Notes: a model not told the origin generated them from the sequence alone. 64,000 nucleotides of DNA from an uncultured Flavobacteriales bacterium (GCA_905182785.1 CAJJDF010000024.1:3954-67953); one strand, 5' to 3'; counted from the first letter of the stretch, positions 1 to 64,000 are shown. Translations and numbers: made by a program.

Positions 1-1204
1 CTAATCCTGTGGCCAGTATTAATGTATTTCTTAAAAACACAGTTTCTCCTAGTCCTTTGAAAACACCATCATAAGTAAAGGTTATTCCACTAATAAATTG
101 AGCAATAATTATGAGCCAATAAACGGAATAAAAATAGCCAGTTACCTCTTCGTTATTACTAAATATTCTTCCAATTACTGGATAAAGAGCCACAAAAACC
201 AAAGCCAAAAAGAGAGAAACTATTAAATTGTATTTTATTAAATCCTTAATAAGAAAAGTAAGGGATTTAAAATCTTTTTGTCCCAGTAATTTCCCGGAAA
301 TAGCATTACCCGCATTGGAAAAACCATCAATAAAAAAGAAAGAAAATACCCATAGATTTATCAAAATAGTGTGAGCTGCCAAGTAGTTTTCTCCATAAGA
401 AGTGGCGTATCTATTTGCAAAGAAAAAGGCTGTGTTAAGGGCAATTGTTCGTATTAGCATGTTTGCCGACATTCTTAGCATGTTCCCAAACTCATGGTTT
501 ACTTTTTTGAATTTTGGCAACAGACTAAATATTGTTTTTCGCTTCACAATTACAGTAATTACCACAAGCATGGTTACTTGCGAAAATACACTGGCCCAAG
601 CTACTCCTTCTATTCCCATGTTTGGTTTAAAATCACCAATTCCAAACACCAAAACATAATCTAACACTACATTTACCAGAGCACCGGCAATACTGGCTTT
701 CATTATCCACATGGTATTCTGGATTCCCCTAAAAACTCCAAATACGGTAAATACAATCATGGAAATTGGAAGTCCTATGATTCTTATTTTGAAATAAGTG
801 ATTGAATCCTCTAACAATTGGATTTGTTCAGGTTTTACTCCATAAAAATGTAAGAAAATATCTTCAGCAAAAAAGTAGGAAAGACCTCCAAGTACTAGCC
901 CTAAAGTTGCTCCAAAGAGTATGGTTTGCGGAACAAGCGTTTTTATCTGTTCCAACTTATCTGCGCCCATGTATCTAGAAATTATTGACGATATCGAGGT
1001 TCTAATTTGTGAAAGTGACCAAAGAAGCAACACGTAGAATCCTGACCCTAAACCAACTGCTGCTTGTGAGATCTCGGAGTTTTCTCCCAAGTTTCCAATT
1101 ATAGCAGTATCTACTAACCCAATAATTGGCTCTGCGATACCAGCAAAAATTGCTGGAATTGCCAAAATTCTTATTTCCCTAAAACTGATTTTTGATTTAT
1201 TCAC
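1..1204 (-). CDS. MATE-family efflux transporter (5' end present, 3' end runs off the window)
   Basis: Absent from the supplied ORF track because no stop lies inside the window. My hand translation of the minus strand from GTG 1204..1202 (in-frame TTG at 1210..1208) stays open to base 1: VNKSKISFREIRILAIPAIFAGIAEPIIGLVDTAIIGNLGENSEISQAAVGLGSGFYVLLLW...GIEGVAWASVFSQVTMLVV... It is a polytopic hydrophobic protein. The N-terminal pattern (AIPxxxxxxxxPxxxLVDTAIIGxLG) is typical of MATE/DinF-like transporters. Track ORF 402..659 is antisense inside it. Confidence 0.7.
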   Translation of the reverse strand, partial: MNKSKISFREIRILAIPAIFAGIAEPIIGLVDTAIIGNLGENSEISQAAVGLGSGFYVLLLWSLSQIRTSISSIISRYMGADKLEQIKTLVPQTILFGATLGLVLGGLSYFFAEDIFLHFYGVKPEQIQLLEDSITYFKIRIIGLPISMIVFTVFGVFRGIQNTMWIMKASIAGALVNVVLDYVLVFGIGDFKPNMGIEGVAWASVFSQVTMLVVITVIVKRKTIFSLLPKFKKVNHEFGNMLRMSANMLIRTIALNTAFFFANRYATSYGENYLAAHTILINLWVFSFFFIDGFSNAGNAISGKLLGQKDFKSLTFLIKDLIKYNLIVSLFLALVFVALYPVIGRIFSNNEEVTGYFYSVYWLIIIAQFISGITFTYDGVFKGLGETVFLRNTLILATGL

Positions 1205-1335
1205 GTGCAAAGATATGGTTTAATTGTAATACCAATAATTCAAAAGGTTATTTTTCATCCTCAATTAGCTGTTAATATATTTCCGTTTAAAGGGCTTTTT
1301 TGCTATTTTCGACAAACTGAAATTAAATCACTTTT

Positions 1336-1950
1336 ATGCACATAGCAATATCCGGGAATATAGGAGCAGGAAAAACAACACTGACGACTTTACTTGCAAA
1401 ACATTACAAATGGGAAACTCACTTTGAAGATGTTGAAAATAATCCTTATTTAAATGATTTTTATGAAGACATGCAAAGGTGGTCTTTCAATCTTCAAATT
1501 TTTTATTTGAATAGCCGTTTTACTCAAATTCAAGAAATAAAAAACAGTGAAAAAACGGTGATTCAGGACAGAACAATTTATGAAGATGCCTTTATTTTTG
1601 CTCCTAACTTACACAAAATGGGATTGATGAGCACCAAAGATTTCGAAAACTACTTTTCTCTTTTCAATCTTATGGAAAAATTTATTTCTGCACCCGATTT
1701 ATTAATTCACCTAAGAGCTAGTGTTCCTACCCTTGTAAATCAAATCTCACAAAGAGGAAGAGAATATGAGGAAAGCATTAGACTGGATTATTTGAAAAGA
1801 TTAAATGAAAGGTATGAATCTTGGATTAGTACTTACAGCAAAGGGAAAGTGATTATTGTGGATGTAGACAACAATAACTTCAAAGAAAACCCTGAGGACT
1901 TAGGAAAAATAATAAATGACATTGACGCAGAGATTAACGGACTGTTCTAA
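1336..1950 (+). CDS. deoxynucleoside kinase (dAK/dGK/dCK family)
   Basis: 204 aa with a P-loop at the N-terminus (ISGNIGAGKTTL). NPYLNDFYEDMQRWSFNLQIFYLNSRF and the DR(T/S)IYED motif are characteristic of bacterial deoxynucleoside kinases. Confidence 0.85.
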   Translation: MHIAISGNIGAGKTTLTTLLAKHYKWETHFEDVENNPYLNDFYEDMQRWSFNLQIFYLNSRFTQIQEIKNSEKTVIQDRTIYEDAFIFAPNLHKMGLMSTKDFENYFSLFNLMEKFISAPDLLIHLRASVPTLVNQISQRGREYEESIRLDYLKRLNERYESWISTYSKGKVIIVDVDNNNFKENPEDLGKIINDIDAEINGLF

Positions 1951-2022
1951 CTAAAAAAATCTAAGCATCTAATTAATAAACGCACTATATTTGCTGCTAA
2001 TCGTTCTTAATCAAAACAAAAA

Positions 2023-5000
2023 ATGAAAAAAACATTTCTTTTAATCCTATTATCAATAAGCACTCTAGGTTATTCTCAATTGCCAACAGATGGATTTTCT
2101 TCTATAGACAAAATACTGGAAAATACTATACAAATTGTTCCAAATTCACAATCGTCAATTCCAAAATATATAGAATTTAAAGATGGCTTTGCTCCTTCAT
2201 TAAATGAATTGATTCCTTTCTTAAATCATTATACAAAAAGTAATTTTACTTTAATTAAGACAGATAGAACTGAAGATCAACTTGGCTTTATTCACATAAA
2301 ATTTCAACAAGTAATAAATAACATTCCTTTGGAATTAAATTTTGTTGCTGTACACATTAAAAACGGAGTGATTAAAGCTATAAGTGGAAATTTAGAAAGT
2401 AACACTCCTTCTTCAAACACAGCAGTATTAACTGAGCAAAATGTATTGAATACCACATTAAATAAAATTGATGCTGACGAATACAAATGGGAAAGACCAG
2501 AAGAAGAAGCATACATCAAAGAATTTGAAAACAATCCAGAAGCAACTTTTTACCCTAAAGGAGAATTAGTTTACTTCTCTATAAATTCTTCATTAAGATT
2601 AGTTTATAAATTTAATATCTATGCACACAAACCAGTGAGCAGAGCTGATTATTACATGGATGCAATTACTGGAAAAATGTTGTTTAAAAACGACATAATA
2701 AAGCATGCTAATGCAACAGGGTCTGCAAATACTGGATATAGTGGGACAAGAGTAATAACTACAGACTCTACTTCTACAACTAATTATAGACTTAGGGAAA
2801 CAGGAAGAGGATTAGGGATTGAAACTTATGACTGTAATACTGGAACAAGTTATGGAGCTGCTGTAGATTTTACGGATAGCGACAACAACTGGACTTCTAC
2901 TGCAAATGACGATCAGTATGCTTTGGATGCACACTGGGGTGCAGAAATGACCTACGATTACTTTTGGAATGTTCATGCTAGAAACAGCATCAATGGTTCT
3001 GGATTTAAATTGGTGAGTTATGTTCATTACGATAACAATTATGTGAATGCATTTTGGGATGGAAGCAGAATGACTTACGGGGATGGAAACGGAACTTCAA
3101 CTTCACCATTAACAACAATGGCTGTTGCAGCTCACGAAATTACTCATGGATTAACTTCTAACACGGCAAACCTTGTTTATTCTTATGAATCTGGTGCACT
3201 TAACGAGTCATTCAGTGATATTTTTGGAGTTGCAATTGATTTTTGGTCTAGACCAACTGATGCTAACTGGCTAATGGGAGATGAAATATACACTTCGCCA
3301 GGTAGTTATTTTAGATCTATGTCTAATCCTAACGCAAAGAATGACCCTGATACTTATGGTGGAACTCATTACTATACTGGAACTGCAGATAACGGAGGTG
3401 TGCACACTAACAGTGGAGTTCAAAATTTTTGGTTTTACTTATTGGTAAATGGTGGGACAGGAACAAATGATAACATGGATGCTTATTCTGTTGCCCCACT
3501 AGGTTTTGATACTGCTTCTAGGATTGCTTTTAGAAATCTTACAGTTTATTTATCGAGAAATTCTCAACATAGTGATGCTCGTTTTTACGCAATAAAATCT
3601 GCTACTGATTTATATGGAGCTTGTTCTCCAGCTGTAATTGCTACAACAAATGCTTGGCATGCAGTTGGTGTTGGACCAGCTTATGTCTCAGGGGTACAAA
3701 GTGACTTTACTACATTAGACACAATAGGATGTCAAACTCCTCATACTGTAACTTTTACAAATACAAGTAATAACGCAACAGCTTTTATTTGGGATTTTGG
3801 AGACGGAAATACAAGTACAGCTGTTAATCCTACTCATACTTATACTGGTTACGGACCATACTCTGTAGAACTGTATGCAAATGGAGGAGCTTGTGGAGAC
3901 GATACTTTAATGAAGATTGCAAACATAAGTATAGATACAAACTTAGCTTGCCCAGTGATATTAGTTAAAAACACAACTACAACTTCTAATGATTGTTCAG
4001 GAACTTTATATGATGATGGTGGTGCATCTGGGGATTATTCTCCAAATCAAGATTCTTATATGAGAATTTCGCCTGGAGGAACAACAAATGTTGCACTTTA
4101 TTTCTCTCAATTTGATATAGAGTCTGGAGACCAAGGAGGAACAATTTGTAATTATGACTATTTAGAAGTTTATGATGGGACTAATACGTCCGCTCCATTA
4201 ATTGGGAAGTATTGCAACAATAATCCGCCTCCAGCTTCAGTATCTTCTACTAGTGGGAGTTTATTTATAAAATTTCATACTGATGGAGGTCTTGATTTAC
4301 AAGGATTTAAATTAGATTGGAGTTGTGAACCTAAAGCTGAATTTGATATTTCAAATAGTGACTTATGCATTAATTCTCTTATATCACCAACAAATAATTC
4401 AGTTAATGCAACCTCTTATAATTGGACAATGTTAGGAGCTACACCTTCTACATCTACATTACAAAATCCAAGTTTTTCTTATAGTTCGCCAGGTAATTAC
4501 ACAGTAAAACTTGTTATTTCTAATGGGCCTATTTCAGATTCAATCTCAAAAGTTTATACTATAAAAAACAATTGCTCTACTATTTTAATTGCAAATGATT
4601 CAATCGGATTGACGAGCTGCAGAGGAAAAGTAATAGATGATGGAGGTTTGACAGGAGATTATTCTGCAAACCAAACAACAACTTTTACTATTGCTCCTCC
4701 TGGTGCTGGAAGTTTAACATTAACTTTCAATACTTTTGATGTAGAAGCAGATAATTGTATTTATGATAATATGATGATTTATGATGGGATTTCTACAAAT
4801 TCACCATTGTTAGGAAAGTATTGTAATTCTAGTTTGCCGCCAAATCCACTTACTTCATCTGGAGGAGCAATAACACTTAAGTTTTTTGCTGACCCTGGTT
4901 TAGAACTTTCAGGTTTTGATATCGATTGGCAATGTTCATCTGTAGGAATAGATGAAATAAATAAAATTAGTAAAATCAATATCTACCCTAATCCATCAAA

Positions 5001-5205
5001 CGATTATGTGAATATTGAAGTTGGTTTTACGAATGCAAGTAAAATGGATCTTAAAGTAATAGACTTACTTGGAAAAGTAATCTATGAAAATAATTCAGAC
5101 ACAAAAGCAATTCAGTTTACAGATAGAATTAATGTTTCTAAACTAGCTGTTGGAACTTACATTATCTATGTAAATAACGAAGCGCATAAGTTTATTAAGC
5201 AATAA
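2023..5205 (+). CDS. secreted M4 (thermolysin-like) zinc metalloprotease with PKD-like and CUB-like modules and a T9SS C-terminal sorting domain
   Basis: Signal peptide present. HEITH zinc motif at 3133..3147 and the downstream GALNESFSD glutamate (3205..3207) together form the M4 signature. PKD-like segments (FIWDFGDGNTS...; YNWTMLGATPS...). Two CUB-like modules (3994..4935). C-terminal NIYPNPSNDYVNIEV...GTYIIYV is a type A T9SS CTD. Confidence 0.9.
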   Translation: MKKTFLLILLSISTLGYSQLPTDGFSSIDKILENTIQIVPNSQSSIPKYIEFKDGFAPSLNELIPFLNHYTKSNFTLIKTDRTEDQLGFIHIKFQQVINNIPLELNFVAVHIKNGVIKAISGNLESNTPSSNTAVLTEQNVLNTTLNKIDADEYKWERPEEEAYIKEFENNPEATFYPKGELVYFSINSSLRLVYKFNIYAHKPVSRADYYMDAITGKMLFKNDIIKHANATGSANTGYSGTRVITTDSTSTTNYRLRETGRGLGIETYDCNTGTSYGAAVDFTDSDNNWTSTANDDQYALDAHWGAEMTYDYFWNVHARNSINGSGFKLVSYVHYDNNYVNAFWDGSRMTYGDGNGTSTSPLTTMAVAAHEITHGLTSNTANLVYSYESGALNESFSDIFGVAIDFWSRPTDANWLMGDEIYTSPGSYFRSMSNPNAKNDPDTYGGTHYYTGTADNGGVHTNSGVQNFWFYLLVNGGTGTNDNMDAYSVAPLGFDTASRIAFRNLTVYLSRNSQHSDARFYAIKSATDLYGACSPAVIATTNAWHAVGVGPAYVSGVQSDFTTLDTIGCQTPHTVTFTNTSNNATAFIWDFGDGNTSTAVNPTHTYTGYGPYSVELYANGGACGDDTLMKIANISIDTNLACPVILVKNTTTTSNDCSGTLYDDGGASGDYSPNQDSYMRISPGGTTNVALYFSQFDIESGDQGGTICNYDYLEVYDGTNTSAPLIGKYCNNNPPPASVSSTSGSLFIKFHTDGGLDLQGFKLDWSCEPKAEFDISNSDLCINSLISPTNNSVNATSYNWTMLGATPSTSTLQNPSFSYSSPGNYTVKLVISNGPISDSISKVYTIKNNCSTILIANDSIGLTSCRGKVIDDGGLTGDYSANQTTTFTIAPPGAGSLTLTFNTFDVEADNCIYDNMMIYDGISTNSPLLGKYCNSSLPPNPLTSSGGAITLKFFADPGLELSGFDIDWQCSSVGIDEINKISKINIYPNPSNDYVNIEVGFTNASKMDLKVIDLLGKVIYENNSDTKAIQFTDRINVSKLAVGTYIIYVNNEAHKFIKQ

Positions 5206-5224
5206 AAAGCAAATTATTGATTAT

Positions 5225-5262
5225 AAAAAAGGCTTTCATTATTAATGAAAGCCTTTTTTTTT
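5225..5262. terminator. bidirectional rho-independent terminator between the convergent M4 protease and scoB genes
   Basis: Stem ggctttcatt (5231..5240) pairs with aatgaaagcc (5244..5253). It is flanked by an A-run (5225..5230) and a 9-nt T-run (5254..5262). Confidence 0.65.
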
Positions 5263-5281
5263 GTAATCTATGTTTTACTAG

Positions 5282-5331
5282 ATTCTCGTGAAATATTCTT
5301 TTTGAGATTCCGTGTCGAAGCACGGAATGAC
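5282..5331. repeat. short intergenic repeat element, copy 1 (with an 8-bp hairpin)
   Basis: ATTCT..TGAAATATTCTTTTTGAGAT..hairpin..AATGAC. The 20-nt core at 5289..5308 matches 15631..15650 at 19/20 positions. Hairpin arms attccgtg (5307..5314) and cacggaat (5321..5328). Confidence 0.6.
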
Positions 5332-5354
5332 AGATGAAGAAAAACTGAATAAAA

Positions 5355-6008
5355 CTACAACACCATTTCAGGAATATCTCCCTCAGTAATTAAAGTTCCT
5401 TCTGTTGCATTCTGAATTTCTTCTACAGAAACTCCTGGAGCTCTCTCTAGCAGTTTAAATCCTTTATTCGTTACTTCTAATACTGCAAGGTTGGTTACAA
5501 TTTTTTTCACACACCCAACTCCGGTTAATGGCAGTGAACACTTTTTTAGTAATTTGGATTCTCCTTTTCTATTCGTGTGCATCATGGCAACAATGATATT
5601 CTCGGCTGAAGCAACTAAATCCATAGCTCCTCCCATTCCTTTTACCATTTTACCTGGGATTTTCCAATTTGCAATATCTCCATTTTGAGATACTTCCATT
5701 GCCCCTAAAACAGTCAGTTGAACATGTTGCCCTCTAATCATAGCAAAACTCATGGCAGAGTCGAAAAAAACAGCTCCTGGCAATGCCGTTATAGTTTGTT
5801 TACCTGCATTTATTAAATCAGCATCTTCTTCCCCATCAAAAGGAAAAGGACCCATTCCTAAAATTCCATTCTCTGATTGGAACTCTACGTCAACACCCTC
5901 TGGAATGTAATTGGCAACCAAAGTAGGAATGCCAATCCCTAAATTAACGTACCATCCATTTTGTAACTCCTGTGCAATTCTTTTTGCTATTCCTATTTTG
6001 TCTAACAT
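5355..6008 (-). CDS. scoB: 3-oxoacid (succinyl-CoA:acetoacetate) CoA-transferase subunit B
   Basis: 217 aa. RIAQELQNGWYVNLGIGIPTLVANYIP...SENGILGMGP is the conserved subunit-B core, including the SENG catalytic-glutamate motif. Confidence 0.85.
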   Translation of the reverse strand: MLDKIGIAKRIAQELQNGWYVNLGIGIPTLVANYIPEGVDVEFQSENGILGMGPFPFDGEEDADLINAGKQTITALPGAVFFDSAMSFAMIRGQHVQLTVLGAMEVSQNGDIANWKIPGKMVKGMGGAMDLVASAENIIVAMMHTNRKGESKLLKKCSLPLTGVGCVKKIVTNLAVLEVTNKGFKLLERAPGVSVEEIQNATEGTLITEGDIPEMVL

Positions 6009-6023
6009 AATATTATTCTAAGT

Positions 6024-7862
6024 TTATTTTTCTTGATAGTATGAGATTTGAATATCATCTATCAAAACACTTTTACCCCCTCCATACCAAAAATAAGTTT
6101 GCAGTATATCTTTCCTATTTCTAATGTATGGTGTAAGGTAATAATAAGTGTAATTTTTCCATTTGTTTATTTCGAAATTTTTGTGTTCCGCAATATCTTC
6201 GGCAGTATATCCATAATTTTTTCCATTCTTATTCCTCTTAATATCCATAACTATTCTTGTCTTCGAATTCGAATCTGAGACTTTAGCTTTGAATGAAATG
6301 GATACCCAAATTACTTCTTTGTCAGTTATCTCAGAATACGGTTTTTGCCATTCATTAAAGTATATCTCTCCCAATTCGTTTCCTACTTTCAAAAATTTAT
6401 TAGATCCATTTTGCTTTATACTTTTTCCTAATCTATGCTTTTCAAAATCTTCCTGATGCAATACTTTATTTAAAAACTGATAGCTTTCTTGTGCTTCTTC
6501 AAAGCTTAAATTTCTGTCATAAGACAACAAAGGCTCTAGCTTATTTTTATCAAATTCTGTTTTTCCAAACACTGCTTTGTAGGCTGTAAATGTCATTCTA
6601 TCGCCATGAATTATTCCTTTTTTTGATTGGTACAATTGAAATAAATTCAATCCAATTAGAAATAGAATTAAGGAACCAAAAACTATTTTCTTTAATCCAT
6701 TAAATTTAAAATAAGCTTGAACAAAAAAGGCTAAAATTAGAGCTAATACGGCATAAGATTGCACGAAGGCTCTTTGGCTAAAACTCTGAGCATACCACCA
6801 ACAAGTCCAACTGGAAACTAGGTATAAATTAACAGCTGTAAAAATGGCTAACGACCAAAAGTACTTTGGTTTTTCCTTTTTTAAAAAATAGAATCCTGCA
6901 AATGCAAAAACTATTATTGGAGTATAAATAAACCATCCCTTTTTAAAACTAAACAACACCTCAATAAGATGAGGAAATAATAAATCGAGCCCTTCTCCTG
7001 GGTTTTGGTAGGAGTTGTAAATAAAATGTCCGGCATATAATTTCCAATATAGCATTTGAATAAAAACGACAGCAACTCCAGTTGCAACTGCAATTAATAA
7101 ATTACGGAGATGATTTCGTCCTATATCAATTACTTTTTCTTTGAAAGAAGACCAATTCTTTACTTCCCAAAACAAAGGAATAAATAAACTGATAATTTCT
7201 ATAGGACGGCAAATTGTGGCTAGTCCAATAAAAGCTCCTAGTAAAATTGAATTGCCTACACTTTTATTTTTATGCCATTTAATCGTATACAATATAATTA
7301 GAGTGTAAAGGAAAAATAATAAAGTGTGAGGCATTGCAGTATTAACTGTTGCTTGATGAATGAAGTTCGTTCCAAGACAAATTATAACAACAGTTATTGC
7401 CACAACTTTGTCAGAAAACCAATTCAATAATATTTTTCTTAAAAGAAATAAAGAAGAAGCAATATAAAACAAACAACCCGAAACAATGGCTATTTGGTAA
7501 GGCAATGAAAATCCATTTTGGAAGTAGCCGCCCAATTTTGCAACCCAATGTCCAATAAAATAAAAAGGAGAAAGTAGAACTGCAAGCCCTGAGGGGTATC
7601 GAATTAACCAATTCCCTGTTTCTGATTTATGGATTTGATAAAAGGAAGTGGAAATAAATTGTTCTTGTTGTAAGTTTTCAATGACAGAGAAATCTTGCAT
7701 TCCCAAATCTTGGTGAATGAAAGCCATTGGAAGATACAAATAATAACCAAACGTATCCCATACAAATGGGTTTGGCCAGCCATTTAAAAACGGATAAGAT
7801 ACTATATAAATGGCTATTGCAACTACAGCAAAAAGAGATATTTTGTTTTTGCCAAACTGCAA
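6024..7862 (-). CDS. polytopic membrane protein, GT-C/ArnT-like putative glycosyltransferase with a soluble C-terminal domain
   Basis: 612 aa. There are about 12 hydrophobic segments over the first ~400 aa, then a ~200-aa hydrophilic tail. The general layout resembles family-39/ArnT-type membrane glycosyltransferases. No specific catalytic motif was verified. Confidence 0.4.
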   Translation of the reverse strand: MQFGKNKISLFAVVAIAIYIVSYPFLNGWPNPFVWDTFGYYLYLPMAFIHQDLGMQDFSVIENLQQEQFISTSFYQIHKSETGNWLIRYPSGLAVLLSPFYFIGHWVAKLGGYFQNGFSLPYQIAIVSGCLFYIASSLFLLRKILLNWFSDKVVAITVVIICLGTNFIHQATVNTAMPHTLLFFLYTLIILYTIKWHKNKSVGNSILLGAFIGLATICRPIEIISLFIPLFWEVKNWSSFKEKVIDIGRNHLRNLLIAVATGVAVVFIQMLYWKLYAGHFIYNSYQNPGEGLDLLFPHLIEVLFSFKKGWFIYTPIIVFAFAGFYFLKKEKPKYFWSLAIFTAVNLYLVSSWTCWWYAQSFSQRAFVQSYAVLALILAFFVQAYFKFNGLKKIVFGSLILFLIGLNLFQLYQSKKGIIHGDRMTFTAYKAVFGKTEFDKNKLEPLLSYDRNLSFEEAQESYQFLNKVLHQEDFEKHRLGKSIKQNGSNKFLKVGNELGEIYFNEWQKPYSEITDKEVIWVSISFKAKVSDSNSKTRIVMDIKRNKNGKNYGYTAEDIAEHKNFEINKWKNYTYYYLTPYIRNRKDILQTYFWYGGGKSVLIDDIQISYYQEK

Positions 7863-7863
7863 A

Positions 7864-8571
7864 TTAAGACTTTGTTCTTACCGTTCTTTGCTCAATTCTT
7901 TTTTCGTACCCTGATCCTTGAAAAATTCTTTGTACAAATATTCCTGGAGTATGAATTTCATTTGGATTTAATTCTCCTACCTCAACCAATTCTTCTACCT
8001 CTGCAATGGTAATTGTTCCTGCCATTGCCATCATTGGGTTGAAATTACGGGCTGTTCCTTTAAAAATTAAATTTCCTGCTGTGTCTCCTTTCCATGCTTT
8101 TACTATAGCAAAATCTGCTGTTAAAGCCAATTCCAAAATATGTGGTTTCCCGTTAAATTCTCTCACTTCTTTTCCTTCGGCAACTTCGGTACCATATCCA
8201 GCTGGAGTGAAAAATGCTGGAATTCCTGCACCTCCCGCTCTGCATCTTTCTGCCAAAGAACCTTGAGGAATTAAATCCACTTCTAGTTCTCCACTTAGCA
8301 TTTGCCTTTCAAATTCATCATTCTCTCCTACGTAGGAAGAAATCATTTTTTTGATTTGTCTCTTTTGCAACAAAAGTCCCAATCCAAAATCATCTACTCC
8401 TGCATTGTTGGCAATACAAGTCAATCCTGTTACATTCAATTTCACCAACTCCGAAATTGAATTTTCTGGAATTCCACACAGTCCAAATCCTCCCAACATA
8501 AGAGTCATTCCATCCTTTATTCCTGCTGTTGCTTCTTCTACGTTATTTACTGTTTTATTCATAGTATTCAA
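7864..8571 (-). CDS. scoA: 3-oxoacid CoA-transferase subunit A
   Basis: 235 aa. [19 protein letters not shown]...[13 protein letters not shown]...[35 protein letters not shown] is the canonical subunit-A sequence. Confidence 0.85.
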
Positions 8572-10993
8572 AATCTAATCCACTGTTCGAGAAATCATTG
8601 TAATTAATTGGCTCTGTACTTTCTTGATCGCTACATTTTGTATAATCATCAATGTAATTATCTGGCAATGTAAAGTCAGCTTTAGAAACTTTAAGCGTAG
8701 AATCTTTGTATACTTTATTCATGTAATAGCCAAAAATTGGTAAGCCTGTATTTGCTCCTTGTCCCCAAGCAGTGCTCCTAAATCTCAATCCTCTATCTTC
8801 TCCTCCTACCCAAACTCCAGTTGCTAAATCGGGTGTAATACCTACAAACCATCCATCACTGTTACTTTGTGTTGTACCTGTTTTTCCAGCAACTTGTGTC
8901 GTAATTCCTCCATATTTTTTAGAAGTTGACCTCAACCTCATAGAAGTTCCTCCTGGTTTTTTTCTGTAAGGACTTTGAACACCTGCAACTACACCACACA
9001 TCATTTTTATCATTGTAGCCGATATATTCGCATCAAAAACCTGTTCGGTCTCTGGTTGTGCTTCGTAAATTACTGCCCCATTCTTATCCTCTATTCTGGT
9101 AATAATCATTGGTTTTATAAATACTCCGTCATTGGCAAAAGTACTTAATGCTCCTACCATTTCGTAAACCGATAAATCTACCGCTCCCAAAGCAATAGAA
9201 GGATATGCTTTGATGTGCTTGCCTGGAATCCCCATTTTTATAGCGTTTTCTCTCACTTGTTTCGGGCCAATTGCACCCATCACTGCAGCAGTAATAGGAT
9301 TATCAGAATTGGCTAATCCATACTTTACTCTCATTGGTAACCCATCCAAATCATTTCCACTTTTTGGACACCATTGTCTGTTTGGGTTATCAGGAATTGG
9401 GCAACAATGTTCTATGTGTGGAAATTCTGTGCAAGGCGTTACAACACCAGCATCAATTGCCGAAGCATAAACAATAGGCTTGAAAACAGATCCTACTTGT
9501 CTTCTTCCTGTTCGTACCATGTCGTATTGAAAATACTTGAAATTTGGTCCTCCAACCCATGCTTTTACAAATCCAGTTTTTGGATCCATAGACATCATTC
9601 CTGCTCTCAATATACTTTTTAGGTATTTGATTTTATTCATTGGCGAAATCAAAGTATCCTTTTCATAACCTTTGGCTGCCCAATCAAATACTTGAGTTTG
9701 AGCTGGAGTATTAAAAAGCGTATCAATTTCCGCTTCTGTATGAGTTGGATTGATGTGGTTTTTATTATAATTACAAATGTATGTATCCTTCTTCTTCTCT
9801 GTTCCTGGTCTTTCACAGACTCCACAAGCTTTTCCTACCAGTGTTTTGTAAAGCATGGTTTGTTTTTTGGCTCTATCAAAAACTTGAGCCGCTTCTTTTT
9901 TATCAATCGCACGCACAAAAGGGTATCTTGGATAGTTATACTTACTTTTTAGTTTCCTATTCATTAAAGGCTGCAGTTCAGATTTTAAATGTTCCATCAC
10001 AGCCCATTCTGCATACTTTTGCATACGGGAGTCTATGGTTGTGAAAATCTTCAGCCCATCTTTAAGAATACTGTATTTTTTTCCTGTCTCTTTGTTCATG
10101 TAAACAAACTCTCCTTTGTCGTTTTTTTTATTAAACAACCTATTCAAATCGGCTCTTAATGTTTCTCTAAAATAAGGTGCAATTCCCTCTTTGTGATCCA
10201 CAGAGGTAAGATTTAACCCTAATGGTAACACTCTAATCGAATCGTATTGTTCTTCTGATAACTTATTGTTATTAAACATTTGCTTCAGCACCACTTCTCT
10301 TCTTTTCTTAGCTCTTTCTGGAAATCGTTTTGGGTTGTATCCGTTAGGGTTTTTTACCATTCCCACCAACATTGCAGCTTCTTGGATATTAAGCTCTGTA
10401 GGTGATTTACTAAAATACACTTTGGCCGCAGAGTGAATTCCAACTCCTTGATTCAAGAAATCGACTTTGTTCAGGTACATTGTCATTATTTCTTCTTTGG
10501 TATATCTTTTTTCAAGTTTCACTGCAATAATCCATTCTCCAAACTTCTGTCTTACTCTTCCAAAAAAACTTCCTGCTCTACTTCCGTAAAGATTAAGTGC
10601 CAATTGTTGAGTCAGTGTACTTCCTCCGCCATCTTTCCCCATTCCTTTTATTGCTCTTGCTAGTGCCTCAGCATCAATCCCTGAATGGGAATAAAAACGT
10701 TCATCTTCCGTAGAGACTAATGCTTGTATCACATTTTTATTTATCTCGTGGTAATCTACATTTGTTCTGTTTTGTAAATAGTATTCTCCTATAACTTCTC
10801 CATCTGCCGTAATAATTTGAGAGGCTAAATTACTCTTCGGATTATCCAAGTCAGATATATCGGGCATATCACTAAAGTATGCCAAAACAAGCATGAATAA
10901 TAAGGCCACAAATGGGACAAGAAATACAAGCCATATTAGCTTTATAACTCTTTTCTTTCCCTTGCTAGGAGCTTTTTTAGTTGGTTTGCTCAT
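8555..10993 (-). CDS. mrcA: class A penicillin-binding protein 1A (glycosyltransferase GT51 plus transpeptidase)
   Basis: N-terminal TM anchor. GT51 motifs [12 protein letters not shown] and GGSTLTQQ. Transpeptidase motifs SVFKP (SxxK) and KTGTT. Confidence 0.9.
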
Positions 10994-11477
10994 CCCTTTT
11001 TATAATTTTAAGACCAATATCTTTGATATTATTCAATGATTCTTCTCTCATTCCTTGAGAAAAGGTAAACGTATACTTCCCGGCTATTGGCAGTTTCTTT
11101 TTCAGAAATAACATGCTATTTTCAATTACAGTACCACTTGAAGTTTTTCCAAGCCATTGTCCGTTTGGTTTAGCTAGTATAAACTCCGAAGTATCGGTTT
11201 TTATTCTACCATCAGGCGATTGTAAGTTCCAAAAGACAAACAAATTACTGTATTGATAGTCATTTGTATTCCTCAAATTAAAGGAAAAATTATAAATAAC
11301 AGCAGTGTCCTTTATTTCAAATTCATAAGAAATAGGCTTGTCCATGTTCCAGCCTTCATTTTCTATCTCTGTGTATTTTTGAAAATAAATATTTTCATTA
11401 TCACAGGAATTAAAAAGCGAAGAAACTAGTAGGATTACTAGTGCAATAAGACTACTTTTTCGGCTGACTGTTGTCAT
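10977..11477 (-). CDS. gldH: gliding-motility lipoprotein GldH
   Basis: Lipoprotein signal with lipobox LFNSC. About 160-aa mature protein with a RNTNDYQYSNLFVF...GQWLGKTSSG pattern that I recognise as GldH-like. It sits between the PSP1 gene and PBP1A. I moved the start to the ATG at 11477 (MTTVSRKSSLIALVILL...) because the track start at 11555 overlaps the upstream gene by about 100 nt. Confidence 0.65.
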   Translation of the reverse strand: MTTVSRKSSLIALVILLVSSLFNSCDNENIYFQKYTEIENEGWNMDKPISYEFEIKDTAVIYNFSFNLRNTNDYQYSNLFVFWNLQSPDGRIKTDTSEFILAKPNGQWLGKTSSGTVIENSMLFLKKKLPIAGKYTFTFSQGMREESLNNIKDIGLKIIKRDEQTN

Positions 11478-12636
11478 TTGTCTTTTTGTTTCTGTTTTTA
11501 TTTCTGTTGTTGTTGTTCCTTTTTTTCTTACCTCCTTTTTTGAACGTATTGTCAAATCTCGTCAAGCTATCTTGATCATTTACAGCTGCATAATTTTCCT
11601 CAATAACAGGTTCAAACTCTACAAACTCTTTTAAACTGACAGGTTTTTTTCCTGCCTTATTCATTTCAATAATTTCGTGTACTCTTTCTACCGAAAGTCC
11701 AATAAAATCATTGTTTCTGTCTTTAGATTCTACAGAAAACCACATCATTTTTCTAAAAACATCTGTTTTCATGTGACGTGCTTTACCTCCTTCTGTTTGC
11801 AATTGAGTATTCGCTTTTGGAAATGTTTTCATCAACTCCATGTAAGCATCCAATTCAAAATTCAAACAACATTTAAGTTTACCACATTGCCCAGCCAATT
11901 TTTGTGGGTTAAGAGATAACTGCTGATAGCGAGCTGCAGCCGTATTGACCGAACGGAAATCCGTTAACCAAGTTGAACAACACAGTTCACGACCACAAGA
12001 ACCAATTCCTCCTAATTTCCCTGCCTCTTGTCGCATTCCAATTTGTTTCATCTCAATTCTTACTTTGAATTCAGCAGAAAACCTTTTTATCAATTCTCTA
12101 AAATCTACTCTTTGTTCTGCCGTATAATAAAAAGTAGCTTTGGACATATCGCCTTGAAACTCGATATCACTAATTTTCATTTTTAGTTTCTCTTCAATCG
12201 CCAGTGTTCTAGCTCTAGGCATAATTCTTTTCTCCTCATCTCGCCCTTCATGCCATTTATCTATTTCCTTTGATTCGGCTTTTTGAATAACTCCAGGCAG
12301 GCTTCTTAAATCAGTGATTTTCTTTTTACTCAATTGTAATTTCACCAATTCTCCTGTAAGCGAAACCACTCCAAGGTCATAACCACTTGCAGCCTCTACA
12401 GTGATAATATCTCCTGTATAAAGCGATAATTTTGTGTTGTTATTAAAGTATTCTTTTCTATCGTTTTTGAATCTCACTTCAATTACGCTAAAAGGTTTTT
12501 CTCCTGAAGGAATTTGCATGTTTTCCAACCAGTCAAAAACTGTCATTTTATCGCAACCTCCTGTTCCACATGAACCATTGCTTTTACAGCCATTAGGTAC
12601 GCCAGAAGTATTATTTGAGCATGATGAACATCCCAT
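11452..12636 (-). CDS. PSP1 domain protein (RicT/YaaT-like)
   Basis: 394 aa. Cys-rich N-terminus (MGCSSCSNNTSGVPNGCKSNGSCGTGGCDK). The conserved PSP1 core includes GGIGSCGRELCCSTWL and GQCGKLKCCLNFE. Lys/Asn-rich basic C-terminal tail. Confidence 0.8.
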   Translation of the reverse strand: MGCSSCSNNTSGVPNGCKSNGSCGTGGCDKMTVFDWLENMQIPSGEKPFSVIEVRFKNDRKEYFNNNTKLSLYTGDIITVEAASGYDLGVVSLTGELVKLQLSKKKITDLRSLPGVIQKAESKEIDKWHEGRDEEKRIMPRARTLAIEEKLKMKISDIEFQGDMSKATFYYTAEQRVDFRELIKRFSAEFKVRIEMKQIGMRQEAGKLGGIGSCGRELCCSTWLTDFRSVNTAAARYQQLSLNPQKLAGQCGKLKCCLNFELDAYMELMKTFPKANTQLQTEGGKARHMKTDVFRKMMWFSVESKDRNNDFIGLSVERVHEIIEMNKAGKKPVSLKEFVEFEPVIEENYAAVNDQDSLTRFDNTFKKGGKKKRNNNNRNKNRNKKTNDNSQPKK

Positions 12637-12789
12637 TTGTAATTTTGTATTTATAAAAAAGCACTATATAACACTGCTTTTTGAAAGTTAATATTAGTAA
12701 TAATAAGGGAGATACCTTTTACGGTCTTGATCCAATATATAAGTATCAAATATATTGATTATTCGTTCTAATAGAGATTAAAACCTAAG

Positions 12790-13908
12790 TTATTTTTTAA
12801 TCAATTTGAAAAGAATAAAAGAAAGGTCTAGGAATAATATTTTGGCGTTGGCATTTCTGTCGATATGATAATAGGCTTGGGACATGTCTGTGTGCAAAGC
12901 TTCCATATTTCTTTCATGGACATAAGGCATAAATTTTTCAATAAACTCTTTGTGAGATGGGGTTATTTTTACGTTTTCCATTCCAGAAAAATTCCCTAAA
13001 AGACTTTTTTGAAATAAATTAAGAACAAACAGTAAAAATGCTTTTTGCTTTTCTTTTCCTAATTTTTGAATATTAGCAGAAAATGCAACTGCACCAACCA
13101 CATCTTTTTTGAAACACAAACGCATCCAAGAGACAAATAAATCAAAAAATACTTGCGAATTATCTTGGCTAGAAACTTCGTGCAAAGCCATTGCAAAATC
13201 TCCATTTACATAAGTAGAAATTTCTATTGCTTTCGCTTCATCCACTCCATGATGATTCGCCAATTGATTAGAGATTTGAACTTCAGAAAGTGATTTTAAT
13301 CGAATAATTTGTGTTCTAGAAATTATTGTTGCCAATATTTTTTCTAAATCTTCCACTACTAAAAAGAGTAACGTTTTTTCTGGGGGTTCTTCTATTAATT
13401 TAAGCAACTTATTGGCCGAAGCAATATTCATGTTTTCTGCCAACCAAATTATTGCCACTTTATAGCCTCCTTCGTATGATTTAAGGCTTAATTTTCTGAA
13501 TAATTCTTTACTTTCATCAACCCCTATGATTCCTTTTTTATTTTCATTTTCATTTTTCCCATACCAATCTTGCTCGGTAGAATAAGGATTTGAAATCATC
13601 ATTTCGCGAAATTCACTAATAAAGTCGTCTGATTTTTTCAAGTTTCCTAATATCTGAACAGGAAATGAAAAATGCAAATCAGGATGGGTTAATGTATTTA
13701 TTTTTAAGCAAGAAGGACACGCTCCACATGAGTCGTTTTCTTCTTTATTACTACAGAAAACAAATTGAGCATAGGCCAAAGCTAATGAAAAAGAACCCGA
13801 CCCTAGTTTCCCTTGAAACATTTGAGCGTGACTTATTCTTTCATTTACAACTGTTTGTATAAGATTTTCTTTTATACTTTCTTGTCCTATTACTTCCTTG
13901 AATAACAT
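12790..13908 (-). CDS. holB: DNA polymerase III subunit delta' (clamp-loader AAA+ protein)
   Basis: 372 aa. RISHAQMFQGKLGSGSFSLALAYAQFVFC, a zinc-module-like CGACPSCLK, HPDLHF, and a LLKLIEEPP box followed by SRTQ. Confidence 0.75.
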   Translation of the reverse strand: MLFKEVIGQESIKENLIQTVVNERISHAQMFQGKLGSGSFSLALAYAQFVFCSNKEENDSCGACPSCLKINTLTHPDLHFSFPVQILGNLKKSDDFISEFREMMISNPYSTEQDWYGKNENENKKGIIGVDESKELFRKLSLKSYEGGYKVAIIWLAENMNIASANKLLKLIEEPPEKTLLFLVVEDLEKILATIISRTQIIRLKSLSEVQISNQLANHHGVDEAKAIEISTYVNGDFAMALHEVSSQDNSQVFFDLFVSWMRLCFKKDVVGAVAFSANIQKLGKEKQKAFLLFVLNLFQKSLLGNFSGMENVKITPSHKEFIEKFMPYVHERNMEALHTDMSQAYYHIDRNANAKILFLDLSFILFKLIKK

Positions 13909-13994
13909 AAGTCAAATGTAAGTTTTATTTAAGAATGTGAGAAGAAAAGAGGGATAGTTTTTGTTTCTTTGTGAAGAAATAAATTTGAACAGTT

Positions 13995-14903
13995 ATGGCA
14001 CACAAAGCAGGGTTTGTAAATATTGTAGGAAGTCCAAACGTAGGGAAATCTACTTTGATGAATGGATTAGTAGGGGCAAAAATGTCGATTATTACTTCGA
14101 AACACCAAACTACTCGTCATAGAATTAGAGGAATTGTAAGTGGAAACGATTTTCAAATTGTGTATTCGGATACTCCTGGAGTATTGGAACCAAAATACAA
14201 ACTGCATGAAAAAATGATGAATTTTGTAAACGATTCGCTTCGTGATGCAGATATCATTTTGATGGTTACAGATATTTTTGAAGAATCAATGAATCACAAA
14301 GAAACCTTGGAGAAGATTCAAAAAATGGATGTTCCTAAATTTGTTCTTATCAATAAAATTGATCTTGCGAGGGACATGACTATTGTAGAGGAAAAAGTAG
14401 AATTATGGTCTAAATTAATGCCTGGAGCTCAAATTTTACCAATTTCTGCGCTAGAAAAGGTAAATACAGAATTTGTTATCAATAAAATAAGAGAGCTTTT
14501 GCCAGAATCTCCTGCTTATTTCCCAAAAGATGAATTGACAGACAAACCAATGAAGTTTTTCATCTCTGAAATTATCAGAGAAAAAATATTTACTACTTAC
14601 AACAAAGAAGTGCCATACTCTTGCGAAGTTGTAGTGGAAGAATACAAGGAAGATGTTCCTACTAATGGGATATCTAAAAAACTAATCACAAGGATTAGAG
14701 CATTAATTATAGTAAACAGAGAAACTCAAAAAGGAATTATTATTGGGCATCAAGGAAGTAAATTAACTGAAGTTGGTACGGAGGCTCGTAAGGATATTGA
14801 AGAATTTATTGGTAAAAAAGTATTTCTTGATTTGTACGTAAAAGTGGACAAAGACTGGAAAGAAAAAGACAATAAATTGGGTGAATATGGGTATAACGGA
14901 TAA
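13995..14903 (+). CDS. era: GTPase Era
   Basis: G1 GSPNVGKST, G3 DTPG, G4 NKID, and a C-terminal KH domain (IIVNRETQKGIIIGHQGSKL). Confidence 0.95.
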   Translation: MAHKAGFVNIVGSPNVGKSTLMNGLVGAKMSIITSKHQTTRHRIRGIVSGNDFQIVYSDTPGVLEPKYKLHEKMMNFVNDSLRDADIILMVTDIFEESMNHKETLEKIQKMDVPKFVLINKIDLARDMTIVEEKVELWSKLMPGAQILPISALEKVNTEFVINKIRELLPESPAYFPKDELTDKPMKFFISEIIREKIFTTYNKEVPYSCEVVVEEYKEDVPTNGISKKLITRIRALIIVNRETQKGIIIGHQGSKLTEVGTEARKDIEEFIGKKVFLDLYVKVDKDWKEKDNKLGEYGYNG

Positions 14904-14906
14904 TCC

Positions 14907-15602
14907 ATGAAAACTAAAATTGGAAACGACTGGAATGGGGTTTTAAAAGATGAATTCGAAAAAGAATACTTTGAAAAGTTAACCGATTTTGTAAAAACCG
15001 AATACAAATCGGAGGTTTGTTTTCCTCCAGTGAAAGACATTTTTAATGCCTTTGAAATGTGTTCATTTTCTAATACTAAAATTGTAATTCTTGGGCAAGA
15101 CCCTTACCATGGAAAAGGGCAAGCTCACGGATTAAGCTTTTCTGTTCCAGAAGGAATGAAAATTCCACCTTCGTTACGAAATATTTTCAAAGAATTAGCC
15201 TCTGACTTGGGAGTAGATAGTCCAACTCAAGGGGATTTAACCTCTTGGGCAAAACAAGGCGTTTTATTATTAAACGCTACCTTGACAGTCCGTAAATCTA
15301 AGCCTGTAAGCCATCAAAAACAAGGTTGGGAAGAATTTACAGATTCTGTGATTAAAACCATTTCTAATAAGAAAGAATCAGTTGTGATTGTGTTGTGGGG
15401 AAAATTTGCAGAACAAAAAGTCTCTTTGATTGACGAATCGAAACATTGCATAATTACTTCTTCACATCCTTCTCCATTTTCTGCTCACAGAGGTTTCTTG
15501 GGTTCAAAACCATTTAGTAAAACGAATGAATTTTTGGAGAAAAAAGGAATTGAGAAAATTGATTGGGAGTTGAAAAACGACCAAGTTAAAATGGAGTTTT
15601 AA
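14907..15602 (+). CDS. ung: uracil-DNA glycosylase (family 1)
   Basis: GQDPYHG water-activating loop, LLLN, and HPSPFSA C-terminal motif. Starts 4 nt after the era stop. Confidence 0.95.
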   Translation: MKTKIGNDWNGVLKDEFEKEYFEKLTDFVKTEYKSEVCFPPVKDIFNAFEMCSFSNTKIVILGQDPYHGKGQAHGLSFSVPEGMKIPPSLRNIFKELASDLGVDSPTQGDLTSWAKQGVLLLNATLTVRKSKPVSHQKQGWEEFTDSVIKTISNKKESVVIVLWGKFAEQKVSLIDESKHCIITSSHPSPFSAHRGFLGSKPFSKTNEFLEKKGIEKIDWELKNDQVKMEF

Positions 15603-15622
15603 TTTATTGATAACCCTTACTT

Positions 15623-15672
15623 ATTCTGAGTGAAATATTCTTTGTGAGATCCTGAAACAAATTCATAATGAC
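15623..15672. repeat. short intergenic repeat element, copy 2 (hairpin degenerated)
   Basis: ATTCTGAGTGAAATATTCTTTGTGAGAT...AATGAC. Same order and spacing of blocks as 5282..5331. Confidence 0.55.
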
Positions 15673-15764
15673 TTGTGTTACTTTAAAAAACAATACTTCA
15701 TTATTCTCTTGATTCAAACTAATAAGTTTTTAAATTTATTTCTACATTTATAAAAAACCAATAA

Positions 15765-17099
15765 TTGGAATACGCAATAGTAGACATAGAAACCACTGGA
15801 GGAAGTCCATCTACCAGTAAAATAACTGAAATTGCGATTGTAATTACTGATGGAGAGAACATAATTGATTCTTACGAAACATTACTATTTCCCGAACAAA
15901 ATATCCCCTACAACATTACAGCTCTCACAGGAATTAGTAACCAAATGGTGGCTCATTCTCCTAAGTTTTTTGAAGTTGCAAAAACTATTCTTAGCTACTT
16001 AGAAGGAAGAGTTTTTGTAGCCCATAACGTCAATTTTGATTACGGATTTGTAAAGCAAGAATTCAAAAGTTTAGGCTTTTCCTACGAAAGTGAAAAAATG
16101 TGTACCGTTCGTTTGTCAAGAAAAGCTTTTCCAGGGTTGCCTTCATACAGTTTGGGGAAACTAAGCAAATCACTTGGTGTAAAACTTAACAATGCGCACA
16201 GAGCAATGGCTGATACCATGGCTACTGTAGAAGTTTTTCATCAAATAATGCGCGTACAAGAAGACTTGGACATTGTAACTAACTTGGCCGAAAAACTAGG
16301 TATAACTAAACTCCCTAACAAAGCAGGGGTCTATTATTTTAAGGATTTTGATGGTAAAATAATTTATGTTGGTAAAAGCATCAACATAAAAAAAAGAGTG
16401 CAAAGCCATATGAGAAACTTTTCTACCAAGAGAGGAATTACGATTATGGAAACGATACAGTCTATAGAATTTAAACTGACGGGAAACGAGACTATGGCTT
16501 TACTCTATGAAACTATGGAGATAAAGAACCATAGACCAATTCATAACCGAGCTCAAAAAAAGACAAAATACCCGTTTGGGATTTCGATAAATCGCGAAGA
16601 TGAATTTCATAAACTGGAACTCAAAGAAGTAAACCAATATAGCGATACAATAATTGAATTTGGCTCTAGAAGAGAAGCAAAAACATTTATTTTGGATATA
16701 ATCGAACGATTTGACCTTTGCCAGAAATTGAATGGCTTAGAAAATGTAAACCGAGTGGGTTCCTGTTTTCAATATCAATTACACAATTGTAACGGAGGTT
16801 GTATTGGGGAAGAAAGTGGGGAAGATTACAACTTAAGAATTGAGAAATTTGAAGCGCAATATGGTTACACAAATGAATCGGGAATTTACACCTCAACAGG
16901 GAGAAAAAAATCAGAAATTTCTTTTATAATGCTTGATAATGGAATTATAACTGGGTTTGGATTCACCTCTTCTTCTATGGGATTAAACTGGGGAAGTTTG
17001 CAATTATTAACAGAAGAATTTAATCCAGATAAAGATTTTCAAAGGGCTTTTAAGACCATGAAAAGGAATGGGAAATTTGAGAAGGCAGCTAGTTTTTAA
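15765..17099 (+). CDS. DnaQ-like 3'-5' exonuclease fused to a GIY-YIG (Cho/UvrC N-terminal-like) nuclease domain
   Basis: TTG start. Exo I DIETTG, Exo II VAHNVNFD, Exo III HRAMAD. These are followed by GVYYFKDFDGKIIYVGKSINIKKRVQSH (GIY-YIG). Confidence 0.8.
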   Translation: MEYAIVDIETTGGSPSTSKITEIAIVITDGENIIDSYETLLFPEQNIPYNITALTGISNQMVAHSPKFFEVAKTILSYLEGRVFVAHNVNFDYGFVKQEFKSLGFSYESEKMCTVRLSRKAFPGLPSYSLGKLSKSLGVKLNNAHRAMADTMATVEVFHQIMRVQEDLDIVTNLAEKLGITKLPNKAGVYYFKDFDGKIIYVGKSINIKKRVQSHMRNFSTKRGITIMETIQSIEFKLTGNETMALLYETMEIKNHRPIHNRAQKKTKYPFGISINREDEFHKLELKEVNQYSDTIIEFGSRREAKTFILDIIERFDLCQKLNGLENVNRVGSCFQYQLHNCNGGCIGEESGEDYNLRIEKFEAQYGYTNESGIYTSTGRKKSEISFIMLDNGIITGFGFTSSSMGLNWGSLQLLTEEFNPDKDFQRAFKTMKRNGKFEKAASF

Positions 17100-17152
17100 G
17101 GCTTTTTATTTACTTCTATCTTTTTTTGATTTAGGCTAGGAGATGTAACTAA

Positions 17153-18199
17153 TTATAACTCTTCATTAAAAAACACTTTGTAAAAATGCATCTTTTTTTC
17201 TTCGTCATACCCTCTTTCTAGATTTTCCTTTACCGTATCTATTTCGTTAGGATCAATCTTTATTTGAATCATGGTATCCAAAAGAATTTCTGATTTTATT
17301 TTCTTCTTTTCCTTCTTTAATGTTGTTTGCTCAATATTGAAACTTGCTTCCAAATCTACATTGTGAATTTGCTTATACTCCTCTTTGTATTCTTCAAATT
17401 TATCTGTTATTTCAAACGGCTCAAGTAATTCTTCTTTCAGGATATCAGAGTTTATGAATTCATTTTCATTGAACACTCTCATTGTTTGATTTATGAAATC
17501 TTTTTGAGCCAATGTATCGTTATTTAACACCAGATTTGCCGAAAAATCTGAAATCATATTCAGGTAATGTTTCGTCTGAAAAGAATCGTTATGCACTTCT
17601 TCCAATCCCAGAAAATCATTTTTCCAATACGAAGCGTCATATGAGTTATTGTCTACCGATAAGATTCTAAGTCCATCGTCCTTTTCGGTATTGATTATCA
17701 GACACCCTTTATCTATCTTTTGCAACTTTACTCCTTTGTCAATAATAAAATCGATTCCATCCTCCCTGTGATTGAAGTTCAAAAATTCTAATTTTTTTTC
17801 AATTTTAAAAACTCCAATTGCTGTTGTTATGATATCATTGAATTCAATGTCATGAAATTCAACTACAAACAGTTCTCCTGTTTTTATTTGAGGGTGAATT
17901 GAGTTTTCGTACAAGTGGCCAAGAACTGCATTGGAATAAGGGATAAAATCTTGTTCTTCGTCAAAATATTTCTTTGTCAAATCAAACATAGTGTTGTATT
18001 CCAGGCTGATGTGATGCGAAAATTTATTGAGCTCAATGGATGTTTTTACCGAACTCAAAAAGAAACTTTTTAGTGCTTTATCTTCTTTTTCAGATAAACT
18101 CACCTCAGCTTTCGCCAAGAAATTTAACTCTTCTTTTGTTTTACTTCCTACTTTCTGGAGAGTAATGCGCTCTATAAATGTTCTTTTTGTGTTTAGCAT
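17153..18199 (-). CDS. possible nucleoid-associated protein (NdpA/YejK-like)
   Basis: 348 aa. N-terminal ITLQKVGSKTKEE resembles the lHxVGNK opening of Bacteroidota NA37-family proteins. The central DKGCLIIN...VDNNSYDASYWKNDFLG block also fits. Recognition is by memory only. Confidence 0.45.
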   Translation of the reverse strand: MLNTKRTFIERITLQKVGSKTKEELNFLAKAEVSLSEKEDKALKSFFLSSVKTSIELNKFSHHISLEYNTMFDLTKKYFDEEQDFIPYSNAVLGHLYENSIHPQIKTGELFVVEFHDIEFNDIITTAIGVFKIEKKLEFLNFNHREDGIDFIIDKGVKLQKIDKGCLIINTEKDDGLRILSVDNNSYDASYWKNDFLGLEEVHNDSFQTKHYLNMISDFSANLVLNNDTLAQKDFINQTMRVFNENEFINSDILKEELLEPFEITDKFEEYKEEYKQIHNVDLEASFNIEQTTLKKEKKKIKSEILLDTMIQIKIDPNEIDTVKENLERGYDEEKKMHFYKVFFNEEL

Positions 18200-18436
18200 C
18201 TTTTGGATTTTAAAAGACGAATTTAAGACATTGAAATAGTTATAGAATACTAAAGTCTAATTTATCTTTCAATAGATTAAATAATTCTTTTTGGTTGTGT
18301 GTATAAATGCCTTTAATAGGGAACATCTTTAACTTGTTTCAGAATTTATTTTCGGCAAACTGGTTAATAAAAATAGGATACAAAACAAATAGGAATTAAG
18401 CGGTTATTATTCTTAGATAGAAACGAGATTAATTGG

Positions 18437-19717
18437 TTAAACCACTCTTGGGTTTCTTAAGTCATTAAAATACTGATTCAACAGATTTTCAGAAAAATAG
18501 GGATAGTTTAATTGTGTCGCCAAACTTAAATAACGAGCTTTATAGATAGATTTTAACTCCAATGAATCCGTTTCTGAATAGTTGAAAATGAGCACGATTA
18601 AATTAATGAACTCTTCATAGTTAGCTCGTTTTTCTTTGGGTTTATAATGCTCAGAAAACAGCTTCTTTTCAGGCTCTTTATTTATTAATTTATAGTAGAA
18701 CATGCACATCAAATAATAGATATTTATATGCTGCTTTTGGTAGTAAAATTTAGGTTTTATATTCGGAGATATTTCATTAACAAGATAGCCCATTAGCTTA
18801 ATATTACCGGTTATAATAGCAATAATAGTCAGCTCATAGGACAATTCCAGCTGGAAGGTGTTTTTCTTATCGTTAGATTGAAAGTATGGGGCTAATAATA
18901 ATTCTATTGTCTCGTAATTATTCGCCAATATTTTAATCGATAATATTCTTCCCAAAAGAATTGGATGAAGGTCATGAAGTGTTGGAGAATATTCAACCCT
19001 ATCGTTTACATTTTTAAGGAGTAAAAAGTTTTTAAGTTGAGTAATCGCTTCACAGAAATAGGTTATATCGGTGAGTTTAGTTGTTTTTGATATGCTGGAA
19101 GTCCAATTCCCATAATAGCCCGTTAAACTTGAGTAATCTACAAAAGTTAGGTACACACATTTTAGAAAATTAGTGTTTGTTAATAAGATAATTTCAGAAT
19201 CTAGTTTTTGAACCCTTAGTAATAAGCCAATAGAGTTTCCTAATAATAAAACTTCTGAATAAGTGAAGTTTTCATAATTTAACTCTTTTAAATTGAATAA
19301 TTTATTGAGTAAATCATATCGTTTTAAATGAAATAATTCTCTGGATAATATGATAATTAAATTAATAAAGTCATCCGAAGAGTTATAAATAGATTTTACT
19401 AAAATAACCATTTCATCCTCTTTAGGGTTATTAACGATCTCAAATAAAAGAGTAAAAAAATTACTCTTTTCTTTTAAAAAAAAATTTTGAGTAAAATGCA
19501 CATAACTTTTATAGCCCAGGTATTCTGATAAAATATTTAACGTATTACTATTTGGCTTTGTTTCTTTAGAAACTACAAACATTCTACTTAAAGTATTATA
19601 ACTAATACTCTTATCTATTGTTTCTAAGATTATATTTGATAACAATTCACAATCTCCTCGGCTTTTAATTTTAAAGCCAATTTTAGTTTGAATTTCAGAT
19701 TTTAGTGGAAAAGTCAT
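18437..19717 (-). CDS. hypothetical protein with an HTH-like N-terminal segment and an all-alpha-looking body
   Basis: 426-aa ORF with no competing frame. N-terminal ...ISYNTLSRMF...PNSNTLNILSEYLGYKSYVHF resembles a short DNA-binding module seen at the start of many Bacteroidota orphan proteins. Extremely AT-rich: hand counts of two 60-nt lines gave about 18-23% G+C. Confidence 0.45.
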   Translation of the reverse strand: MTFPLKSEIQTKIGFKIKSRGDCELLSNIILETIDKSISYNTLSRMFVVSKETKPNSNTLNILSEYLGYKSYVHFTQNFFLKEKSNFFTLLFEIVNNPKEDEMVILVKSIYNSSDDFINLIIILSRELFHLKRYDLLNKLFNLKELNYENFTYSEVLLLGNSIGLLLRVQKLDSEIILLTNTNFLKCVYLTFVDYSSLTGYYGNWTSSISKTTKLTDITYFCEAITQLKNFLLLKNVNDRVEYSPTLHDLHPILLGRILSIKILANNYETIELLLAPYFQSNDKKNTFQLELSYELTIIAIITGNIKLMGYLVNEISPNIKPKFYYQKQHINIYYLMCMFYYKLINKEPEKKLFSEHYKPKEKRANYEEFINLIVLIFNYSETDSLELKSIYKARYLSLATQLNYPYFSENLLNQYFNDLRNPRVV

Positions 19718-19820
19718 TTTTGTATCATTTTTGTATCAAATGTAAGGATTAATTTTAATAGTTTTCAAAAATAATGTGAGTCATAGCCCTATTTAAATTA
19801 TGAAACAAAAAAAATAATAA

Positions 19821-20000
19821 CTTGCCTTATGTCTATAGCAACTAAATCTACTGGAACTCCCACATTAAGGGCATCAGTAACTTGAATAATGGCTTCGTTT
19901 GCTTTGGTCAATGCTTCGTAATAAAGAACATTTGTAATAACAATTTGTTGCTCTTAGAATTGCCAATTTCAAAATTAAACACAGCTTAATTTTGAAAAAC
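19821..20000 (-). pseudogene. decayed fragment of a second mnmE (3'-proximal region, no start, frameshifted, lacks the last 29 codons)
   Basis: Collinear, same-orientation similarity to 32849..~33040 inside the intact mnmE. The fragment translates to QQIVITNVLYYEALTKANEAIIQVTDALNVGVPVDLVAIDIRQ, versus QQVVVTNVRHFEALTNANEAIVQVTNALNIGIPGDLVAIDIRQ in mnmE. There is an in-frame TAA and a 10-nt deletion just upstream of this block. Confidence 0.75.
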
Positions 20001-20012
20001 TTTTCTTCTCCA

Positions 20013-23000
20013 TTATCGCACGATAATGATTTTTTTTCTCACTGAAAAAGATTTACTATTTAGAACTAAAGTGTAAGAACCACTTTCAAAGGAATTAACA
20101 GGTATTTTTATATTTTCATCTGTGGGCATTTCCTTTTTGAAATAAACCAATCGCCCTATTTCATCAATTATCGTTATAGAAATGTCTCCTTTAATTTCTT
20201 GTTTCAGAACCTCAACAGTAAGTATCTCATTTACTGGATTAGGATAAACTTTAACTTCAAAAGCATCTTTTGAAACATTCTCTAATTTAACTGAATTGAT
20301 AGAAAAACAAGCTGTTGTATCTAAACAACCTTCAGGTGTAGTTATAATACAAGCATAATTCCCATTAATGATAGGAGTAAAACTTTGGTTTGTATCCTTA
20401 GGATGGAAAGAATAATTACTGTCACAATTAACCCATTTATAAAGCACACCTGTTGATGCTATAGTCAAAGTGGCCCCAATTGTTGTAACTGCACCTGCAG
20501 TTGGAACAATATAAATAGTGCTTGTTTTAGTTAATGAATCTATACCAAAAGAATTGGTAGCCAATAAATTTACAGTGTAAAGTCCAGAATTCAGAAAATT
20601 TACTTGGGGTTGAAAAGAGCTACTATCTGTACTGTTTTGGTAGCTAAAAGCAGCAGGGCTAACACTCCAATTATAAGAAGTGGCATACTTCGTATTATTA
20701 TTAAAAATAGCAGCTTGATTTGCACAAAGTATTGTATCGTTTGTATTAAAAGAAACTAAAGGAAAACGATTTATGGAAATATCATCTATTGCTAAATCTC
20801 CACTAAATCCATTGCCCGTTTTACCTCTGAATCTTACAACAATTTTTTGTCCTGTAAAAGGAGAAAGGTCAACTGTTTTTTCAATCCATAAATTACCTTG
20901 GTCTCCAATTATTGAGGAAGAAACATCATTAATCCATTTCCCATTTGATAAAACATCAACATGTAAACTTCCTATTGTAGAACCATACATGTGATACCAA
21001 AATTTAAGGGTAGCAAAAGAAGAACTTGTTAAATCGATACAAGGGGAATTTACTAATGCATCTTTGTTTGGACAAGGTGTTGAAGTTTCAAGGTAAAGAT
21101 ATTTTCCAGTTCCAGAAGTATGGTCAGAAGGTGGACCAGTGTTTGCTGTAGCAGTTCCGCTATGATCCGTTCTCCAATCTATACTATCTCCAATTAATGA
21201 AGGTGTATTTGGTACGTTATACCATCCGTCCATAAGGCTACAAGAAATACCTGAACAACCCCAAGCAGTAGAACAATCAGTAAATGAATCGAAATTTTGA
21301 TCGTATGGAAGGCTAACTGTTGAACAGGAATAAGAAACCAGAACCAACAAGGCACTATCGTTAGAACTTAAGACATCACTTGGTTTCTCAGACCAAACCT
21401 TGATACTATCAACTCCAAGGCTAAGTGAAATACTATCATTAAAAGTGTGTACTAGAACATTCCCAATTGGTATACTTCCAAATAGGGTATCTGCATATAT
21501 AAGCCCATTATTTTGTTGAAACTTAACTATGAGACTATCCATAGCTTTTGTTCCGGTATTCCTTAAATTTATTTTAATAGGGAACTTTCCTTCATAAACA
21601 CAATAAGGAATATGACTGCTAGCCATTACAGTTTCAATAGCAACATCTTCTCCAATACAGTTGAAATCAGTTAAAGGGATTTCAATAGCTATTACTCTTC
21701 TACTTATTGCTCCTTTAGGACCATAAGCTTGAACGCTTAACCAGTCTGTTTGTGAAGAACTCAAACCTGTGATCAATACAAAATTATTGTTTGTAATAGT
21801 CAAAGAGTCCATGTATTTATTTCCAAGTTTTGATATTTTATAGTAAGATGCTGAATCCATATTGTCCCATTGAAACAAGGCCGAATCGGCACACCTCCAA
21901 AGCATAGAGAAGTTTTGAACTAAAGGCATAATATTAAAGGCTTCTATACTATTGCTAATTATAGAACCTCTATTTAATTTAACTATAACTTTTCCGCTTA
22001 TTACATTGGGTACAGTCCAAGCATATCCTCTTACTGTATCATTTATACCAGTAGCTATGGATATCCAATTAGCTCCACTATCTACAGAATATTTTAAATC
22101 AAAACTACCTGGAGTACCATAAGAATCCCACTGAATGTATTCTGTTTCCCCAGGGACAAAATGCTCTCTCCCTAAAGGATATGTTAATAATACTTCTTCG
22201 TATAAAAATTCATAAGTAAGGAAATATTTTTGAGGTCCTTGAGGTATTAAAGTTCCGTTTATTGATATTGAATAATTTCCAGCTATTGGGTTTGATATTG
22301 TAACTTGCTCCACGTTATTTAAATTATCTAATGCTCGTATAGCAGGCTTTCTCAGACTATCCAAATGTGGTGCTGGATTAAGAACCCAGGGAAAATAAGT
22401 TGTATTTCCAGGACTGATTACTGTCATATCCAAATTATTCACCAATGCTTTTACTGGTATTGAGGTAGAAGCCGGATAATCTGCCCAATGAACCAAAACA
22501 CGTAATTCTTTTACATTGGTCGGGACTGTAATAGAATGACTCTTGTTTGTTCCATTTGCTATACTTGCTTCAATAAATCTATTTTCTTGAAAAACTGAAA
22601 ATGCACGTCTAACATTAACTCTACCAAATCCTGTACGGAAATCTGGACCTGGATTTTCCATGTCATCACAAGTATTTAAAAGAACCGTTTTTATCAAAGA
22701 TAAATGAGGTGTACTTCCTCCATTCACTGATTTATAACTATGAACCAATTGTCCTACGACACCAGATATTTTAGGTGCTGCATGAGATGTTCCTCCACCT
22801 CCTTCTATCATTAAATCAGGTTTTATTCTTCCATCATAGGCTGGTCCTTTTGAACTAAAACCAGATCTTTTATCCAGATTATTACAGGAACCAACAGCAA
22901 ATGTATTTTTAGCTTGTTTTACCCCTCCAGTTAAATTTGCATACCCACTAATTCCAACATATGGACCGTAAGTACTAGCATTATTACTTTGATTCCCAGC

Positions 23001-24047
23001 TGACCAACTGTGTAAAGGTCCAATACTGTCTCTTATATCTTGATCCCTAACAGTACCAGCCGACCAAGCACTCATCCCTATCCCGTAACCATAAGAATGA
23101 TTAACTGAGACAAGACCAACAGTAGAAAAATAAGTGTTATTAGAATTATTATTGTTTAGAGACAAAACATTTGCTCCAGAAGCAATTCCCTCATTAATTG
23201 GATTTAAATTTCCAGCACCAGCCATTCTATAAATTACTCCTCTCTTATGTCCCGAAATAGTCCCTGAACCATATTCAGTAAGCCTCCCTTCTATTTCAAT
23301 TCTATTGTCACTGGTGTCATAAATCCCTCCTTCTTCAACTGCTACAGTTGTTCCTGCTCCATCAATATTTAAATTATTAACCGGATTATTTAACCAGTTT
23401 GTTCTTCCTGTTGTGTTAAAGATTGTTCCCTCCAAACTTGGTGTTGGATTAATTGATTCAATAAATTTTATTTCCTGGACAGCTAATAACTCTTCTATTT
23501 TTAAAATTGGGATTTGCACTTCGAAATTATGTTCTTGTAAAGAGTAATTCAAAATTTTTCCAATTTTTGAAATCTTTTCTCTGGCCTTACTATTATCTCC
23601 CAAAAAGATTGCTAGCACTTTTATTTCGTCTCCAAAAAGAATATGATTAGGATATTGTTTTTTATATAACTCTGGACTTAGCTTAAAACGATTATCTAGG
23701 TTAAATACAGCACGAACCTTTATAGTATTGAAAACATCTAAATTTCTGTTTTTTGCAAAAGTAGCTATGTAGGCATAATTCGGAATGTAATCGTCCAGTT
23801 CTATCCCAGCTTTTTTAAGTTCTAGTCTTTCTTTAGCTGTTGGTATATCATAGAATTGAATAATCTTACAAGAAAACTCTGTTTGAGTAGATAGTTCAGA
23901 AATTAAAGTCTGATGATTTTCTTGAGGGAGAAAACTTTCATTTAATAACTGAATAGTGTAGTTTTTGTTTTGAGAAAATGAGACAGTTATTGCCAAAAAA
24001 AAGAGACAAAAAATACCTAGTCTTCTGATTTTCAATAATAAATTCAT
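20013..24047 (-). CDS. secreted S8 (subtilisin-like) peptidase homologue with a MAM domain and T9SS C-terminal sorting domain
   Basis: 1344 aa with a signal peptide. GTSHAAPKISG serine box (Ser codon 22787..22785), SAGN oxyanion box and a GH box. MAM domain (GPPSDHTSGTGKYLYLETS...LKFWYHMYGSTIGSLHV...GDLAIDDISI, about 20720..21230). C-terminal VYPNPVNEILTVEV...GSYTLVL is the CTD. Confidence 0.8.
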   Translation of the reverse strand: MNLLLKIRRLGIFCLFFLAITVSFSQNKNYTIQLLNESFLPQENHQTLISELSTQTEFSCKIIQFYDIPTAKERLELKKAGIELDDYIPNYAYIATFAKNRNLDVFNTIKVRAVFNLDNRFKLSPELYKKQYPNHILFGDEIKVLAIFLGDNSKAREKISKIGKILNYSLQEHNFEVQIPILKIEELLAVQEIKFIESINPTPSLEGTIFNTTGRTNWLNNPVNNLNIDGAGTTVAVEEGGIYDTSDNRIEIEGRLTEYGSGTISGHKRGVIYRMAGAGNLNPINEGIASGANVLSLNNNNSNNTYFSTVGLVSVNHSYGYGIGMSAWSAGTVRDQDIRDSIGPLHSWSAGNQSNNASTYGPYVGISGYANLTGGVKQAKNTFAVGSCNNLDKRSGFSSKGPAYDGRIKPDLMIEGGGGTSHAAPKISGVVGQLVHSYKSVNGGSTPHLSLIKTVLLNTCDDMENPGPDFRTGFGRVNVRRAFSVFQENRFIEASIANGTNKSHSITVPTNVKELRVLVHWADYPASTSIPVKALVNNLDMTVISPGNTTYFPWVLNPAPHLDSLRKPAIRALDNLNNVEQVTISNPIAGNYSISINGTLIPQGPQKYFLTYEFLYEEVLLTYPLGREHFVPGETEYIQWDSYGTPGSFDLKYSVDSGANWISIATGINDTVRGYAWTVPNVISGKVIVKLNRGSIISNSIEAFNIMPLVQNFSMLWRCADSALFQWDNMDSASYYKISKLGNKYMDSLTITNNNFVLITGLSSSQTDWLSVQAYGPKGAISRRVIAIEIPLTDFNCIGEDVAIETVMASSHIPYCVYEGKFPIKINLRNTGTKAMDSLIVKFQQNNGLIYADTLFGSIPIGNVLVHTFNDSISLSLGVDSIKVWSEKPSDVLSSNDSALLVLVSYSCSTVSLPYDQNFDSFTDCSTAWGCSGISCSLMDGWYNVPNTPSLIGDSIDWRTDHSGTATANTGPPSDHTSGTGKYLYLETSTPCPNKDALVNSPCIDLTSSSFATLKFWYHMYGSTIGSLHVDVLSNGKWINDVSSSIIGDQGNLWIEKTVDLSPFTGQKIVVRFRGKTGNGFSGDLAIDDISINRFPLVSFNTNDTILCANQAAIFNNNTKYATSYNWSVSPAAFSYQNSTDSSSFQPQVNFLNSGLYTVNLLATNSFGIDSLTKTSTIYIVPTAGAVTTIGATLTIASTGVLYKWVNCDSNYSFHPKDTNQSFTPIINGNYACIITTPEGCLDTTACFSINSVKLENVSKDAFEVKVYPNPVNEILTVEVLKQEIKGDISITIIDEIGRLVYFKKEMPTDENIKIPVNSFESGSYTLVLNSKSFSVRKKIIIVR

Positions 24048-24187
24048 TGCTTCTTATTTTAATTATCGATTGTTAATGTATTGATTTGCTATAAATATAT
24101 TCTTGTGAAGATAACTTTTTTTTTAACAAAAAAATAAAAGGGAAAATTATGTTAGCTTCGTTAAGAAGCCATTAAAACAATTCAATT

Positions 24188-27100
24188 ATGTTAAGAAAAT
24201 TTATTGCTGTATTTAGTCTTTTTAAATCTTCTTATTTTTTCTTTTTAATTGTTGTTGCTTTCAATTTTAATACACAGGCACAAATTTTCCCCTACAATGA
24301 TGGTTTAGAGCACAAAAGTCTATATCAAGGTGTCCCAAATATGGGGGTTGGGACAGTTGGAGGAAGCGGGAGTGGATTGCAAGGTTTAACCCTAAAATGG
24401 GAACCAACTTTATCCTCATTTTATGATAATGGAAGTATTATTGCACCTTCCCTAGAGTTTCTTGCTAAGGGATGGATGAATAAAATTGATGGGAGTAAAA
24501 AATTAAACGAAATTTCTATACCAGGTACTTACGAATCATGCGCTTATAATTTAATAGGTGGTGGCCCAGGTGGTACTTTTGATAGAACGAAACAGTCTCA
24601 AGGGATGGATATTTTTCATCAATTAAAAGCAGGAATAAGATATCTTGATGTTTATGTAAGTTATAACTTTTTGAATCCTACTTCAAAATGGACACTTACC
24701 ACTGATAACAATCATTATTTAGGGATGAATTTTGACACAGTTTTGACTCAAATAAATAATTTCATGTCTATACCGGGAAATGAAAATGAAACCATCATCA
24801 TTCATCTTGAAGCAAGAGGAATTAAAACTAATTTTAGCACTAGCCTGTCAAGTTATATAGCAAGTGAAAATACAACTGTTGGCTATGCTAGGATGATAAA
24901 TCCTAAATACACCCAAATACCAACCATTGGTTCATTAAGAGGTAAGATATATGTAATCGATAATGAAAATGGTGATGACGCAAGTGTTGGTTTAGTTCGT
25001 ACTGAAACAAATACAGTCGGAGGAAGATCTACTAGCGCTTTTACAGGCATAGGGGCTGATGCAAAAAATCTTATAACTTCAGCTAAAACTAGTAGCTCTT
25101 GGGTAGTTAATGATATTGCTGGAAGACCTCTTTTTAAAGATAAAGCAGCATATGAAAAAGCTTATGTCAACAAACCTGTATTTGAAGAACTTAACAATGT
25201 TCAACAAAAAAATAGTGCCGGGACTATTGTAATGGCTTTTCCTGGACAAGGACTGATTTATAGAATAATAAAAACAAACTTTTTTTATATAAGGCGTGTA
25301 GATATAAATTTCCAATTTGATTGTTATCACAGTGGTCTTAGTTCCTCATCTACAGGATATGTTTACGTTAGATATTATAGAGGAAGTACTCTAGCTGCTT
25401 GGGATCATTTAGTGCCAGATTGTGATGGTTATTCTGATGGTTATTCTCATGTTGACGTAAGAGTTCCTGGAGATGGTCAAATTCCTGTTACTCACATTGA
25501 AGTAGAATCTGCTAATTATAGTAAGTTTTTTATGGATGAATTATACTTAAATGAGACAAAATTTGGAGATAATCAATGGGATCCGGAAAGAGGATGTGAT
25601 GATTGCGAAGCTGACAAAATTCTTAGACAATGGGGGATAGATGGAGGGGGTACTTGGGATATTTCTCTAGACCCTGCTAAGGGAGTCGCTTGCGTAAGAT
25701 TTGAAGTCCCAAATGGTCTTGCCTATAATTGTTCGACACCAACAAGTCTTTCCACATTATATGATTGTAATATTACAAGTGTAAGCCATACCGACCCTAT
25801 TTGTGCTGGTGATTCAACTGGTCAAGCAGCAGTTTCCGGTTTTCAATCAAATTCCCCTCCCTTTTATTATTCTTGGTCAAATGGAAGTAATAGTGCTTCT
25901 GTAAATAATTTACCAAGGGGAAAACACACTGTTATTGTTAATGATAATTCAGGATGTTATAAAGATACTACTATCGAAATTGTAGATCCTCCTGTTGAAA
26001 ATTTTACAGAAATTTCTAATTCTAGCAGATATCTTTGTTTGGGTGAGAGTATGGATCTTTGGGCTAAAGGAAATGGGACGGTTCTTTGGTATACTTCACC
26101 AACTGGCGGCTCTCCTATTGCTACCACAAACTCAGGAGGGATCTTTACTGTTACACCAACAATTGCGGGTATAACTACATATTATGCAGAACTTTTGACT
26201 CCGTTAGGTTGTGTTTCATCAAGTAAAATAAATAGGCAAGATTTTCGCATAACAGTTAATCCATTACCTGACGCACCCATAAATATTTCCGCTATTCCAT
26301 CTGTAGTTTGTCATCATGAAGGATTTCCATTATTACAAGCTACAGATCCAGATAATTCTTCGAGAATACTATGGTACACTCAACCAACAGGAGGGACACC
26401 ATTTCGTAATACAATTCCAGGTGGAAATATCCAAGTTTCCCCTACAATTGCTGGAATAAATAATTATTATGCAGAGACAGTTTCTTCTTTTAGTTGTATA
26501 AGTGCAGCTAGAACACCTGTAAGTGTTCTAGTTCATCCACAACCAGCTAATCCAATTTTAACCGCTACACCCAATTCAATTTGCCCTGGAGATAGTATAA
26601 TTTTTAATGGAACTGGAGGTTCAACTATAGAATGGTTCGGGAATGGAATAGATAGTACGACTATATCAGGTAGTAACTATAAAAATGCTCCTACAACAAT
26701 TTTTGGCTCAACTAAATTTCGTGCTCAAGCTATCTCAAATTTTGGCTGTACAAGTGAATTATCTGATGTTTCTGTATATGGTAAATGGATTACAGAAGTA
26801 GATCAAACTTTAGCTCTTCCTTCCAATATTTGTCTTTTAGGTACCTCTACCGATCTATATGTAAATGGTTATACAGGAGCTACTGTAAATTGGTATACAG
26901 ACTCTCTAGCCGGTAGCTTAGTAGGTAGTGCAATAAAACCATCAAATTACACTGCAACTCCAACTAATACAGGAGTAACTAAGTACTATGCTGAATTAAT
27001 ATATAACGGATGTGTAAGCACAAAAAGAGCCCCTGTATCTGTAGAAGTTAACGCTACTTTTGCTGCTACAAATGTTACTGCAAGTCCATCACAAGGATGT

Positions 27101-30100
27101 ATTGGTGATTCAATTAAACTAAATGCAATAGGTGGTGCTACAATTTTTTGGTATGATGAATCTATGACTTTAAAAGGCTCTTCCGCTTCTGGAGAAGACT
27201 GGGTAGTTTTTAAGTTTTCCCCTGGTACATATAAATATTATGCTGAAGCTAGAACTAGTACTTTTTGTCAAAGTTCAACTAAAACTGAGGTGATATTTAC
27301 TATAAATCCTACTCCAGCTATGGTGCCAGATGTAACATCTCCAACATCTTTATATGCATGTCCTGGTGACACACATGTGTTTAATATTACTACTACAGAT
27401 GGAGCTGGTATTAACTGGTATTCTTCAATAAATGGTGGCGTGTTACTTGGAAGTAGAGCAAGTGGCGGTACTTATAAAGCTGATTCTATAGAAGAAGGGA
27501 CAAATTATTATTATGCGGAAGCAGTATCTAGTTTCGGATGTGTGAATATTAATAGAACACCCGAATTAATTATTGGTCGTCCTCAACCTGGAGCTCCAAT
27601 TTTAACTTCCACACCATCTATACTATGTGAAGGAGAAAGCAGTAATTTAGTATCAACATTTTCAGGATCTGGTACAGATGCTAATTGGTACTCAGATTCA
27701 CTTGCTACCAACTTAATTGGAAATATAGGTTCGCATTTAAATTTTCCCGTATCCCCATTAATCTCTGGAAATAACACTTATTACGCTAAAGGAGTTTCTT
27801 TTCATGGTTGCATAGGGGATTCTATTTCTGCAGTAACTGTTGCTTTGAATCCAAAGCCTATTATATCTAATGCTTCTGTAGTTTCAACTAAATTATGTGA
27901 AGGAGGAAATATTGATTTAGTAGCTAACTTATCAGCCAATGAGTTTGATGGTTTTTATGCTCCTGCTAATTGGAGTCATTCTACTATTTCTGGAAGTACA
28001 CTTGATACTTCAAATGCTCCAAATTCTATTTCTTTTACCTCTGGAAATAATATTGGAAACACTGATTTAGATAAAGGGATTTTATCTTCTACTCAAAACA
28101 TTATTATTTCATTCGATTGGGCTTATTCAGCAACTTTAAGTCCTGACATTCCTCAATTTGTAATTGATGGTATTGCTTCAAACCTACCTAAATTTGTTGT
28201 TAATGGCGGTTCTATTCAAACCGGGACAGATACTATTATTGTCCCAGTTGGAAAGTCATTTTCTTTAAGTATAAATAGTCAATTTACAAATGGAGGAACT
28301 ACCATTTCATACACAAATTTTAAAGCTTCTCAGGAGTTATCCAATGTTATTGTAAACTGGTATGATATGCCTACTGGGGGAACTTTATTAGGTAGTTCAA
28401 TGCCTGATTCTATTTTTTCTTATACTCCATCTACAACTGGTTTAATAAATTTTTATGCTGAAGCCGTCTCTCCATCAGGTTGTTTGAGCCCTTCAAGGGC
28501 TTTAGTTTCTGCTACAATAAATCTTAATCCAACATTAATTAGTGCTCTGCCAAATAAAGATTCTGTTTGCCTTTATGATAGTAGTAAACTTGTAATTACT
28601 GCTACAAACAGTAATTTAATCAACTGGTATGTTTCTGATAGTGGTGGTGTTTCTATCGGTAATACTCTTCCAGGTTCAAATTTCACAATCTTCCAAGATT
28701 CTATTGGAATAAAAAATTATTTTGCAGAAATTATTTCAGCTGCAGGTTGTTTTGATACATTAAGAACTCCTGTTAATGTATTTGTTAAATCATTGCCTGC
28801 AAACCCTGCTGATGCAATAGCTAACCCATCTATCATTTGCTATGGAGATAGTATTTCTTTAAGTGGATCTGGTAATATCAAATGGTATTTGGCTAACTCA
28901 AATTTAGATTTAATTGATAGCACCACCAATGGTGCAAATTTAAAGATAAAGCCTGATAGTGCTGGCAATAATTATTATTATGCAGTAGCTATTTCGGACT
29001 TTGGTTGTATAAATCCTAATGGAAAAGCAATATTAGTAGTTACTACTCCTTTGCCAAATGCACCTACTAACGTCACTATAAATTCTCCTGTTTGTTTGAA
29101 TGATACAATAACAATGAGTTCTTTGAGTAAAGTAAATTGGTATAATGATTCAACCGGAGGAATAAGTATTGGGAGAACTAATGTTGACACAAATATTGCT
29201 ATTGTTCCTTCACAGCCTGGAACTTACTCTTTTTATGCAGAGGCAGAAAATGAAAATGGGTGTATTTCTTTAGCTAGAACAAAAGTTACAGCTCAAGTTA
29301 ATCAATCTTATTCAACAACAAATGGGGCTTCTACTCCTTCTATTATTTGCCTAGGTGATAGTTCTCTTCTAAATACAACACTAACAAAAGATGATTTTAT
29401 TGGGTTTTATTCTCCAAACAAATGGCAAACTTGGGGAACAAATGTGGATACTACTGGATCTCCATCATTTATTACTCTTAGTACATTAGGACAAACTTCA
29501 GATCCTGAATTTAATAGAGGATTACTAAGTATGACCCATTCTACAACCATCACATTTAATTGGAATTGGACTCGAACTTCTGGAACAAATTCGCCTCAAG
29601 TTTGGGTTAATAGTTTAGGATATCCAGTCCCAGGATTCAGTTATTCCAGTTCTCTAACTCAACAAAATGGAACAGCAACTATAATAGTGCCAGCAGGTCA
29701 TACTTTTGGATTTAGAATTAGAAATTTAATCTCAACCAATAGCTCTTTTAGTATCTCAAATTTCAAAAGTTCGATTTCTGGTGTTTCTGGTAGCATTAAT
29801 TGGTATACAGATTCAATTGGTGGTTCTAGCATTGGAAATTCACAAATTGGAGAAAACTTTTCTACTACTCCTTTACAATCAGGATTAAACACTTATTATT
29901 CTGATGTAAATGTAAATGGATGTATTAGCGATAAAAGATCAATGAACACTTTAAATGTAAAAGCTTTACCTACAGCTCCAACTAGTGTTTTAGGATCACC
30001 TAGCAATATATGTATGGGGCAAAATACTAACTTAAGTGCAACAGGAGGAACAATTAATTGGTATACAGATTCAATTGGTGGTTCTAGCATTGGGAGTTCA

Positions 30101-32686
30101 TTATCTGGTGCAAATTTCACAATAACGCCTTCGCTTTTTGGGATAAATAAATATTATGCCGAAAATGTTTCTGCTTCAAATTGTAGCAGTGAATCTAGAA
30201 CTTTAGTTACTGTATCAATATTTCCAGCAGTTCTTTCACCTTCAAATGTTACCGTTAGTAGTGATTCAATTTGTTTAGGTATGAGTACAAATTTAAACGC
30301 AACTGGAGATTCGATAGTTTGGTATACAGATTCAGTTGGCGGAACTAGTTTGGGAAGCTCTGCTTCTGGAGGTGATTTTACAGTCACACCTAATGTAAAA
30401 GGAACAAACAAGTATTATGCAGAAAACAATTCTACCAATGGATGTGGAGCAAATTCTTCGAGAATAATGGTTTCTGTTCACGCAGACACTTTGCCTGTTG
30501 CCTTAATAAATATTCCTGCAAGCCCTCAGGTAATTTGTTTTGGAGATAGTGGTATTTTAAATGCTTCAGGAGGAACTATTACATGGTATTCAGATTCTAT
30601 TGCTGGAATAACTTATGGAAATTCCGATACGGGTATAGACTTTAAAGTATTACCCGCAATAAATGGTAAAAACAATTATTATGCTGAAGCGGTTTCTATT
30701 GCTGGATGTATCAGTTCTAAAAGAGCCCAAGCTATTCTTACAACAAATCCTTTGCCTGATAAACCTATAAATTTAATAGCGTCTCCAGCAACTATTTGTT
30801 TAGGAGCTTCAAGCGACTTGTCTGGCGAAGCTTTGAAAGTATTTATTGATTTCAAAGATGATTTCGACCCAATAAATTGGACTGCATCTAATGGACCCTC
30901 TAACGGGGTCGTATATCAAGGTTGGGCTCCCGGTGCTATAAGAATGAGGACTGGTAATGGGGCTACTGGAAACACTGATTTTATAAGAGGTGTCATTAGT
31001 ACAACTGCAGATGCAACAATAATGTTTAATTGGGAATTAGATGAAAAGGGTTCTGGAGTAACTTTTTTAAATTGCAATTCCGGACATTACTTAATAAATG
31101 GTATAGAATATAATTTGACAGCAAATATATATAGCACTAGCACTGGTTCTTTTAGATGGGGTGCCGATACAATTATTGTTCCTGCAGGAAGTACGTTTGC
31201 ATTAAGAGCAAAAACCTCAAAGGTTAGCCATTATGCTATTGTGGCCTATAGTAGTTTTAAAGTTTCTCTTCCTTCAGGAAATATCAATTGGTATACTGAT
31301 TCTGTTGGAGGGACAAATCTAGGTAACTCTAATTCCGGAAGCAACTTTAACGTTACTCCTAGTTCATCAGGGATAAACAATTATTATGCTGAAACTGTTT
31401 CTTGGGACGGTTGCACAAGTAGTTCTAGAGAATTAGTAGTTGTAAAAACTTTCATCCCTTCAAGTGCAGATACTCATACTTCTTGTACTCCATTTTTATG
31501 GATAGATGGCAATACATATTCAAGCAGTAACAATACTGCAAAAGATACAGTTGTAAATTCCAAAGGATGTGATTCTATCATACATTTAGATTTAACTATA
31601 TTTCAACCAACAACTAGCTCTCAAACATTAGTTGAATGTCAAGGGTTTTCTATTGTAGTTGGAACTAATACTTATGATTCTACTGGTATTTATATAGATA
31701 CATTTACAAACAATGTTGGATGTGACTCAATATTTACTACTAACCTAACAATTAATCAACCTACTTCTGGCTCTCAAAATTTTGTTGAATGTCAAGGATT
31801 CTCTGTTATAGTTGGATTGAACACTTATAATTCTTCTGGAGTTTTTAAAGACACTTTAACTAATAATGATGGGTGTGATTCTATTTTAACTACTACTCTG
31901 ACAATTAATCAGCCAACTTCTGGTTCGCAAACTCTTGTTGAATGTCAAGGGTTCACTGTTATAGTTGGAACAAACACTTACAATTCTTCTGGAGTTTTTA
32001 AAGACACGTTAACTAATAATGATGGGTGTGATTCTATTTTAACTACAACCCTGATTATTAATCAACCAACTTCTGGTTCGCAATCACTAGTCGAATGTCA
32101 AGGGTTCTCTGTTATAGTTGGAACTAACACCTACGATTCTACAGGAATATACATAGATACTTTAATAAACAATATTGGTTGTGACTCAATATTTATAACT
32201 ACTCTGACCATTAATAGTATTGACATTTCAACTAATATAGTAGGAGTAACTATTTCTTCTAATTTGACAGGAGCAAATTATCAATGGTTAGATTGTAACA
32301 CTGCTTATCTTCCAATAATGATGGAGAATGGACAAAGCTTTACAGCTACTTCAAATGGAAATTACGCAGTCGAAATAACAGTTGGTACTTGTGTTGATAC
32401 TTCAGTATGTGAAAATATAATCTCTGTTGGAATACCAGAAAAAGTGATAAATATTGTTTCTATTTATCCTAATCCTACAGAAGGGTTCTTTACAATTGAT
32501 TTAACGGGTATTAAAGAAATGTCATCCTATACTATAACAACTGAAGAGGGGCGATTAATAGAAAAAGTAAGCCTTGAATCACAAGAAATAATAAAAGTTA
32601 ATTTGATCAATGAAAGTGCTGGAGTTTACTTCTTATTCTTAGAGGGCAAAAACTATAAAAAAATGTTTAAAATTATTAAACTATAA
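24188..32686 (+). CDS. 2832-aa T9SS-secreted giant surface protein: PI-PLC-X-like domain, SprB-type repeat, 16 Ig-like repeats (3 with nested inserts), 51-aa tandem repeats, CTD
   Basis: One uninterrupted ORF with a signal peptide. ISIPGTYES...GIRYLDV...ETIIIHLEAR resembles bacterial PI-PLC. CAGDSTGQAAV...YYSWSNGS...GKHTVIVNDNSGC is a SprB-type repeat. There are sixteen units of the pattern C.G....L.A...(I/V)NWY.D..GG...G......P.....YYAE.....GC.S.R. C-terminal IYPNPTEGFFTIDL...GVYFLFL is the CTD. Confidence 0.85.
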   Translation: MLRKFIAVFSLFKSSYFFFLIVVAFNFNTQAQIFPYNDGLEHKSLYQGVPNMGVGTVGGSGSGLQGLTLKWEPTLSSFYDNGSIIAPSLEFLAKGWMNKIDGSKKLNEISIPGTYESCAYNLIGGGPGGTFDRTKQSQGMDIFHQLKAGIRYLDVYVSYNFLNPTSKWTLTTDNNHYLGMNFDTVLTQINNFMSIPGNENETIIIHLEARGIKTNFSTSLSSYIASENTTVGYARMINPKYTQIPTIGSLRGKIYVIDNENGDDASVGLVRTETNTVGGRSTSAFTGIGADAKNLITSAKTSSSWVVNDIAGRPLFKDKAAYEKAYVNKPVFEELNNVQQKNSAGTIVMAFPGQGLIYRIIKTNFFYIRRVDINFQFDCYHSGLSSSSTGYVYVRYYRGSTLAAWDHLVPDCDGYSDGYSHVDVRVPGDGQIPVTHIEVESANYSKFFMDELYLNETKFGDNQWDPERGCDDCEADKILRQWGIDGGGTWDISLDPAKGVACVRFEVPNGLAYNCSTPTSLSTLYDCNITSVSHTDPICAGDSTGQAAVSGFQSNSPPFYYSWSNGSNSASVNNLPRGKHTVIVNDNSGCYKDTTIEIVDPPVENFTEISNSSRYLCLGESMDLWAKGNGTVLWYTSPTGGSPIATTNSGGIFTVTPTIAGITTYYAELLTPLGCVSSSKINRQDFRITVNPLPDAPINISAIPSVVCHHEGFPLLQATDPDNSSRILWYTQPTGGTPFRNTIPGGNIQVSPTIAGINNYYAETVSSFSCISAARTPVSVLVHPQPANPILTATPNSICPGDSIIFNGTGGSTIEWFGNGIDSTTISGSNYKNAPTTIFGSTKFRAQAISNFGCTSELSDVSVYGKWITEVDQTLALPSNICLLGTSTDLYVNGYTGATVNWYTDSLAGSLVGSAIKPSNYTATPTNTGVTKYYAELIYNGCVSTKRAPVSVEVNATFAATNVTASPSQGCIGDSIKLNAIGGATIFWYDESMTLKGSSASGEDWVVFKFSPGTYKYYAEARTSTFCQSSTKTEVIFTINPTPAMVPDVTSPTSLYACPGDTHVFNITTTDGAGINWYSSINGGVLLGSRASGGTYKADSIEEGTNYYYAEAVSSFGCVNINRTPELIIGRPQPGAPILTSTPSILCEGESSNLVSTFSGSGTDANWYSDSLATNLIGNIGSHLNFPVSPLISGNNTYYAKGVSFHGCIGDSISAVTVALNPKPIISNASVVSTKLCEGGNIDLVANLSANEFDGFYAPANWSHSTISGSTLDTSNAPNSISFTSGNNIGNTDLDKGILSSTQNIIISFDWAYSATLSPDIPQFVIDGIASNLPKFVVNGGSIQTGTDTIIVPVGKSFSLSINSQFTNGGTTISYTNFKASQELSNVIVNWYDMPTGGTLLGSSMPDSIFSYTPSTTGLINFYAEAVSPSGCLSPSRALVSATINLNPTLISALPNKDSVCLYDSSKLVITATNSNLINWYVSDSGGVSIGNTLPGSNFTIFQDSIGIKNYFAEIISAAGCFDTLRTPVNVFVKSLPANPADAIANPSIICYGDSISLSGSGNIKWYLANSNLDLIDSTTNGANLKIKPDSAGNNYYYAVAISDFGCINPNGKAILVVTTPLPNAPTNVTINSPVCLNDTITMSSLSKVNWYNDSTGGISIGRTNVDTNIAIVPSQPGTYSFYAEAENENGCISLARTKVTAQVNQSYSTTNGASTPSIICLGDSSLLNTTLTKDDFIGFYSPNKWQTWGTNVDTTGSPSFITLSTLGQTSDPEFNRGLLSMTHSTTITFNWNWTRTSGTNSPQVWVNSLGYPVPGFSYSSSLTQQNGTATIIVPAGHTFGFRIRNLISTNSSFSISNFKSSISGVSGSINWYTDSIGGSSIGNSQIGENFSTTPLQSGLNTYYSDVNVNGCISDKRSMNTLNVKALPTAPTSVLGSPSNICMGQNTNLSATGGTINWYTDSIGGSSIGSSLSGANFTITPSLFGINKYYAENVSASNCSSESRTLVTVSIFPAVLSPSNVTVSSDSICLGMSTNLNATGDSIVWYTDSVGGTSLGSSASGGDFTVTPNVKGTNKYYAENNSTNGCGANSSRIMVSVHADTLPVALINIPASPQVICFGDSGILNASGGTITWYSDSIAGITYGNSDTGIDFKVLPAINGKNNYYAEAVSIAGCISSKRAQAILTTNPLPDKPINLIASPATICLGASSDLSGEALKVFIDFKDDFDPINWTASNGPSNGVVYQGWAPGAIRMRTGNGATGNTDFIRGVISTTADATIMFNWELDEKGSGVTFLNCNSGHYLINGIEYNLTANIYSTSTGSFRWGADTIIVPAGSTFALRAKTSKVSHYAIVAYSSFKVSLPSGNINWYTDSVGGTNLGNSNSGSNFNVTPSSSGINNYYAETVSWDGCTSSSRELVVVKTFIPSSADTHTSCTPFLWIDGNTYSSSNNTAKDTVVNSKGCDSIIHLDLTIFQPTTSSQTLVECQGFSIVVGTNTYDSTGIYIDTFTNNVGCDSIFTTNLTINQPTSGSQNFVECQGFSVIVGLNTYNSSGVFKDTLTNNDGCDSILTTTLTINQPTSGSQTLVECQGFTVIVGTNTYNSSGVFKDTLTNNDGCDSILTTTLIINQPTSGSQSLVECQGFSVIVGTNTYDSTGIYIDTLINNIGCDSIFITTLTINSIDISTNIVGVTISSNLTGANYQWLDCNTAYLPIMMENGQSFTATSNGNYAVEITVGTCVDTSVCENIISVGIPEKVINIVSIYPNPTEGFFTIDLTGIKEMSSYTITTEEGRLIEKVSLESQEIIKVNLINESAGVYFLFLEGKNYKKMFKIIKL
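31604..32215 (+). repeat. in-frame tandem repeat, 4 x 153 bp (51 aa), inside the giant gene
   Basis: Unit starts at 31604, 31757, 31910 and 32063 (exact 153-bp period). Units 2 and 3 are nearly identical over their 3' two thirds. A more diverged fifth unit precedes the array (about 31479..31603). Confidence 0.9.
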
Positions 32687-32698
32687 AAATCTTAAACC

Positions 32699-32730
32699 AA
32701 AAAAAGCTCCTCATTTGAGGAGCTTTTTTT
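32699..32730. terminator. bidirectional rho-independent terminator between the convergent giant gene and mnmE
   Basis: Stem agctcctc (32705..32712) pairs with gaggagct (32717..32724), loop attt. A-run upstream and T-run downstream. Confidence 0.7.
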
Positions 32731-32759
32731 ATCTATAATTTAAATGTAATACTGCTTTC

Positions 32760-34148
32760 TTACTTTCCAATACAAAACTTACTAAATATATTTCCTAGTA
32801 ACTCATCTGTAGATATCTCACCCGTAATCTCACCTAAGAAATGAAGTGCTTGCCTTATGTCTATTGCAACTAAATCTCCTGGAATTCCTATATTAAGCGC
32901 ATTAGTAACTTGTACTATTGCTTCATTGGCATTTGTCAAAGCCTCAAAATGACGCACATTAGTTACCACAACTTGTTGCTCTTGCGATTGCTTAGAATTA
33001 GTAATCTCAATAATCTTCTGAGTCAGTTCTTCTATATTCTCTCCTTCCGAAGCAGAAATTTGAGTACAATCGATTGCACTTAATCTTGATTTATCTTCCA
33101 ATAAATCTATTTTATTAGCTACCCAAATTACATCAATTGTTTCGTTTGTCAATTGAGATTTCAAAAGTTTAAATTCTTTTTTTACTTGTTCCAAGTCTGC
33201 ACTAGCGTCAAATAAATACAAGATAATTGCAGATTTTCCTGCTTTCTCAATTGCTCTTTGGATTCCTATTTTTTCTATCTCATTTTCTGTATCACGAATT
33301 CCTGCTGTATCAATAAATCGATACTTTATTCCTTCCATCACTATTTCATCTTCTACAATATCACGGGTTGTTCCAGCAATACTGGATACAATTGCTTTTT
33401 CTTCTTTCAAGAATTTGTTCAGCAAAGTAGATTTACCTGAGTTGGGTGCTCCAATAATTGAAATTGGGACTCCATTTTTAATTGCATTTCCAAAAGAAAA
33501 AGATTCTATCAGGCTTTTTAATTTCGTCTCTATGCGTTCCAATAATTCATTCAATTGGGTTCTATCTGCAAACTCTACATCTTCTTCACTAAAATCTAAT
33601 TCCAGTTCAATAAGCGAAGCGAAATTTATTAATTCCTCTCTGAGTCCATTTATTTCATCAGAAAACCCTCCACGCATTTGTTGCATGGCTAGTTTATGAG
33701 AAGCCTCAGTTGTGGAAGAAATTAAATCTGCTATTGCCTCTGCCTGCGATAAATCAAACTTTCCGTTTGCAAAAGCTCGCATAGAAAACTCACCAGCTTT
33801 AGCTAGCCTCACTCCTTTTTTGATTAGGAGTTTAAGAATTTGTTGCTGGATATAAACCGACCCGTGACAAGCAATCTCTATTACATCTTCCCCTGTGAAT
33901 GACTGCGGATTTTTGAAAACAGTTAATAAAACTTCATCCACTATATTTTCTTCCTCTTTTATCACCCCAAAATGAGCTGTATGCGATTTTTTATCGGATA
34001 AATCTTTAGAAAAAATAGAAGAAACGACAGGAAATGCTTCACTTCCTGAAACACGAATTACTGCTATCGCTCCCATTCCGTTAGCAGTAGAAAGGGCACA
34101 AATTGTATTGGTAGAATCTAAAATCATGTGCAAATTTAGGTTTTTCAA
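32760..34148 (-). CDS. mnmE: tRNA uridine-5-carboxymethylaminomethyl modification GTPase MnmE
   Basis: 462 aa. G1 GAPNSGKST, G3 DTAG, G4 NKID. The C-terminal FCIGK tetrapeptide is diagnostic of MnmE/TrmE. Confidence 0.95.
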   Translation of the reverse strand: MKNLNLHMILDSTNTICALSTANGMGAIAVIRVSGSEAFPVVSSIFSKDLSDKKSHTAHFGVIKEEENIVDEVLLTVFKNPQSFTGEDVIEIACHGSVYIQQQILKLLIKKGVRLAKAGEFSMRAFANGKFDLSQAEAIADLISSTTEASHKLAMQQMRGGFSDEINGLREELINFASLIELELDFSEEDVEFADRTQLNELLERIETKLKSLIESFSFGNAIKNGVPISIIGAPNSGKSTLLNKFLKEEKAIVSSIAGTTRDIVEDEIVMEGIKYRFIDTAGIRDTENEIEKIGIQRAIEKAGKSAIILYLFDASADLEQVKKEFKLLKSQLTNETIDVIWVANKIDLLEDKSRLSAIDCTQISASEGENIEELTQKIIEITNSKQSQEQQVVVTNVRHFEALTNANEAIVQVTNALNIGIPGDLVAIDIRQALHFLGEITGEISTDELLGNIFSKFCIGK

Positions 34149-34253
34149 TCCGATTGAGGAATGGATAAAGGATAATTTTAATATTCCCTTTCATAATTTT
34201 GTAAAAGAAAGGATAAAAAACTACTTTTGGTTATTCTAAAAACAAAGAACCAA

Positions 34254-35126
34254 ATGAGTATATTAGTTAATAAAGATTCTAAAATAATAGTACAAGGTTT
34301 TACAGGAACCGAAGGAACTTTTCATGCAGGACAAATGATCGAATACGGATCGCAAGTTGTTGGTGGTGTTACTCCAGGAAAAGGAGGGCAAACTCACCTT
34401 GACAAACCTGTATTTAATACCGTAGAAAATGCTGTAAAAGAAACTGGAGCAAACGTATCCATTATTTTTGTACCGCCAGCTTTTGCTGCAGATGCAATTA
34501 TGGAGGCTGCAGATGCTGGAATTGGAGTAATCGTTTGTATTACTGAAGGAATTCCAACTAATGATATGGTAAAAGTAAAAGAATATTTAACTGATAAAGA
34601 TTCTAGATTAATTGGACCAAACTGCCCAGGGATAATTACTGCTGACGAAGCAAAAATTGGAATTATGCCAGGATTTGTTTTCAAAAAAGGAAGAGTAGGT
34701 ATTGTTTCAAAATCTGGAACATTGACCTATGAAGCAGCCGACCAAGTCGTGAAAGCTGGATTGGGAGTTTCTACTGCAATTGGTATTGGAGGAGATCCAA
34801 TTATTGGAACTACGACACAAGAAGCAGTTGAAATGTTTATGAATGATCCAGAGACTGATGCAATTGTAATGATTGGAGAAATTGGTGGAGATATGGAAGC
34901 GAAAGCTGCAAGATGGGTAAAAGCAAACAGTACGAAGCCAGTTATTGGTTTTATTGCAGGGCAAACTGCTCCTAAAGGAAGAAAAATGGGACATGCTGGT
35001 GCAATTGTTGGAGGTGATGACGATACAGCTCAAGCTAAAATGAAAATTATGGCTGAATGTGGAATTAGTGTTGCTAGTTCACCTGCAGAAATTGGAAAGA
35101 AAGTTGCTGAAGCATTGGCAAAATAA
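34254..35126 (+). CDS. sucD: succinate--CoA ligase (ADP-forming) subunit alpha
   Basis: [24 protein letters not shown]..., [12 protein letters not shown], and GHAGAI (phosphohistidine loop). I prefer the ATG at 34254 to the track's TTG at 34227. Confidence 0.95.
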
Positions 35127-35147
35127 ATTACAATACAATTATATAAT

Positions 35148-35183
35148 AAAAAAGGCTTGAAGATATCTTCAAGCCTTTTTTTT
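35148..35183. terminator. bidirectional rho-independent terminator between convergent sucD and the HIT gene
   Basis: Perfect 22-nt palindrome ggcttgaagatatcttcaagcc (35154..35175), flanked by an A-run and an 8-nt T-run. Confidence 0.7.
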
Positions 35184-35216
35184 GTTGTTTACTTTTTTAA
35201 GTGAAATTCCTTTATT

Positions 35217-35603
35217 TTATCCAATAATTTTATTCAATACCTCTTCCATTTCTTTCTTAGAAAAAGAAAGCTTAGGTTGTGTAAAATTTACATCATTTGC
35301 GCTTTGCATAGGAACTAAGTGAATGTGTGCATGGGCCACTTCTAATCCTATTACAGCAACTCCTATTCTTTTGCATGGGATTGCTTTTTCAATTTTTAAA
35401 GCGACTTGCTTAGAAAAAATCATCATTTCTGACAAAAGAGAATCTTCTACATCAAATATATAATCAATTTCTTGTTTAGGAATAACCAAAGTATGTCCTT
35501 TTACTAGCGGATTTACATCCAAGAAAGCTAAAAACTTATCGTTCTCTGCAATTTTATAGCAAGGTAGTTCTCCCTTAATTATTCTGGTAAAAATACTACT
35601 CAT
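35217..35603 (-). CDS. HIT-family (histidine triad) nucleotide hydrolase
   Basis: 128 aa. IFTRIIKGELPCYKI and the histidine triad HAHIHLVP. Confidence 0.9.
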   Translation of the reverse strand: MSSIFTRIIKGELPCYKIAENDKFLAFLDVNPLVKGHTLVIPKQEIDYIFDVEDSLLSEMMIFSKQVALKIEKAIPCKRIGVAVIGLEVAHAHIHLVPMQSANDVNFTQPKLSFSKKEMEEVLNKIIG

Positions 35604-35604
35604 T

Positions 35605-36078
35605 TTATCTAGATATCTCTATGATTTCAAATTGAATAATCCCTCCTGGAGTTTCCACATCTGCAATGTCACCAACACTATGACCTAATAACCCTTTCCC
35701 AATTGGAGAATCTACTGAAATTTTCTTTGCTTTTAAGTCTGCTTCATTTTCAGCAACCAAAGTATATTCTACCTCTTTATTACTTCTTAAATTTTTAATT
35801 TTTACGATAGATAAAATAAGCGCTTTAGTGGTATCCATTCCTGTATCGTCCAATACTCTCGCAATAGAAATAATGTTCTTTAGTTTAGAGATCTTCATTT
35901 CCAATAACCCTTGCGCTTCTTTTGCAGCATCATATTCTGCGTTCTCTGATAAATCTCCTTTATCACGTGCTTCAGCAATTTGCTGAGATATTCTTGGCCT
36001 TTCAAATGTTTCTAATTCAAAAAGCTCATCCTTTAAGGATTTCAATCCTTCTGCTGTGTAATATGTAATGTCAGACAT
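35605..36078 (-). CDS. greA: transcription elongation factor GreA
   Basis: 157 aa. ARDKGDLSENAEYDAAKE coiled-coil tip and a C-terminal globular domain (SPIGKGLLGHSVGD). Confidence 0.95.
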   Translation of the reverse strand: MSDITYYTAEGLKSLKDELFELETFERPRISQQIAEARDKGDLSENAEYDAAKEAQGLLEMKISKLKNIISIARVLDDTGMDTTKALILSIVKIKNLRSNKEVEYTLVAENEADLKAKKISVDSPIGKGLLGHSVGDIADVETPGGIIQFEIIEISR

Positions 36079-36102
36079 AATTTTTCTTTCTAATGGTATA
36101 AC

Positions 36103-36128
36103 TAAAAAAGAGAACCTTACGATTCTCT
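36103..36128 (-). terminator. candidate rho-independent terminator downstream of the PorV-like gene
   Basis: On the minus strand, agagaa/ttctct 6-bp stem (36109..36114 with 36123..36128) followed by a U-run (the A-run 36104..36108 on plus). The stem is short and lies only 25 nt from the greA start, so the call is weak. Confidence 0.35.
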
Positions 36129-36194
36129 TTTATTATTGTATACACAAATATACTAATTATTTATAAAACCTGCTTAAAACAAGTTTTTTGACTG

Positions 36195-37256
36195 TTATTC
36201 TTCGTCTTCACCTAGGTTTAATCTAATTCCTATTCCGTGAATTGCACCTAGTACCGGAGCATTTCTAAATGAGTAATCTACCCCAAGAGTCGATTCGTTT
36301 TTTCCAAATGGCATATCAATAGAAATACCTGCACTTGGTCCAGATAAAGCTGATTGAGTTTCTATTGCAGAGAATGTCCCTTTTTCATAAACTAATCCTG
36401 CTCTAATCATTACAATTACTTTTTTTGCATGTAAAACATACTCAGCTCCAACTCTAAATTGATCTCTTTGAAAAGAATTAGAAGTAAAAGTTGCTGCTGC
36501 AGTTAAAGAATTATTTTCATTGATTAAAAAATCATAAGCTCCAGAAATATTAATTAAAGAGGGTAATTCGAAGTTTGCTGTTCTTTGTTCTGTAGTTGTT
36601 GAGATCTCAGTAAATGGGTTTATAGTTTCAATAGCAAAACCATCTCCTTTGTATTTCATTGGTGGTCCTACATTTTTCAAAGCAAGTCCAATTTTTATAT
36701 GGTCTCTTTCTCCTGTTACATATCTTACTCCTGCATCAAAAGCAACTCCATTTGCTTTTGCATTTGCAATTCCTTCACTTAAAATCTTGATGTTAATACC
36801 CCCAGAAATTGATGCGGAAAATTCCTTAGCATAAGCCAAGTTTAACAAAAAACTGGTAGGAGAGAAAGTTCCCAATCCTCCTTCTGGCAATTCTGTTGTA
36901 GTAATTGGAATGTCACCATAATTTACTGTCATCATACTTATTCCAAGTACTCCAGACTCACCCACTCTCTGTGCTAAACCAAAAGAATTTAATTTAATTC
37001 CTGTGGATTGCATCCAAGAAGTATTGGTAAATTCGATTTCTGTTTTATCTGCTAATGCCAAACCAGCTACATTCAATTGCAATGCACCTAATCCTTTTAT
37101 ATGTGCACCTCCAGAACTAGCCCAAGCAGATGATCTTGCCCAAGGATTAATAAGCAATTGGGTAGAACCTGCTGAACCGATTCTATCTTCATTTCCAGCC
37201 ATTGCAGCTATAGAAAAGAAAGTAGCGATTGATAATATTGTTATTTTTAATTTCAT
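36195..37256 (-). CDS. PorV/PorQ-like (FadL-fold) outer-membrane beta-barrel protein
   Basis: 353 aa with a signal peptide. N-terminal RIGSAGSTQLLINPWARSSAWASSGGAHIKGLGALQLNVAGLA matches the G.aGa..L.i...aRa.a.Gga......a...NpAGLA opening of PorV/PorQ/FadL-type barrels. Alternating beta-strand pattern to the C-terminus. Confidence 0.6.
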   Translation of the reverse strand: MKLKITILSIATFFSIAAMAGNEDRIGSAGSTQLLINPWARSSAWASSGGAHIKGLGALQLNVAGLALADKTEIEFTNTSWMQSTGIKLNSFGLAQRVGESGVLGISMMTVNYGDIPITTTELPEGGLGTFSPTSFLLNLAYAKEFSASISGGINIKILSEGIANAKANGVAFDAGVRYVTGERDHIKIGLALKNVGPPMKYKGDGFAIETINPFTEISTTTEQRTANFELPSLINISGAYDFLINENNSLTAAATFTSNSFQRDQFRVGAEYVLHAKKVIVMIRAGLVYEKGTFSAIETQSALSGPSAGISIDMPFGKNESTLGVDYSFRNAPVLGAIHGIGIRLNLGEDEE

Positions 37257-37299
37257 ACTATAGTAATTATAATAATTTAATACTCTTTTTTAATCTGGT

Positions 37300-40200
37300 T
37301 TAGAAGTTTGTCAAATCTGGTGGTCTTAATGCACCAAACCATTTTATCACTTTTTCACCCACATCTGGAACATCAAAATGTATAATATACACCCCTCCAG
37401 CAATAGGAACTCCATTTATATTTTTAAGATCCCAATCCAATGATGTCAATGGATCATCTTTTGTAAATGTTCTTATTAATGAACCTCCTACATTATAAAT
37501 TCTTACTGTACATTTCTCTGGTAAGTTAGTCAACTTAACTCTTGAGTCCAATCTTTTAGTTTCGTAATTAGAATAAGCATAGTAAGGATTGGGTACTACA
37601 TTAATCATCTTTAATGCACTTGTTGCTGTATCTGTAACACCAATTCCTGTTGCCACTGATTCTGTATTAAATTGATATAAGTTATACCAATCATTTTTAC
37701 TATTTCCAACATTTGAAGAAGGCTTATTAACAATATATCCTTTGTTAGCATACCTTTCATAATTTGTTTCTACCCTTACTTTTAGTATTGCATCTGTAGC
37801 TAAAAAAGTTCTGCCTGGTATAGTCATAGGCGTTCCTACCCACATACAAGAGCGCCATACTCTAAGTTTCTCTAGAGTATTTGTTCCTGACAATCTGTTG
37901 TAAATACTTGCCCCATCGTCATAATACTTAGTTGCATTGTTGTCATTTGCCAAAATTGGTGGAGTTGTTAATAAGCTATTATTTCTGAAAATATATAAGT
38001 AATGTTTTCCTCCTGCAACGACACTTCCAAGTCCTTGATAAAAAGTAGATGTTGGGTTGAACATCATATCTCTTCCATTATCCCCTGCCAGCCAAGAATC
38101 TTCTCCGTAAACAACATTTAATCTTTCTCCAGTTTCTAGATCAATTACATATCCTGGAAACCATCCCATCCCTGTTGCACTAACTAAATCTCCTTCTCCA
38201 GAGTTATAGCCTGCATCCCCTGCTTGTTTCCCATTTTTATCAATAGAAGCTGCTGCTCTTATATTTAATTTACTCACTCCACCCTCTGCTAGAGTTGTTT
38301 TATCTTGAGTTTCTAATACAGAGCATCTAGTCCACAATGATTTATCTTTTGTATAGACAACATCAACACTATTCAATAATCCCATTCCATTGTAATTGAC
38401 TACTGCACCAGCAGCATAACTTCCTCCAACTGGAGTATTGTCAATAGCTTGAGGACCTAATAATCTAAACGGAGCAAAAGTACCTCCTGCAATCCCTTCA
38501 AACTGTTGTTCGTCATCTAAACCTTGGTAATCATTGTAGTCTCCTTCTGGTGTAGCTGGATCAACAACCTGTGTTCCACTTCTTATCCAGTTTGCTGATG
38601 TGTTTCCATCTTGATCTGGGAACCCTAATAACCATGCTTGTGATGGATCTTCATAAGTTAAACTCCAATCAATTAAATTAGTTGAAAGCTCTAAAGAACC
38701 TGCTCCTGGGGCAATATCAGTTTTTACTGCTCTATTTAAATGAAGATATTGCTCAATATTAATTGAGAATCCATAATCTGGAAATAATTGTTCATTCCCT
38801 AAAACTATGTCTCTATCCGATACTATAATTGAGTCATCACTTAATCGTTTCAATTCCCATGTTGCAGCATTTAATCCATTAGAACCATCTTTTATAAACT
38901 TAACTTGGTATTCGTCAGATGGTAAATTCAATGGGTCAATAATTTTAACATCTATTGGTCCTTTTCCAGCTGCATAAGTTAATTCATCTACTCTGTTGTT
39001 TCTTGCTATTTCTAGTCTAGAAGCATCAGTTAAATCCAATTCATTTCCTCCGTTACCCATTCCTTCAATTCTCACAATTTCAACTCCGTCTCCGTAGTTT
39101 GCGTTCTGAACTGTCCCTCCAGCTTCTGGTGTTGGGTTATGAGGAATTCCAGGATAAGATTGTATTTCTGATCCATCATATCCTTTTCTACTTGCGATAT
39201 AAGGTTTTTGTTGTCCATTCAATGAACCTGCATCTGTTGGGTCATATTTTTTGAAATTATTATAACCATAGGAAATTATTAAGAAATAGTAAGTTTTGTG
39301 ATTTACTATTTTTGGATCTCCTTTTGCAAATAAATCGTCTGTTACTCTTAATGAATGTTTTATTCCTGCATCTGCTCCATTAGCAAATAATTGAGGGACT
39401 CCAACTCCCATTACTGGATCAATCGAATAATTGATTAATTGCGTTACTCCATTTTTAATATCGTACTGAGCAATTAGTCTAGACTTATCTATATCATAAA
39501 TATCAGAAGCCGAAACTGAAATATCTTTTAATTGGTATATTTGGTATCCTTCAAAAGTGTAATAGTTGTTTTTTCCGTTAATTGCTTTTAACGAAGGATC
39601 TAATAGACTTGTATCAATAGTTGGATCAAGTTTAGAGTAATTTTCAATATCAGCTCCGTTTGCTGTAGGATCAATTGTTAGAATCAATTCTTTGTCCAAT
39701 TCTTGAATAACAAGTTTTGGTGCATCTGGCCCTTCTAATATCTCAAAACAATTATCAAATAAACTTTGTGCTTTATCATCAGCCGCAGTTAATTTAGCTA
39801 TAGAAGAAAGGTTCCCACTTGTTCCCCTTCCGTAAACAACTCCTACTGTAATGTTGTTCAATGCTCCTGGCTCTAAAGTAAATGGCCCAGCAGATTGCAA
39901 GAATCTTCTATCTCCTGGTGCGTTACCTACTGATGTTTCTGACCAAGGTGCTGCAGCTACGGAAGTATTTCCTCCAGTTCCCCATCCTTCTGGGTCTGTA
40001 TTAACTCCTGTTGCAGGATTACTTGGGAACATGAAATCACAATCTACTCCTGATGTTGATGAACCAACTGGTGCTGGATACGCATCTCCTCCATATTGAA
40101 ATTTAACTCCATCTTTCCATAATCCCTTAAGGTAATTATAATGTTCAATTTGGTTGTCAGGATCACTTTGATTACCCGAAGCCGAATTGTTATAATATAC

Positions 40201-41460
40201 AAATCTTCTCATCCCAAATCTTTCGTTATCTATAGTTGAATCTCCATAACCGATCCCATTACCAGGAACTGCTTCTGTTAAGAAGTTAGAAGAACCATTT
40301 ACAAAAAATGGATTTGCTTTACCATCATTATCCTGGTAAGGCCCTTCAAAGAAATCTACTCCAATAGCAGGTGGATTTGCTCCATAAGGAACTGCTCCAT
40401 TTGAACAATTATCATCAGTTGCATCTGCATTATAAGCATAACCTAACCCTCTTCCTACATCACAACCTACATAATCATCTTGTGCACAACCTAAATCTGT
40501 ATCTACATTTTGTCCAAAATAAGTGTCAAATAAAGTTTGAGTAGAACGGTTAATCATTTCATAATTATAAAATGTCATGTCGTTTATCTCATCATTGGTT
40601 GCAAATGAAAAGGCTTGTCCTCTTATTTCCATTCCTATTGATTCACCTCCAGATTCTGTATGAATATTTCCTCTGTCATTAAAAATCCACCAAATAGTGT
40701 AATCTCCAAACAATGTTACTTGACGATCGTTTCTACAATCAATCTCTTCTTCTATGTCATACCAAGGGTAATCACCATTGGCAACATTATAAACGCCATC
40801 TCCATCATTGTCATAAAAAGGAGCAATGTAATAATCTTGAAATTTTGAAACATCTCCGTGTGCTGGCCAATCTAGTATACTTGATGGAATTGCATAACCA
40901 GGAAAATCATCTGAAGCGTTACATAAAGGGTCTTGAGAACAAATATAAAAAGACCTGTAAGTTTCTACTTCCTGTCTTGTGATTACAAAAAACTTATCCC
41001 AAGCAGCACATTCTGCTGCATTAATATCTGCTGCACCAAAATCTTTTTTATCAACACCATTTCCTGATCCTGCTGTTGTAGAAAGTGGTCCTGGCCAGTA
41101 ATCATTTCCATCTGATCTAAATCTAATGGCAGCAAGTTTCAATTGATTAGTAGCATCAACACCACCCATCCAAAGACCTCCAGCATATATTGGTGAAGTT
41201 CCTGCGTCTTTTGGCACGATATAAGATGCTCTAGATAAAGATCTATTATACCATAATAAACCACTGTTTTCTATGTAGGCACTCGCGTTATTAAACTCTA
41301 ATGTTCGGTTCTGACTAGCTGGCGCACACCCTGCTGCTCTAGTTGCTATGGAACTTCCCGATCTTGAAGAGGTTCCCACCCATTCTCTTGCCGTTAAGAC
41401 AGAAGATAAAAGTAAACCAACACCTAAAAGAAAAAATTTGTTTGTATTGTAAGTTTTCAT
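37300..41460 (-). CDS. 1386-aa secreted protein of unknown function with a T9SS-CTD-like C-terminus
   Basis: Signal peptide (LLSSVLTA). G/D/N/Y-rich with DNDGDG-type acidic loops. C-terminal VVPNPYYAYSNYE...VRIYNVGGSLIRTF...GGVYIIHFDV resembles a type A CTD. I found no protease, lipase or glycosidase signature. Confidence 0.6.
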   Translation of the reverse strand: MKTYNTNKFFLLGVGLLLSSVLTAREWVGTSSRSGSSIATRAAGCAPASQNRTLEFNNASAYIENSGLLWYNRSLSRASYIVPKDAGTSPIYAGGLWMGGVDATNQLKLAAIRFRSDGNDYWPGPLSTTAGSGNGVDKKDFGAADINAAECAAWDKFFVITRQEVETYRSFYICSQDPLCNASDDFPGYAIPSSILDWPAHGDVSKFQDYYIAPFYDNDGDGVYNVANGDYPWYDIEEEIDCRNDRQVTLFGDYTIWWIFNDRGNIHTESGGESIGMEIRGQAFSFATNDEINDMTFYNYEMINRSTQTLFDTYFGQNVDTDLGCAQDDYVGCDVGRGLGYAYNADATDDNCSNGAVPYGANPPAIGVDFFEGPYQDNDGKANPFFVNGSSNFLTEAVPGNGIGYGDSTIDNERFGMRRFVYYNNSASGNQSDPDNQIEHYNYLKGLWKDGVKFQYGGDAYPAPVGSSTSGVDCDFMFPSNPATGVNTDPEGWGTGGNTSVAAAPWSETSVGNAPGDRRFLQSAGPFTLEPGALNNITVGVVYGRGTSGNLSSIAKLTAADDKAQSLFDNCFEILEGPDAPKLVIQELDKELILTIDPTANGADIENYSKLDPTIDTSLLDPSLKAINGKNNYYTFEGYQIYQLKDISVSASDIYDIDKSRLIAQYDIKNGVTQLINYSIDPVMGVGVPQLFANGADAGIKHSLRVTDDLFAKGDPKIVNHKTYYFLIISYGYNNFKKYDPTDAGSLNGQQKPYIASRKGYDGSEIQSYPGIPHNPTPEAGGTVQNANYGDGVEIVRIEGMGNGGNELDLTDASRLEIARNNRVDELTYAAGKGPIDVKIIDPLNLPSDEYQVKFIKDGSNGLNAATWELKRLSDDSIIVSDRDIVLGNEQLFPDYGFSINIEQYLHLNRAVKTDIAPGAGSLELSTNLIDWSLTYEDPSQAWLLGFPDQDGNTSANWIRSGTQVVDPATPEGDYNDYQGLDDEQQFEGIAGGTFAPFRLLGPQAIDNTPVGGSYAAGAVVNYNGMGLLNSVDVVYTKDKSLWTRCSVLETQDKTTLAEGGVSKLNIRAAASIDKNGKQAGDAGYNSGEGDLVSATGMGWFPGYVIDLETGERLNVVYGEDSWLAGDNGRDMMFNPTSTFYQGLGSVVAGGKHYLYIFRNNSLLTTPPILANDNNATKYYDDGASIYNRLSGTNTLEKLRVWRSCMWVGTPMTIPGRTFLATDAILKVRVETNYERYANKGYIVNKPSSNVGNSKNDWYNLYQFNTESVATGIGVTDTATSALKMINVVPNPYYAYSNYETKRLDSRVKLTNLPEKCTVRIYNVGGSLIRTFTKDDPLTSLDWDLKNINGVPIAGGVYIIHFDVPDVGEKVIKWFGALRPPDLTNF

Positions 41461-41472
41461 ATTCTAATATTT

Positions 41473-44400
41473 TTAAAAATCAAGTTTCACACCAAGTCTA
41501 ATTGTTCTTGGTAACGAATAATTAAAAGGATTGTTCATTCTTAAAGCATAATACTCTCTGAATGATGCTTCGCTAATTTGACTAGCAATAATTGTTTGGA
41601 ATTGAGCATCTGATAAAAATCCATCATCATCAGGATTTCCTGTTGCTCTATACACTCCTAATATATTCTTCGTGTTAAATAAATTATTTACCAATAAATA
41701 TACATTCAATGCTGCAGATTTTTGTTTTTTAGATCCAAACTTTAACATGAAATTTCTATCCACTTGCATTGCAACTCTAAATGTTCCAGGATTTCTTGAA
41801 CCACTAGGAGTTCCTTCAAGAACTGAAGCTCCTAATCCTGTAAGTGATGATACCGTTTTTGAGGCAGAATAAGGTCTTCCTGATGAATAGTTTGCTGTAA
41901 AGTTAACTCCTGTATTTTCAAGAATTTTTTTACCTCCTAATACCAATCCGTTATAATCTTTTCCTTGTCCATATCTAAAATCAACTGTTCCTGTTACAAC
42001 ATGTCTTTGATCATAGCTGTAAGGAAAGATTGCTCTTAAGTTTGGTTGACCAGAGTTAATTAAACTAAGGGACGAACCTGCACTAGATCCAGTTCCTTCT
42101 GCAAATTGAAGTGTGTAAGATACTTTCATCCAAAGATTCTTCGATTTTCTTTTGTCAAAAGTTAAAGTAAGTCCTTTTACTGTTCCAAAATCAAGGTTAC
42201 CAAATGAACGGTAAGTTTTAGGATAAGCTCCCGCAACATTAACTACTGTAATTTCATCTCTTTGCTCTCTATAGAAACCTGCAATTTTCAATGAAGATGA
42301 TCTACTTAATACTTGTTGGAATCCAACTTCATAATCAATCGTTCTTGTTGGTTTCAAATCTGGATTATTTATTACATCCGCAGAAATATTATCTATGTAT
42401 AAATAGTCTAAAGGATTCAATCTATTTCCTGTAGTTGGTCTTTGTGATAAAATATCATAATGAGCAAAAAACAAAGCATCTTCCGAAATTGGGAAAGAAA
42501 AAGAAATTCTTGGCATTACAATAATAGAAGGTTTATAATCTTCAAATGCATTAGAATTTATTTGATCAGTTGGAGAAACTCCATCTGCTAAATAAGGTGC
42601 TATACCATTTGGAGATTCAATTGTAGTAGGGTCTGTTATTTCAATTCCATCCGCATTGTACCAAGTGTTCCCGTTTCTATATCCATTAATAGCTGTAGGA
42701 GCATTTATGTCATTTACATAGACAACATAATCATCTCCCATATTTGCAGGGTGACTAATCTCAACACCTCCTGGTAAAGATCCAACTTCTGCAACTGTTC
42801 TTGCTGGTCTTAATAAATATTTGTCTTTTAGTACTGATTGATTTGCATCAAATCTATCAACTCTTACTCCTACATTAAATATGATATCATTGAATGAAAA
42901 TTTATCCATAATAAATCCAGCAAAATAAATTGGTTCAAATGCACCAACTTGTCTTTTGAAATTACCCGATTCGTCTTTCTCTGTAAAGAAATCATCTAAA
43001 CTTGGGTTAGAATTAATTTTCTTCCCTGTGTGATCATAACCATAGTAACTAATAAAACTTTGATCAAACCCCCCATTTGTTAGTTCGTCTGCACTAAAGA
43101 AATCTACATTAAATTGAGATGGGTCCATTGCGTCTACCACAATGAAATCTGATCCATTTGGATCCAATCCTAAGGATTGTCTTAAGTTATAATCAAAAAA
43201 CGTTTGTGCTTCGGTACTAATTAACCTATCGTAGGTTCTATATAAATACGTTCCTTTGTATTCTTCGTTATAACTATCAAGGTTCAACTCTCCAATATGG
43301 CTATTTGCCAATTGCCTCATTCTTGTCCAAAGTCCAATTGGTCCAATTCCGTAAGATCTATCTGATCTTTGTTCGTATTCAAAACCTAAAGTCATTGCGT
43401 GATCTCCAACATTAGCAGAACCGGAAGCTGTAACTCTAAATTGTCCAAACTCCCCATAATTATATCCTCCTGGCTGGACCCCTACGTTTGTAAATAAGCC
43501 ATAAACCGATCTTGGTACATCTCCATTTCTTAATGCTTGACCTTGTAGTACATTATCTAAACTTCTTACTCTTCCACTATTAAAATCATAATATTGACTA
43601 GTAACTGCAGCTAAATCAGCATTTTTATCTGAAGGTGTAAAGTCAGCAGAAGTTTCTAAAAACCCATTATGAATGTATGTATTAGATGAAGCATCATATT
43701 CATAATTATTTTCAAACTGTCTATCAAAATTTCCTACATATCCATAATCGAATAAATTATCTCCATGACGGGTGTTTTTTGTGTTGTTTGATGATTTAGA
43801 ATAATCAACCATTACAGTATAATAAGCATTTTTAATTTTTGATTCTTTTTCACCTTCTTCAACAACATTATTAGCAAATCTCTGTGTTAATTTACCGTAA
43901 GCTCTCCATGTACTATTAGTACTATTAGATAAATTTTCTGAATTTAATAAAGAACTTGCAAAGTTATATCCGTTTCCATTACCCCAATCTAAAGTTCCTC
44001 CAAAAGACAAATTAATATTTGGTCCCGTATTTACATCAATTTTTGTAGAAATAGAGGCACTCCTTTGGGCCGCATTCTGTCTGAATTTTATTTTTTCAAA
44101 ATCATTCATTGTTAAATACTCAGTCTTGTAATTAATCCCATTTGATTGGTTTCTTACAACTGGATTTAACAAAATATCATCTTTCACATCTTGTTTTAAC
44201 TGAAACTGATCAATTGCTAAAGGTCTTGAGTCTACTATATGACGAGCATTCCCTGAGATAAAGAACCCTAAAATTGGTTTTGTTTTTTTCCCATTTGAAT
44301 CTTTTTTCATAAAAAGTGGTCCTGATAAACTTCCTTCTAATAAGTTATACCCATAATTATCAGTTCCATAAGTATTATCTCCAATTTTATATCCAGAAGT

Positions 44401-45117
44401 AACATATTCAATACCTCCAAAATAGAAACTCGATGGGCCTCTAGTTGTAATCGAAATTACACCTCCTGTAGCATCTCCATAACTAGCTGGTAAACCTCCT
44501 GTAATTACAGCAACTTCTTGAATTGCTGATTTTGGCAAATTTGCTGACCCTCTTACTTTAATTCCATCTATATAATAGTAAGTAGCATCTGATCTTGCTC
44601 CTCTAATACTAGAAATTGCTCCGTTACCATCAGTAGCAACACCACCAACAGTTGCGGCTATAGAAGCTGCAGATCTTCCTGGCATTTTTGCGATTTCATC
44701 TTTTGTCATTGTTCCCCCAGAAGATCCTCCGTCTCTATCAATTAATGGCACTTCATAGTCAACAACTGTAAATTCTTCTAATGTTACATCTCCATTTTCT
44801 AACAAGATGTTTTGGAATGTAATTTTATTACTCTTTACTATAATCCCATTTACTTGATATTTTTTATATCCAACAAAACTAACTTTCAATTCATAACTCC
44901 CCGGCTGTATAGAATTTATTACAAATTTTCCATCCAGATCAGAAGCGGCTCCTGCCTTTTGTGTTCCGTTTTGAATCAATACTAAATTAACAAATGGCAA
45001 GGTTTCTCCAGTTGATTTATCTGTAATTGTTCCCTTAAGCTGACCTGTACCAGCTTGAGAGAAAGCGAATGACAGTGTAAACACTGTAATAAACGTTAGA
45101 ATAATTTTTTTAATCAT
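41473..45117 (-). CDS. TonB-dependent-receptor-like outer-membrane protein with an N-terminal carboxypeptidase-regulatory-like domain
   Basis: 1214 aa with a signal peptide. GTITDKSTGETLPFVNLVL...GKFVINSIQPGSYELKVSFVGY is the CarbopepD_reg-like domain. Plug region (ISSIRGARSDATYYYIDGIKV...GGVISITT). C-terminal ...RLGVKLDF ends in the aromatic residue typical of OM barrels. Confidence 0.8.
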   Translation of the reverse strand: MIKKIILTFITVFTLSFAFSQAGTGQLKGTITDKSTGETLPFVNLVLIQNGTQKAGAASDLDGKFVINSIQPGSYELKVSFVGYKKYQVNGIIVKSNKITFQNILLENGDVTLEEFTVVDYEVPLIDRDGGSSGGTMTKDEIAKMPGRSAASIAATVGGVATDGNGAISSIRGARSDATYYYIDGIKVRGSANLPKSAIQEVAVITGGLPASYGDATGGVISITTRGPSSFYFGGIEYVTSGYKIGDNTYGTDNYGYNLLEGSLSGPLFMKKDSNGKKTKPILGFFISGNARHIVDSRPLAIDQFQLKQDVKDDILLNPVVRNQSNGINYKTEYLTMNDFEKIKFRQNAAQRSASISTKIDVNTGPNINLSFGGTLDWGNGNGYNFASSLLNSENLSNSTNSTWRAYGKLTQRFANNVVEEGEKESKIKNAYYTVMVDYSKSSNNTKNTRHGDNLFDYGYVGNFDRQFENNYEYDASSNTYIHNGFLETSADFTPSDKNADLAAVTSQYYDFNSGRVRSLDNVLQGQALRNGDVPRSVYGLFTNVGVQPGGYNYGEFGQFRVTASGSANVGDHAMTLGFEYEQRSDRSYGIGPIGLWTRMRQLANSHIGELNLDSYNEEYKGTYLYRTYDRLISTEAQTFFDYNLRQSLGLDPNGSDFIVVDAMDPSQFNVDFFSADELTNGGFDQSFISYYGYDHTGKKINSNPSLDDFFTEKDESGNFKRQVGAFEPIYFAGFIMDKFSFNDIIFNVGVRVDRFDANQSVLKDKYLLRPARTVAEVGSLPGGVEISHPANMGDDYVVYVNDINAPTAINGYRNGNTWYNADGIEITDPTTIESPNGIAPYLADGVSPTDQINSNAFEDYKPSIIVMPRISFSFPISEDALFFAHYDILSQRPTTGNRLNPLDYLYIDNISADVINNPDLKPTRTIDYEVGFQQVLSRSSSLKIAGFYREQRDEITVVNVAGAYPKTYRSFGNLDFGTVKGLTLTFDKRKSKNLWMKVSYTLQFAEGTGSSAGSSLSLINSGQPNLRAIFPYSYDQRHVVTGTVDFRYGQGKDYNGLVLGGKKILENTGVNFTANYSSGRPYSASKTVSSLTGLGASVLEGTPSGSRNPGTFRVAMQVDRNFMLKFGSKKQKSAALNVYLLVNNLFNTKNILGVYRATGNPDDDGFLSDAQFQTIIASQISEASFREYYALRMNNPFNYSLPRTIRLGVKLDF

Positions 45118-45254
45118 ATTGCTCTTATTTTATAATGTCTCTAGATTTTAATCGCTTAGAATCTAGCTCATCCATTATTATATTTCAAAAATTTTAAATA
45201 GTTACAAGTCGTAAATATAAAATATTTTTAAGTTATTTTAACATAATCTTAAAC

Positions 45255-45262
45255 CAAATATA
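45255..45262 (-). promoter_or_regulatory. candidate Bacteroidota -7 promoter box (TAnnTTTG) upstream of the TBDR-like operon
   Basis: The minus strand reads TATATTTG, about 140 nt upstream of the start at 45117 in a 265-bp AT-rich spacer. I found no convincing -33 TTTG partner. Confidence 0.2.
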
Positions 45263-45382
45263 TTAGTTATTTTTTCCTATTGAAAGAAAAGAAATTTAAA
45301 AAATGATAAAAATATACATTTCAATATTTTATACTAGAAGTTTAGTAATTATTTAAAGGTCATTTTTTTATAATTACACCCT

Positions 45383-45670
45383 CTATTTCATAACAAAAGG
45401 GAAATTAACGCCTCTTTTTTTTCTATTAGAGCGCTTCCTATTTCTCTTTAATCTTCTTCTTACCTTTTTATCTTGAATGTTTAAATGCTTTTCTTTTCCT
45501 GCCTTTTTAGCTTTTCTAATTTCTTTTTCTTTCTTCTTCTCCGTTTTTCTTAATTGCTTTTCTCTTTTTTTTGGAGAAACTGACTTCCCTCTTTTAGATC
45601 TTTGGGATAAAAAATCTAAGGGAGAGGATACAAGGAAAATAGCTAGTATAATAGTTGCGATTTTTTTCAT
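45383..45670 (-). CDS. small secreted, extremely basic Lys/Arg-rich protein (hypothetical)
   Basis: 95 aa. A signal-peptide-like MKKIATIILAIFLVSSPLDFLSQ is followed by about 70 residues dominated by K/R/E. The opposite strand is also open (track ORF 45477..45686) because of low complexity, so coding status is uncertain. Confidence 0.35.
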   Translation of the reverse strand: MKKIATIILAIFLVSSPLDFLSQRSKRGKSVSPKKREKQLRKTEKKKEKEIRKAKKAGKEKHLNIQDKKVRRRLKRNRKRSNRKKRGVNFPFVMK

Positions 45671-45988
45671 GAATAAATATACATAATCTCAAAATTGAAA
45701 GCGGACAATAAAAACAATAAAACTCCAATACTATGGTTAGGTAATTCCATCTTAGATAATGCCTTTTCTTTTAAATACTTTCCCTTTTTACCCTATCTAA
45801 TATTCTTAATGTATCATCCTTATCACTTATTTCAGTCCCAATAATTACAATTCTTCAAGAGGCGCTATCTAAGGAGACTTCTTTTCAGACTTAAGACTAA
45901 ATAATGTTAAAAAACGGAATTTTTTTAACATTTGAAACGTATTGTAAATTAACTTTTTGTAATTTTAACAGTTATTAAAAGCGCCTTC

Positions 45989-46744
45989 ATGTTAAAAAAA
46001 ATATTTTTTTTCTTGTTATTATGTAGCATGACTATTTCTTATGGACAATCGAGTATCACTGATTCTTCTATAAATATACCTTTGCTTAAATTAGGTTATT
46101 CTGCTAATTTTCCTGGCAAAGATCTGAAAGATCGTTTTGGTTTTACTTCTTCCTTAAATGCAAGGTTTGAAATTAAACTAAAGTCCCAATGGATTGTTGG
46201 GGTAAAGTATGATTTTTTATTTGGAGGTAATGTTTCGGATTCGGGTATGTTAAAAGAATTAATCACATCTTCTGGAGGAATTATAGGTGTTGATGGTAAA
46301 TTCTCCACCTACGAAATGCTTCAAAGAGGTCATCACATAGGGGTTTATTTGGGAAGACTTTTACCTTACTTATCTACTAACCCAAACTCTGGGTTTGTTA
46401 TTACGGCAGGTGTTGGATTATTGACTCACAAAATAAACTTCAATAATATAAATAATGACATTATTCAACTTAATGGGATATACAAAGGCGGATACGACAG
46501 GTATACTTCTGGAATATCTTTCACAGAATTTATTGGCTATCGCTATATGAGTAATAATAAATTAATGAATTTTTATTGTGGGATTGAATTTACTCAAGCT
46601 TTTACAAAACTAAGAAGAGACTACCAGGTAGATTATGAAATTAATGATCCTAGATTTGGAATGAGGAACGATAACCTTTTCAACATTCAAGTAGGGTGGA
46701 TTTTACCAATTTACAGCAGAGTTCCTAAGGAATTTTATTATTAA
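45989..46744 (+). CDS. hypothetical exported protein, probably a small outer-membrane beta-barrel
   Basis: 251 aa. Signal peptide (LLLCSMTISYGQ). Alternating hydrophobic pattern, with aromatic C-terminal residues (...EFYY). Confidence 0.45.
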   Translation: MLKKIFFFLLLCSMTISYGQSSITDSSINIPLLKLGYSANFPGKDLKDRFGFTSSLNARFEIKLKSQWIVGVKYDFLFGGNVSDSGMLKELITSSGGIIGVDGKFSTYEMLQRGHHIGVYLGRLLPYLSTNPNSGFVITAGVGLLTHKINFNNINNDIIQLNGIYKGGYDRYTSGISFTEFIGYRYMSNNKLMNFYCGIEFTQAFTKLRRDYQVDYEINDPRFGMRNDNLFNIQVGWILPIYSRVPKEFYY

Positions 46745-46803
46745 ACAATAGAAAATATTTTATACCTTAATAAGTGTAAAAATAAATGAATACAACAGCT
46801 TTC

Positions 46804-47562
46804 TTAATCTACTGAAAACGTATTCATTATGCACTTATCTCCGTCAAAATCAACAAAAGTATTGTGAGAAATCCATTCTCCTAGATTTATATAGGTGCTA
46901 TTTGGTTTTAAATCAACCGTAATTGGAAAATGTCTGTGCCCAAAAATAAAATAATCAAAGTGTTTTTCATTTAGCTTTTCGATAGAGTATTGAATCAACC
47001 ATTCTTTTTCTCTTCCCAAAAATTTATCGTCATTGACTGAGTGCTTTCTACTTTTTCGAGATAAATAATCGGCTAATCCTATTCCGAGATTAGGATGAAG
47101 TCTAGCAAAAAACCATTGACAAACTTTATTAGCAAAGATTGCTTTTATTATTTTGTACCCTCTGTCGCCAGAGCCTAGTCCATCTCCATGAGCAATAAGA
47201 AATGATTTCCCATTAATCTCTATTTCAATTTTTTCTCTTTCTATTGTTACTCCCAGTTCTTTTTCTAAATAATCGAACATCCACATATCATGGTTTCCTG
47301 TGAAAAACACAACTTGAATTCCAGAGTCTGTCAACTCTGCAATTTTTCCTGAAAACCTTGCGAAACCTCTAGGTATTACTTGTTTGTATTCGAACCAAAA
47401 ATCAAATATATCTCCTACCAAATAAATTATATGAGCCGAAGATTTGATTGAATCTAACCAAGACACAATTCTATCCTCTCTCTCCCTGCTCAATTGATGA
47501 GTAGGAACACCCAAATGAAAATCTGAGGCAAAATATATTTTTTTATCTTTTGGTAATTCCAT
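46804..47562 (-). CDS. lpxH: UDP-2,3-diacylglucosamine diphosphatase (LpxH-type metallophosphoesterase)
   Basis: 252 aa. YFASDFHLG, YLVGDIFDFWFEY, GNHD, HGD and GHRH metallophosphoesterase motifs, in the LpxH arrangement. Confidence 0.8.
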   Translation of the reverse strand: MELPKDKKIYFASDFHLGVPTHQLSREREDRIVSWLDSIKSSAHIIYLVGDIFDFWFEYKQVIPRGFARFSGKIAELTDSGIQVVFFTGNHDMWMFDYLEKELGVTIEREKIEIEINGKSFLIAHGDGLGSGDRGYKIIKAIFANKVCQWFFARLHPNLGIGLADYLSRKSRKHSVNDDKFLGREKEWLIQYSIEKLNEKHFDYFIFGHRHFPITVDLKPNSTYINLGEWISHNTFVDFDGDKCIMNTFSVD

Positions 47563-47564
47563 TG

Positions 47565-48605
47565 TTATTTGAACAGTTGTTCCAGTTTTCTTTCTAAGGC
47601 AGCTCCACGTAATTTCGTAGCAATAACTTTACCTTCTTTATCAATTAATACTGTGTAAGGAATTCCTCTAAATCCGTATAAACCTGTTGCTGCAGAACCC
47701 CATCCTTTGAGGTCACTTACATGATTCTCCCAGATTAATCCATCTTTAACAATGGCCGACATCCATTTAGATTTACTCTTGTCAAGTGAAACACTATACA
47801 CATCAAACCCTTGGTCTTTGTATTTATTATAAAGTCTTACTACAGTAGGGTTTTCCCTTCTACATGGTCCACACCATGAAGCCCAAAAATCAATTAAAAC
47901 ATATTTTCCTCTCAATGACTCTAACGTAATAATTTTCCCTTCAGGGTTAACCATATTGAGTTCTGGAGCGATTGCACCTGTTGGTGTTTTAGACGATTTT
48001 TTTGTCTTCTCCGTTTGCGAAATTTGTTTTAATGCAGATTTCAAACTGTTGTGGTAGTTGGAATTGTTATACGATTCTCCTATTCCTTTTTCTGCTATTT
48101 GAATTGCTTTTTTCAATTCTTTTGCGTCATTTAAAGCTATAAAGACAGCTAATGATTTTGAGTTCTTTTCAATGAATTCCATTGCGAATTTAGACATTGA
48201 GTCTTTTGACACCTCCTTATTATTCTTCATCTGATAAAACTCTTGGACTAATTTACTGTCAGCTGAGCCTTTCAATTCATAATCCTTGTTTTTAAAGTCT
48301 GCTGAAGATTTGATAAAAACTTCTTCACCTCCTTTAAGAATCAATAAATGAGATTCTTTTTTGTCGATAGTTAATTGGTAAAAATCATCTAAAACTATCC
48401 CTGTTTCCAGCTTGAATCGACCTAAGATATTAATTTTTGCTGAATCAACATATTCCACTTTATTCCCTTCATTGTGTTGAAGATAAATCACCTTACTTCT
48501 CCCTTTTTTTATCTTCCCATTTACCGTAGTTAGCTGCTGACTAAACCCTATAGAAGTTAATGTCATTAGGATAAACACAAGGATACTCTTAATTAATTTC
48601 ATCAA
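47565..48605 (-). CDS. TlpA-like thiol:disulfide oxidoreductase (thioredoxin fold) with a divergent N-terminal domain
   Basis: Signal peptide. C-terminal DFWASWCGPCRRENP (CxxC) thioredoxin domain. Confidence 0.8.
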   Translation of the reverse strand: MMKLIKSILVFILMTLTSIGFSQQLTTVNGKIKKGRSKVIYLQHNEGNKVEYVDSAKINILGRFKLETGIVLDDFYQLTIDKKESHLLILKGGEEVFIKSSADFKNKDYELKGSADSKLVQEFYQMKNNKEVSKDSMSKFAMEFIEKNSKSLAVFIALNDAKELKKAIQIAEKGIGESYNNSNYHNSLKSALKQISQTEKTKKSSKTPTGAIAPELNMVNPEGKIITLESLRGKYVLIDFWASWCGPCRRENPTVVRLYNKYKDQGFDVYSVSLDKSKSKWMSAIVKDGLIWENHVSDLKGWGSAATGLYGFRGIPYTVLIDKEGKVIATKLRGAALERKLEQLFK

Positions 48606-48650
48606 CTATTTGTTTTAATTTTTATTCTAATTATTACCTCACTAATTTAA

Positions 48651-49769
48651 TTACAACACTTTTTCCAAAGCCGTTTCAAGTGCTTCACCTCTTAATTTTT
48701 TTGCTAATATCTTACCCTCACGATCTATCAATACTGTAAATGGAATTCCTCCAAATCCATAAATTGAAACCGATTGCGATTTCCATCCTTTGAGATCACT
48801 CACGTGGTTTCCCCAAACTAATCCATCATCCTCTATGGCTTTGATCCACCTGTCTTTCTTTTCGTCTAATGAAAAACTGTAAACATCAAACCCTTGGTCC
48901 TTGTATTTATTGTATAATTTCACAACATTTGGGTTCTCCATTCTACATGGCTTGCACCAAGAAGCCCAAAAATCTAACAATACTACTTTACCTCTTAAAG
49001 AGGAAAGTTTTATATTGGTTCCATCAGGACCAGGAAAATCTAATTCTGGAGCTTCCGAGCCAATTGACAACATTGTCTTCATCTCCATTTGCGCTATGTA
49101 TTGATTCAAATTGGAGGTATAAGGAGTATTTGGCAGTGTTTTATTCAATTCTTGCGCCACTTCTTTGAACAATGTAAATTCAGATTCTGGTCTTATTTGT
49201 TCTAGTACAACTACTAATGCCTCCGAACCTTTATTGTCTTCTATAAATTGATTTCTAAATTTCACAAATTCTTGTGAAGCCATCATAGATTCTTTTTGAA
49301 GGATTTCTTGACCTGCAAAATTGTCTGGAGCTATTTGCTTCATTTTCATTGAAATTCCTTGATTGAACAGCATCATATCATACACTTTCTTATAAAAAAG
49401 TGCCATTTGTTCTGATTCTTGAGATCCATTCACATTATAATCAATCGTAAATTGCTGATTGTTTTTTATATCTAATTCAATTTTTTTGGTCTCATTTTTT
49501 ATCACAATAGGTAACGTGTTGACTCTAGAACTTCCAAAATGAAAAATACCTTTATTTGAATCTTGCAATTCAATCTTAAACTCACCATTCTTTCCAACAA
49601 GAGCTGAATCAATTGCACTCATTGATTTATCATTTAGTTTATAAATATAAACCATTTGATTAGACTCCAAACCAAGTGCTTGTATTTTCCCTTCTACTGT
49701 AGGGTTCGTCTCATTTCCACAGTTTATTAATGTAATGACTCCTATTATTGCTAGAACAATTTTTTTCAT
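48651..49769 (-). CDS. TlpA-like thiol:disulfide oxidoreductase, tandem paralogue
   Basis: Lipoprotein-like signal (LINCGN). C-terminal DFWASWCKPCRMENP domain about 70% identical by eye to the neighbouring gene's C-terminal domain. Confidence 0.8.
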   Translation of the reverse strand: MKKIVLAIIGVITLINCGNETNPTVEGKIQALGLESNQMVYIYKLNDKSMSAIDSALVGKNGEFKIELQDSNKGIFHFGSSRVNTLPIVIKNETKKIELDIKNNQQFTIDYNVNGSQESEQMALFYKKVYDMMLFNQGISMKMKQIAPDNFAGQEILQKESMMASQEFVKFRNQFIEDNKGSEALVVVLEQIRPESEFTLFKEVAQELNKTLPNTPYTSNLNQYIAQMEMKTMLSIGSEAPELDFPGPDGTNIKLSSLRGKVVLLDFWASWCKPCRMENPNVVKLYNKYKDQGFDVYSFSLDEKKDRWIKAIEDDGLVWGNHVSDLKGWKSQSVSIYGFGGIPFTVLIDREGKILAKKLRGEALETALEKVL

Positions 49770-49775
49770 AGTTGC

Positions 49776-51230
49776 TTATTTATCTAGTATTTCTCTCAGT
49801 TTTTGATTGGTTAATTTAGGGTCTGCCTTTCCTTGTGAAAGTTTCATCACTTCTCCCATAAATAACCCCAACAATCCTTTTTTTCCTGATTTGTACTCTT
49901 CTACTTTTTCTGGAAATTTACTTAATGCTTTGTTTATTAATTCTTCTATTGCTCCTTCGTCAGAGTTTTGAATCCAATTATTTGCCTCTGCTATTGACAA
50001 AGGTGATTTTGAAGGCGTTTCTATCAACAGTGGGAATACCTTTTGAGAAGCGACTGAATTACTAATTTTGTTATCGTCAATCAGTTGAATTAACTCCCCA
50101 ATCTTTTTTGGTTCAACCTCAAACTCATCTATTTCTATCGCTTTTTCATTCAAATACGATTTAATATTTACGGTTACCCAATTGGAAGCAGATTTATAGT
50201 TGGAAGTATTCTTAATTACTGCCTCAAAATATAATGCTTCTTCTTTGTTTTCGGTTAATACCAAAGCATCATATTCTGATAGGTTTAATTCTTCTGTATA
50301 TTTTTTGAATAATTGGTTTGGCAAAGGAGGCATTACCTCTTTTATCTTCTCAACATATTCTGCTGTAACTTGTAACGGTTGTAAATCTGGCTCTGGGAAA
50401 AAACGGTAATCATTAGCAGCCTCTTTACTTCTCATGGATATTGTAGAACCATTAGCAGCATTAAAACTTCTGGTTTCCATTTTTATTATTTCGCCTTGTT
50501 CTAATAAATCAATTTGTCTTTTTACTTCAAAATCTATTGCTTTTTGAACATTTCGCATGGAGTTCATGTTCTTCACCTCTGTTCTATTACCAAATACTTT
50601 AGCCCCTTTTAGCATGACCGAAACATTGGCATCACATCTCAAACTTCCTTCCTCCATATTTCCATCACAAATATCAAGGTAACGAACCAATTTTCTTACT
50701 TCAGAAACATAGTCATAAGCTTCCTGAGATGATTTTATTTGTGGCTCTGATACAATCTCAATAAGCGGAACTCCTGCTCTATTTAAATCAATAAGAGAAT
50801 TGAAAGGATCCAAATCATGAATACTTTTTCCTGCATCTTCCTCCAAATGAATTCTTGTTAATTCTATTTGTCTGGCGTTTCCGTTTTCATCTTTTATCTG
50901 AATAAAACCTCCTGTACAAATAGGCGTTTCATCTTGAGTGATTTGGTAACCTTTTGGTAAATCTGGATAGAAATAATTTTTTCTTGCAAAAATCATTTCT
51001 TTAGTGATCGTGCTTTCACAAGCCAATCCCATTTTTACGGCAAAATTAATTCCTTGCTTGTTGTATTTAGGCAAAGTCCCCGGATGCCCAAGTGTTACTA
51101 CACTCACATTGGTATTAGGAGTAGAACCGTATTCGTTTCTATCGCTTGAATAGGCTTTGGATTTGGTCATCAATTGTGCATGAACCTCCAATCCTATTAC
51201 TGTCTCGTATTTATCGTAAATAGTACTCAA
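49776..51230 (-). CDS. gatB: Asp-tRNA(Asn)/Glu-tRNA(Gln) amidotransferase subunit B
   Basis: 484 aa with a TTG start. YETVIGLEVHAQL, NRAGVPLIEIVSEP, RCDANVS and a C-terminal GatB_Yqey-like tail. Confidence 0.95.
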   Translation of the reverse strand: MSTIYDKYETVIGLEVHAQLMTKSKAYSSDRNEYGSTPNTNVSVVTLGHPGTLPKYNKQGINFAVKMGLACESTITKEMIFARKNYFYPDLPKGYQITQDETPICTGGFIQIKDENGNARQIELTRIHLEEDAGKSIHDLDPFNSLIDLNRAGVPLIEIVSEPQIKSSQEAYDYVSEVRKLVRYLDICDGNMEEGSLRCDANVSVMLKGAKVFGNRTEVKNMNSMRNVQKAIDFEVKRQIDLLEQGEIIKMETRSFNAANGSTISMRSKEAANDYRFFPEPDLQPLQVTAEYVEKIKEVMPPLPNQLFKKYTEELNLSEYDALVLTENKEEALYFEAVIKNTSNYKSASNWVTVNIKSYLNEKAIEIDEFEVEPKKIGELIQLIDDNKISNSVASQKVFPLLIETPSKSPLSIAEANNWIQNSDEGAIEELINKALSKFPEKVEEYKSGKKGLLGLFMGEVMKLSQGKADPKLTNQKLREILDK

Positions 51231-51232
51231 AT

Positions 51233-52618
51233 TTAGTGTTTTATTAATTTAATACTTTGTGCAAAAGTACTATTAAAAATGGTTACAACATAAACTCCGG
51301 CAGGGATTTCATTAGGGATTTGTATTTGCACTTTTTCCAAAAAGTTATTTTCAAATTTATTACTGACAATTTTCTTTCCATTTATGTCTCTAACTTCAAC
51401 GTTATAACCCTCATTGTAATTACTCAACCCCATCAAATAGAATTGATTAGATGCGGGATTTGGAAACAATGAAAATCTATTTTTATTTGCTATTTCATCT
51501 ATTGAAGTTGCTTGAGAAACATCCAATATAAAAAGTCCTTCTTGCATATCTGAAGCTAACAAAACACCCGAAGGCAAAAACGGATAAATTCCCCAACACC
51601 CTTTGAAACTTAAAAAATTAAGCTCTTTGGAAGTATCATAAAAACCAGTAAGAATAGGACTTGAAGGATTCTTAATGTTATATACATAAACTCCATTGTA
51701 ATAATAAGCAACATACATCAAATCTCCTTTTATTATTTGATTATGAAGAATTGCACTGTTGTCTGTTATTCCTACAGTATCTAAAAAAGTAATGTTAGAT
51801 AAATCGGAAACATCAAGCATTTTCAGTTTTTTACCGTGTGTCTCATCTCCCAATGCATAAGTGTTTCCATCTTCACTTAGCCAACCAGAGTGGTTATATC
51901 CTTTGTCGGGATAAGAAGAAATACTTCCTAATAAAACTGGTGTAGTACTAAAATCTACTACGAATAATCCGCTTCCTGCATTGCAGTAGGCTGTATCATT
52001 TCTTACAAACACATCATGAACATAACCACCAGATGTACCGACATTTGCTGCCCACCAGGAAATGTCTGTTTCACATCTATAAATTAATTGGGGTGACAAT
52101 GGATTTGATAATGAGTAAACACTAAATTTTCTGGATGACCCTCCTCCACAAGAATACAATTTCCCTCTCGCAGAGTCTATAAAAATATTATGTGAAAGCT
52201 TAATCGCAGTATCTTGATCATATACCAAACTGACTGAATCAGGTAAATAGGATAAATCTACAATTTGTAAAGAACCGTTTCCTTCGTCAGTTGCTATGTA
52301 CAAATATCCCTGGTAATCGTGATAATCTCTGTGCACAATTTGCCTTCCTGTATCTCTCCCTTGAACAAAATCTACTAGAGTTGGCGATTGAGGATTTGTG
52401 ACATCAAAAAAATGGGTACCTCTAGTTGTCCCAATAATAGCGTACTCTCTTCCATTCTTAGCATATCCCCATACTTCGTTATAAGCATTGTTATAAAGAT
52501 TAGTAGCAGACAAGGAATTATCTTTCCAATTATATAACACCTTCATGTTCAAACTATCTTGAGCCAAATAGCCAAAACTCATTGAAAATAAAAGTAAAAA
52601 GAGTATGTGTTTTTTCAT
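51233..52618 (-). CDS. LVIVD-repeat / choice-of-anchor-B-like beta-propeller protein with T9SS C-terminal sorting domain
   Basis: Signal peptide MKKHILFLLLFSMSFGYLAQ (start moved to the ATG at 52618). YNNAYNEVWGYAKNGREYAIIGTTRGTHFFDVTNPQSP is typical of the family as I remember it. C-terminal LFPNPASNQFYL...GVYVVTI is the CTD. Confidence 0.6.
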   Translation of the reverse strand: MKKHILFLLLFSMSFGYLAQDSLNMKVLYNWKDNSLSATNLYNNAYNEVWGYAKNGREYAIIGTTRGTHFFDVTNPQSPTLVDFVQGRDTGRQIVHRDYHDYQGYLYIATDEGNGSLQIVDLSYLPDSVSLVYDQDTAIKLSHNIFIDSARGKLYSCGGGSSRKFSVYSLSNPLSPQLIYRCETDISWWAANVGTSGGYVHDVFVRNDTAYCNAGSGLFVVDFSTTPVLLGSISSYPDKGYNHSGWLSEDGNTYALGDETHGKKLKMLDVSDLSNITFLDTVGITDNSAILHNQIIKGDLMYVAYYYNGVYVYNIKNPSSPILTGFYDTSKELNFLSFKGCWGIYPFLPSGVLLASDMQEGLFILDVSQATSIDEIANKNRFSLFPNPASNQFYLMGLSNYNEGYNVEVRDINGKKIVSNKFENNFLEKVQIQIPNEIPAGVYVVTIFNSTFAQSIKLIKH

Positions 52619-52645
52619 TGTTATAAAATAAGGAACTAATGTAGC

Positions 52646-52675
52646 CAAAAAAAGCCTTGCTTTCGCAAGACTTTT
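52646..52675 (-). terminator. possible terminator or attenuator hairpin after the vWA-PKD gene
   Basis: The minus strand reads gtcttgc-gaaa-gcaaggc (one mismatch) followed by 7 U. It lies only about 28 nt upstream of the next gene's start, so it may not terminate fully. Confidence 0.35.
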
Positions 52676-52695
52676 TAAGTTTTAATTAAGGATTT

Positions 52696-54981
52696 TTATT
52701 TAGTAATTTTTATCTGACCAATAAACTCTTTGGTGACGTTATTTTTACTTTTTACTATAATTCGATAAACATAAGCATCTGTTTGACTCATCAGTCCATT
52801 ATACTTTCCGTCCCAAGAGTCTGTAGGGTCAGTTGAATGAAAAATTTCTTCTCCCCATCTATCAAAAATAAATATTTCATATTCAACAATTCCTTCTACA
52901 AATACTTTGAATAACTCATTATTTCCATCTCCATTTGGAGTAAATGTATTAGGTGCATATAAAATAAAACCATCCAAAATAGAAACCTCTTTGTTTATAG
53001 AGTCTTTACATCCATATTGATTTATGGCCAGTAGTTTCACGTTATACTTTCTTTCCGAATCAGATGGAAAAGTAACTGTACAGGGTGAAGTTAATATAGA
53101 TGTTCCTGTTGGTCCTGCAAAATCAAAATCCCACAAATAACCTAATGCTCCAGTTGTGTTATTTGCAAAACAAACCTTTGTGTCAAACACAAATATCTCT
53201 AAAGGTGAAAAATTGAAATCGGGTATTGGTAGTGGCCTCACAACAATATTTATTGTCGTATCGTCTGTACAAGCAGAATCAGTAGTAACAGTTAATGTTA
53301 TAGGAAATGCTCCACCTGTAGGGAAAGTGTAAACAGGACTAGGAACAGTAGGAAACCCTGGAATATTCCATGCCCAATTAGTTATTACTCCTGAACTTAC
53401 TGTAGATAAATCTGCAAATGTTGTTGCTTGAGTTAAACAAGCTACACCCGCATCATAACTGGCAACTGGTTTTGGATTTATTACAATTGGTAATGAAAAT
53501 GTATCGGCACACATTTTGTCTGTTGTTGCAATTAATTGTACCGTATAGGATCCCACAGTATTGAATGCGTAGGTAGGATTTTGTAATAAACTAACTCCTC
53601 CATCTCCAAAATCCCAAGCCCAATCCATTGTTGCTAGACTTGCTGGAATAGATGTGGTTGTTATATTTACAGGTGAAGTATTTACAAACTGACATTGATT
53701 ACTGATAGAAAATTGTGTGTTTGGCAAATCGTTTATTACTACGTTTTTTGTAATCGTATCGGAACAGACAGATGAACTTTTCACAATTAAAGTTACAGGA
53801 ATTGTACCTGGCAAAGCATAAACATGGGTTGTGTCAGGAATAAAAGTTGATCCTGAACCGTCTCCAAAATCCCAAGAAAGAGAACTGATTGAACCGGTCG
53901 TTGTGTTAGTAAAAGTTGTCGCAGAGGATAAACAAACCGTATCTGATAAAAAATCGGCAACTAAAGTTGGATTTACAACTACGGGTTGAGTTAAAGTATC
54001 TTTACAGGTAGAATCATCTGACCAAACAATAAAAGTTACTTGGTAGATACCTGCTGCAGCATACAAATGAGAAGGAGAAATAACGGTATCTGAATTCCCA
54101 TCTCCAAAATTCCAAGACACATAACTAGTTGGAAAAGTAACATTACTTGAAAACCTTGCGCTATCTCCCAAGCAGATAGTATCGTTTGGAAATTGAGCAC
54201 TAAAAGATCCTGCATTAATATTTGCTAATGCAGTATCAACATTTTGCTGACTAAGCTGAAAACCAGCAAAAGAATAATATTTTCTTGGGCCTCCAGCCCC
54301 TTGAGGATCTCCTGGATTTAAAGCTCTCGTTCCGGCATAACTTCCTCCTTTACTTGATATGGCTGCTCCAGCTTGTTGAGCTGTTGTGTTAGTTCCAAAA
54401 GTTACATGATAGACAGTCCATTCTGATAAAAAAGTTGATTTATGTAAATTATATTCACCGTAATTTGGCAAAGCTAGGGTTGCAAGACCATTGTTTATTA
54501 AGTGAGAACAACAACCAGTCCCCCCATATGCGGCATCTGTAAATAAGAAGACTCTAGTATTACAAGCCCCAGTAATTAAATCGACACTTTTTCCTGCATA
54601 CCAAATACTGTCTCTTCTCATTTTCTCTAAAGAACCCGGTAAGTGATCCTGAAAATATCCGGAGTTAACAGTTCCTCCGGTTGCATAAGCTCTACTCCAT
54701 GTTTGAGCAGTTGTAGTATTTGTAGTAAATGGGACCGAGATTGCATACGTATGGTTTGTTGCATTCTGAGAAGCATATTGTAAAACAGTTATTTCAGAAC
54801 CAGGATACTGCCTTAATAATTGGGCAGAAATTGTATCGATAGATCTTTTCATATCTGTAAATTCTGTTGTGGAAACCGATCCAGAATTATCTATAATGAA
54901 TACCAATTTTGTACACCCACATTGGGAGAATCCCACGCCTAAAACAAGGCTGAACATGAAAGAAAATAGTAACTTCTTCAT
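52696..54981 (-). CDS. vWA-domain protein with about five PKD-like repeats and a type B T9SS (gliding-motility-associated) C-terminal domain
   Basis: Signal peptide (start moved to MKKLLFSF at 54981). MIDAS motif DNSGS in VFIIDNSGSVS. Repeated W(D/N)FGDG...Y PKD cores. C-terminal PNTFTPNGDGNNELF...IFDRWGEEIF...WDGKYNG...YVYRI is the type B sorting domain. Confidence 0.8.
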   Translation of the reverse strand: MKKLLFSFMFSLVLGVGFSQCGCTKLVFIIDNSGSVSTTEFTDMKRSIDTISAQLLRQYPGSEITVLQYASQNATNHTYAISVPFTTNTTTAQTWSRAYATGGTVNSGYFQDHLPGSLEKMRRDSIWYAGKSVDLITGACNTRVFLFTDAAYGGTGCCSHLINNGLATLALPNYGEYNLHKSTFLSEWTVYHVTFGTNTTAQQAGAAISSKGGSYAGTRALNPGDPQGAGGPRKYYSFAGFQLSQQNVDTALANINAGSFSAQFPNDTICLGDSARFSSNVTFPTSYVSWNFGDGNSDTVISPSHLYAAAGIYQVTFIVWSDDSTCKDTLTQPVVVNPTLVADFLSDTVCLSSATTFTNTTTGSISSLSWDFGDGSGSTFIPDTTHVYALPGTIPVTLIVKSSSVCSDTITKNVVINDLPNTQFSISNQCQFVNTSPVNITTTSIPASLATMDWAWDFGDGGVSLLQNPTYAFNTVGSYTVQLIATTDKMCADTFSLPIVINPKPVASYDAGVACLTQATTFADLSTVSSGVITNWAWNIPGFPTVPSPVYTFPTGGAFPITLTVTTDSACTDDTTINIVVRPLPIPDFNFSPLEIFVFDTKVCFANNTTGALGYLWDFDFAGPTGTSILTSPCTVTFPSDSERKYNVKLLAINQYGCKDSINKEVSILDGFILYAPNTFTPNGDGNNELFKVFVEGIVEYEIFIFDRWGEEIFHSTDPTDSWDGKYNGLMSQTDAYVYRIIVKSKNNVTKEFIGQIKITK

Positions 54982-55056
54982 AAAATTAATAGTTTTAGAT
55001 TCCAAACCATTGCTTGGATAAGAAAAATACGAAAAATAAACGGAAGTGGTTGCCTA

Positions 55057-55869
55057 TTACAGTGAAGAAATTAACTCTTTTGTTATAATCGTCATTTTAG
55101 GTTCAGCTTTATTGGCAACTTCTTGTACAATTTCGTGAGTCATTTCTATAATTTTTCCTGGCACTCCAAGATCTGTAATGATAGAAAAACCAAAACAAGG
55201 AATTCCCATATGACGTGCTGCAATAACCTCTGGCACAGTAGACATCCCTACCGCATCTGCTCCAATTTTTCTTACATAAACATATTCTGCTGGAGTTTCT
55301 AAGGTGGGTCCAGAAAGGCCTGCATAAGAACCTTGAGCTACTTTTATGTTGTTAGCTTTGGCAATCTCGTGCGCTTTGGCAATTAATTTCTTATCATACG
55401 GTTCGCTCATATCAGGGAATCTTGGCCCTAATTCATCCATGTTTTTTCCAATCAATGGATTATCTCCAAATAAATTAATATGATCATCCATAATCATGAT
55501 TTCACCTATCTCGAAATCTGGATTTACTCCTCCACTTGCATTAGAAACAATCAAGGTTTTTATTCCTAAAAACTTCATCACTCTCACGGGGAAAACCACT
55601 TCATTCATGGAGTAACCCTCATAGTAATGAAATCTTCCTTGAAGTGCTACTACTCTTTTTTCTCCAAGTATTCCAATAATTAATTTACCTGAATGTCCTT
55701 CCACAGTAGAAATAGGGAAATTTGGAATATTTTCATAATCAAAACTGTGTTCAATTTCTATTTCATTTACAAGGCCACCAAGCCCAGTTCCTAAAATTAT
55801 TCCTACTTCACACTCGTTTTTTATTCTCTGTTTTAAAAAAGCTGCCGTTTCTTTAATTTGCTTTAACAT
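55057..55869 (-). CDS. purine nucleoside phosphorylase (PNP/MTAP family 2)
   Basis: 270 aa. GIILGTGLGGL, GRFHYYEGY, NASGG and VGMSTVPEV motifs. Confidence 0.9.
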   Translation of the reverse strand: MLKQIKETAAFLKQRIKNECEVGIILGTGLGGLVNEIEIEHSFDYENIPNFPISTVEGHSGKLIIGILGEKRVVALQGRFHYYEGYSMNEVVFPVRVMKFLGIKTLIVSNASGGVNPDFEIGEIMIMDDHINLFGDNPLIGKNMDELGPRFPDMSEPYDKKLIAKAHEIAKANNIKVAQGSYAGLSGPTLETPAEYVYVRKIGADAVGMSTVPEVIAARHMGIPCFGFSIITDLGVPGKIIEMTHEIVQEVANKAEPKMTIITKELISSL

Positions 55870-56893
55870 AGTTTTTTATCAATTTATCAAATTCATTTTT
55901 CTTGCTTATTATTTCAATCTCAATGTCGAGATAGTAAACAGGATATTTTACCAATTCTTTATAAGACTTTAGTCTCATTGCATCTTTTTCTGTAGTTACA
56001 ATAAATTTATTTTCTACTTTTATATTCTCAAAAGTAGTGATAATATTTTGAATATTTTTATCAGTAAATGAGTGGTGGTCGGGAAATTTCAAATGAAGTA
56101 ACTCTTTATTTTTCTCTTCCAGGTAATTTTGTAAGGGTTTTGGATTTGCAATTCCTGTGATTAACAACAGTTCGTCTATGGAGTCGAATTCTAGCACACT
56201 CTCATCCCAAACAGATCTTAATTTTCCATATTTAATTCTTGAAAAGAAAACTTGCTGGTTGCCAGTTGCCTTCAATTTACTTTCCATTTCCCCCTGTTTT
56301 TCTGTAGTCAAATCATTTGGGCATTTGGTTACAATAATTACATCTGCTCTTTTCTTACCATAAGAAAACTCACGTAAATTTCCCGTAGGCAACATAAAAT
56401 CTTTATAAAAAGGAGACTTATAATCCGTCAATAGTACAGAAAATCCAGATTTTATTGCTCTGTGCTGGAATGCGTCATCCATAATTACCAAATCTGGTAA
56501 TTCTTCTTGTGACATTATATTTATAATTCCATTCACTCTTTTGGCGTCTACATAAACAGAAATGTCATAAAATTTAGAATAAAACTGTAACGGTTCATCT
56601 CCTATATCTTGGGCTGTGGAAGTTTCCTTTGCTTTTTGATATCCTGTTTTTATTCTCCCGTAACCTCTTGATAAGGTTGCTGTTTTATAATCGCCCTTCA
56701 GTAATCTTATTAAATATTCTACGTGAGGAGTTTTTCCTGTTCCTCCAGCAGAGAGGTTTCCAACTTGGATAGTTTTTACATCAAATTCACTTGATTTCAT
56801 TATTTTTTTATCGAACAAAAAATTCCTGAAAGCAACTATTAATCCATATAAAATAGAAAATGGAAATAGAATATAGCGAATGATTTTTACCAT
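55853..56893 (-). CDS. lpxK: tetraacyldisaccharide 4'-kinase
   Basis: 346 aa. N-terminal membrane helix, then VGNLSAGGTGKTPHVEYL (P-loop) and LSRGYGR. Confidence 0.9.
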   Translation of the reverse strand: MVKIIRYILFPFSILYGLIVAFRNFLFDKKIMKSSEFDVKTIQVGNLSAGGTGKTPHVEYLIRLLKGDYKTATLSRGYGRIKTGYQKAKETSTAQDIGDEPLQFYSKFYDISVYVDAKRVNGIINIMSQEELPDLVIMDDAFQHRAIKSGFSVLLTDYKSPFYKDFMLPTGNLREFSYGKKRADVIIVTKCPNDLTTEKQGEMESKLKATGNQQVFFSRIKYGKLRSVWDESVLEFDSIDELLLITGIANPKPLQNYLEEKNKELLHLKFPDHHSFTDKNIQNIITTFENIKVENKFIVTTEKDAMRLKSYKELVKYPVYYLDIEIEIISKKNEFDKLIKNYVKAN

Positions 56894-58110
56894 TTCCCTC
56901 TAAATTCTTTTGGGTAACAAACGAAATACTTTTTCACTGGTTCTGTCAATGATTGAATGTTAAAATTATCGGAAGCGTCAGTAATATTTAGAATGTCCCC
57001 ATTTTTATATTTAATGTTAATTACGTCTTCTTTTGCATTGTATGCATTGTTTGTAATTGCACTGTCAAATACAATATAGTTCACTTCTTCGTCTGAAATG
57101 GAGTAGGTTTCTTTTACTAACTTTGTCAATCCATTTATTCTAGTCTCTTCAAAAGGTTCTTTTTGAATAATAATTTTTGGTAAATCTCTATTTATTAAAG
57201 CATTTGAAATTTTGGATAAAGTAAAATCTTCGTGCTTTGCCCAAGTTTTGATTGCACTGTATAAATCTGTATCGTCCAACTGTGTGAAAGCTTCTAGCAC
57301 TTCGTTTGTGTCAAAGTCGGCTTTTGAATAATTGTTGTAAAGAAACTTTTTTAGAACAGGGCTTGCGTGCAATTCCACTCCATTTTCTGCTAAATATTTG
57401 GCTCTTTTAAGAATACGAACCAATAAATTTTCTGCTGCTAAAACCGTTTTATGCAAATAAACTTGCCAATACATAAGTCGCCTAGCTACAATGAATTTCT
57501 CTATGGAATAAATTCCTTTTTCTTCAATTACCAATTCATCATTGTGCACATTAAGCATATTAATTATTCTATCGCTACTTACAACACCTTCTGATACGCC
57601 ACTGTAAAAACTATCTCTTTTTAGATAGTCTAATCTATCCATATCTAATTGAGATGAAACCAACTGATGAAGGAATTTTTTCTTGTAATTATTTCTGAAA
57701 ATTTCAATTGATAAATCTAACTTTCCTTCAAACTCTTCGTTCAATTTATTCATCAAAAGAATAGAAATATCTTCGTGACTCACTCCTTTCACCAAAGTAT
57801 GTTCTAAAGCATGAGAAAAAGGTCCGTGACCTATATCGTGTAATAAAATTGCTATTAAGGCCCCCAATTCCTCTTCTTCAGAAATCTCTATCTCTTTTAA
57901 TTTTAATACATCAATTGCATTTTGCATCAAATGCATGGCTCCAATTGCGTGATGAAATCGTGTGTGATGTGCTCCAGGGTATACTAAATAAGATAAACCC
58001 AATTGTTTTATTCTATTTAATCTTTGAAAATATGGGTGATCAATTAAATTAAGAATAATAGGGTAACGAATTGTAATAAAACCGTAAATTGGGTCGTTAA
58101 GTATTTTCAT
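56887..58110 (-). CDS. HD-domain phosphohydrolase (dNTPase-like, COG1078 type)
   Basis: 407 aa. ILNDPIYGFITI opening, HTRFHHAIG and LLHDIGHGPFSH HD motifs, DMDRLDYLKRD. Confidence 0.8.
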   Translation of the reverse strand: MKILNDPIYGFITIRYPIILNLIDHPYFQRLNRIKQLGLSYLVYPGAHHTRFHHAIGAMHLMQNAIDVLKLKEIEISEEEELGALIAILLHDIGHGPFSHALEHTLVKGVSHEDISILLMNKLNEEFEGKLDLSIEIFRNNYKKKFLHQLVSSQLDMDRLDYLKRDSFYSGVSEGVVSSDRIINMLNVHNDELVIEEKGIYSIEKFIVARRLMYWQVYLHKTVLAAENLLVRILKRAKYLAENGVELHASPVLKKFLYNNYSKADFDTNEVLEAFTQLDDTDLYSAIKTWAKHEDFTLSKISNALINRDLPKIIIQKEPFEETRINGLTKLVKETYSISDEEVNYIVFDSAITNNAYNAKEDVINIKYKNGDILNITDASDNFNIQSLTEPVKKYFVCYPKEFRGKW

Positions 58111-58164
58111 AGTAAGTAATAAATCGGAATATCCGATATTTACACAAAAATAACAATATTAAAC

Positions 58165-58200
58165 CACTTAAAATTAGATTCACCAAGTGAATCTTAAGTG
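58165..58200. promoter_or_regulatory. interrupted 14-bp inverted repeat just upstream of porX
   Basis: cactta (58165..58170) plus agattcac (58176..58183) pair with gtgaatct (58187..58194) plus taagtg (58195..58200). It ends 28 nt before the porX ATG. AAGTGA occurs three times (58185, 58196, 58205). Confidence 0.3.
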
Positions 58201-58227
58201 AAAAAAGTGATTTATTAATCAAAAAAT

Positions 58228-59778
58228 ATGGCAGTAAAAATTTTATGGGCAGATGACGAAATCGATTTACTTAAGCCTCACATCATGTTTTTGGAACAAA
58301 AAGAATTTGAGGTAGATACTATAAACAATGGCTCTGAAGCCATAGAAATGGTTGAAAAAAACAACTACGACCTTGTTTTTTTAGATGAAAATATGCCAGG
58401 AATTTCAGGATTAGAGGCTTTGAGTGAAATAAAAAGATTGAGACCCTCCTTACCTGTAATTATGATTACCAAAAGTGAGGAAGAAGCAATTATGGAAAGT
58501 GCTATTGGAAAAGACATCTCTGATTATTTGATAAAACCCGTAAATCCAAATCAGATTTTACTTTCAATAAAGAAAAATATAGACCAAAGCAGACTGGTGA
58601 GTGAAGAGACTACTTCTAGCTACCAACAAGAGTTTCGTAACATTGCAATGCGATTAATGGACAGGCTTGATATTGAGGATTGGAAAGAAATGAATGATCA
58701 CCTAGCTTTTTGGGAACTGAAAATGGATAAATCGAAAGACAAAAGTATGTCTGAAATTTTTGAAATGCAGAAAAAAGAAGCCAATCAACAATTTTCTAAG
58801 TTTATTGAGGACAATTATTTGTCTTGGTTAAATGGAACTTCGGATGAAACTCCAATTCTTTCCCATACTTTGTTTAAGCAAAAAATTGCTCCATTCATCA
58901 AGGATAAAAAGACATTTTTGATTGTTATAGACAATTTTAGATACGATCAATGGAAAGTTCTTGAGCCGTTATTTGGCGAATACTTTGATGTGGAAGAAGA
59001 GGACACCTACTTTAGTATTTTACCAACTGCAACTCAGTATGCTAGAAATTCAATTTTTGCTGGACTTATGCCTTCAGAAATTAGAAAAAAATTCCCGTCA
59101 AAATGGGTAGAAGAAGATGAAGAAGGAAGTAAAAATAACTTTGAGGAGGATTTTCTGCTTGATCAGATGAAAAGGCTTGGAATTAGCTTAAAAACATCCT
59201 ACAACAAGATTACAACTAATGCAAAAGGAAAGAAACTGGTAGATAGCTTTTCTGATTTACTTCAAAATGACTTCAATGTAATTGTTTACAATTTTGTAGA
59301 TATGCTTTCTCATGCCAGAACAGATATGGAAGTAATAAAAGAATTGGCAGATGATGATTCTGCTTATCGTTCAATTACCGAATCTTGGTTTAAGCATTCT
59401 CCCCTTCTAGAGATAATTAAAAAAATTCAAGAAAGTGGTCACAACATTGTGCTTACTACCGATCATGGGATGGTAAAAGTTACTTCTCCTATAAAAGTTA
59501 TTGGAGACAGAAGTGTAAATACTAACTTGAGATATAAACTTGGCAAAAACCTAAGTTACAAAAGCAAAGATGTTTTTGAGATTAAAAATCCTGATGATGC
59601 CTTTTTACCAAAAATTAATCAAAACACTCGATATATTTTTGCTAAAGACGATACATTCATTGCTTACCCTAATAATTATAATTACTACGTAAATTTTTAC
59701 AAAGATACTTTTCAGCACGGAGGTATTTCGTTGGAAGAAGTGATCATTCCTATTATAAGATTGAAAGCAAAAAAATAG
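58228..59778 (+). CDS. porX: PorX-type response regulator (CheY-like receiver fused to a PglZ/alkaline-phosphatase-superfamily domain)
   Basis: 516 aa. Receiver domain (ILWADDE..., DLVFLDENMPGISG, LIKP) followed by a PglZ-like domain (DNFRYDQW...TDHGM). The size and architecture match the T9SS regulator PorX. Confidence 0.8.
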   Translation: MAVKILWADDEIDLLKPHIMFLEQKEFEVDTINNGSEAIEMVEKNNYDLVFLDENMPGISGLEALSEIKRLRPSLPVIMITKSEEEAIMESAIGKDISDYLIKPVNPNQILLSIKKNIDQSRLVSEETTSSYQQEFRNIAMRLMDRLDIEDWKEMNDHLAFWELKMDKSKDKSMSEIFEMQKKEANQQFSKFIEDNYLSWLNGTSDETPILSHTLFKQKIAPFIKDKKTFLIVIDNFRYDQWKVLEPLFGEYFDVEEEDTYFSILPTATQYARNSIFAGLMPSEIRKKFPSKWVEEDEEGSKNNFEEDFLLDQMKRLGISLKTSYNKITTNAKGKKLVDSFSDLLQNDFNVIVYNFVDMLSHARTDMEVIKELADDDSAYRSITESWFKHSPLLEIIKKIQESGHNIVLTTDHGMVKVTSPIKVIGDRSVNTNLRYKLGKNLSYKSKDVFEIKNPDDAFLPKINQNTRYIFAKDDTFIAYPNNYNYYVNFYKDTFQHGGISLEEVIIPIIRLKAKK

Positions 59779-59825
59779 CCTTCCTGTAATAAGTTCCTTT
59801 TTGCTTAGTTCAAATGGATTGAATT

Positions 59826-59866
59826 AAAAAACCTCCAAGAGTTAAATCTCTTGGAGGTTTTTCTTT
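59826..59866 (+). terminator. rho-independent terminator of porX
   Basis: 11-bp stem acctccaagag (59831..59841) pairs with ctcttggaggt (59848..59858), followed by TTTTCTTT. Confidence 0.65.
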
Positions 59867-59886
59867 GTTGAGACAATAAAAAAGCC

Positions 59887-59922
59887 AAAAAAAAGCCTGA
59901 TGGAATGTCCATCAGGCTTTTT
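59887..59922 (-). terminator. rho-independent terminator of the 59940.. minus-strand giant gene
   Basis: 11-bp stem agcctgatgga (59894..59904) pairs with tccatcaggct (59908..59918). On the minus strand it is followed by a 7-nt U-run, 22 nt after the stop. Confidence 0.65.
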
Positions 59923-59939
59923 GAATTTATATACTCTTC

Positions 59940-62900
59940 TTATTTGTTTAGTATGATTCTGTGTTGTTCTTGTCTTCCTTCACCTTGTAGGATTAGGATA
60001 TAGACTCCAGAATTAAGTTTTGTTAAATCTACTTGTTTTCTACCGTTGTGGTTGAAATAATAAGCTTCATCATACACCACTCTCCCTTGTATATCTATCA
60101 CTTTCACACTTGATTTGTTTGCACTTCCTTCGTTAAGGATAGTAAACTGACCATTGTTTGGATTAGGGAAAATTCTAAAGTTTGCAACTTCATCAATTTC
60201 ATCAATTCCAGCAAAAACAGTGTCTCTAATACTAAAGTTATCGATAAACCAATCGTTATCTTCATTAGAAACAGAAGATGCAGCATAGAATCCAAACTTA
60301 ACTACTCCTGTTTGGTTTCTTAACGTGTAAACGATATGATCTCCTGTACTTGAAGGTGCATTTCCAGTATCAAACAATTGAAGAATATCAGTAGTACTCC
60401 AAGTTAATCCATCATTGTATGAAACAACTAAAGCAACTGAATCATCTACACCTACAACACCTGCTGTTGAATTATTCCAATCAGTAAGTGCAATGTCAAA
60501 TTCTATAATGTGATATCCACTTGGGTTTGTTCCTAAATTAATAGAAGGAGAAACCAACCATTCGTATCTGTTAGTTGAATATAAGTTCATTCTAGCAGCT
60601 CCTGTAGTTCCAACATTTCCAAATCCATCAGGACCCCAATTTGAAGTTCCATATGCAATAGTAGAATTTGTTCCTAATACTCCTTTTGCTTCTTGCCAAC
60701 AGATTGGTAAATCAGTGTTCGTATAGTTAGCGAAGTTTTGAAAATAAGGTGTTCCTGTAGAAGAAGGACATCCTGTTTCTCCACAAAATGGTCCAGCCCA
60801 TGCACTCGTATCTCCATTTGTACAAACTGCTTTTATCCAGAAACAATATTCTGTAAGTGGATTAAGCCCAGTTACTGAAACAAAGTTAAATGCAGAAGTA
60901 GTAGTATTTCCTCCAGTTGGATTAGTAACTGGATCATATCCTGCAGGTCCGTAGTTAATAATAAAACTAGTTTGAGTAGTATCAACATTCCAACCTAAAT
61001 TCAATTTATTTGAATCTACTCCACTATTTAATATAGTAGGGAATGGTGCTTTTTCACAAGAAGGAATAACTTCAAAACAGAAATCATCAATTGTCAAACT
61101 TCTGTATGTAGAAGTTGCAACATACTGAAATGCAATTCTTGTGTCTGTTCCAGTATATGAAGCAAATGAAACTTTAAAGAATTGGTAAGAACTCGATATA
61201 GTCTTAATTGTATCAATAGGATTAAATGTTCCAGGATTTGTTGGGTCACTCATTGTTCCTAAAATAAGAACCGTATCTGTAGTAAATGATCCATCTACCC
61301 AGAATGAAGCTCTGTGAGTTCCTGCACCTACGGCTGTCATTTCAGGTGAGATTAAGAACATAGTTGCTCCTCCATCACTTCCTGAATTCATTTGAACTGC
61401 ACTTGGTGCTGCACTTCCTCCAAAAGTATTAATTCCTACAGTAGATGATCCAGTTGTTATAATGAATTTCTCCCAACAGATAGGTAATTCTCCTGCTGAA
61501 TATCCTTCAAAGTCTTCACATAAATCGAATACTGGTGCACAATCTGTACAGAATCTCATTGGTCCAATCCATAAACTAGAATCTCCAACTGTACAAATAC
61601 TTCTCATGTAAACATCATAACAGGTACTTGCTGTCAATCCTGTAATAACACCAGGACTTGTTGCAGAACTAACTGTTGTTCCTGATCCTTGAGTAAATCC
61701 AGGTGTTCCGTATTCCAAAATCCATGAACTATCTGCCGCTCCATTTGTCCAGCTAATGTTAGCTGTTGTTTGTGTTGCGCTATCAAATGTTAATCCTAAT
61801 GGTCTTGGACATGTTGGCACTTGAACAACTGCAAAGTTGTCAATGTGTGCATCATTGTCTTCGTTAGAAACAGAAGACTCTGCATACAATCCAAATCTTA
61901 CTTGACCTGTATATCCTCCTGCAGTTAAGTTATAGTAAAAATAATCTCCTGTATGAGATGGCATATTAGCAGTATCCCATTGTGCAAGGATATTTGTATC
62001 AGACCAAGTGTTTCCATTATCAGTAGAAATAACTAGAACTAATTTATCATCTGGTCCCATTAATCCTCCTGCTGCACTTGGTGGAGTTGGATTAATCCAA
62101 TCTGTAATTGCAACATCAAATTCTACTTGGTAAGGGGTTGTTCCTGCTCCTAAATCAATTGATGGTGAGATTAACCATTCGTTTCTTCCTGTTCCATAAA
62201 TATTCATTGCTGCAGCAGGATTTCCTAATCCGTTATTTGCAAATGAAGTTTTATTACTCCAGTTAGAAGTCCCTATAGTTAAAGCTGAATTAACAGTTAA
62301 AATTCCTGTAGCTTCTTCCCAACAAGCTGGATTAGATGCAAATGAATAAGTAGAAAAATCTTCTAAGTAAGGTGGAGTAAAAGAAGCACATGGTGTTGTG
62401 AAAGTATAAGGACCCTCCCATAAACTTGTATCTCCAACAGTACAAATACTTCTTACATAAACTTCATATGTTGTGACAGGAGTTAAGCCTCCTATTGAAG
62501 TAGAATCATTGTTATCAATAATTGATGTTCCTGTTCCTAAAGTAAATCCAGGGGAACCGTATTGAATTTCCCAAATACTATCTGCTGATCCATTTGTCCA
62601 ATTTAAAGCTACAGAGTCAGAAAATAAAGCGTGTCTACCTATAAGTGATGGTCTAGGGCAAGTTGGCGCAAGATTAACTAAAATGTCATCCAGGGCAACA
62701 TCAGCAGTAAAACTTGATCCTCTAATAGAAACAAACTTAATCATTATAGTATCTCCGATATAACTTGATAATGAAACAATAGCTTCTCTCCATGCATTCC
62801 CTTGATCTCCAAATAGTCCCCAAGCACTACTACTCCATGTTGTACCATTGTCATTAGAAATAAATACATTTAATGAATCCATTGTTGCACCATACATATG

Positions 62901-64000
62901 GTAATAAAAAGACAACTGAGGATTTGTAATGGCAGAAATATCTAAAGAAGGACTATATAAAGTAGATTTACCTCCTGCTAAACAAGCCCCAGAAGTTTCA
63001 ATATAAACATAGTTTCCTGATCCAGAAGTATGGTCAAAAGATGGTCCTGTGCTACCTGAAGTTGTTGCTGAAGATCTTACTTGCCAAAAATTACTAGAAG
63101 TAACTTCATTTGACCAACAATCATTAATGTCATCTACGGCATAGCAAGTACTCCCTGGCGATAAAGTCATCAAATCAAAATTCTGAGAGTAAGGAGCTCC
63201 AATAGTCACACAAGCAGTTGCAAAAGCAACTGGACCAAAATAACCTGAAGTATCTCCAAGAGAACAAATCCCCCTAACGTAGGCTTCATAATTAGTGTTT
63301 GAAGCTAACCCTGATATAGTTGTGCTGTCGTTTGATACTTGTTGGGTCAAACCTGTACCCGGAATAAATCCTGGAGAACCATATTCAAAAACCCAACCAG
63401 TATCAGCAGCCCCTGAAATATAGCCTAAATCAGTTGTTGTAGCAGCAATATTATATGCTGAAAAGCTAGACCCTAAGGGACATGTTGGTAAAGTTTTGAA
63501 TGCAATTGGCCCGAAATAAGTAGAAGTATCACTAGAAGAACAAATTCCTCTAACATATGCTTCATAATTAGTGTTTTGAGTTAACCCCAATAAAGTTGTA
63601 CTGTCGTTTGAGACTTGTTGAGTTAAACCTGTACCTGGAGTAAATCCTGGAACACCATATTCAAAAATCCAACCTGTATCAGAAAATCCTGAAATATATC
63701 CTAGATCAGTTGTTGTTGTTGCAATATTATATGCTGACAAACTAGACCCTAAGGGACATGTTGGCGGGATGTATTCATCCGCTCCAATATCATAACCTGT
63801 AGAAGGTAAGATAGGTCTGACGTCACCATCAAAATCAACCATTACTCCTACATTTGCTCCAGCATCTGCTGCCAAAGGACCTTGCAGATGTAAATCTATT
63901 GGTGATACAAATCCTGTTAATCCCGACAAACTATTTAAATCTAATGTTGTTGCTGTCTGCCAACTTGCAAGTGTTGTATGGTAAGTTCCATTTTCACTAA
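59940..64000 (-). CDS. very large T9SS cargo protein (N-terminus outside the window): FN3-like repeats, one MAM domain, several cleaved-adhesin / choice-of-anchor-J-like domains, CTD
   Basis: The reading frame stays open from the track's TTG (63929) to the window edge (...SENGTYHTTLASWQTATTLDLNSLSGLTG...), so the gene is 5'-truncated by the window. Repeated CP(L/R)..S......T...L.W..G..D..W..EYG.PGF..G.G units. MAM (GPSFDHTSGSGNYVYIETS...FYYHMYGATMDSLNV...ADVALDDILV). RNEWL(I/V)SPSI(D/N)LG-containing domains occur twice. C-terminal IFPNPNNGQFTIL...GVYILIL is the CTD. Confidence 0.85.
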   Translation of the reverse strand, partial: SENGTYHTTLASWQTATTLDLNSLSGLTGFVSPIDLHLQGPLAADAGANVGVMVDFDGDVRPILPSTGYDIGADEYIPPTCPLGSSLSAYNIATTTTDLGYISGFSDTGWIFEYGVPGFTPGTGLTQQVSNDSTTLLGLTQNTNYEAYVRGICSSSDTSTYFGPIAFKTLPTCPLGSSFSAYNIAATTTDLGYISGAADTGWVFEYGSPGFIPGTGLTQQVSNDSTTISGLASNTNYEAYVRGICSLGDTSGYFGPVAFATACVTIGAPYSQNFDLMTLSPGSTCYAVDDINDCWSNEVTSSNFWQVRSSATTSGSTGPSFDHTSGSGNYVYIETSGACLAGGKSTLYSPSLDISAITNPQLSFYYHMYGATMDSLNVFISNDNGTTWSSSAWGLFGDQGNAWREAIVSLSSYIGDTIMIKFVSIRGSSFTADVALDDILVNLAPTCPRPSLIGRHALFSDSVALNWTNGSADSIWEIQYGSPGFTLGTGTSIIDNNDSTSIGGLTPVTTYEVYVRSICTVGDTSLWEGPYTFTTPCASFTPPYLEDFSTYSFASNPACWEEATGILTVNSALTIGTSNWSNKTSFANNGLGNPAAAMNIYGTGRNEWLISPSIDLGAGTTPYQVEFDVAITDWINPTPPSAAGGLMGPDDKLVLVISTDNGNTWSDTNILAQWDTANMPSHTGDYFYYNLTAGGYTGQVRFGLYAESSVSNEDNDAHIDNFAVVQVPTCPRPLGLTFDSATQTTANISWTNGAADSSWILEYGTPGFTQGSGTTVSSATSPGVITGLTASTCYDVYMRSICTVGDSSLWIGPMRFCTDCAPVFDLCEDFEGYSAGELPICWEKFIITTGSSTVGINTFGGSAAPSAVQMNSGSDGGATMFLISPEMTAVGAGTHRASFWVDGSFTTDTVLILGTMSDPTNPGTFNPIDTIKTISSSYQFFKVSFASYTGTDTRIAFQYVATSTYRSLTIDDFCFEVIPSCEKAPFPTILNSGVDSNKLNLGWNVDTTQTSFIINYGPAGYDPVTNPTGGNTTTSAFNFVSVTGLNPLTEYCFWIKAVCTNGDTSAWAGPFCGETGCPSSTGTPYFQNFANYTNTDLPICWQEAKGVLGTNSTIAYGTSNWGPDGFGNVGTTGAARMNLYSTNRYEWLVSPSINLGTNPSGYHIIEFDIALTDWNNSTAGVVGVDDSVALVVSYNDGLTWSTTDILQLFDTGNAPSSTGDHIVYTLRNQTGVVKFGFYAASSVSNEDNDWFIDNFSIRDTVFAGIDEIDEVANFRIFPNPNNGQFTILNEGSANKSSVKVIDIQGRVVYDEAYYFNHNGRKQVDLTKLNSGVYILILQGEGRQEQHRIILNK
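63215..63766 (-). repeat. tandem duplication, 2 x 276 bp (92 aa FN3-like unit), inside the giant gene
   Basis: The string aagggacatgttgg recurs at 63475 and 63751, an exact 276-bp period. The two encoded units (CPLGSS(L/F)SAYNIA...YEAYVRGICS...) are about 85% identical at the protein level by eye. Confidence 0.85.

Follow-up and report, generated by a model that had tools for sequence, protein, structure and literature searches.

A dead part-copy of mnmE inside a strain-variable island next to mnmE in an uncultured Flavobacteriales bacterium

Described systems and their likeness to the locus

Flexible genomic islands of marine bacteria are strain-variable, occupy fixed positions between core genes, and often encode giant surface proteins. 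As a rule, homologous recombination in their flanks swaps them cleanly and leaves no relic inside. In the Rhs, CDI, and T6SS effector-immunity arrays, displaced gene ends are explained by 'sequential displacement' via homology-facilitated illegitimate recombination (Kirchberger et al. 2017, PMC5361080). The attachment site of SGI1, whose family of integrative mobilizable elements occurs in Gammaproteobacteria, is a conserved 18-bp sequence at the 3' end of trmE (= mnmE), and the element carries its own integrase and mobilisation genes (PMC8409611, PMC6531882). Bacteroidota integrative elements with tyrosine integrases (Arm-DNA-bind_5 / Phage_int_SAM_5) and an HTH_17 excisionase were found at mnmE in three of the genomes compared here (L106, L104, and L011).

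The locus was analyzed in a 64,000-nt stretch of DNA from an uncultured Flavobacteriales bacterium (GCA_905182785.1, CAJJDF010000024.1:3954-67953; below, the window), and all relatives used for comparison were metagenome contigs or MAGs. Like the flexible islands, the locus has a fixed place between two core genes, carries different genes from one species or strain to the next, encodes a giant surface protein, matches the flanks in base composition, and is bordered by gene ends with an elevated SNP density; unlike in those islands, one event was additive and left a relic. The effector-immunity arrays share with it a conserved upstream coding region that would act as the recombination anchor, with new cassettes placed beside it and older ones pushed downstream, as well as co-oriented 3' fragments of the anchor gene between cassettes and variation between close strains. 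Traits of such displacement observed at the locus are the mosaic 3' part of the anchor gene, the co-oriented fragment between cassettes, the low dN/dS, and the empty site. The anchor, however, is a housekeeping tRNA-modification gene and not a toxin gene, the cargo consists of T9SS surface/protease genes and a gene of unknown function with no toxin-immunity logic, and the single relic has lost its own 3' end.

With the SGI1 family, the locus shares the target gene and the target end, direct mnmE repeats bracketing foreign DNA, and a gene that stays intact. In SGI1, the terminal ~18 bp are duplicated, whereas the repeat in the window is internal (mnmE nt 1137-1279) and the terminal 89 nt are absent distally. 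Between the repeats, there is no tyrosine integrase or excisionase, only the S8/MAM/T9SS and Ig_7/T9SS genes, and no candidate genes were seen for the SGI1 mobilisation module (oriT, mpsAB), which depends on an IncA/C helper plasmid; the host belongs to another phylum, and its cargo is unrelated. The L106-type elements occupy this position too, immediately behind the mnmE stop codon, in the same genus and also in one strain of the same species. In them the mnmE tail travels with the element, and the relic lacks that shared part; their distal repeat is a terminal segment (the last 26 and 19 codons in L078 and L042, respectively), whereas the relic ends at codon 426. The window also differs in having no excisionase or integrase and in that a probable terminator and a convergent giant gene follow the mnmE stop codon. 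Over the first 220 nt beyond the mnmE stop codon, neither the window nor L091 resembles the flank with AGGTACAAATTTGTACCT that L104, L106, and L011 have in common.

The mnmE relic and its selective history

The 295-bp spacer between the 426-aa gene and the S8-like peptidase gene (19718..20012) contains a real, dead part-copy of the tRNA-modification gene mnmE, 143 nt long (19821..19963, minus strand). It corresponds to mnmE nt 1137-1279 (codons ~381-426). When the whole window was searched by BLASTN, 19821..19955 matched 32849..32983 at 80% identity without gaps (E 7.9e-24); a second scoring scheme extended the match to the resident segment 32849..32991 (minus strand), with 113 of 143 nt identical, ungapped and in frame. 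The pair was also recovered as repeat family D3 in a repeat search of the window. The in-frame block of 44 codons (19822..19953, minus strand) encodes the peptide EQQIVITNVLYYEALTKANEAIIQVTDALNVGVPVDLVAIDIRQ, identical at 33 of 44 positions to mnmE residues 383-426 (numbered from the ATG at 34127). The relic differs from the resident gene in 23 codons, 12 of them synonymously. A TAA is located directly upstream of the block, the relic has no start codon and no C-terminal tail, and no trace of the last 29 codons of mnmE (427-455) was detected downstream of it in 19718..19820. Both edges are abrupt, and neither is at a gene end.

An earlier note on this DNA, made by reading the sequence, had described a collinear, same-orientation minus-strand match to mnmE with about three quarters of the positions identical, and this was borne out by the alignments (113/143, E 8e-24); its spacer length of 295 bp was right, its codon counts were exact on recount, and its view that the fragment is dead, lacking a start and the last 29 codons, was confirmed by the alignment and the spacer search. 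Its other details required correction. The similarity had been extended to ~20000/~33040, but beyond ~19968 it was not significant (p = 0.09), and an AT-rich hairpin lies there. A 10-nt deletion shifting the frame onto the TAA had been proposed, but a gap-free reading with CAA→TAA suffices. The replacements had been called mostly conservative, but several are not: R→L and H→Y affect the TNxRH motif, of which R-H is kept in every mnmE compared, and G→V affects GDL, which is kept in most.

The spacer with the relic was identical in eight independent same-species assemblies and had a variant form in a ninth, and therefore it is not an assembly artefact. The relic was present in every recovered conspecific contig that spans the spacer between the S8 and 426-aa genes. 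Two haplotypes of it occur in the species, differing by three amino-acid changes, one silent change, and one new stop codon, the second haplotype having an extra in-frame TAA.

Between the relic and the resident mnmE, pS was 0.48-0.54, pN was 0.09-0.11, and omega (dN/dS) was 0.10-0.16. Given the observed synonymous differences, simulations of neutral decay from the start predicted 31.7 ± 7.6 non-synonymous differences, and those of two functional genes predicted 4-8. The observed number was 9-11.5, and a value that low was reached in none of the 934 neutral-decay simulations (0/934). The relic thus diverged mostly within a working mnmE, and the data fit a sequence that stayed functional for most of its divergence and decayed only briefly. 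In this respect, the claim that the fragment was once part of a functional mnmE and is no recent, neutrally decaying local copy was upheld. The earlier note had also proposed a placement on an mnmE tree. The relic formed a long separate branch, but in the clade of the window species and L106 (95% bootstrap), that is, inside the resident's own subclade and not in a distant lineage. Silent-site identity between relic and resident was 0.60-0.69, and that between the two sister species was 0.65. The nearest nucleotide relatives of the relic were resident mnmE alleles (79-81% identity). No functional relic-type allele turned up when metagenomes were scanned by pattern, and the relic peptide, used as a protein query, retrieved nothing but the relic.

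The island between mnmE and NA37

The intact mnmE (32760..34127, minus strand, 455 aa) has the domains TrmE_N, MMR_HSR1, and MnmE_helical and is the conserved gene at one side of the island; the gene order porV-like/greA/HIT/sucD/mnmE was conserved in genus relatives. The conserved gene at the other side encodes the NA37 nucleoid-associated protein (17153..18199, minus strand). In the relative L187, mnmE is followed after 123 nt by NA37-RNaseT-UDG-era-holB-PSP1-gldH-PBP, which is the left-hand gene order of the window. L187 represents an empty site with unbroken synteny on both sides, and 18200..32759 is therefore a variable island, holding the 426-aa gene, the relic, the S8 gene, and the giant gene. 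L187, L186, L102, and L100 have NA37 orthologues (72-93% identical) downstream of mnmE, at distances ranging from 123 nt to four genes; the last three had other cargo in the interval, and L011 had other cargo after mnmE. The sequence diverged immediately after the mnmE stop codon in every genome compared. The site just after mnmE is a hotspot of repeated gene gain and loss in this marine species and its relatives.

Read along the minus strand, mnmE comes first, followed by the giant gene in some strains, the S8 gene, the relic, the 426-aa gene, and NA37. The 426-aa gene (18437..19717, minus strand), the cassette farthest from mnmE, has no Pfam or NCBIfam match. Its homologues elsewhere lie in unrelated contexts, and it was absent from the mnmE-NA37 interval in all four genus relatives with spanning contigs. 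The synteny comparison suggested in the earlier note thus yielded the empty mnmE-NA37 site, but the 426-aa gene, proposed there as a possible neighbor of mnmE, was missing from that site and is itself island cargo; the relic therefore lies inside the island, between two cassettes, and not at its edge.

The S8-like peptidase gene (20013..24047, minus strand; S8, MAM, and T9SS C-terminal sorting domains in Pfam) was present in L001-L009, L091, and L092 and is the only gene bracketed by both mnmE copies in every relic-bearing haplotype. Directly after its stop codon, an AT-rich hairpin (19967..19997, minus strand; 14-bp stem, −14 kcal/mol, z = −1.9, a self inverted match) abuts the 5' edge of the relic and is probably the S8 terminator. 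The giant gene (24188..32686, plus strand) encodes 2832 aa with 14 Ig_7 repeats and a T9SS sorting domain, and together with its flanks it forms a strain-variable segment (24048..32758, plus strand). A G+C-rich hairpin bordered by runs of A and T (32700..32731), read directly off the sequence where mnmE and the giant gene converge, probably serves as a terminator in both directions; it was missing in the haplotype without the giant gene.

The two cargo genes had been regarded as a 12.9-kb module, but they do not form a unit. Contigs of the same species, 99.3% identical, had the S8 gene, the relic, and the 426-aa gene without the giant gene, in whose place there was an unrelated 105-nt spacer, and SNP density was raised at both edges of the segment; among strains this similar, the giant gene is by itself polymorphic for presence and absence. 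At least three haplotypes occur in the species: giant and S8 genes, S8 gene alone, and element-type flank. The base composition of the island was no different from that of the flanks, in agreement with the G+C estimated earlier for the cargo genes.

Among strains of the species, the final ~230 nt of mnmE form a mosaic produced by recombination. Conspecific mnmE genes were 99-100% identical over nt 1-1136, 92% identical in the relic-homologous part (nt 1137-1279), and 84-90% identical in the 89-nt tail after it; this drop in identity places recombination end points in exactly the region from which the relic derives.

Origin of the relic

With a probability of about 0.55, the relic is best read as a scar, itself without function, that successive gene gains left at the hotspot directly after mnmE; scars of this kind are known, and no new mechanism is involved. 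The recombination route, the order of events, and a later deletion of the tail are our reconstruction. In its simplest arrangement in the genus, mnmE adjoins NA37, and in this species three cassettes have built up between the two: nearest NA37 the 426-aa gene, next the S8 gene, and nearest mnmE, but not in all strains, the giant Ig-repeat gene. DNA arriving from a related lineage may have recombined homologously within the conserved 3' part of mnmE and so been anchored there, while its far end was joined without homology, a process known as homology-facilitated illegitimate recombination. When the S8 cassette arrived, mnmE would have retained a complete 3' end, while the other copy of the 3' region (native or incoming), from about codon 381 onward, would have been pushed downstream with the older 426-aa cassette. 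The stranded copy would then have lost function through the nonsense codon and the three non-conservative replacements, and a later deletion would have trimmed it to 143 nt. Displacement predicts a piece running to the original stop codon, and since the last 29 codons are missing, the model must assume a second, unobserved deletion. An intermediate arrangement, such as the 426-aa gene directly after mnmE, was not found among the contigs compared, nor was a donor allele in the searches made.

A tentative alternative, clearly less probable than serial displacement, follows the model of the earlier note: a tyrosine-recombinase element targeting the mnmE 3' end, and carrying a replacement 3' end, would have brought the S8 cassette, its integrase and excisionase since lost, and the relic would be the rest of the far attachment site. 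SGI1-family islands at the 3' end of trmE in Gammaproteobacteria provide a precedent (PMC8409611, PMC6531882). In L106, the closest other species (mnmE 93% identical), the mnmE stop codon is followed by a flank that contains the AGGTACAAATTTGTACCT palindrome, then by an excisionase-family ORF (HTH_17, 1.9e-13; TIGR01764, 1.1e-10) and an Arm-DNA-bind_5 integrase N-terminus (3.1e-10). This flank is also found behind mnmE in L104, a strain of the window species, and in L011. L104 and L106 do not differ at all in the last 57 nt of mnmE (84% identity over the genes), and haplotypes with the S8 gene directly after mnmE (L091, L105) have the element-type tail at 91-94% identity. Moreover, mnmE relics were found 1-1.3 kb downstream of mnmE in two of 80 other Flavobacteriales/Bacteroidota species (last 26 codons in L078, last 19 in L042), one of them adjoining an integrase fragment. 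The insertion point proposed earlier, at the mnmE 3' end, is thus supported by the empty site in L187 and the L106 elements, but the relic lacks the gene end: it covers only nt 1137-1279, upstream of the terminal ~55-90 nt duplicated or shared in element-type events. No ORF of at least 80 aa besides the two cargo genes was found between the repeats in the window, these genes matched no recombinase or excisionase family, and a search for tRNA genes was negative. Gain or loss of the giant gene was a separate event that produced no repeat of its own, and a T9SS peptidase gene with its own promoter and terminator would be an atypical cargo organisation for such elements. An extended version, in which the mnmE 3' end is the attachment site of an undescribed tyrosine-integrase family in marine Flavobacteriales, integrase-less cassettes moved in trans or by hitch-hiking, and the relic is a trimmed att remnant, seems unlikely. 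If true, it would imply convergence with the SGI1-type islands of Gammaproteobacteria and hitch-hiking of cassettes such as the T9SS peptidase gene on an element-borne mnmE tail.

Somewhat less likely again is a whole second mnmE, acquired from a related species by a large transfer or segmental duplication and reduced to 143 nt by at least two deletions. The low dN/dS indicates a working source gene, the relic's ends are placed as this would have it, and the spacer is the longest of the neighboring-gene gaps in 14.9-37.3 kb, as expected for DNA still being lost; but more independent deletions are needed than for displacement, none of the genomes sampled had two mnmE genes or a longer relic, and the exact position between cassettes, co-oriented with mnmE, is left unexplained. 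A recent local tandem duplication of the mnmE 3' region, the spare copy being neutral ever since, would account for the direct orientation, the shared locus, and the resident alleles as nearest relatives, but it is contradicted by an omega of 0.10-0.16 where ~0.5 is expected, by the simulations, and by a silent-site divergence equal to that between sister species, and is very improbable. Equally implausible is retention for a present function, as a small protein or a regulatory leader of the 426-aa gene, although a 37-aa ORF over the relic was called in one MAG by one annotation pipeline and the relic lies ~100 nt upstream of that gene. Such a role is opposed by the amino-acid changes and the new stop codon between the two haplotypes, no Rfam family was matched at threshold, and the closest 426-aa orthologue (L093) has no such upstream sequence. 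The 426-aa gene has its own promoter-like, Bacteroidetes-type motif (TTTG...TAcATTTG, ~19738..19770) downstream of the relic, and the last ~45 nt before its start, including the TAcATTTG box, are conserved with L093.

Extent, source and selective history of the mnmE relic

The 426-aa gene, an ORF without family assignment (18437..19717, minus strand), and the S8-like peptidase gene (S8; 20013..24047, minus) are separated by a spacer of 295 bp. The spacer had one strong non-self match in the whole window, 19821..19955 against 32849..32983 (BLASTN, 80% identity over 135 nt, 0 gaps, E 7.9e-24), and a second scoring scheme gave 113 identical positions out of 143 for 19821..19963 against 32849..32991. 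The same pair was recovered as family D3 by an independent repeat search of the window. The target falls within the resident mnmE (32760..34127, minus; 455 aa, the ATG at 34127 being the real start) and the alignment is in frame: the block EQQIVITNVLYYEALTKANEAIIQVTDALNVGVPVDLVAIDIRQ (19822..19953) was aligned to mnmE residues 383-426, with 33 of 44 residues identical. These values confirm the repeat of the mnmE 3' region in the S8 spacer described in the earlier note, and with it the observation of a relic. The hand count of 23 differing codons, 12 of them synonymous, was exact on recount, and the final 29 codons of mnmE are indeed absent; the missing tail was sought in 19718..19820 and in the rest of the window, and no trace was found. 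An identical spacer was present in eight independent same-species assemblies and a variant spacer in a ninth (NCBI MAGs, TARA, ENA, and Logan being among the sources). Since it recurs across independent assemblies, the relic is not an assembly artefact. Rfam and promoter/terminator scans of the spacer gave no above-chance result.

Three details were revised. Homology had been extended upstream past ~19968 through a 10-nt deletion; this extension was not significant (p = 0.09 against shuffles), overlapped an AT-rich hairpin into which the stretch folds immediately after the S8 stop, and was dropped. The deletion is not required for the TAA either, because a gapless reading gives CAA to TAA ahead of the block. 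The replacements, previously called mostly conservative, include R to L, H to Y, and G to V, which are not conservative: the first two hit the motif TNxRH, whose R-H is retained in every mnmE compared, and the third hits GDL, retained in most of them.

Nei-Gojobori counts of the two relic haplotypes against the resident mnmE gave pS 0.48-0.54 (dS about 0.75-0.96), pN 0.09-0.11, and omega 0.10-0.16; for full-length mnmE compared between the window species and its nearest relatives, omega was ~0.05. In simulations conditioned on the observed synonymous-difference count, neutral decay of a local copy from the start gave 31.7 ± 7.6 expected non-synonymous differences (none of 934 runs gave 11.5 or fewer) and two functional genes gave 4-8, the observed number being 9-11.5. 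The copies therefore diverged mostly under purifying selection, with a brief decay of the relic afterwards, and the claim that the fragment came from a functional, independently evolving mnmE holds. The relic haplotypes differ at 4 nt within 14 nt (19850-19863) in genomes otherwise 99.3% identical; the homologous patch of the resident gene (codons 410-416, ~32880-32900) is also hypervariable in the conspecific contigs L104 and L105.

The relic was closest to the alleles of the window species (79-81% nt identity), followed by L106, the closest other species (76-78%; its mnmE is 93% identical in amino acids), and more distant members of the genus (68-73.5%). A neighbor-joining tree of 143 nt, resolved to clade level only, placed it within the clade of the window species and L106 (95% bootstrap). 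On the question of resident or foreign lineage raised earlier, it thus grouped in the resident's clade, together with L106, and not with a distant lineage. Third-position identity between relic and resident was 0.60-0.69, about equal to that between the window species and L106 (0.65). Given this placement and similarity, the relic derives from an mnmE allele at roughly sister-species divergence, which belonged neither to a distant lineage nor to present within-species diversity. A protein search with the relic peptide for a donor allele matched only the relic itself, called as a 37-aa ORF, and a degenerate DNA pattern scan of metagenomes for a functional allele of the relic type gave 0 matches. 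The metagenome scan for mnmE was swamped by distant Flavobacteriales and contained only two close loci, L106 and L107.

Among conspecific strains, mnmE was 99-100% identical over nt 1-1136, only 92% over the relic-homologous nt 1137-1279, and only 84-90% over the 89-nt tail. Since identity drops there, recombination end points fall in the relic's part of the gene, and divergent yet functional mnmE 3' alleles circulate in the population. A patch of five SNPs in L104 and L105 (mnmE nt 1156-1173, 5/5 relic states) was considered as gene conversion from the relic and dropped as a shared allele class, because L106 has 4/5 of the same states.

The interval between mnmE and NA37

The order porV-like/greA/HIT/sucD/mnmE was kept in genus relatives with contigs long enough, and the sucD-mnmE pair was present in all genus relatives compared. 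An empty site of the kind sought in the earlier note exists: in L187 (mnmE 86% identical to that of the window), mnmE is followed after 123 nt by NA37, a core gene located at 17153..18199 (minus) in the window, and then by RNaseT/GIY-YIG, UDG, era, holB, PSP1, gldH, and PBP, and the left-hand block of the window has exactly this gene order past NA37. The interval holds one epimerase gene in L186 (87%), a PIF1-type helicase gene in L102 (89%), and four genes in L100 (88%), while behind mnmE of L011 (84%) lies a defence-like island that includes a STAND ATPase. In none of these five relatives did the interval contain the 426-aa gene, the S8 gene, or an mnmE relic, and divergence began right at the mnmE stop codon in every genome compared. 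As the relatives' intervals are empty or otherwise filled, 18200..32759 is a variable island between two core genes, in which the 426-aa gene is also cargo and the relic lies between the 426-aa cassette and the mnmE-side S8 gene, with or without the giant gene. The previously proposed module, bounded by the relic and mnmE, was accordingly delimited wrongly: the relic is internal to the island and the 426-aa gene is itself cargo.

The module did not hold as a two-gene unit either. Two contigs from two further MAGs (L091 and L092) match the window at 99.3% identity on either side and have the mnmE stop, an unrelated 105-nt spacer, and then S8 in the mnmE orientation, followed by the relic and the 426-aa gene as in the window. 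Within the species, dS was about 0.08 for the window against L091. Contig L105, of a third assembly, has the same mnmE-stop-to-S8 junction and stops after it. Since all three join mnmE to S8 without the giant gene, the 8.7-kb segment 24048..32758 carrying this 2832-aa Ig_7/T9SS gene (24188..32686, plus) is an independent presence/absence polymorphism. SNP density jumps at the segment edges: the final 45 nt of mnmE contain 9 SNPs and the opening 330 nt of S8 contain 37. Such a pattern is typical of island variants swapped by homologous recombination in the flanks. L104 represents a third conspecific haplotype with a different sequence after the mnmE stop.

As noted before, the base composition of the island is not set apart from its flanks, and terminal inverted repeats were not found in the window; the sole long inverted pair is the T9SS sorting-domain coding sequence common to both cargo genes. 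mnmE and the giant gene converge on a perfect G+C-rich hairpin with A and T runs on either side (32700-32731), which is probably a bidirectional terminator and is missing from the giant-less haplotype. The giant gene contains three 153-nt-spaced repeat copies (31565-32170) and Ig_7 units of ~261 nt (29.1 to 31.4 kb), which may make the gene prone to assembly collapse and length variation. The 426-aa protein had no Pfam or NCBIfam match, and its homologues of 40-55% identity number in the hundreds across marine Flavobacteriaceae. T9SS sorting-domain genes occurred nearby in two of three other contexts examined, and no conserved linkage to mnmE was seen across the contexts checked. The closest copy of the gene (L093) is frameshifted.

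Entry of DNA at the mnmE 3' end

About 230 nt following the mnmE stop of L106 are common to L104 and L011 (regions with this flank: L106 3059-4121, L104 6356-6489, and L011 11372-11640). Within the flank are the palindrome AGGTACAAATTTGTACCT and more half-sites (GGTACA/TGTACC), candidates for recombinase binding. In L106 the flank leads into an excisionase-family gene (HTH_17 1.9e-13; TIGR01764 1.1e-10) and the N-terminus of a tyrosine integrase (Arm-DNA-bind_5, 3.1e-10), the element being seen at its mnmE-side end only. L104 and L106 share the final 57 nt of mnmE without a mismatch, against 84% identity for the whole genes, which would follow from an element that carries or homogenises the mnmE tail. 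A self-search for mnmE relics in 80 species loci from the genome scan found two with a relic of the terminal codons 1-1.3 kb downstream. In both, a small insertion directly 3' of mnmE is bracketed by a degenerate copy of its last codons: 26 codons in L078 (9240-10650), with a two-gene HTH_3 and Fic/DOC cassette ahead of the relic, and 19 codons in L042 (11404-13636), where a 74-aa Phage_int_SAM_5 integrase fragment and a ParD/ParE pair come after the relic. Given the flank shared by L106, L104, and L011 and the relics of L078 and L042, the mnmE 3' end serves recurrently as an entry point in Bacteroidota. The same entry point is used by SGI1-family islands in Gammaproteobacteria (PMC8409611, PMC6531882).

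The favored explanation for the window, with a probability of about 55%, is that insertions at the mnmE 3' end were serial and additive. Homologous recombination within the conserved 3' portion of mnmE would anchor the incoming DNA, whose other end would join illegitimately, so that one copy of the 3' region (native or incoming) would be displaced downstream together with the older 426-aa cassette. The stranded copy would later gain a stop codon and damaging replacements and then be trimmed by deletion. This scheme corresponds to the 'sequential displacement' proposed for T6SS effector-immunity and Rhs arrays (PMC5361080). Its weak point is that the absent last 29 codons demand an extra, unobserved deletion, and neither a donor nor an intermediate arrangement was found among the genomes and metagenomes searched.

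The relatives lend good circumstantial support to integration by an integrase of a since decayed element, but this route does not fit the portion of mnmE that the relic represents: integrase-type events leave the terminal codons, whereas the window holds the complementary piece (nt 1137-1279) without the terminal segment, and it lacks both the genes and the flank of the L106-type element. We consider this route rather unlikely. That the relic is the leftover of a complete second mnmE is more doubtful still. A local duplicate decaying neutrally is rejected by the dN/dS result and has hardly any probability left, and a present-day function of the relic is equally implausible, as three amino-acid changes and one new stop separate its two haplotypes, Rfam gives no match, and the closest 426-aa orthologue has nothing similar upstream. 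Of the earlier interpretation, the diverged functional origin and the insertion site thus stand, and the unit, its boundaries, and the specific mechanism do not.

The relic provides a date and an order for gene gain at one chromosomal hotspot in an abundant, uncultured flavobacterium of the sea. Genes for surface or secreted T9SS proteins, those that face the strongest pressure from phages and grazers, accrue there serially behind a housekeeping gene; at least one addition carried sequence from as far away as a sister species. No new mechanism is revealed. Gene-end relics at flexible islands and integration hotspots are well known; what is new is another example, dissected at population level. 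The by-product most open to reuse is that mnmE serves as a hotspot in Flavobacteriales and that the same genus has an integrase element. Reuse of the mnmE 3' end, in Bacteroidota as in Gammaproteobacteria, is useful for island prediction in metagenome-assembled genomes. In L187 (1-8406), two large T9SS cargo genes (beta-helix/fn3, 1911+ and 1448 aa) take the place of greA, HIT, and the porV-like gene upstream of sucD; therefore, variability in the genus extends to the other flank of the sucD-mnmE pair.
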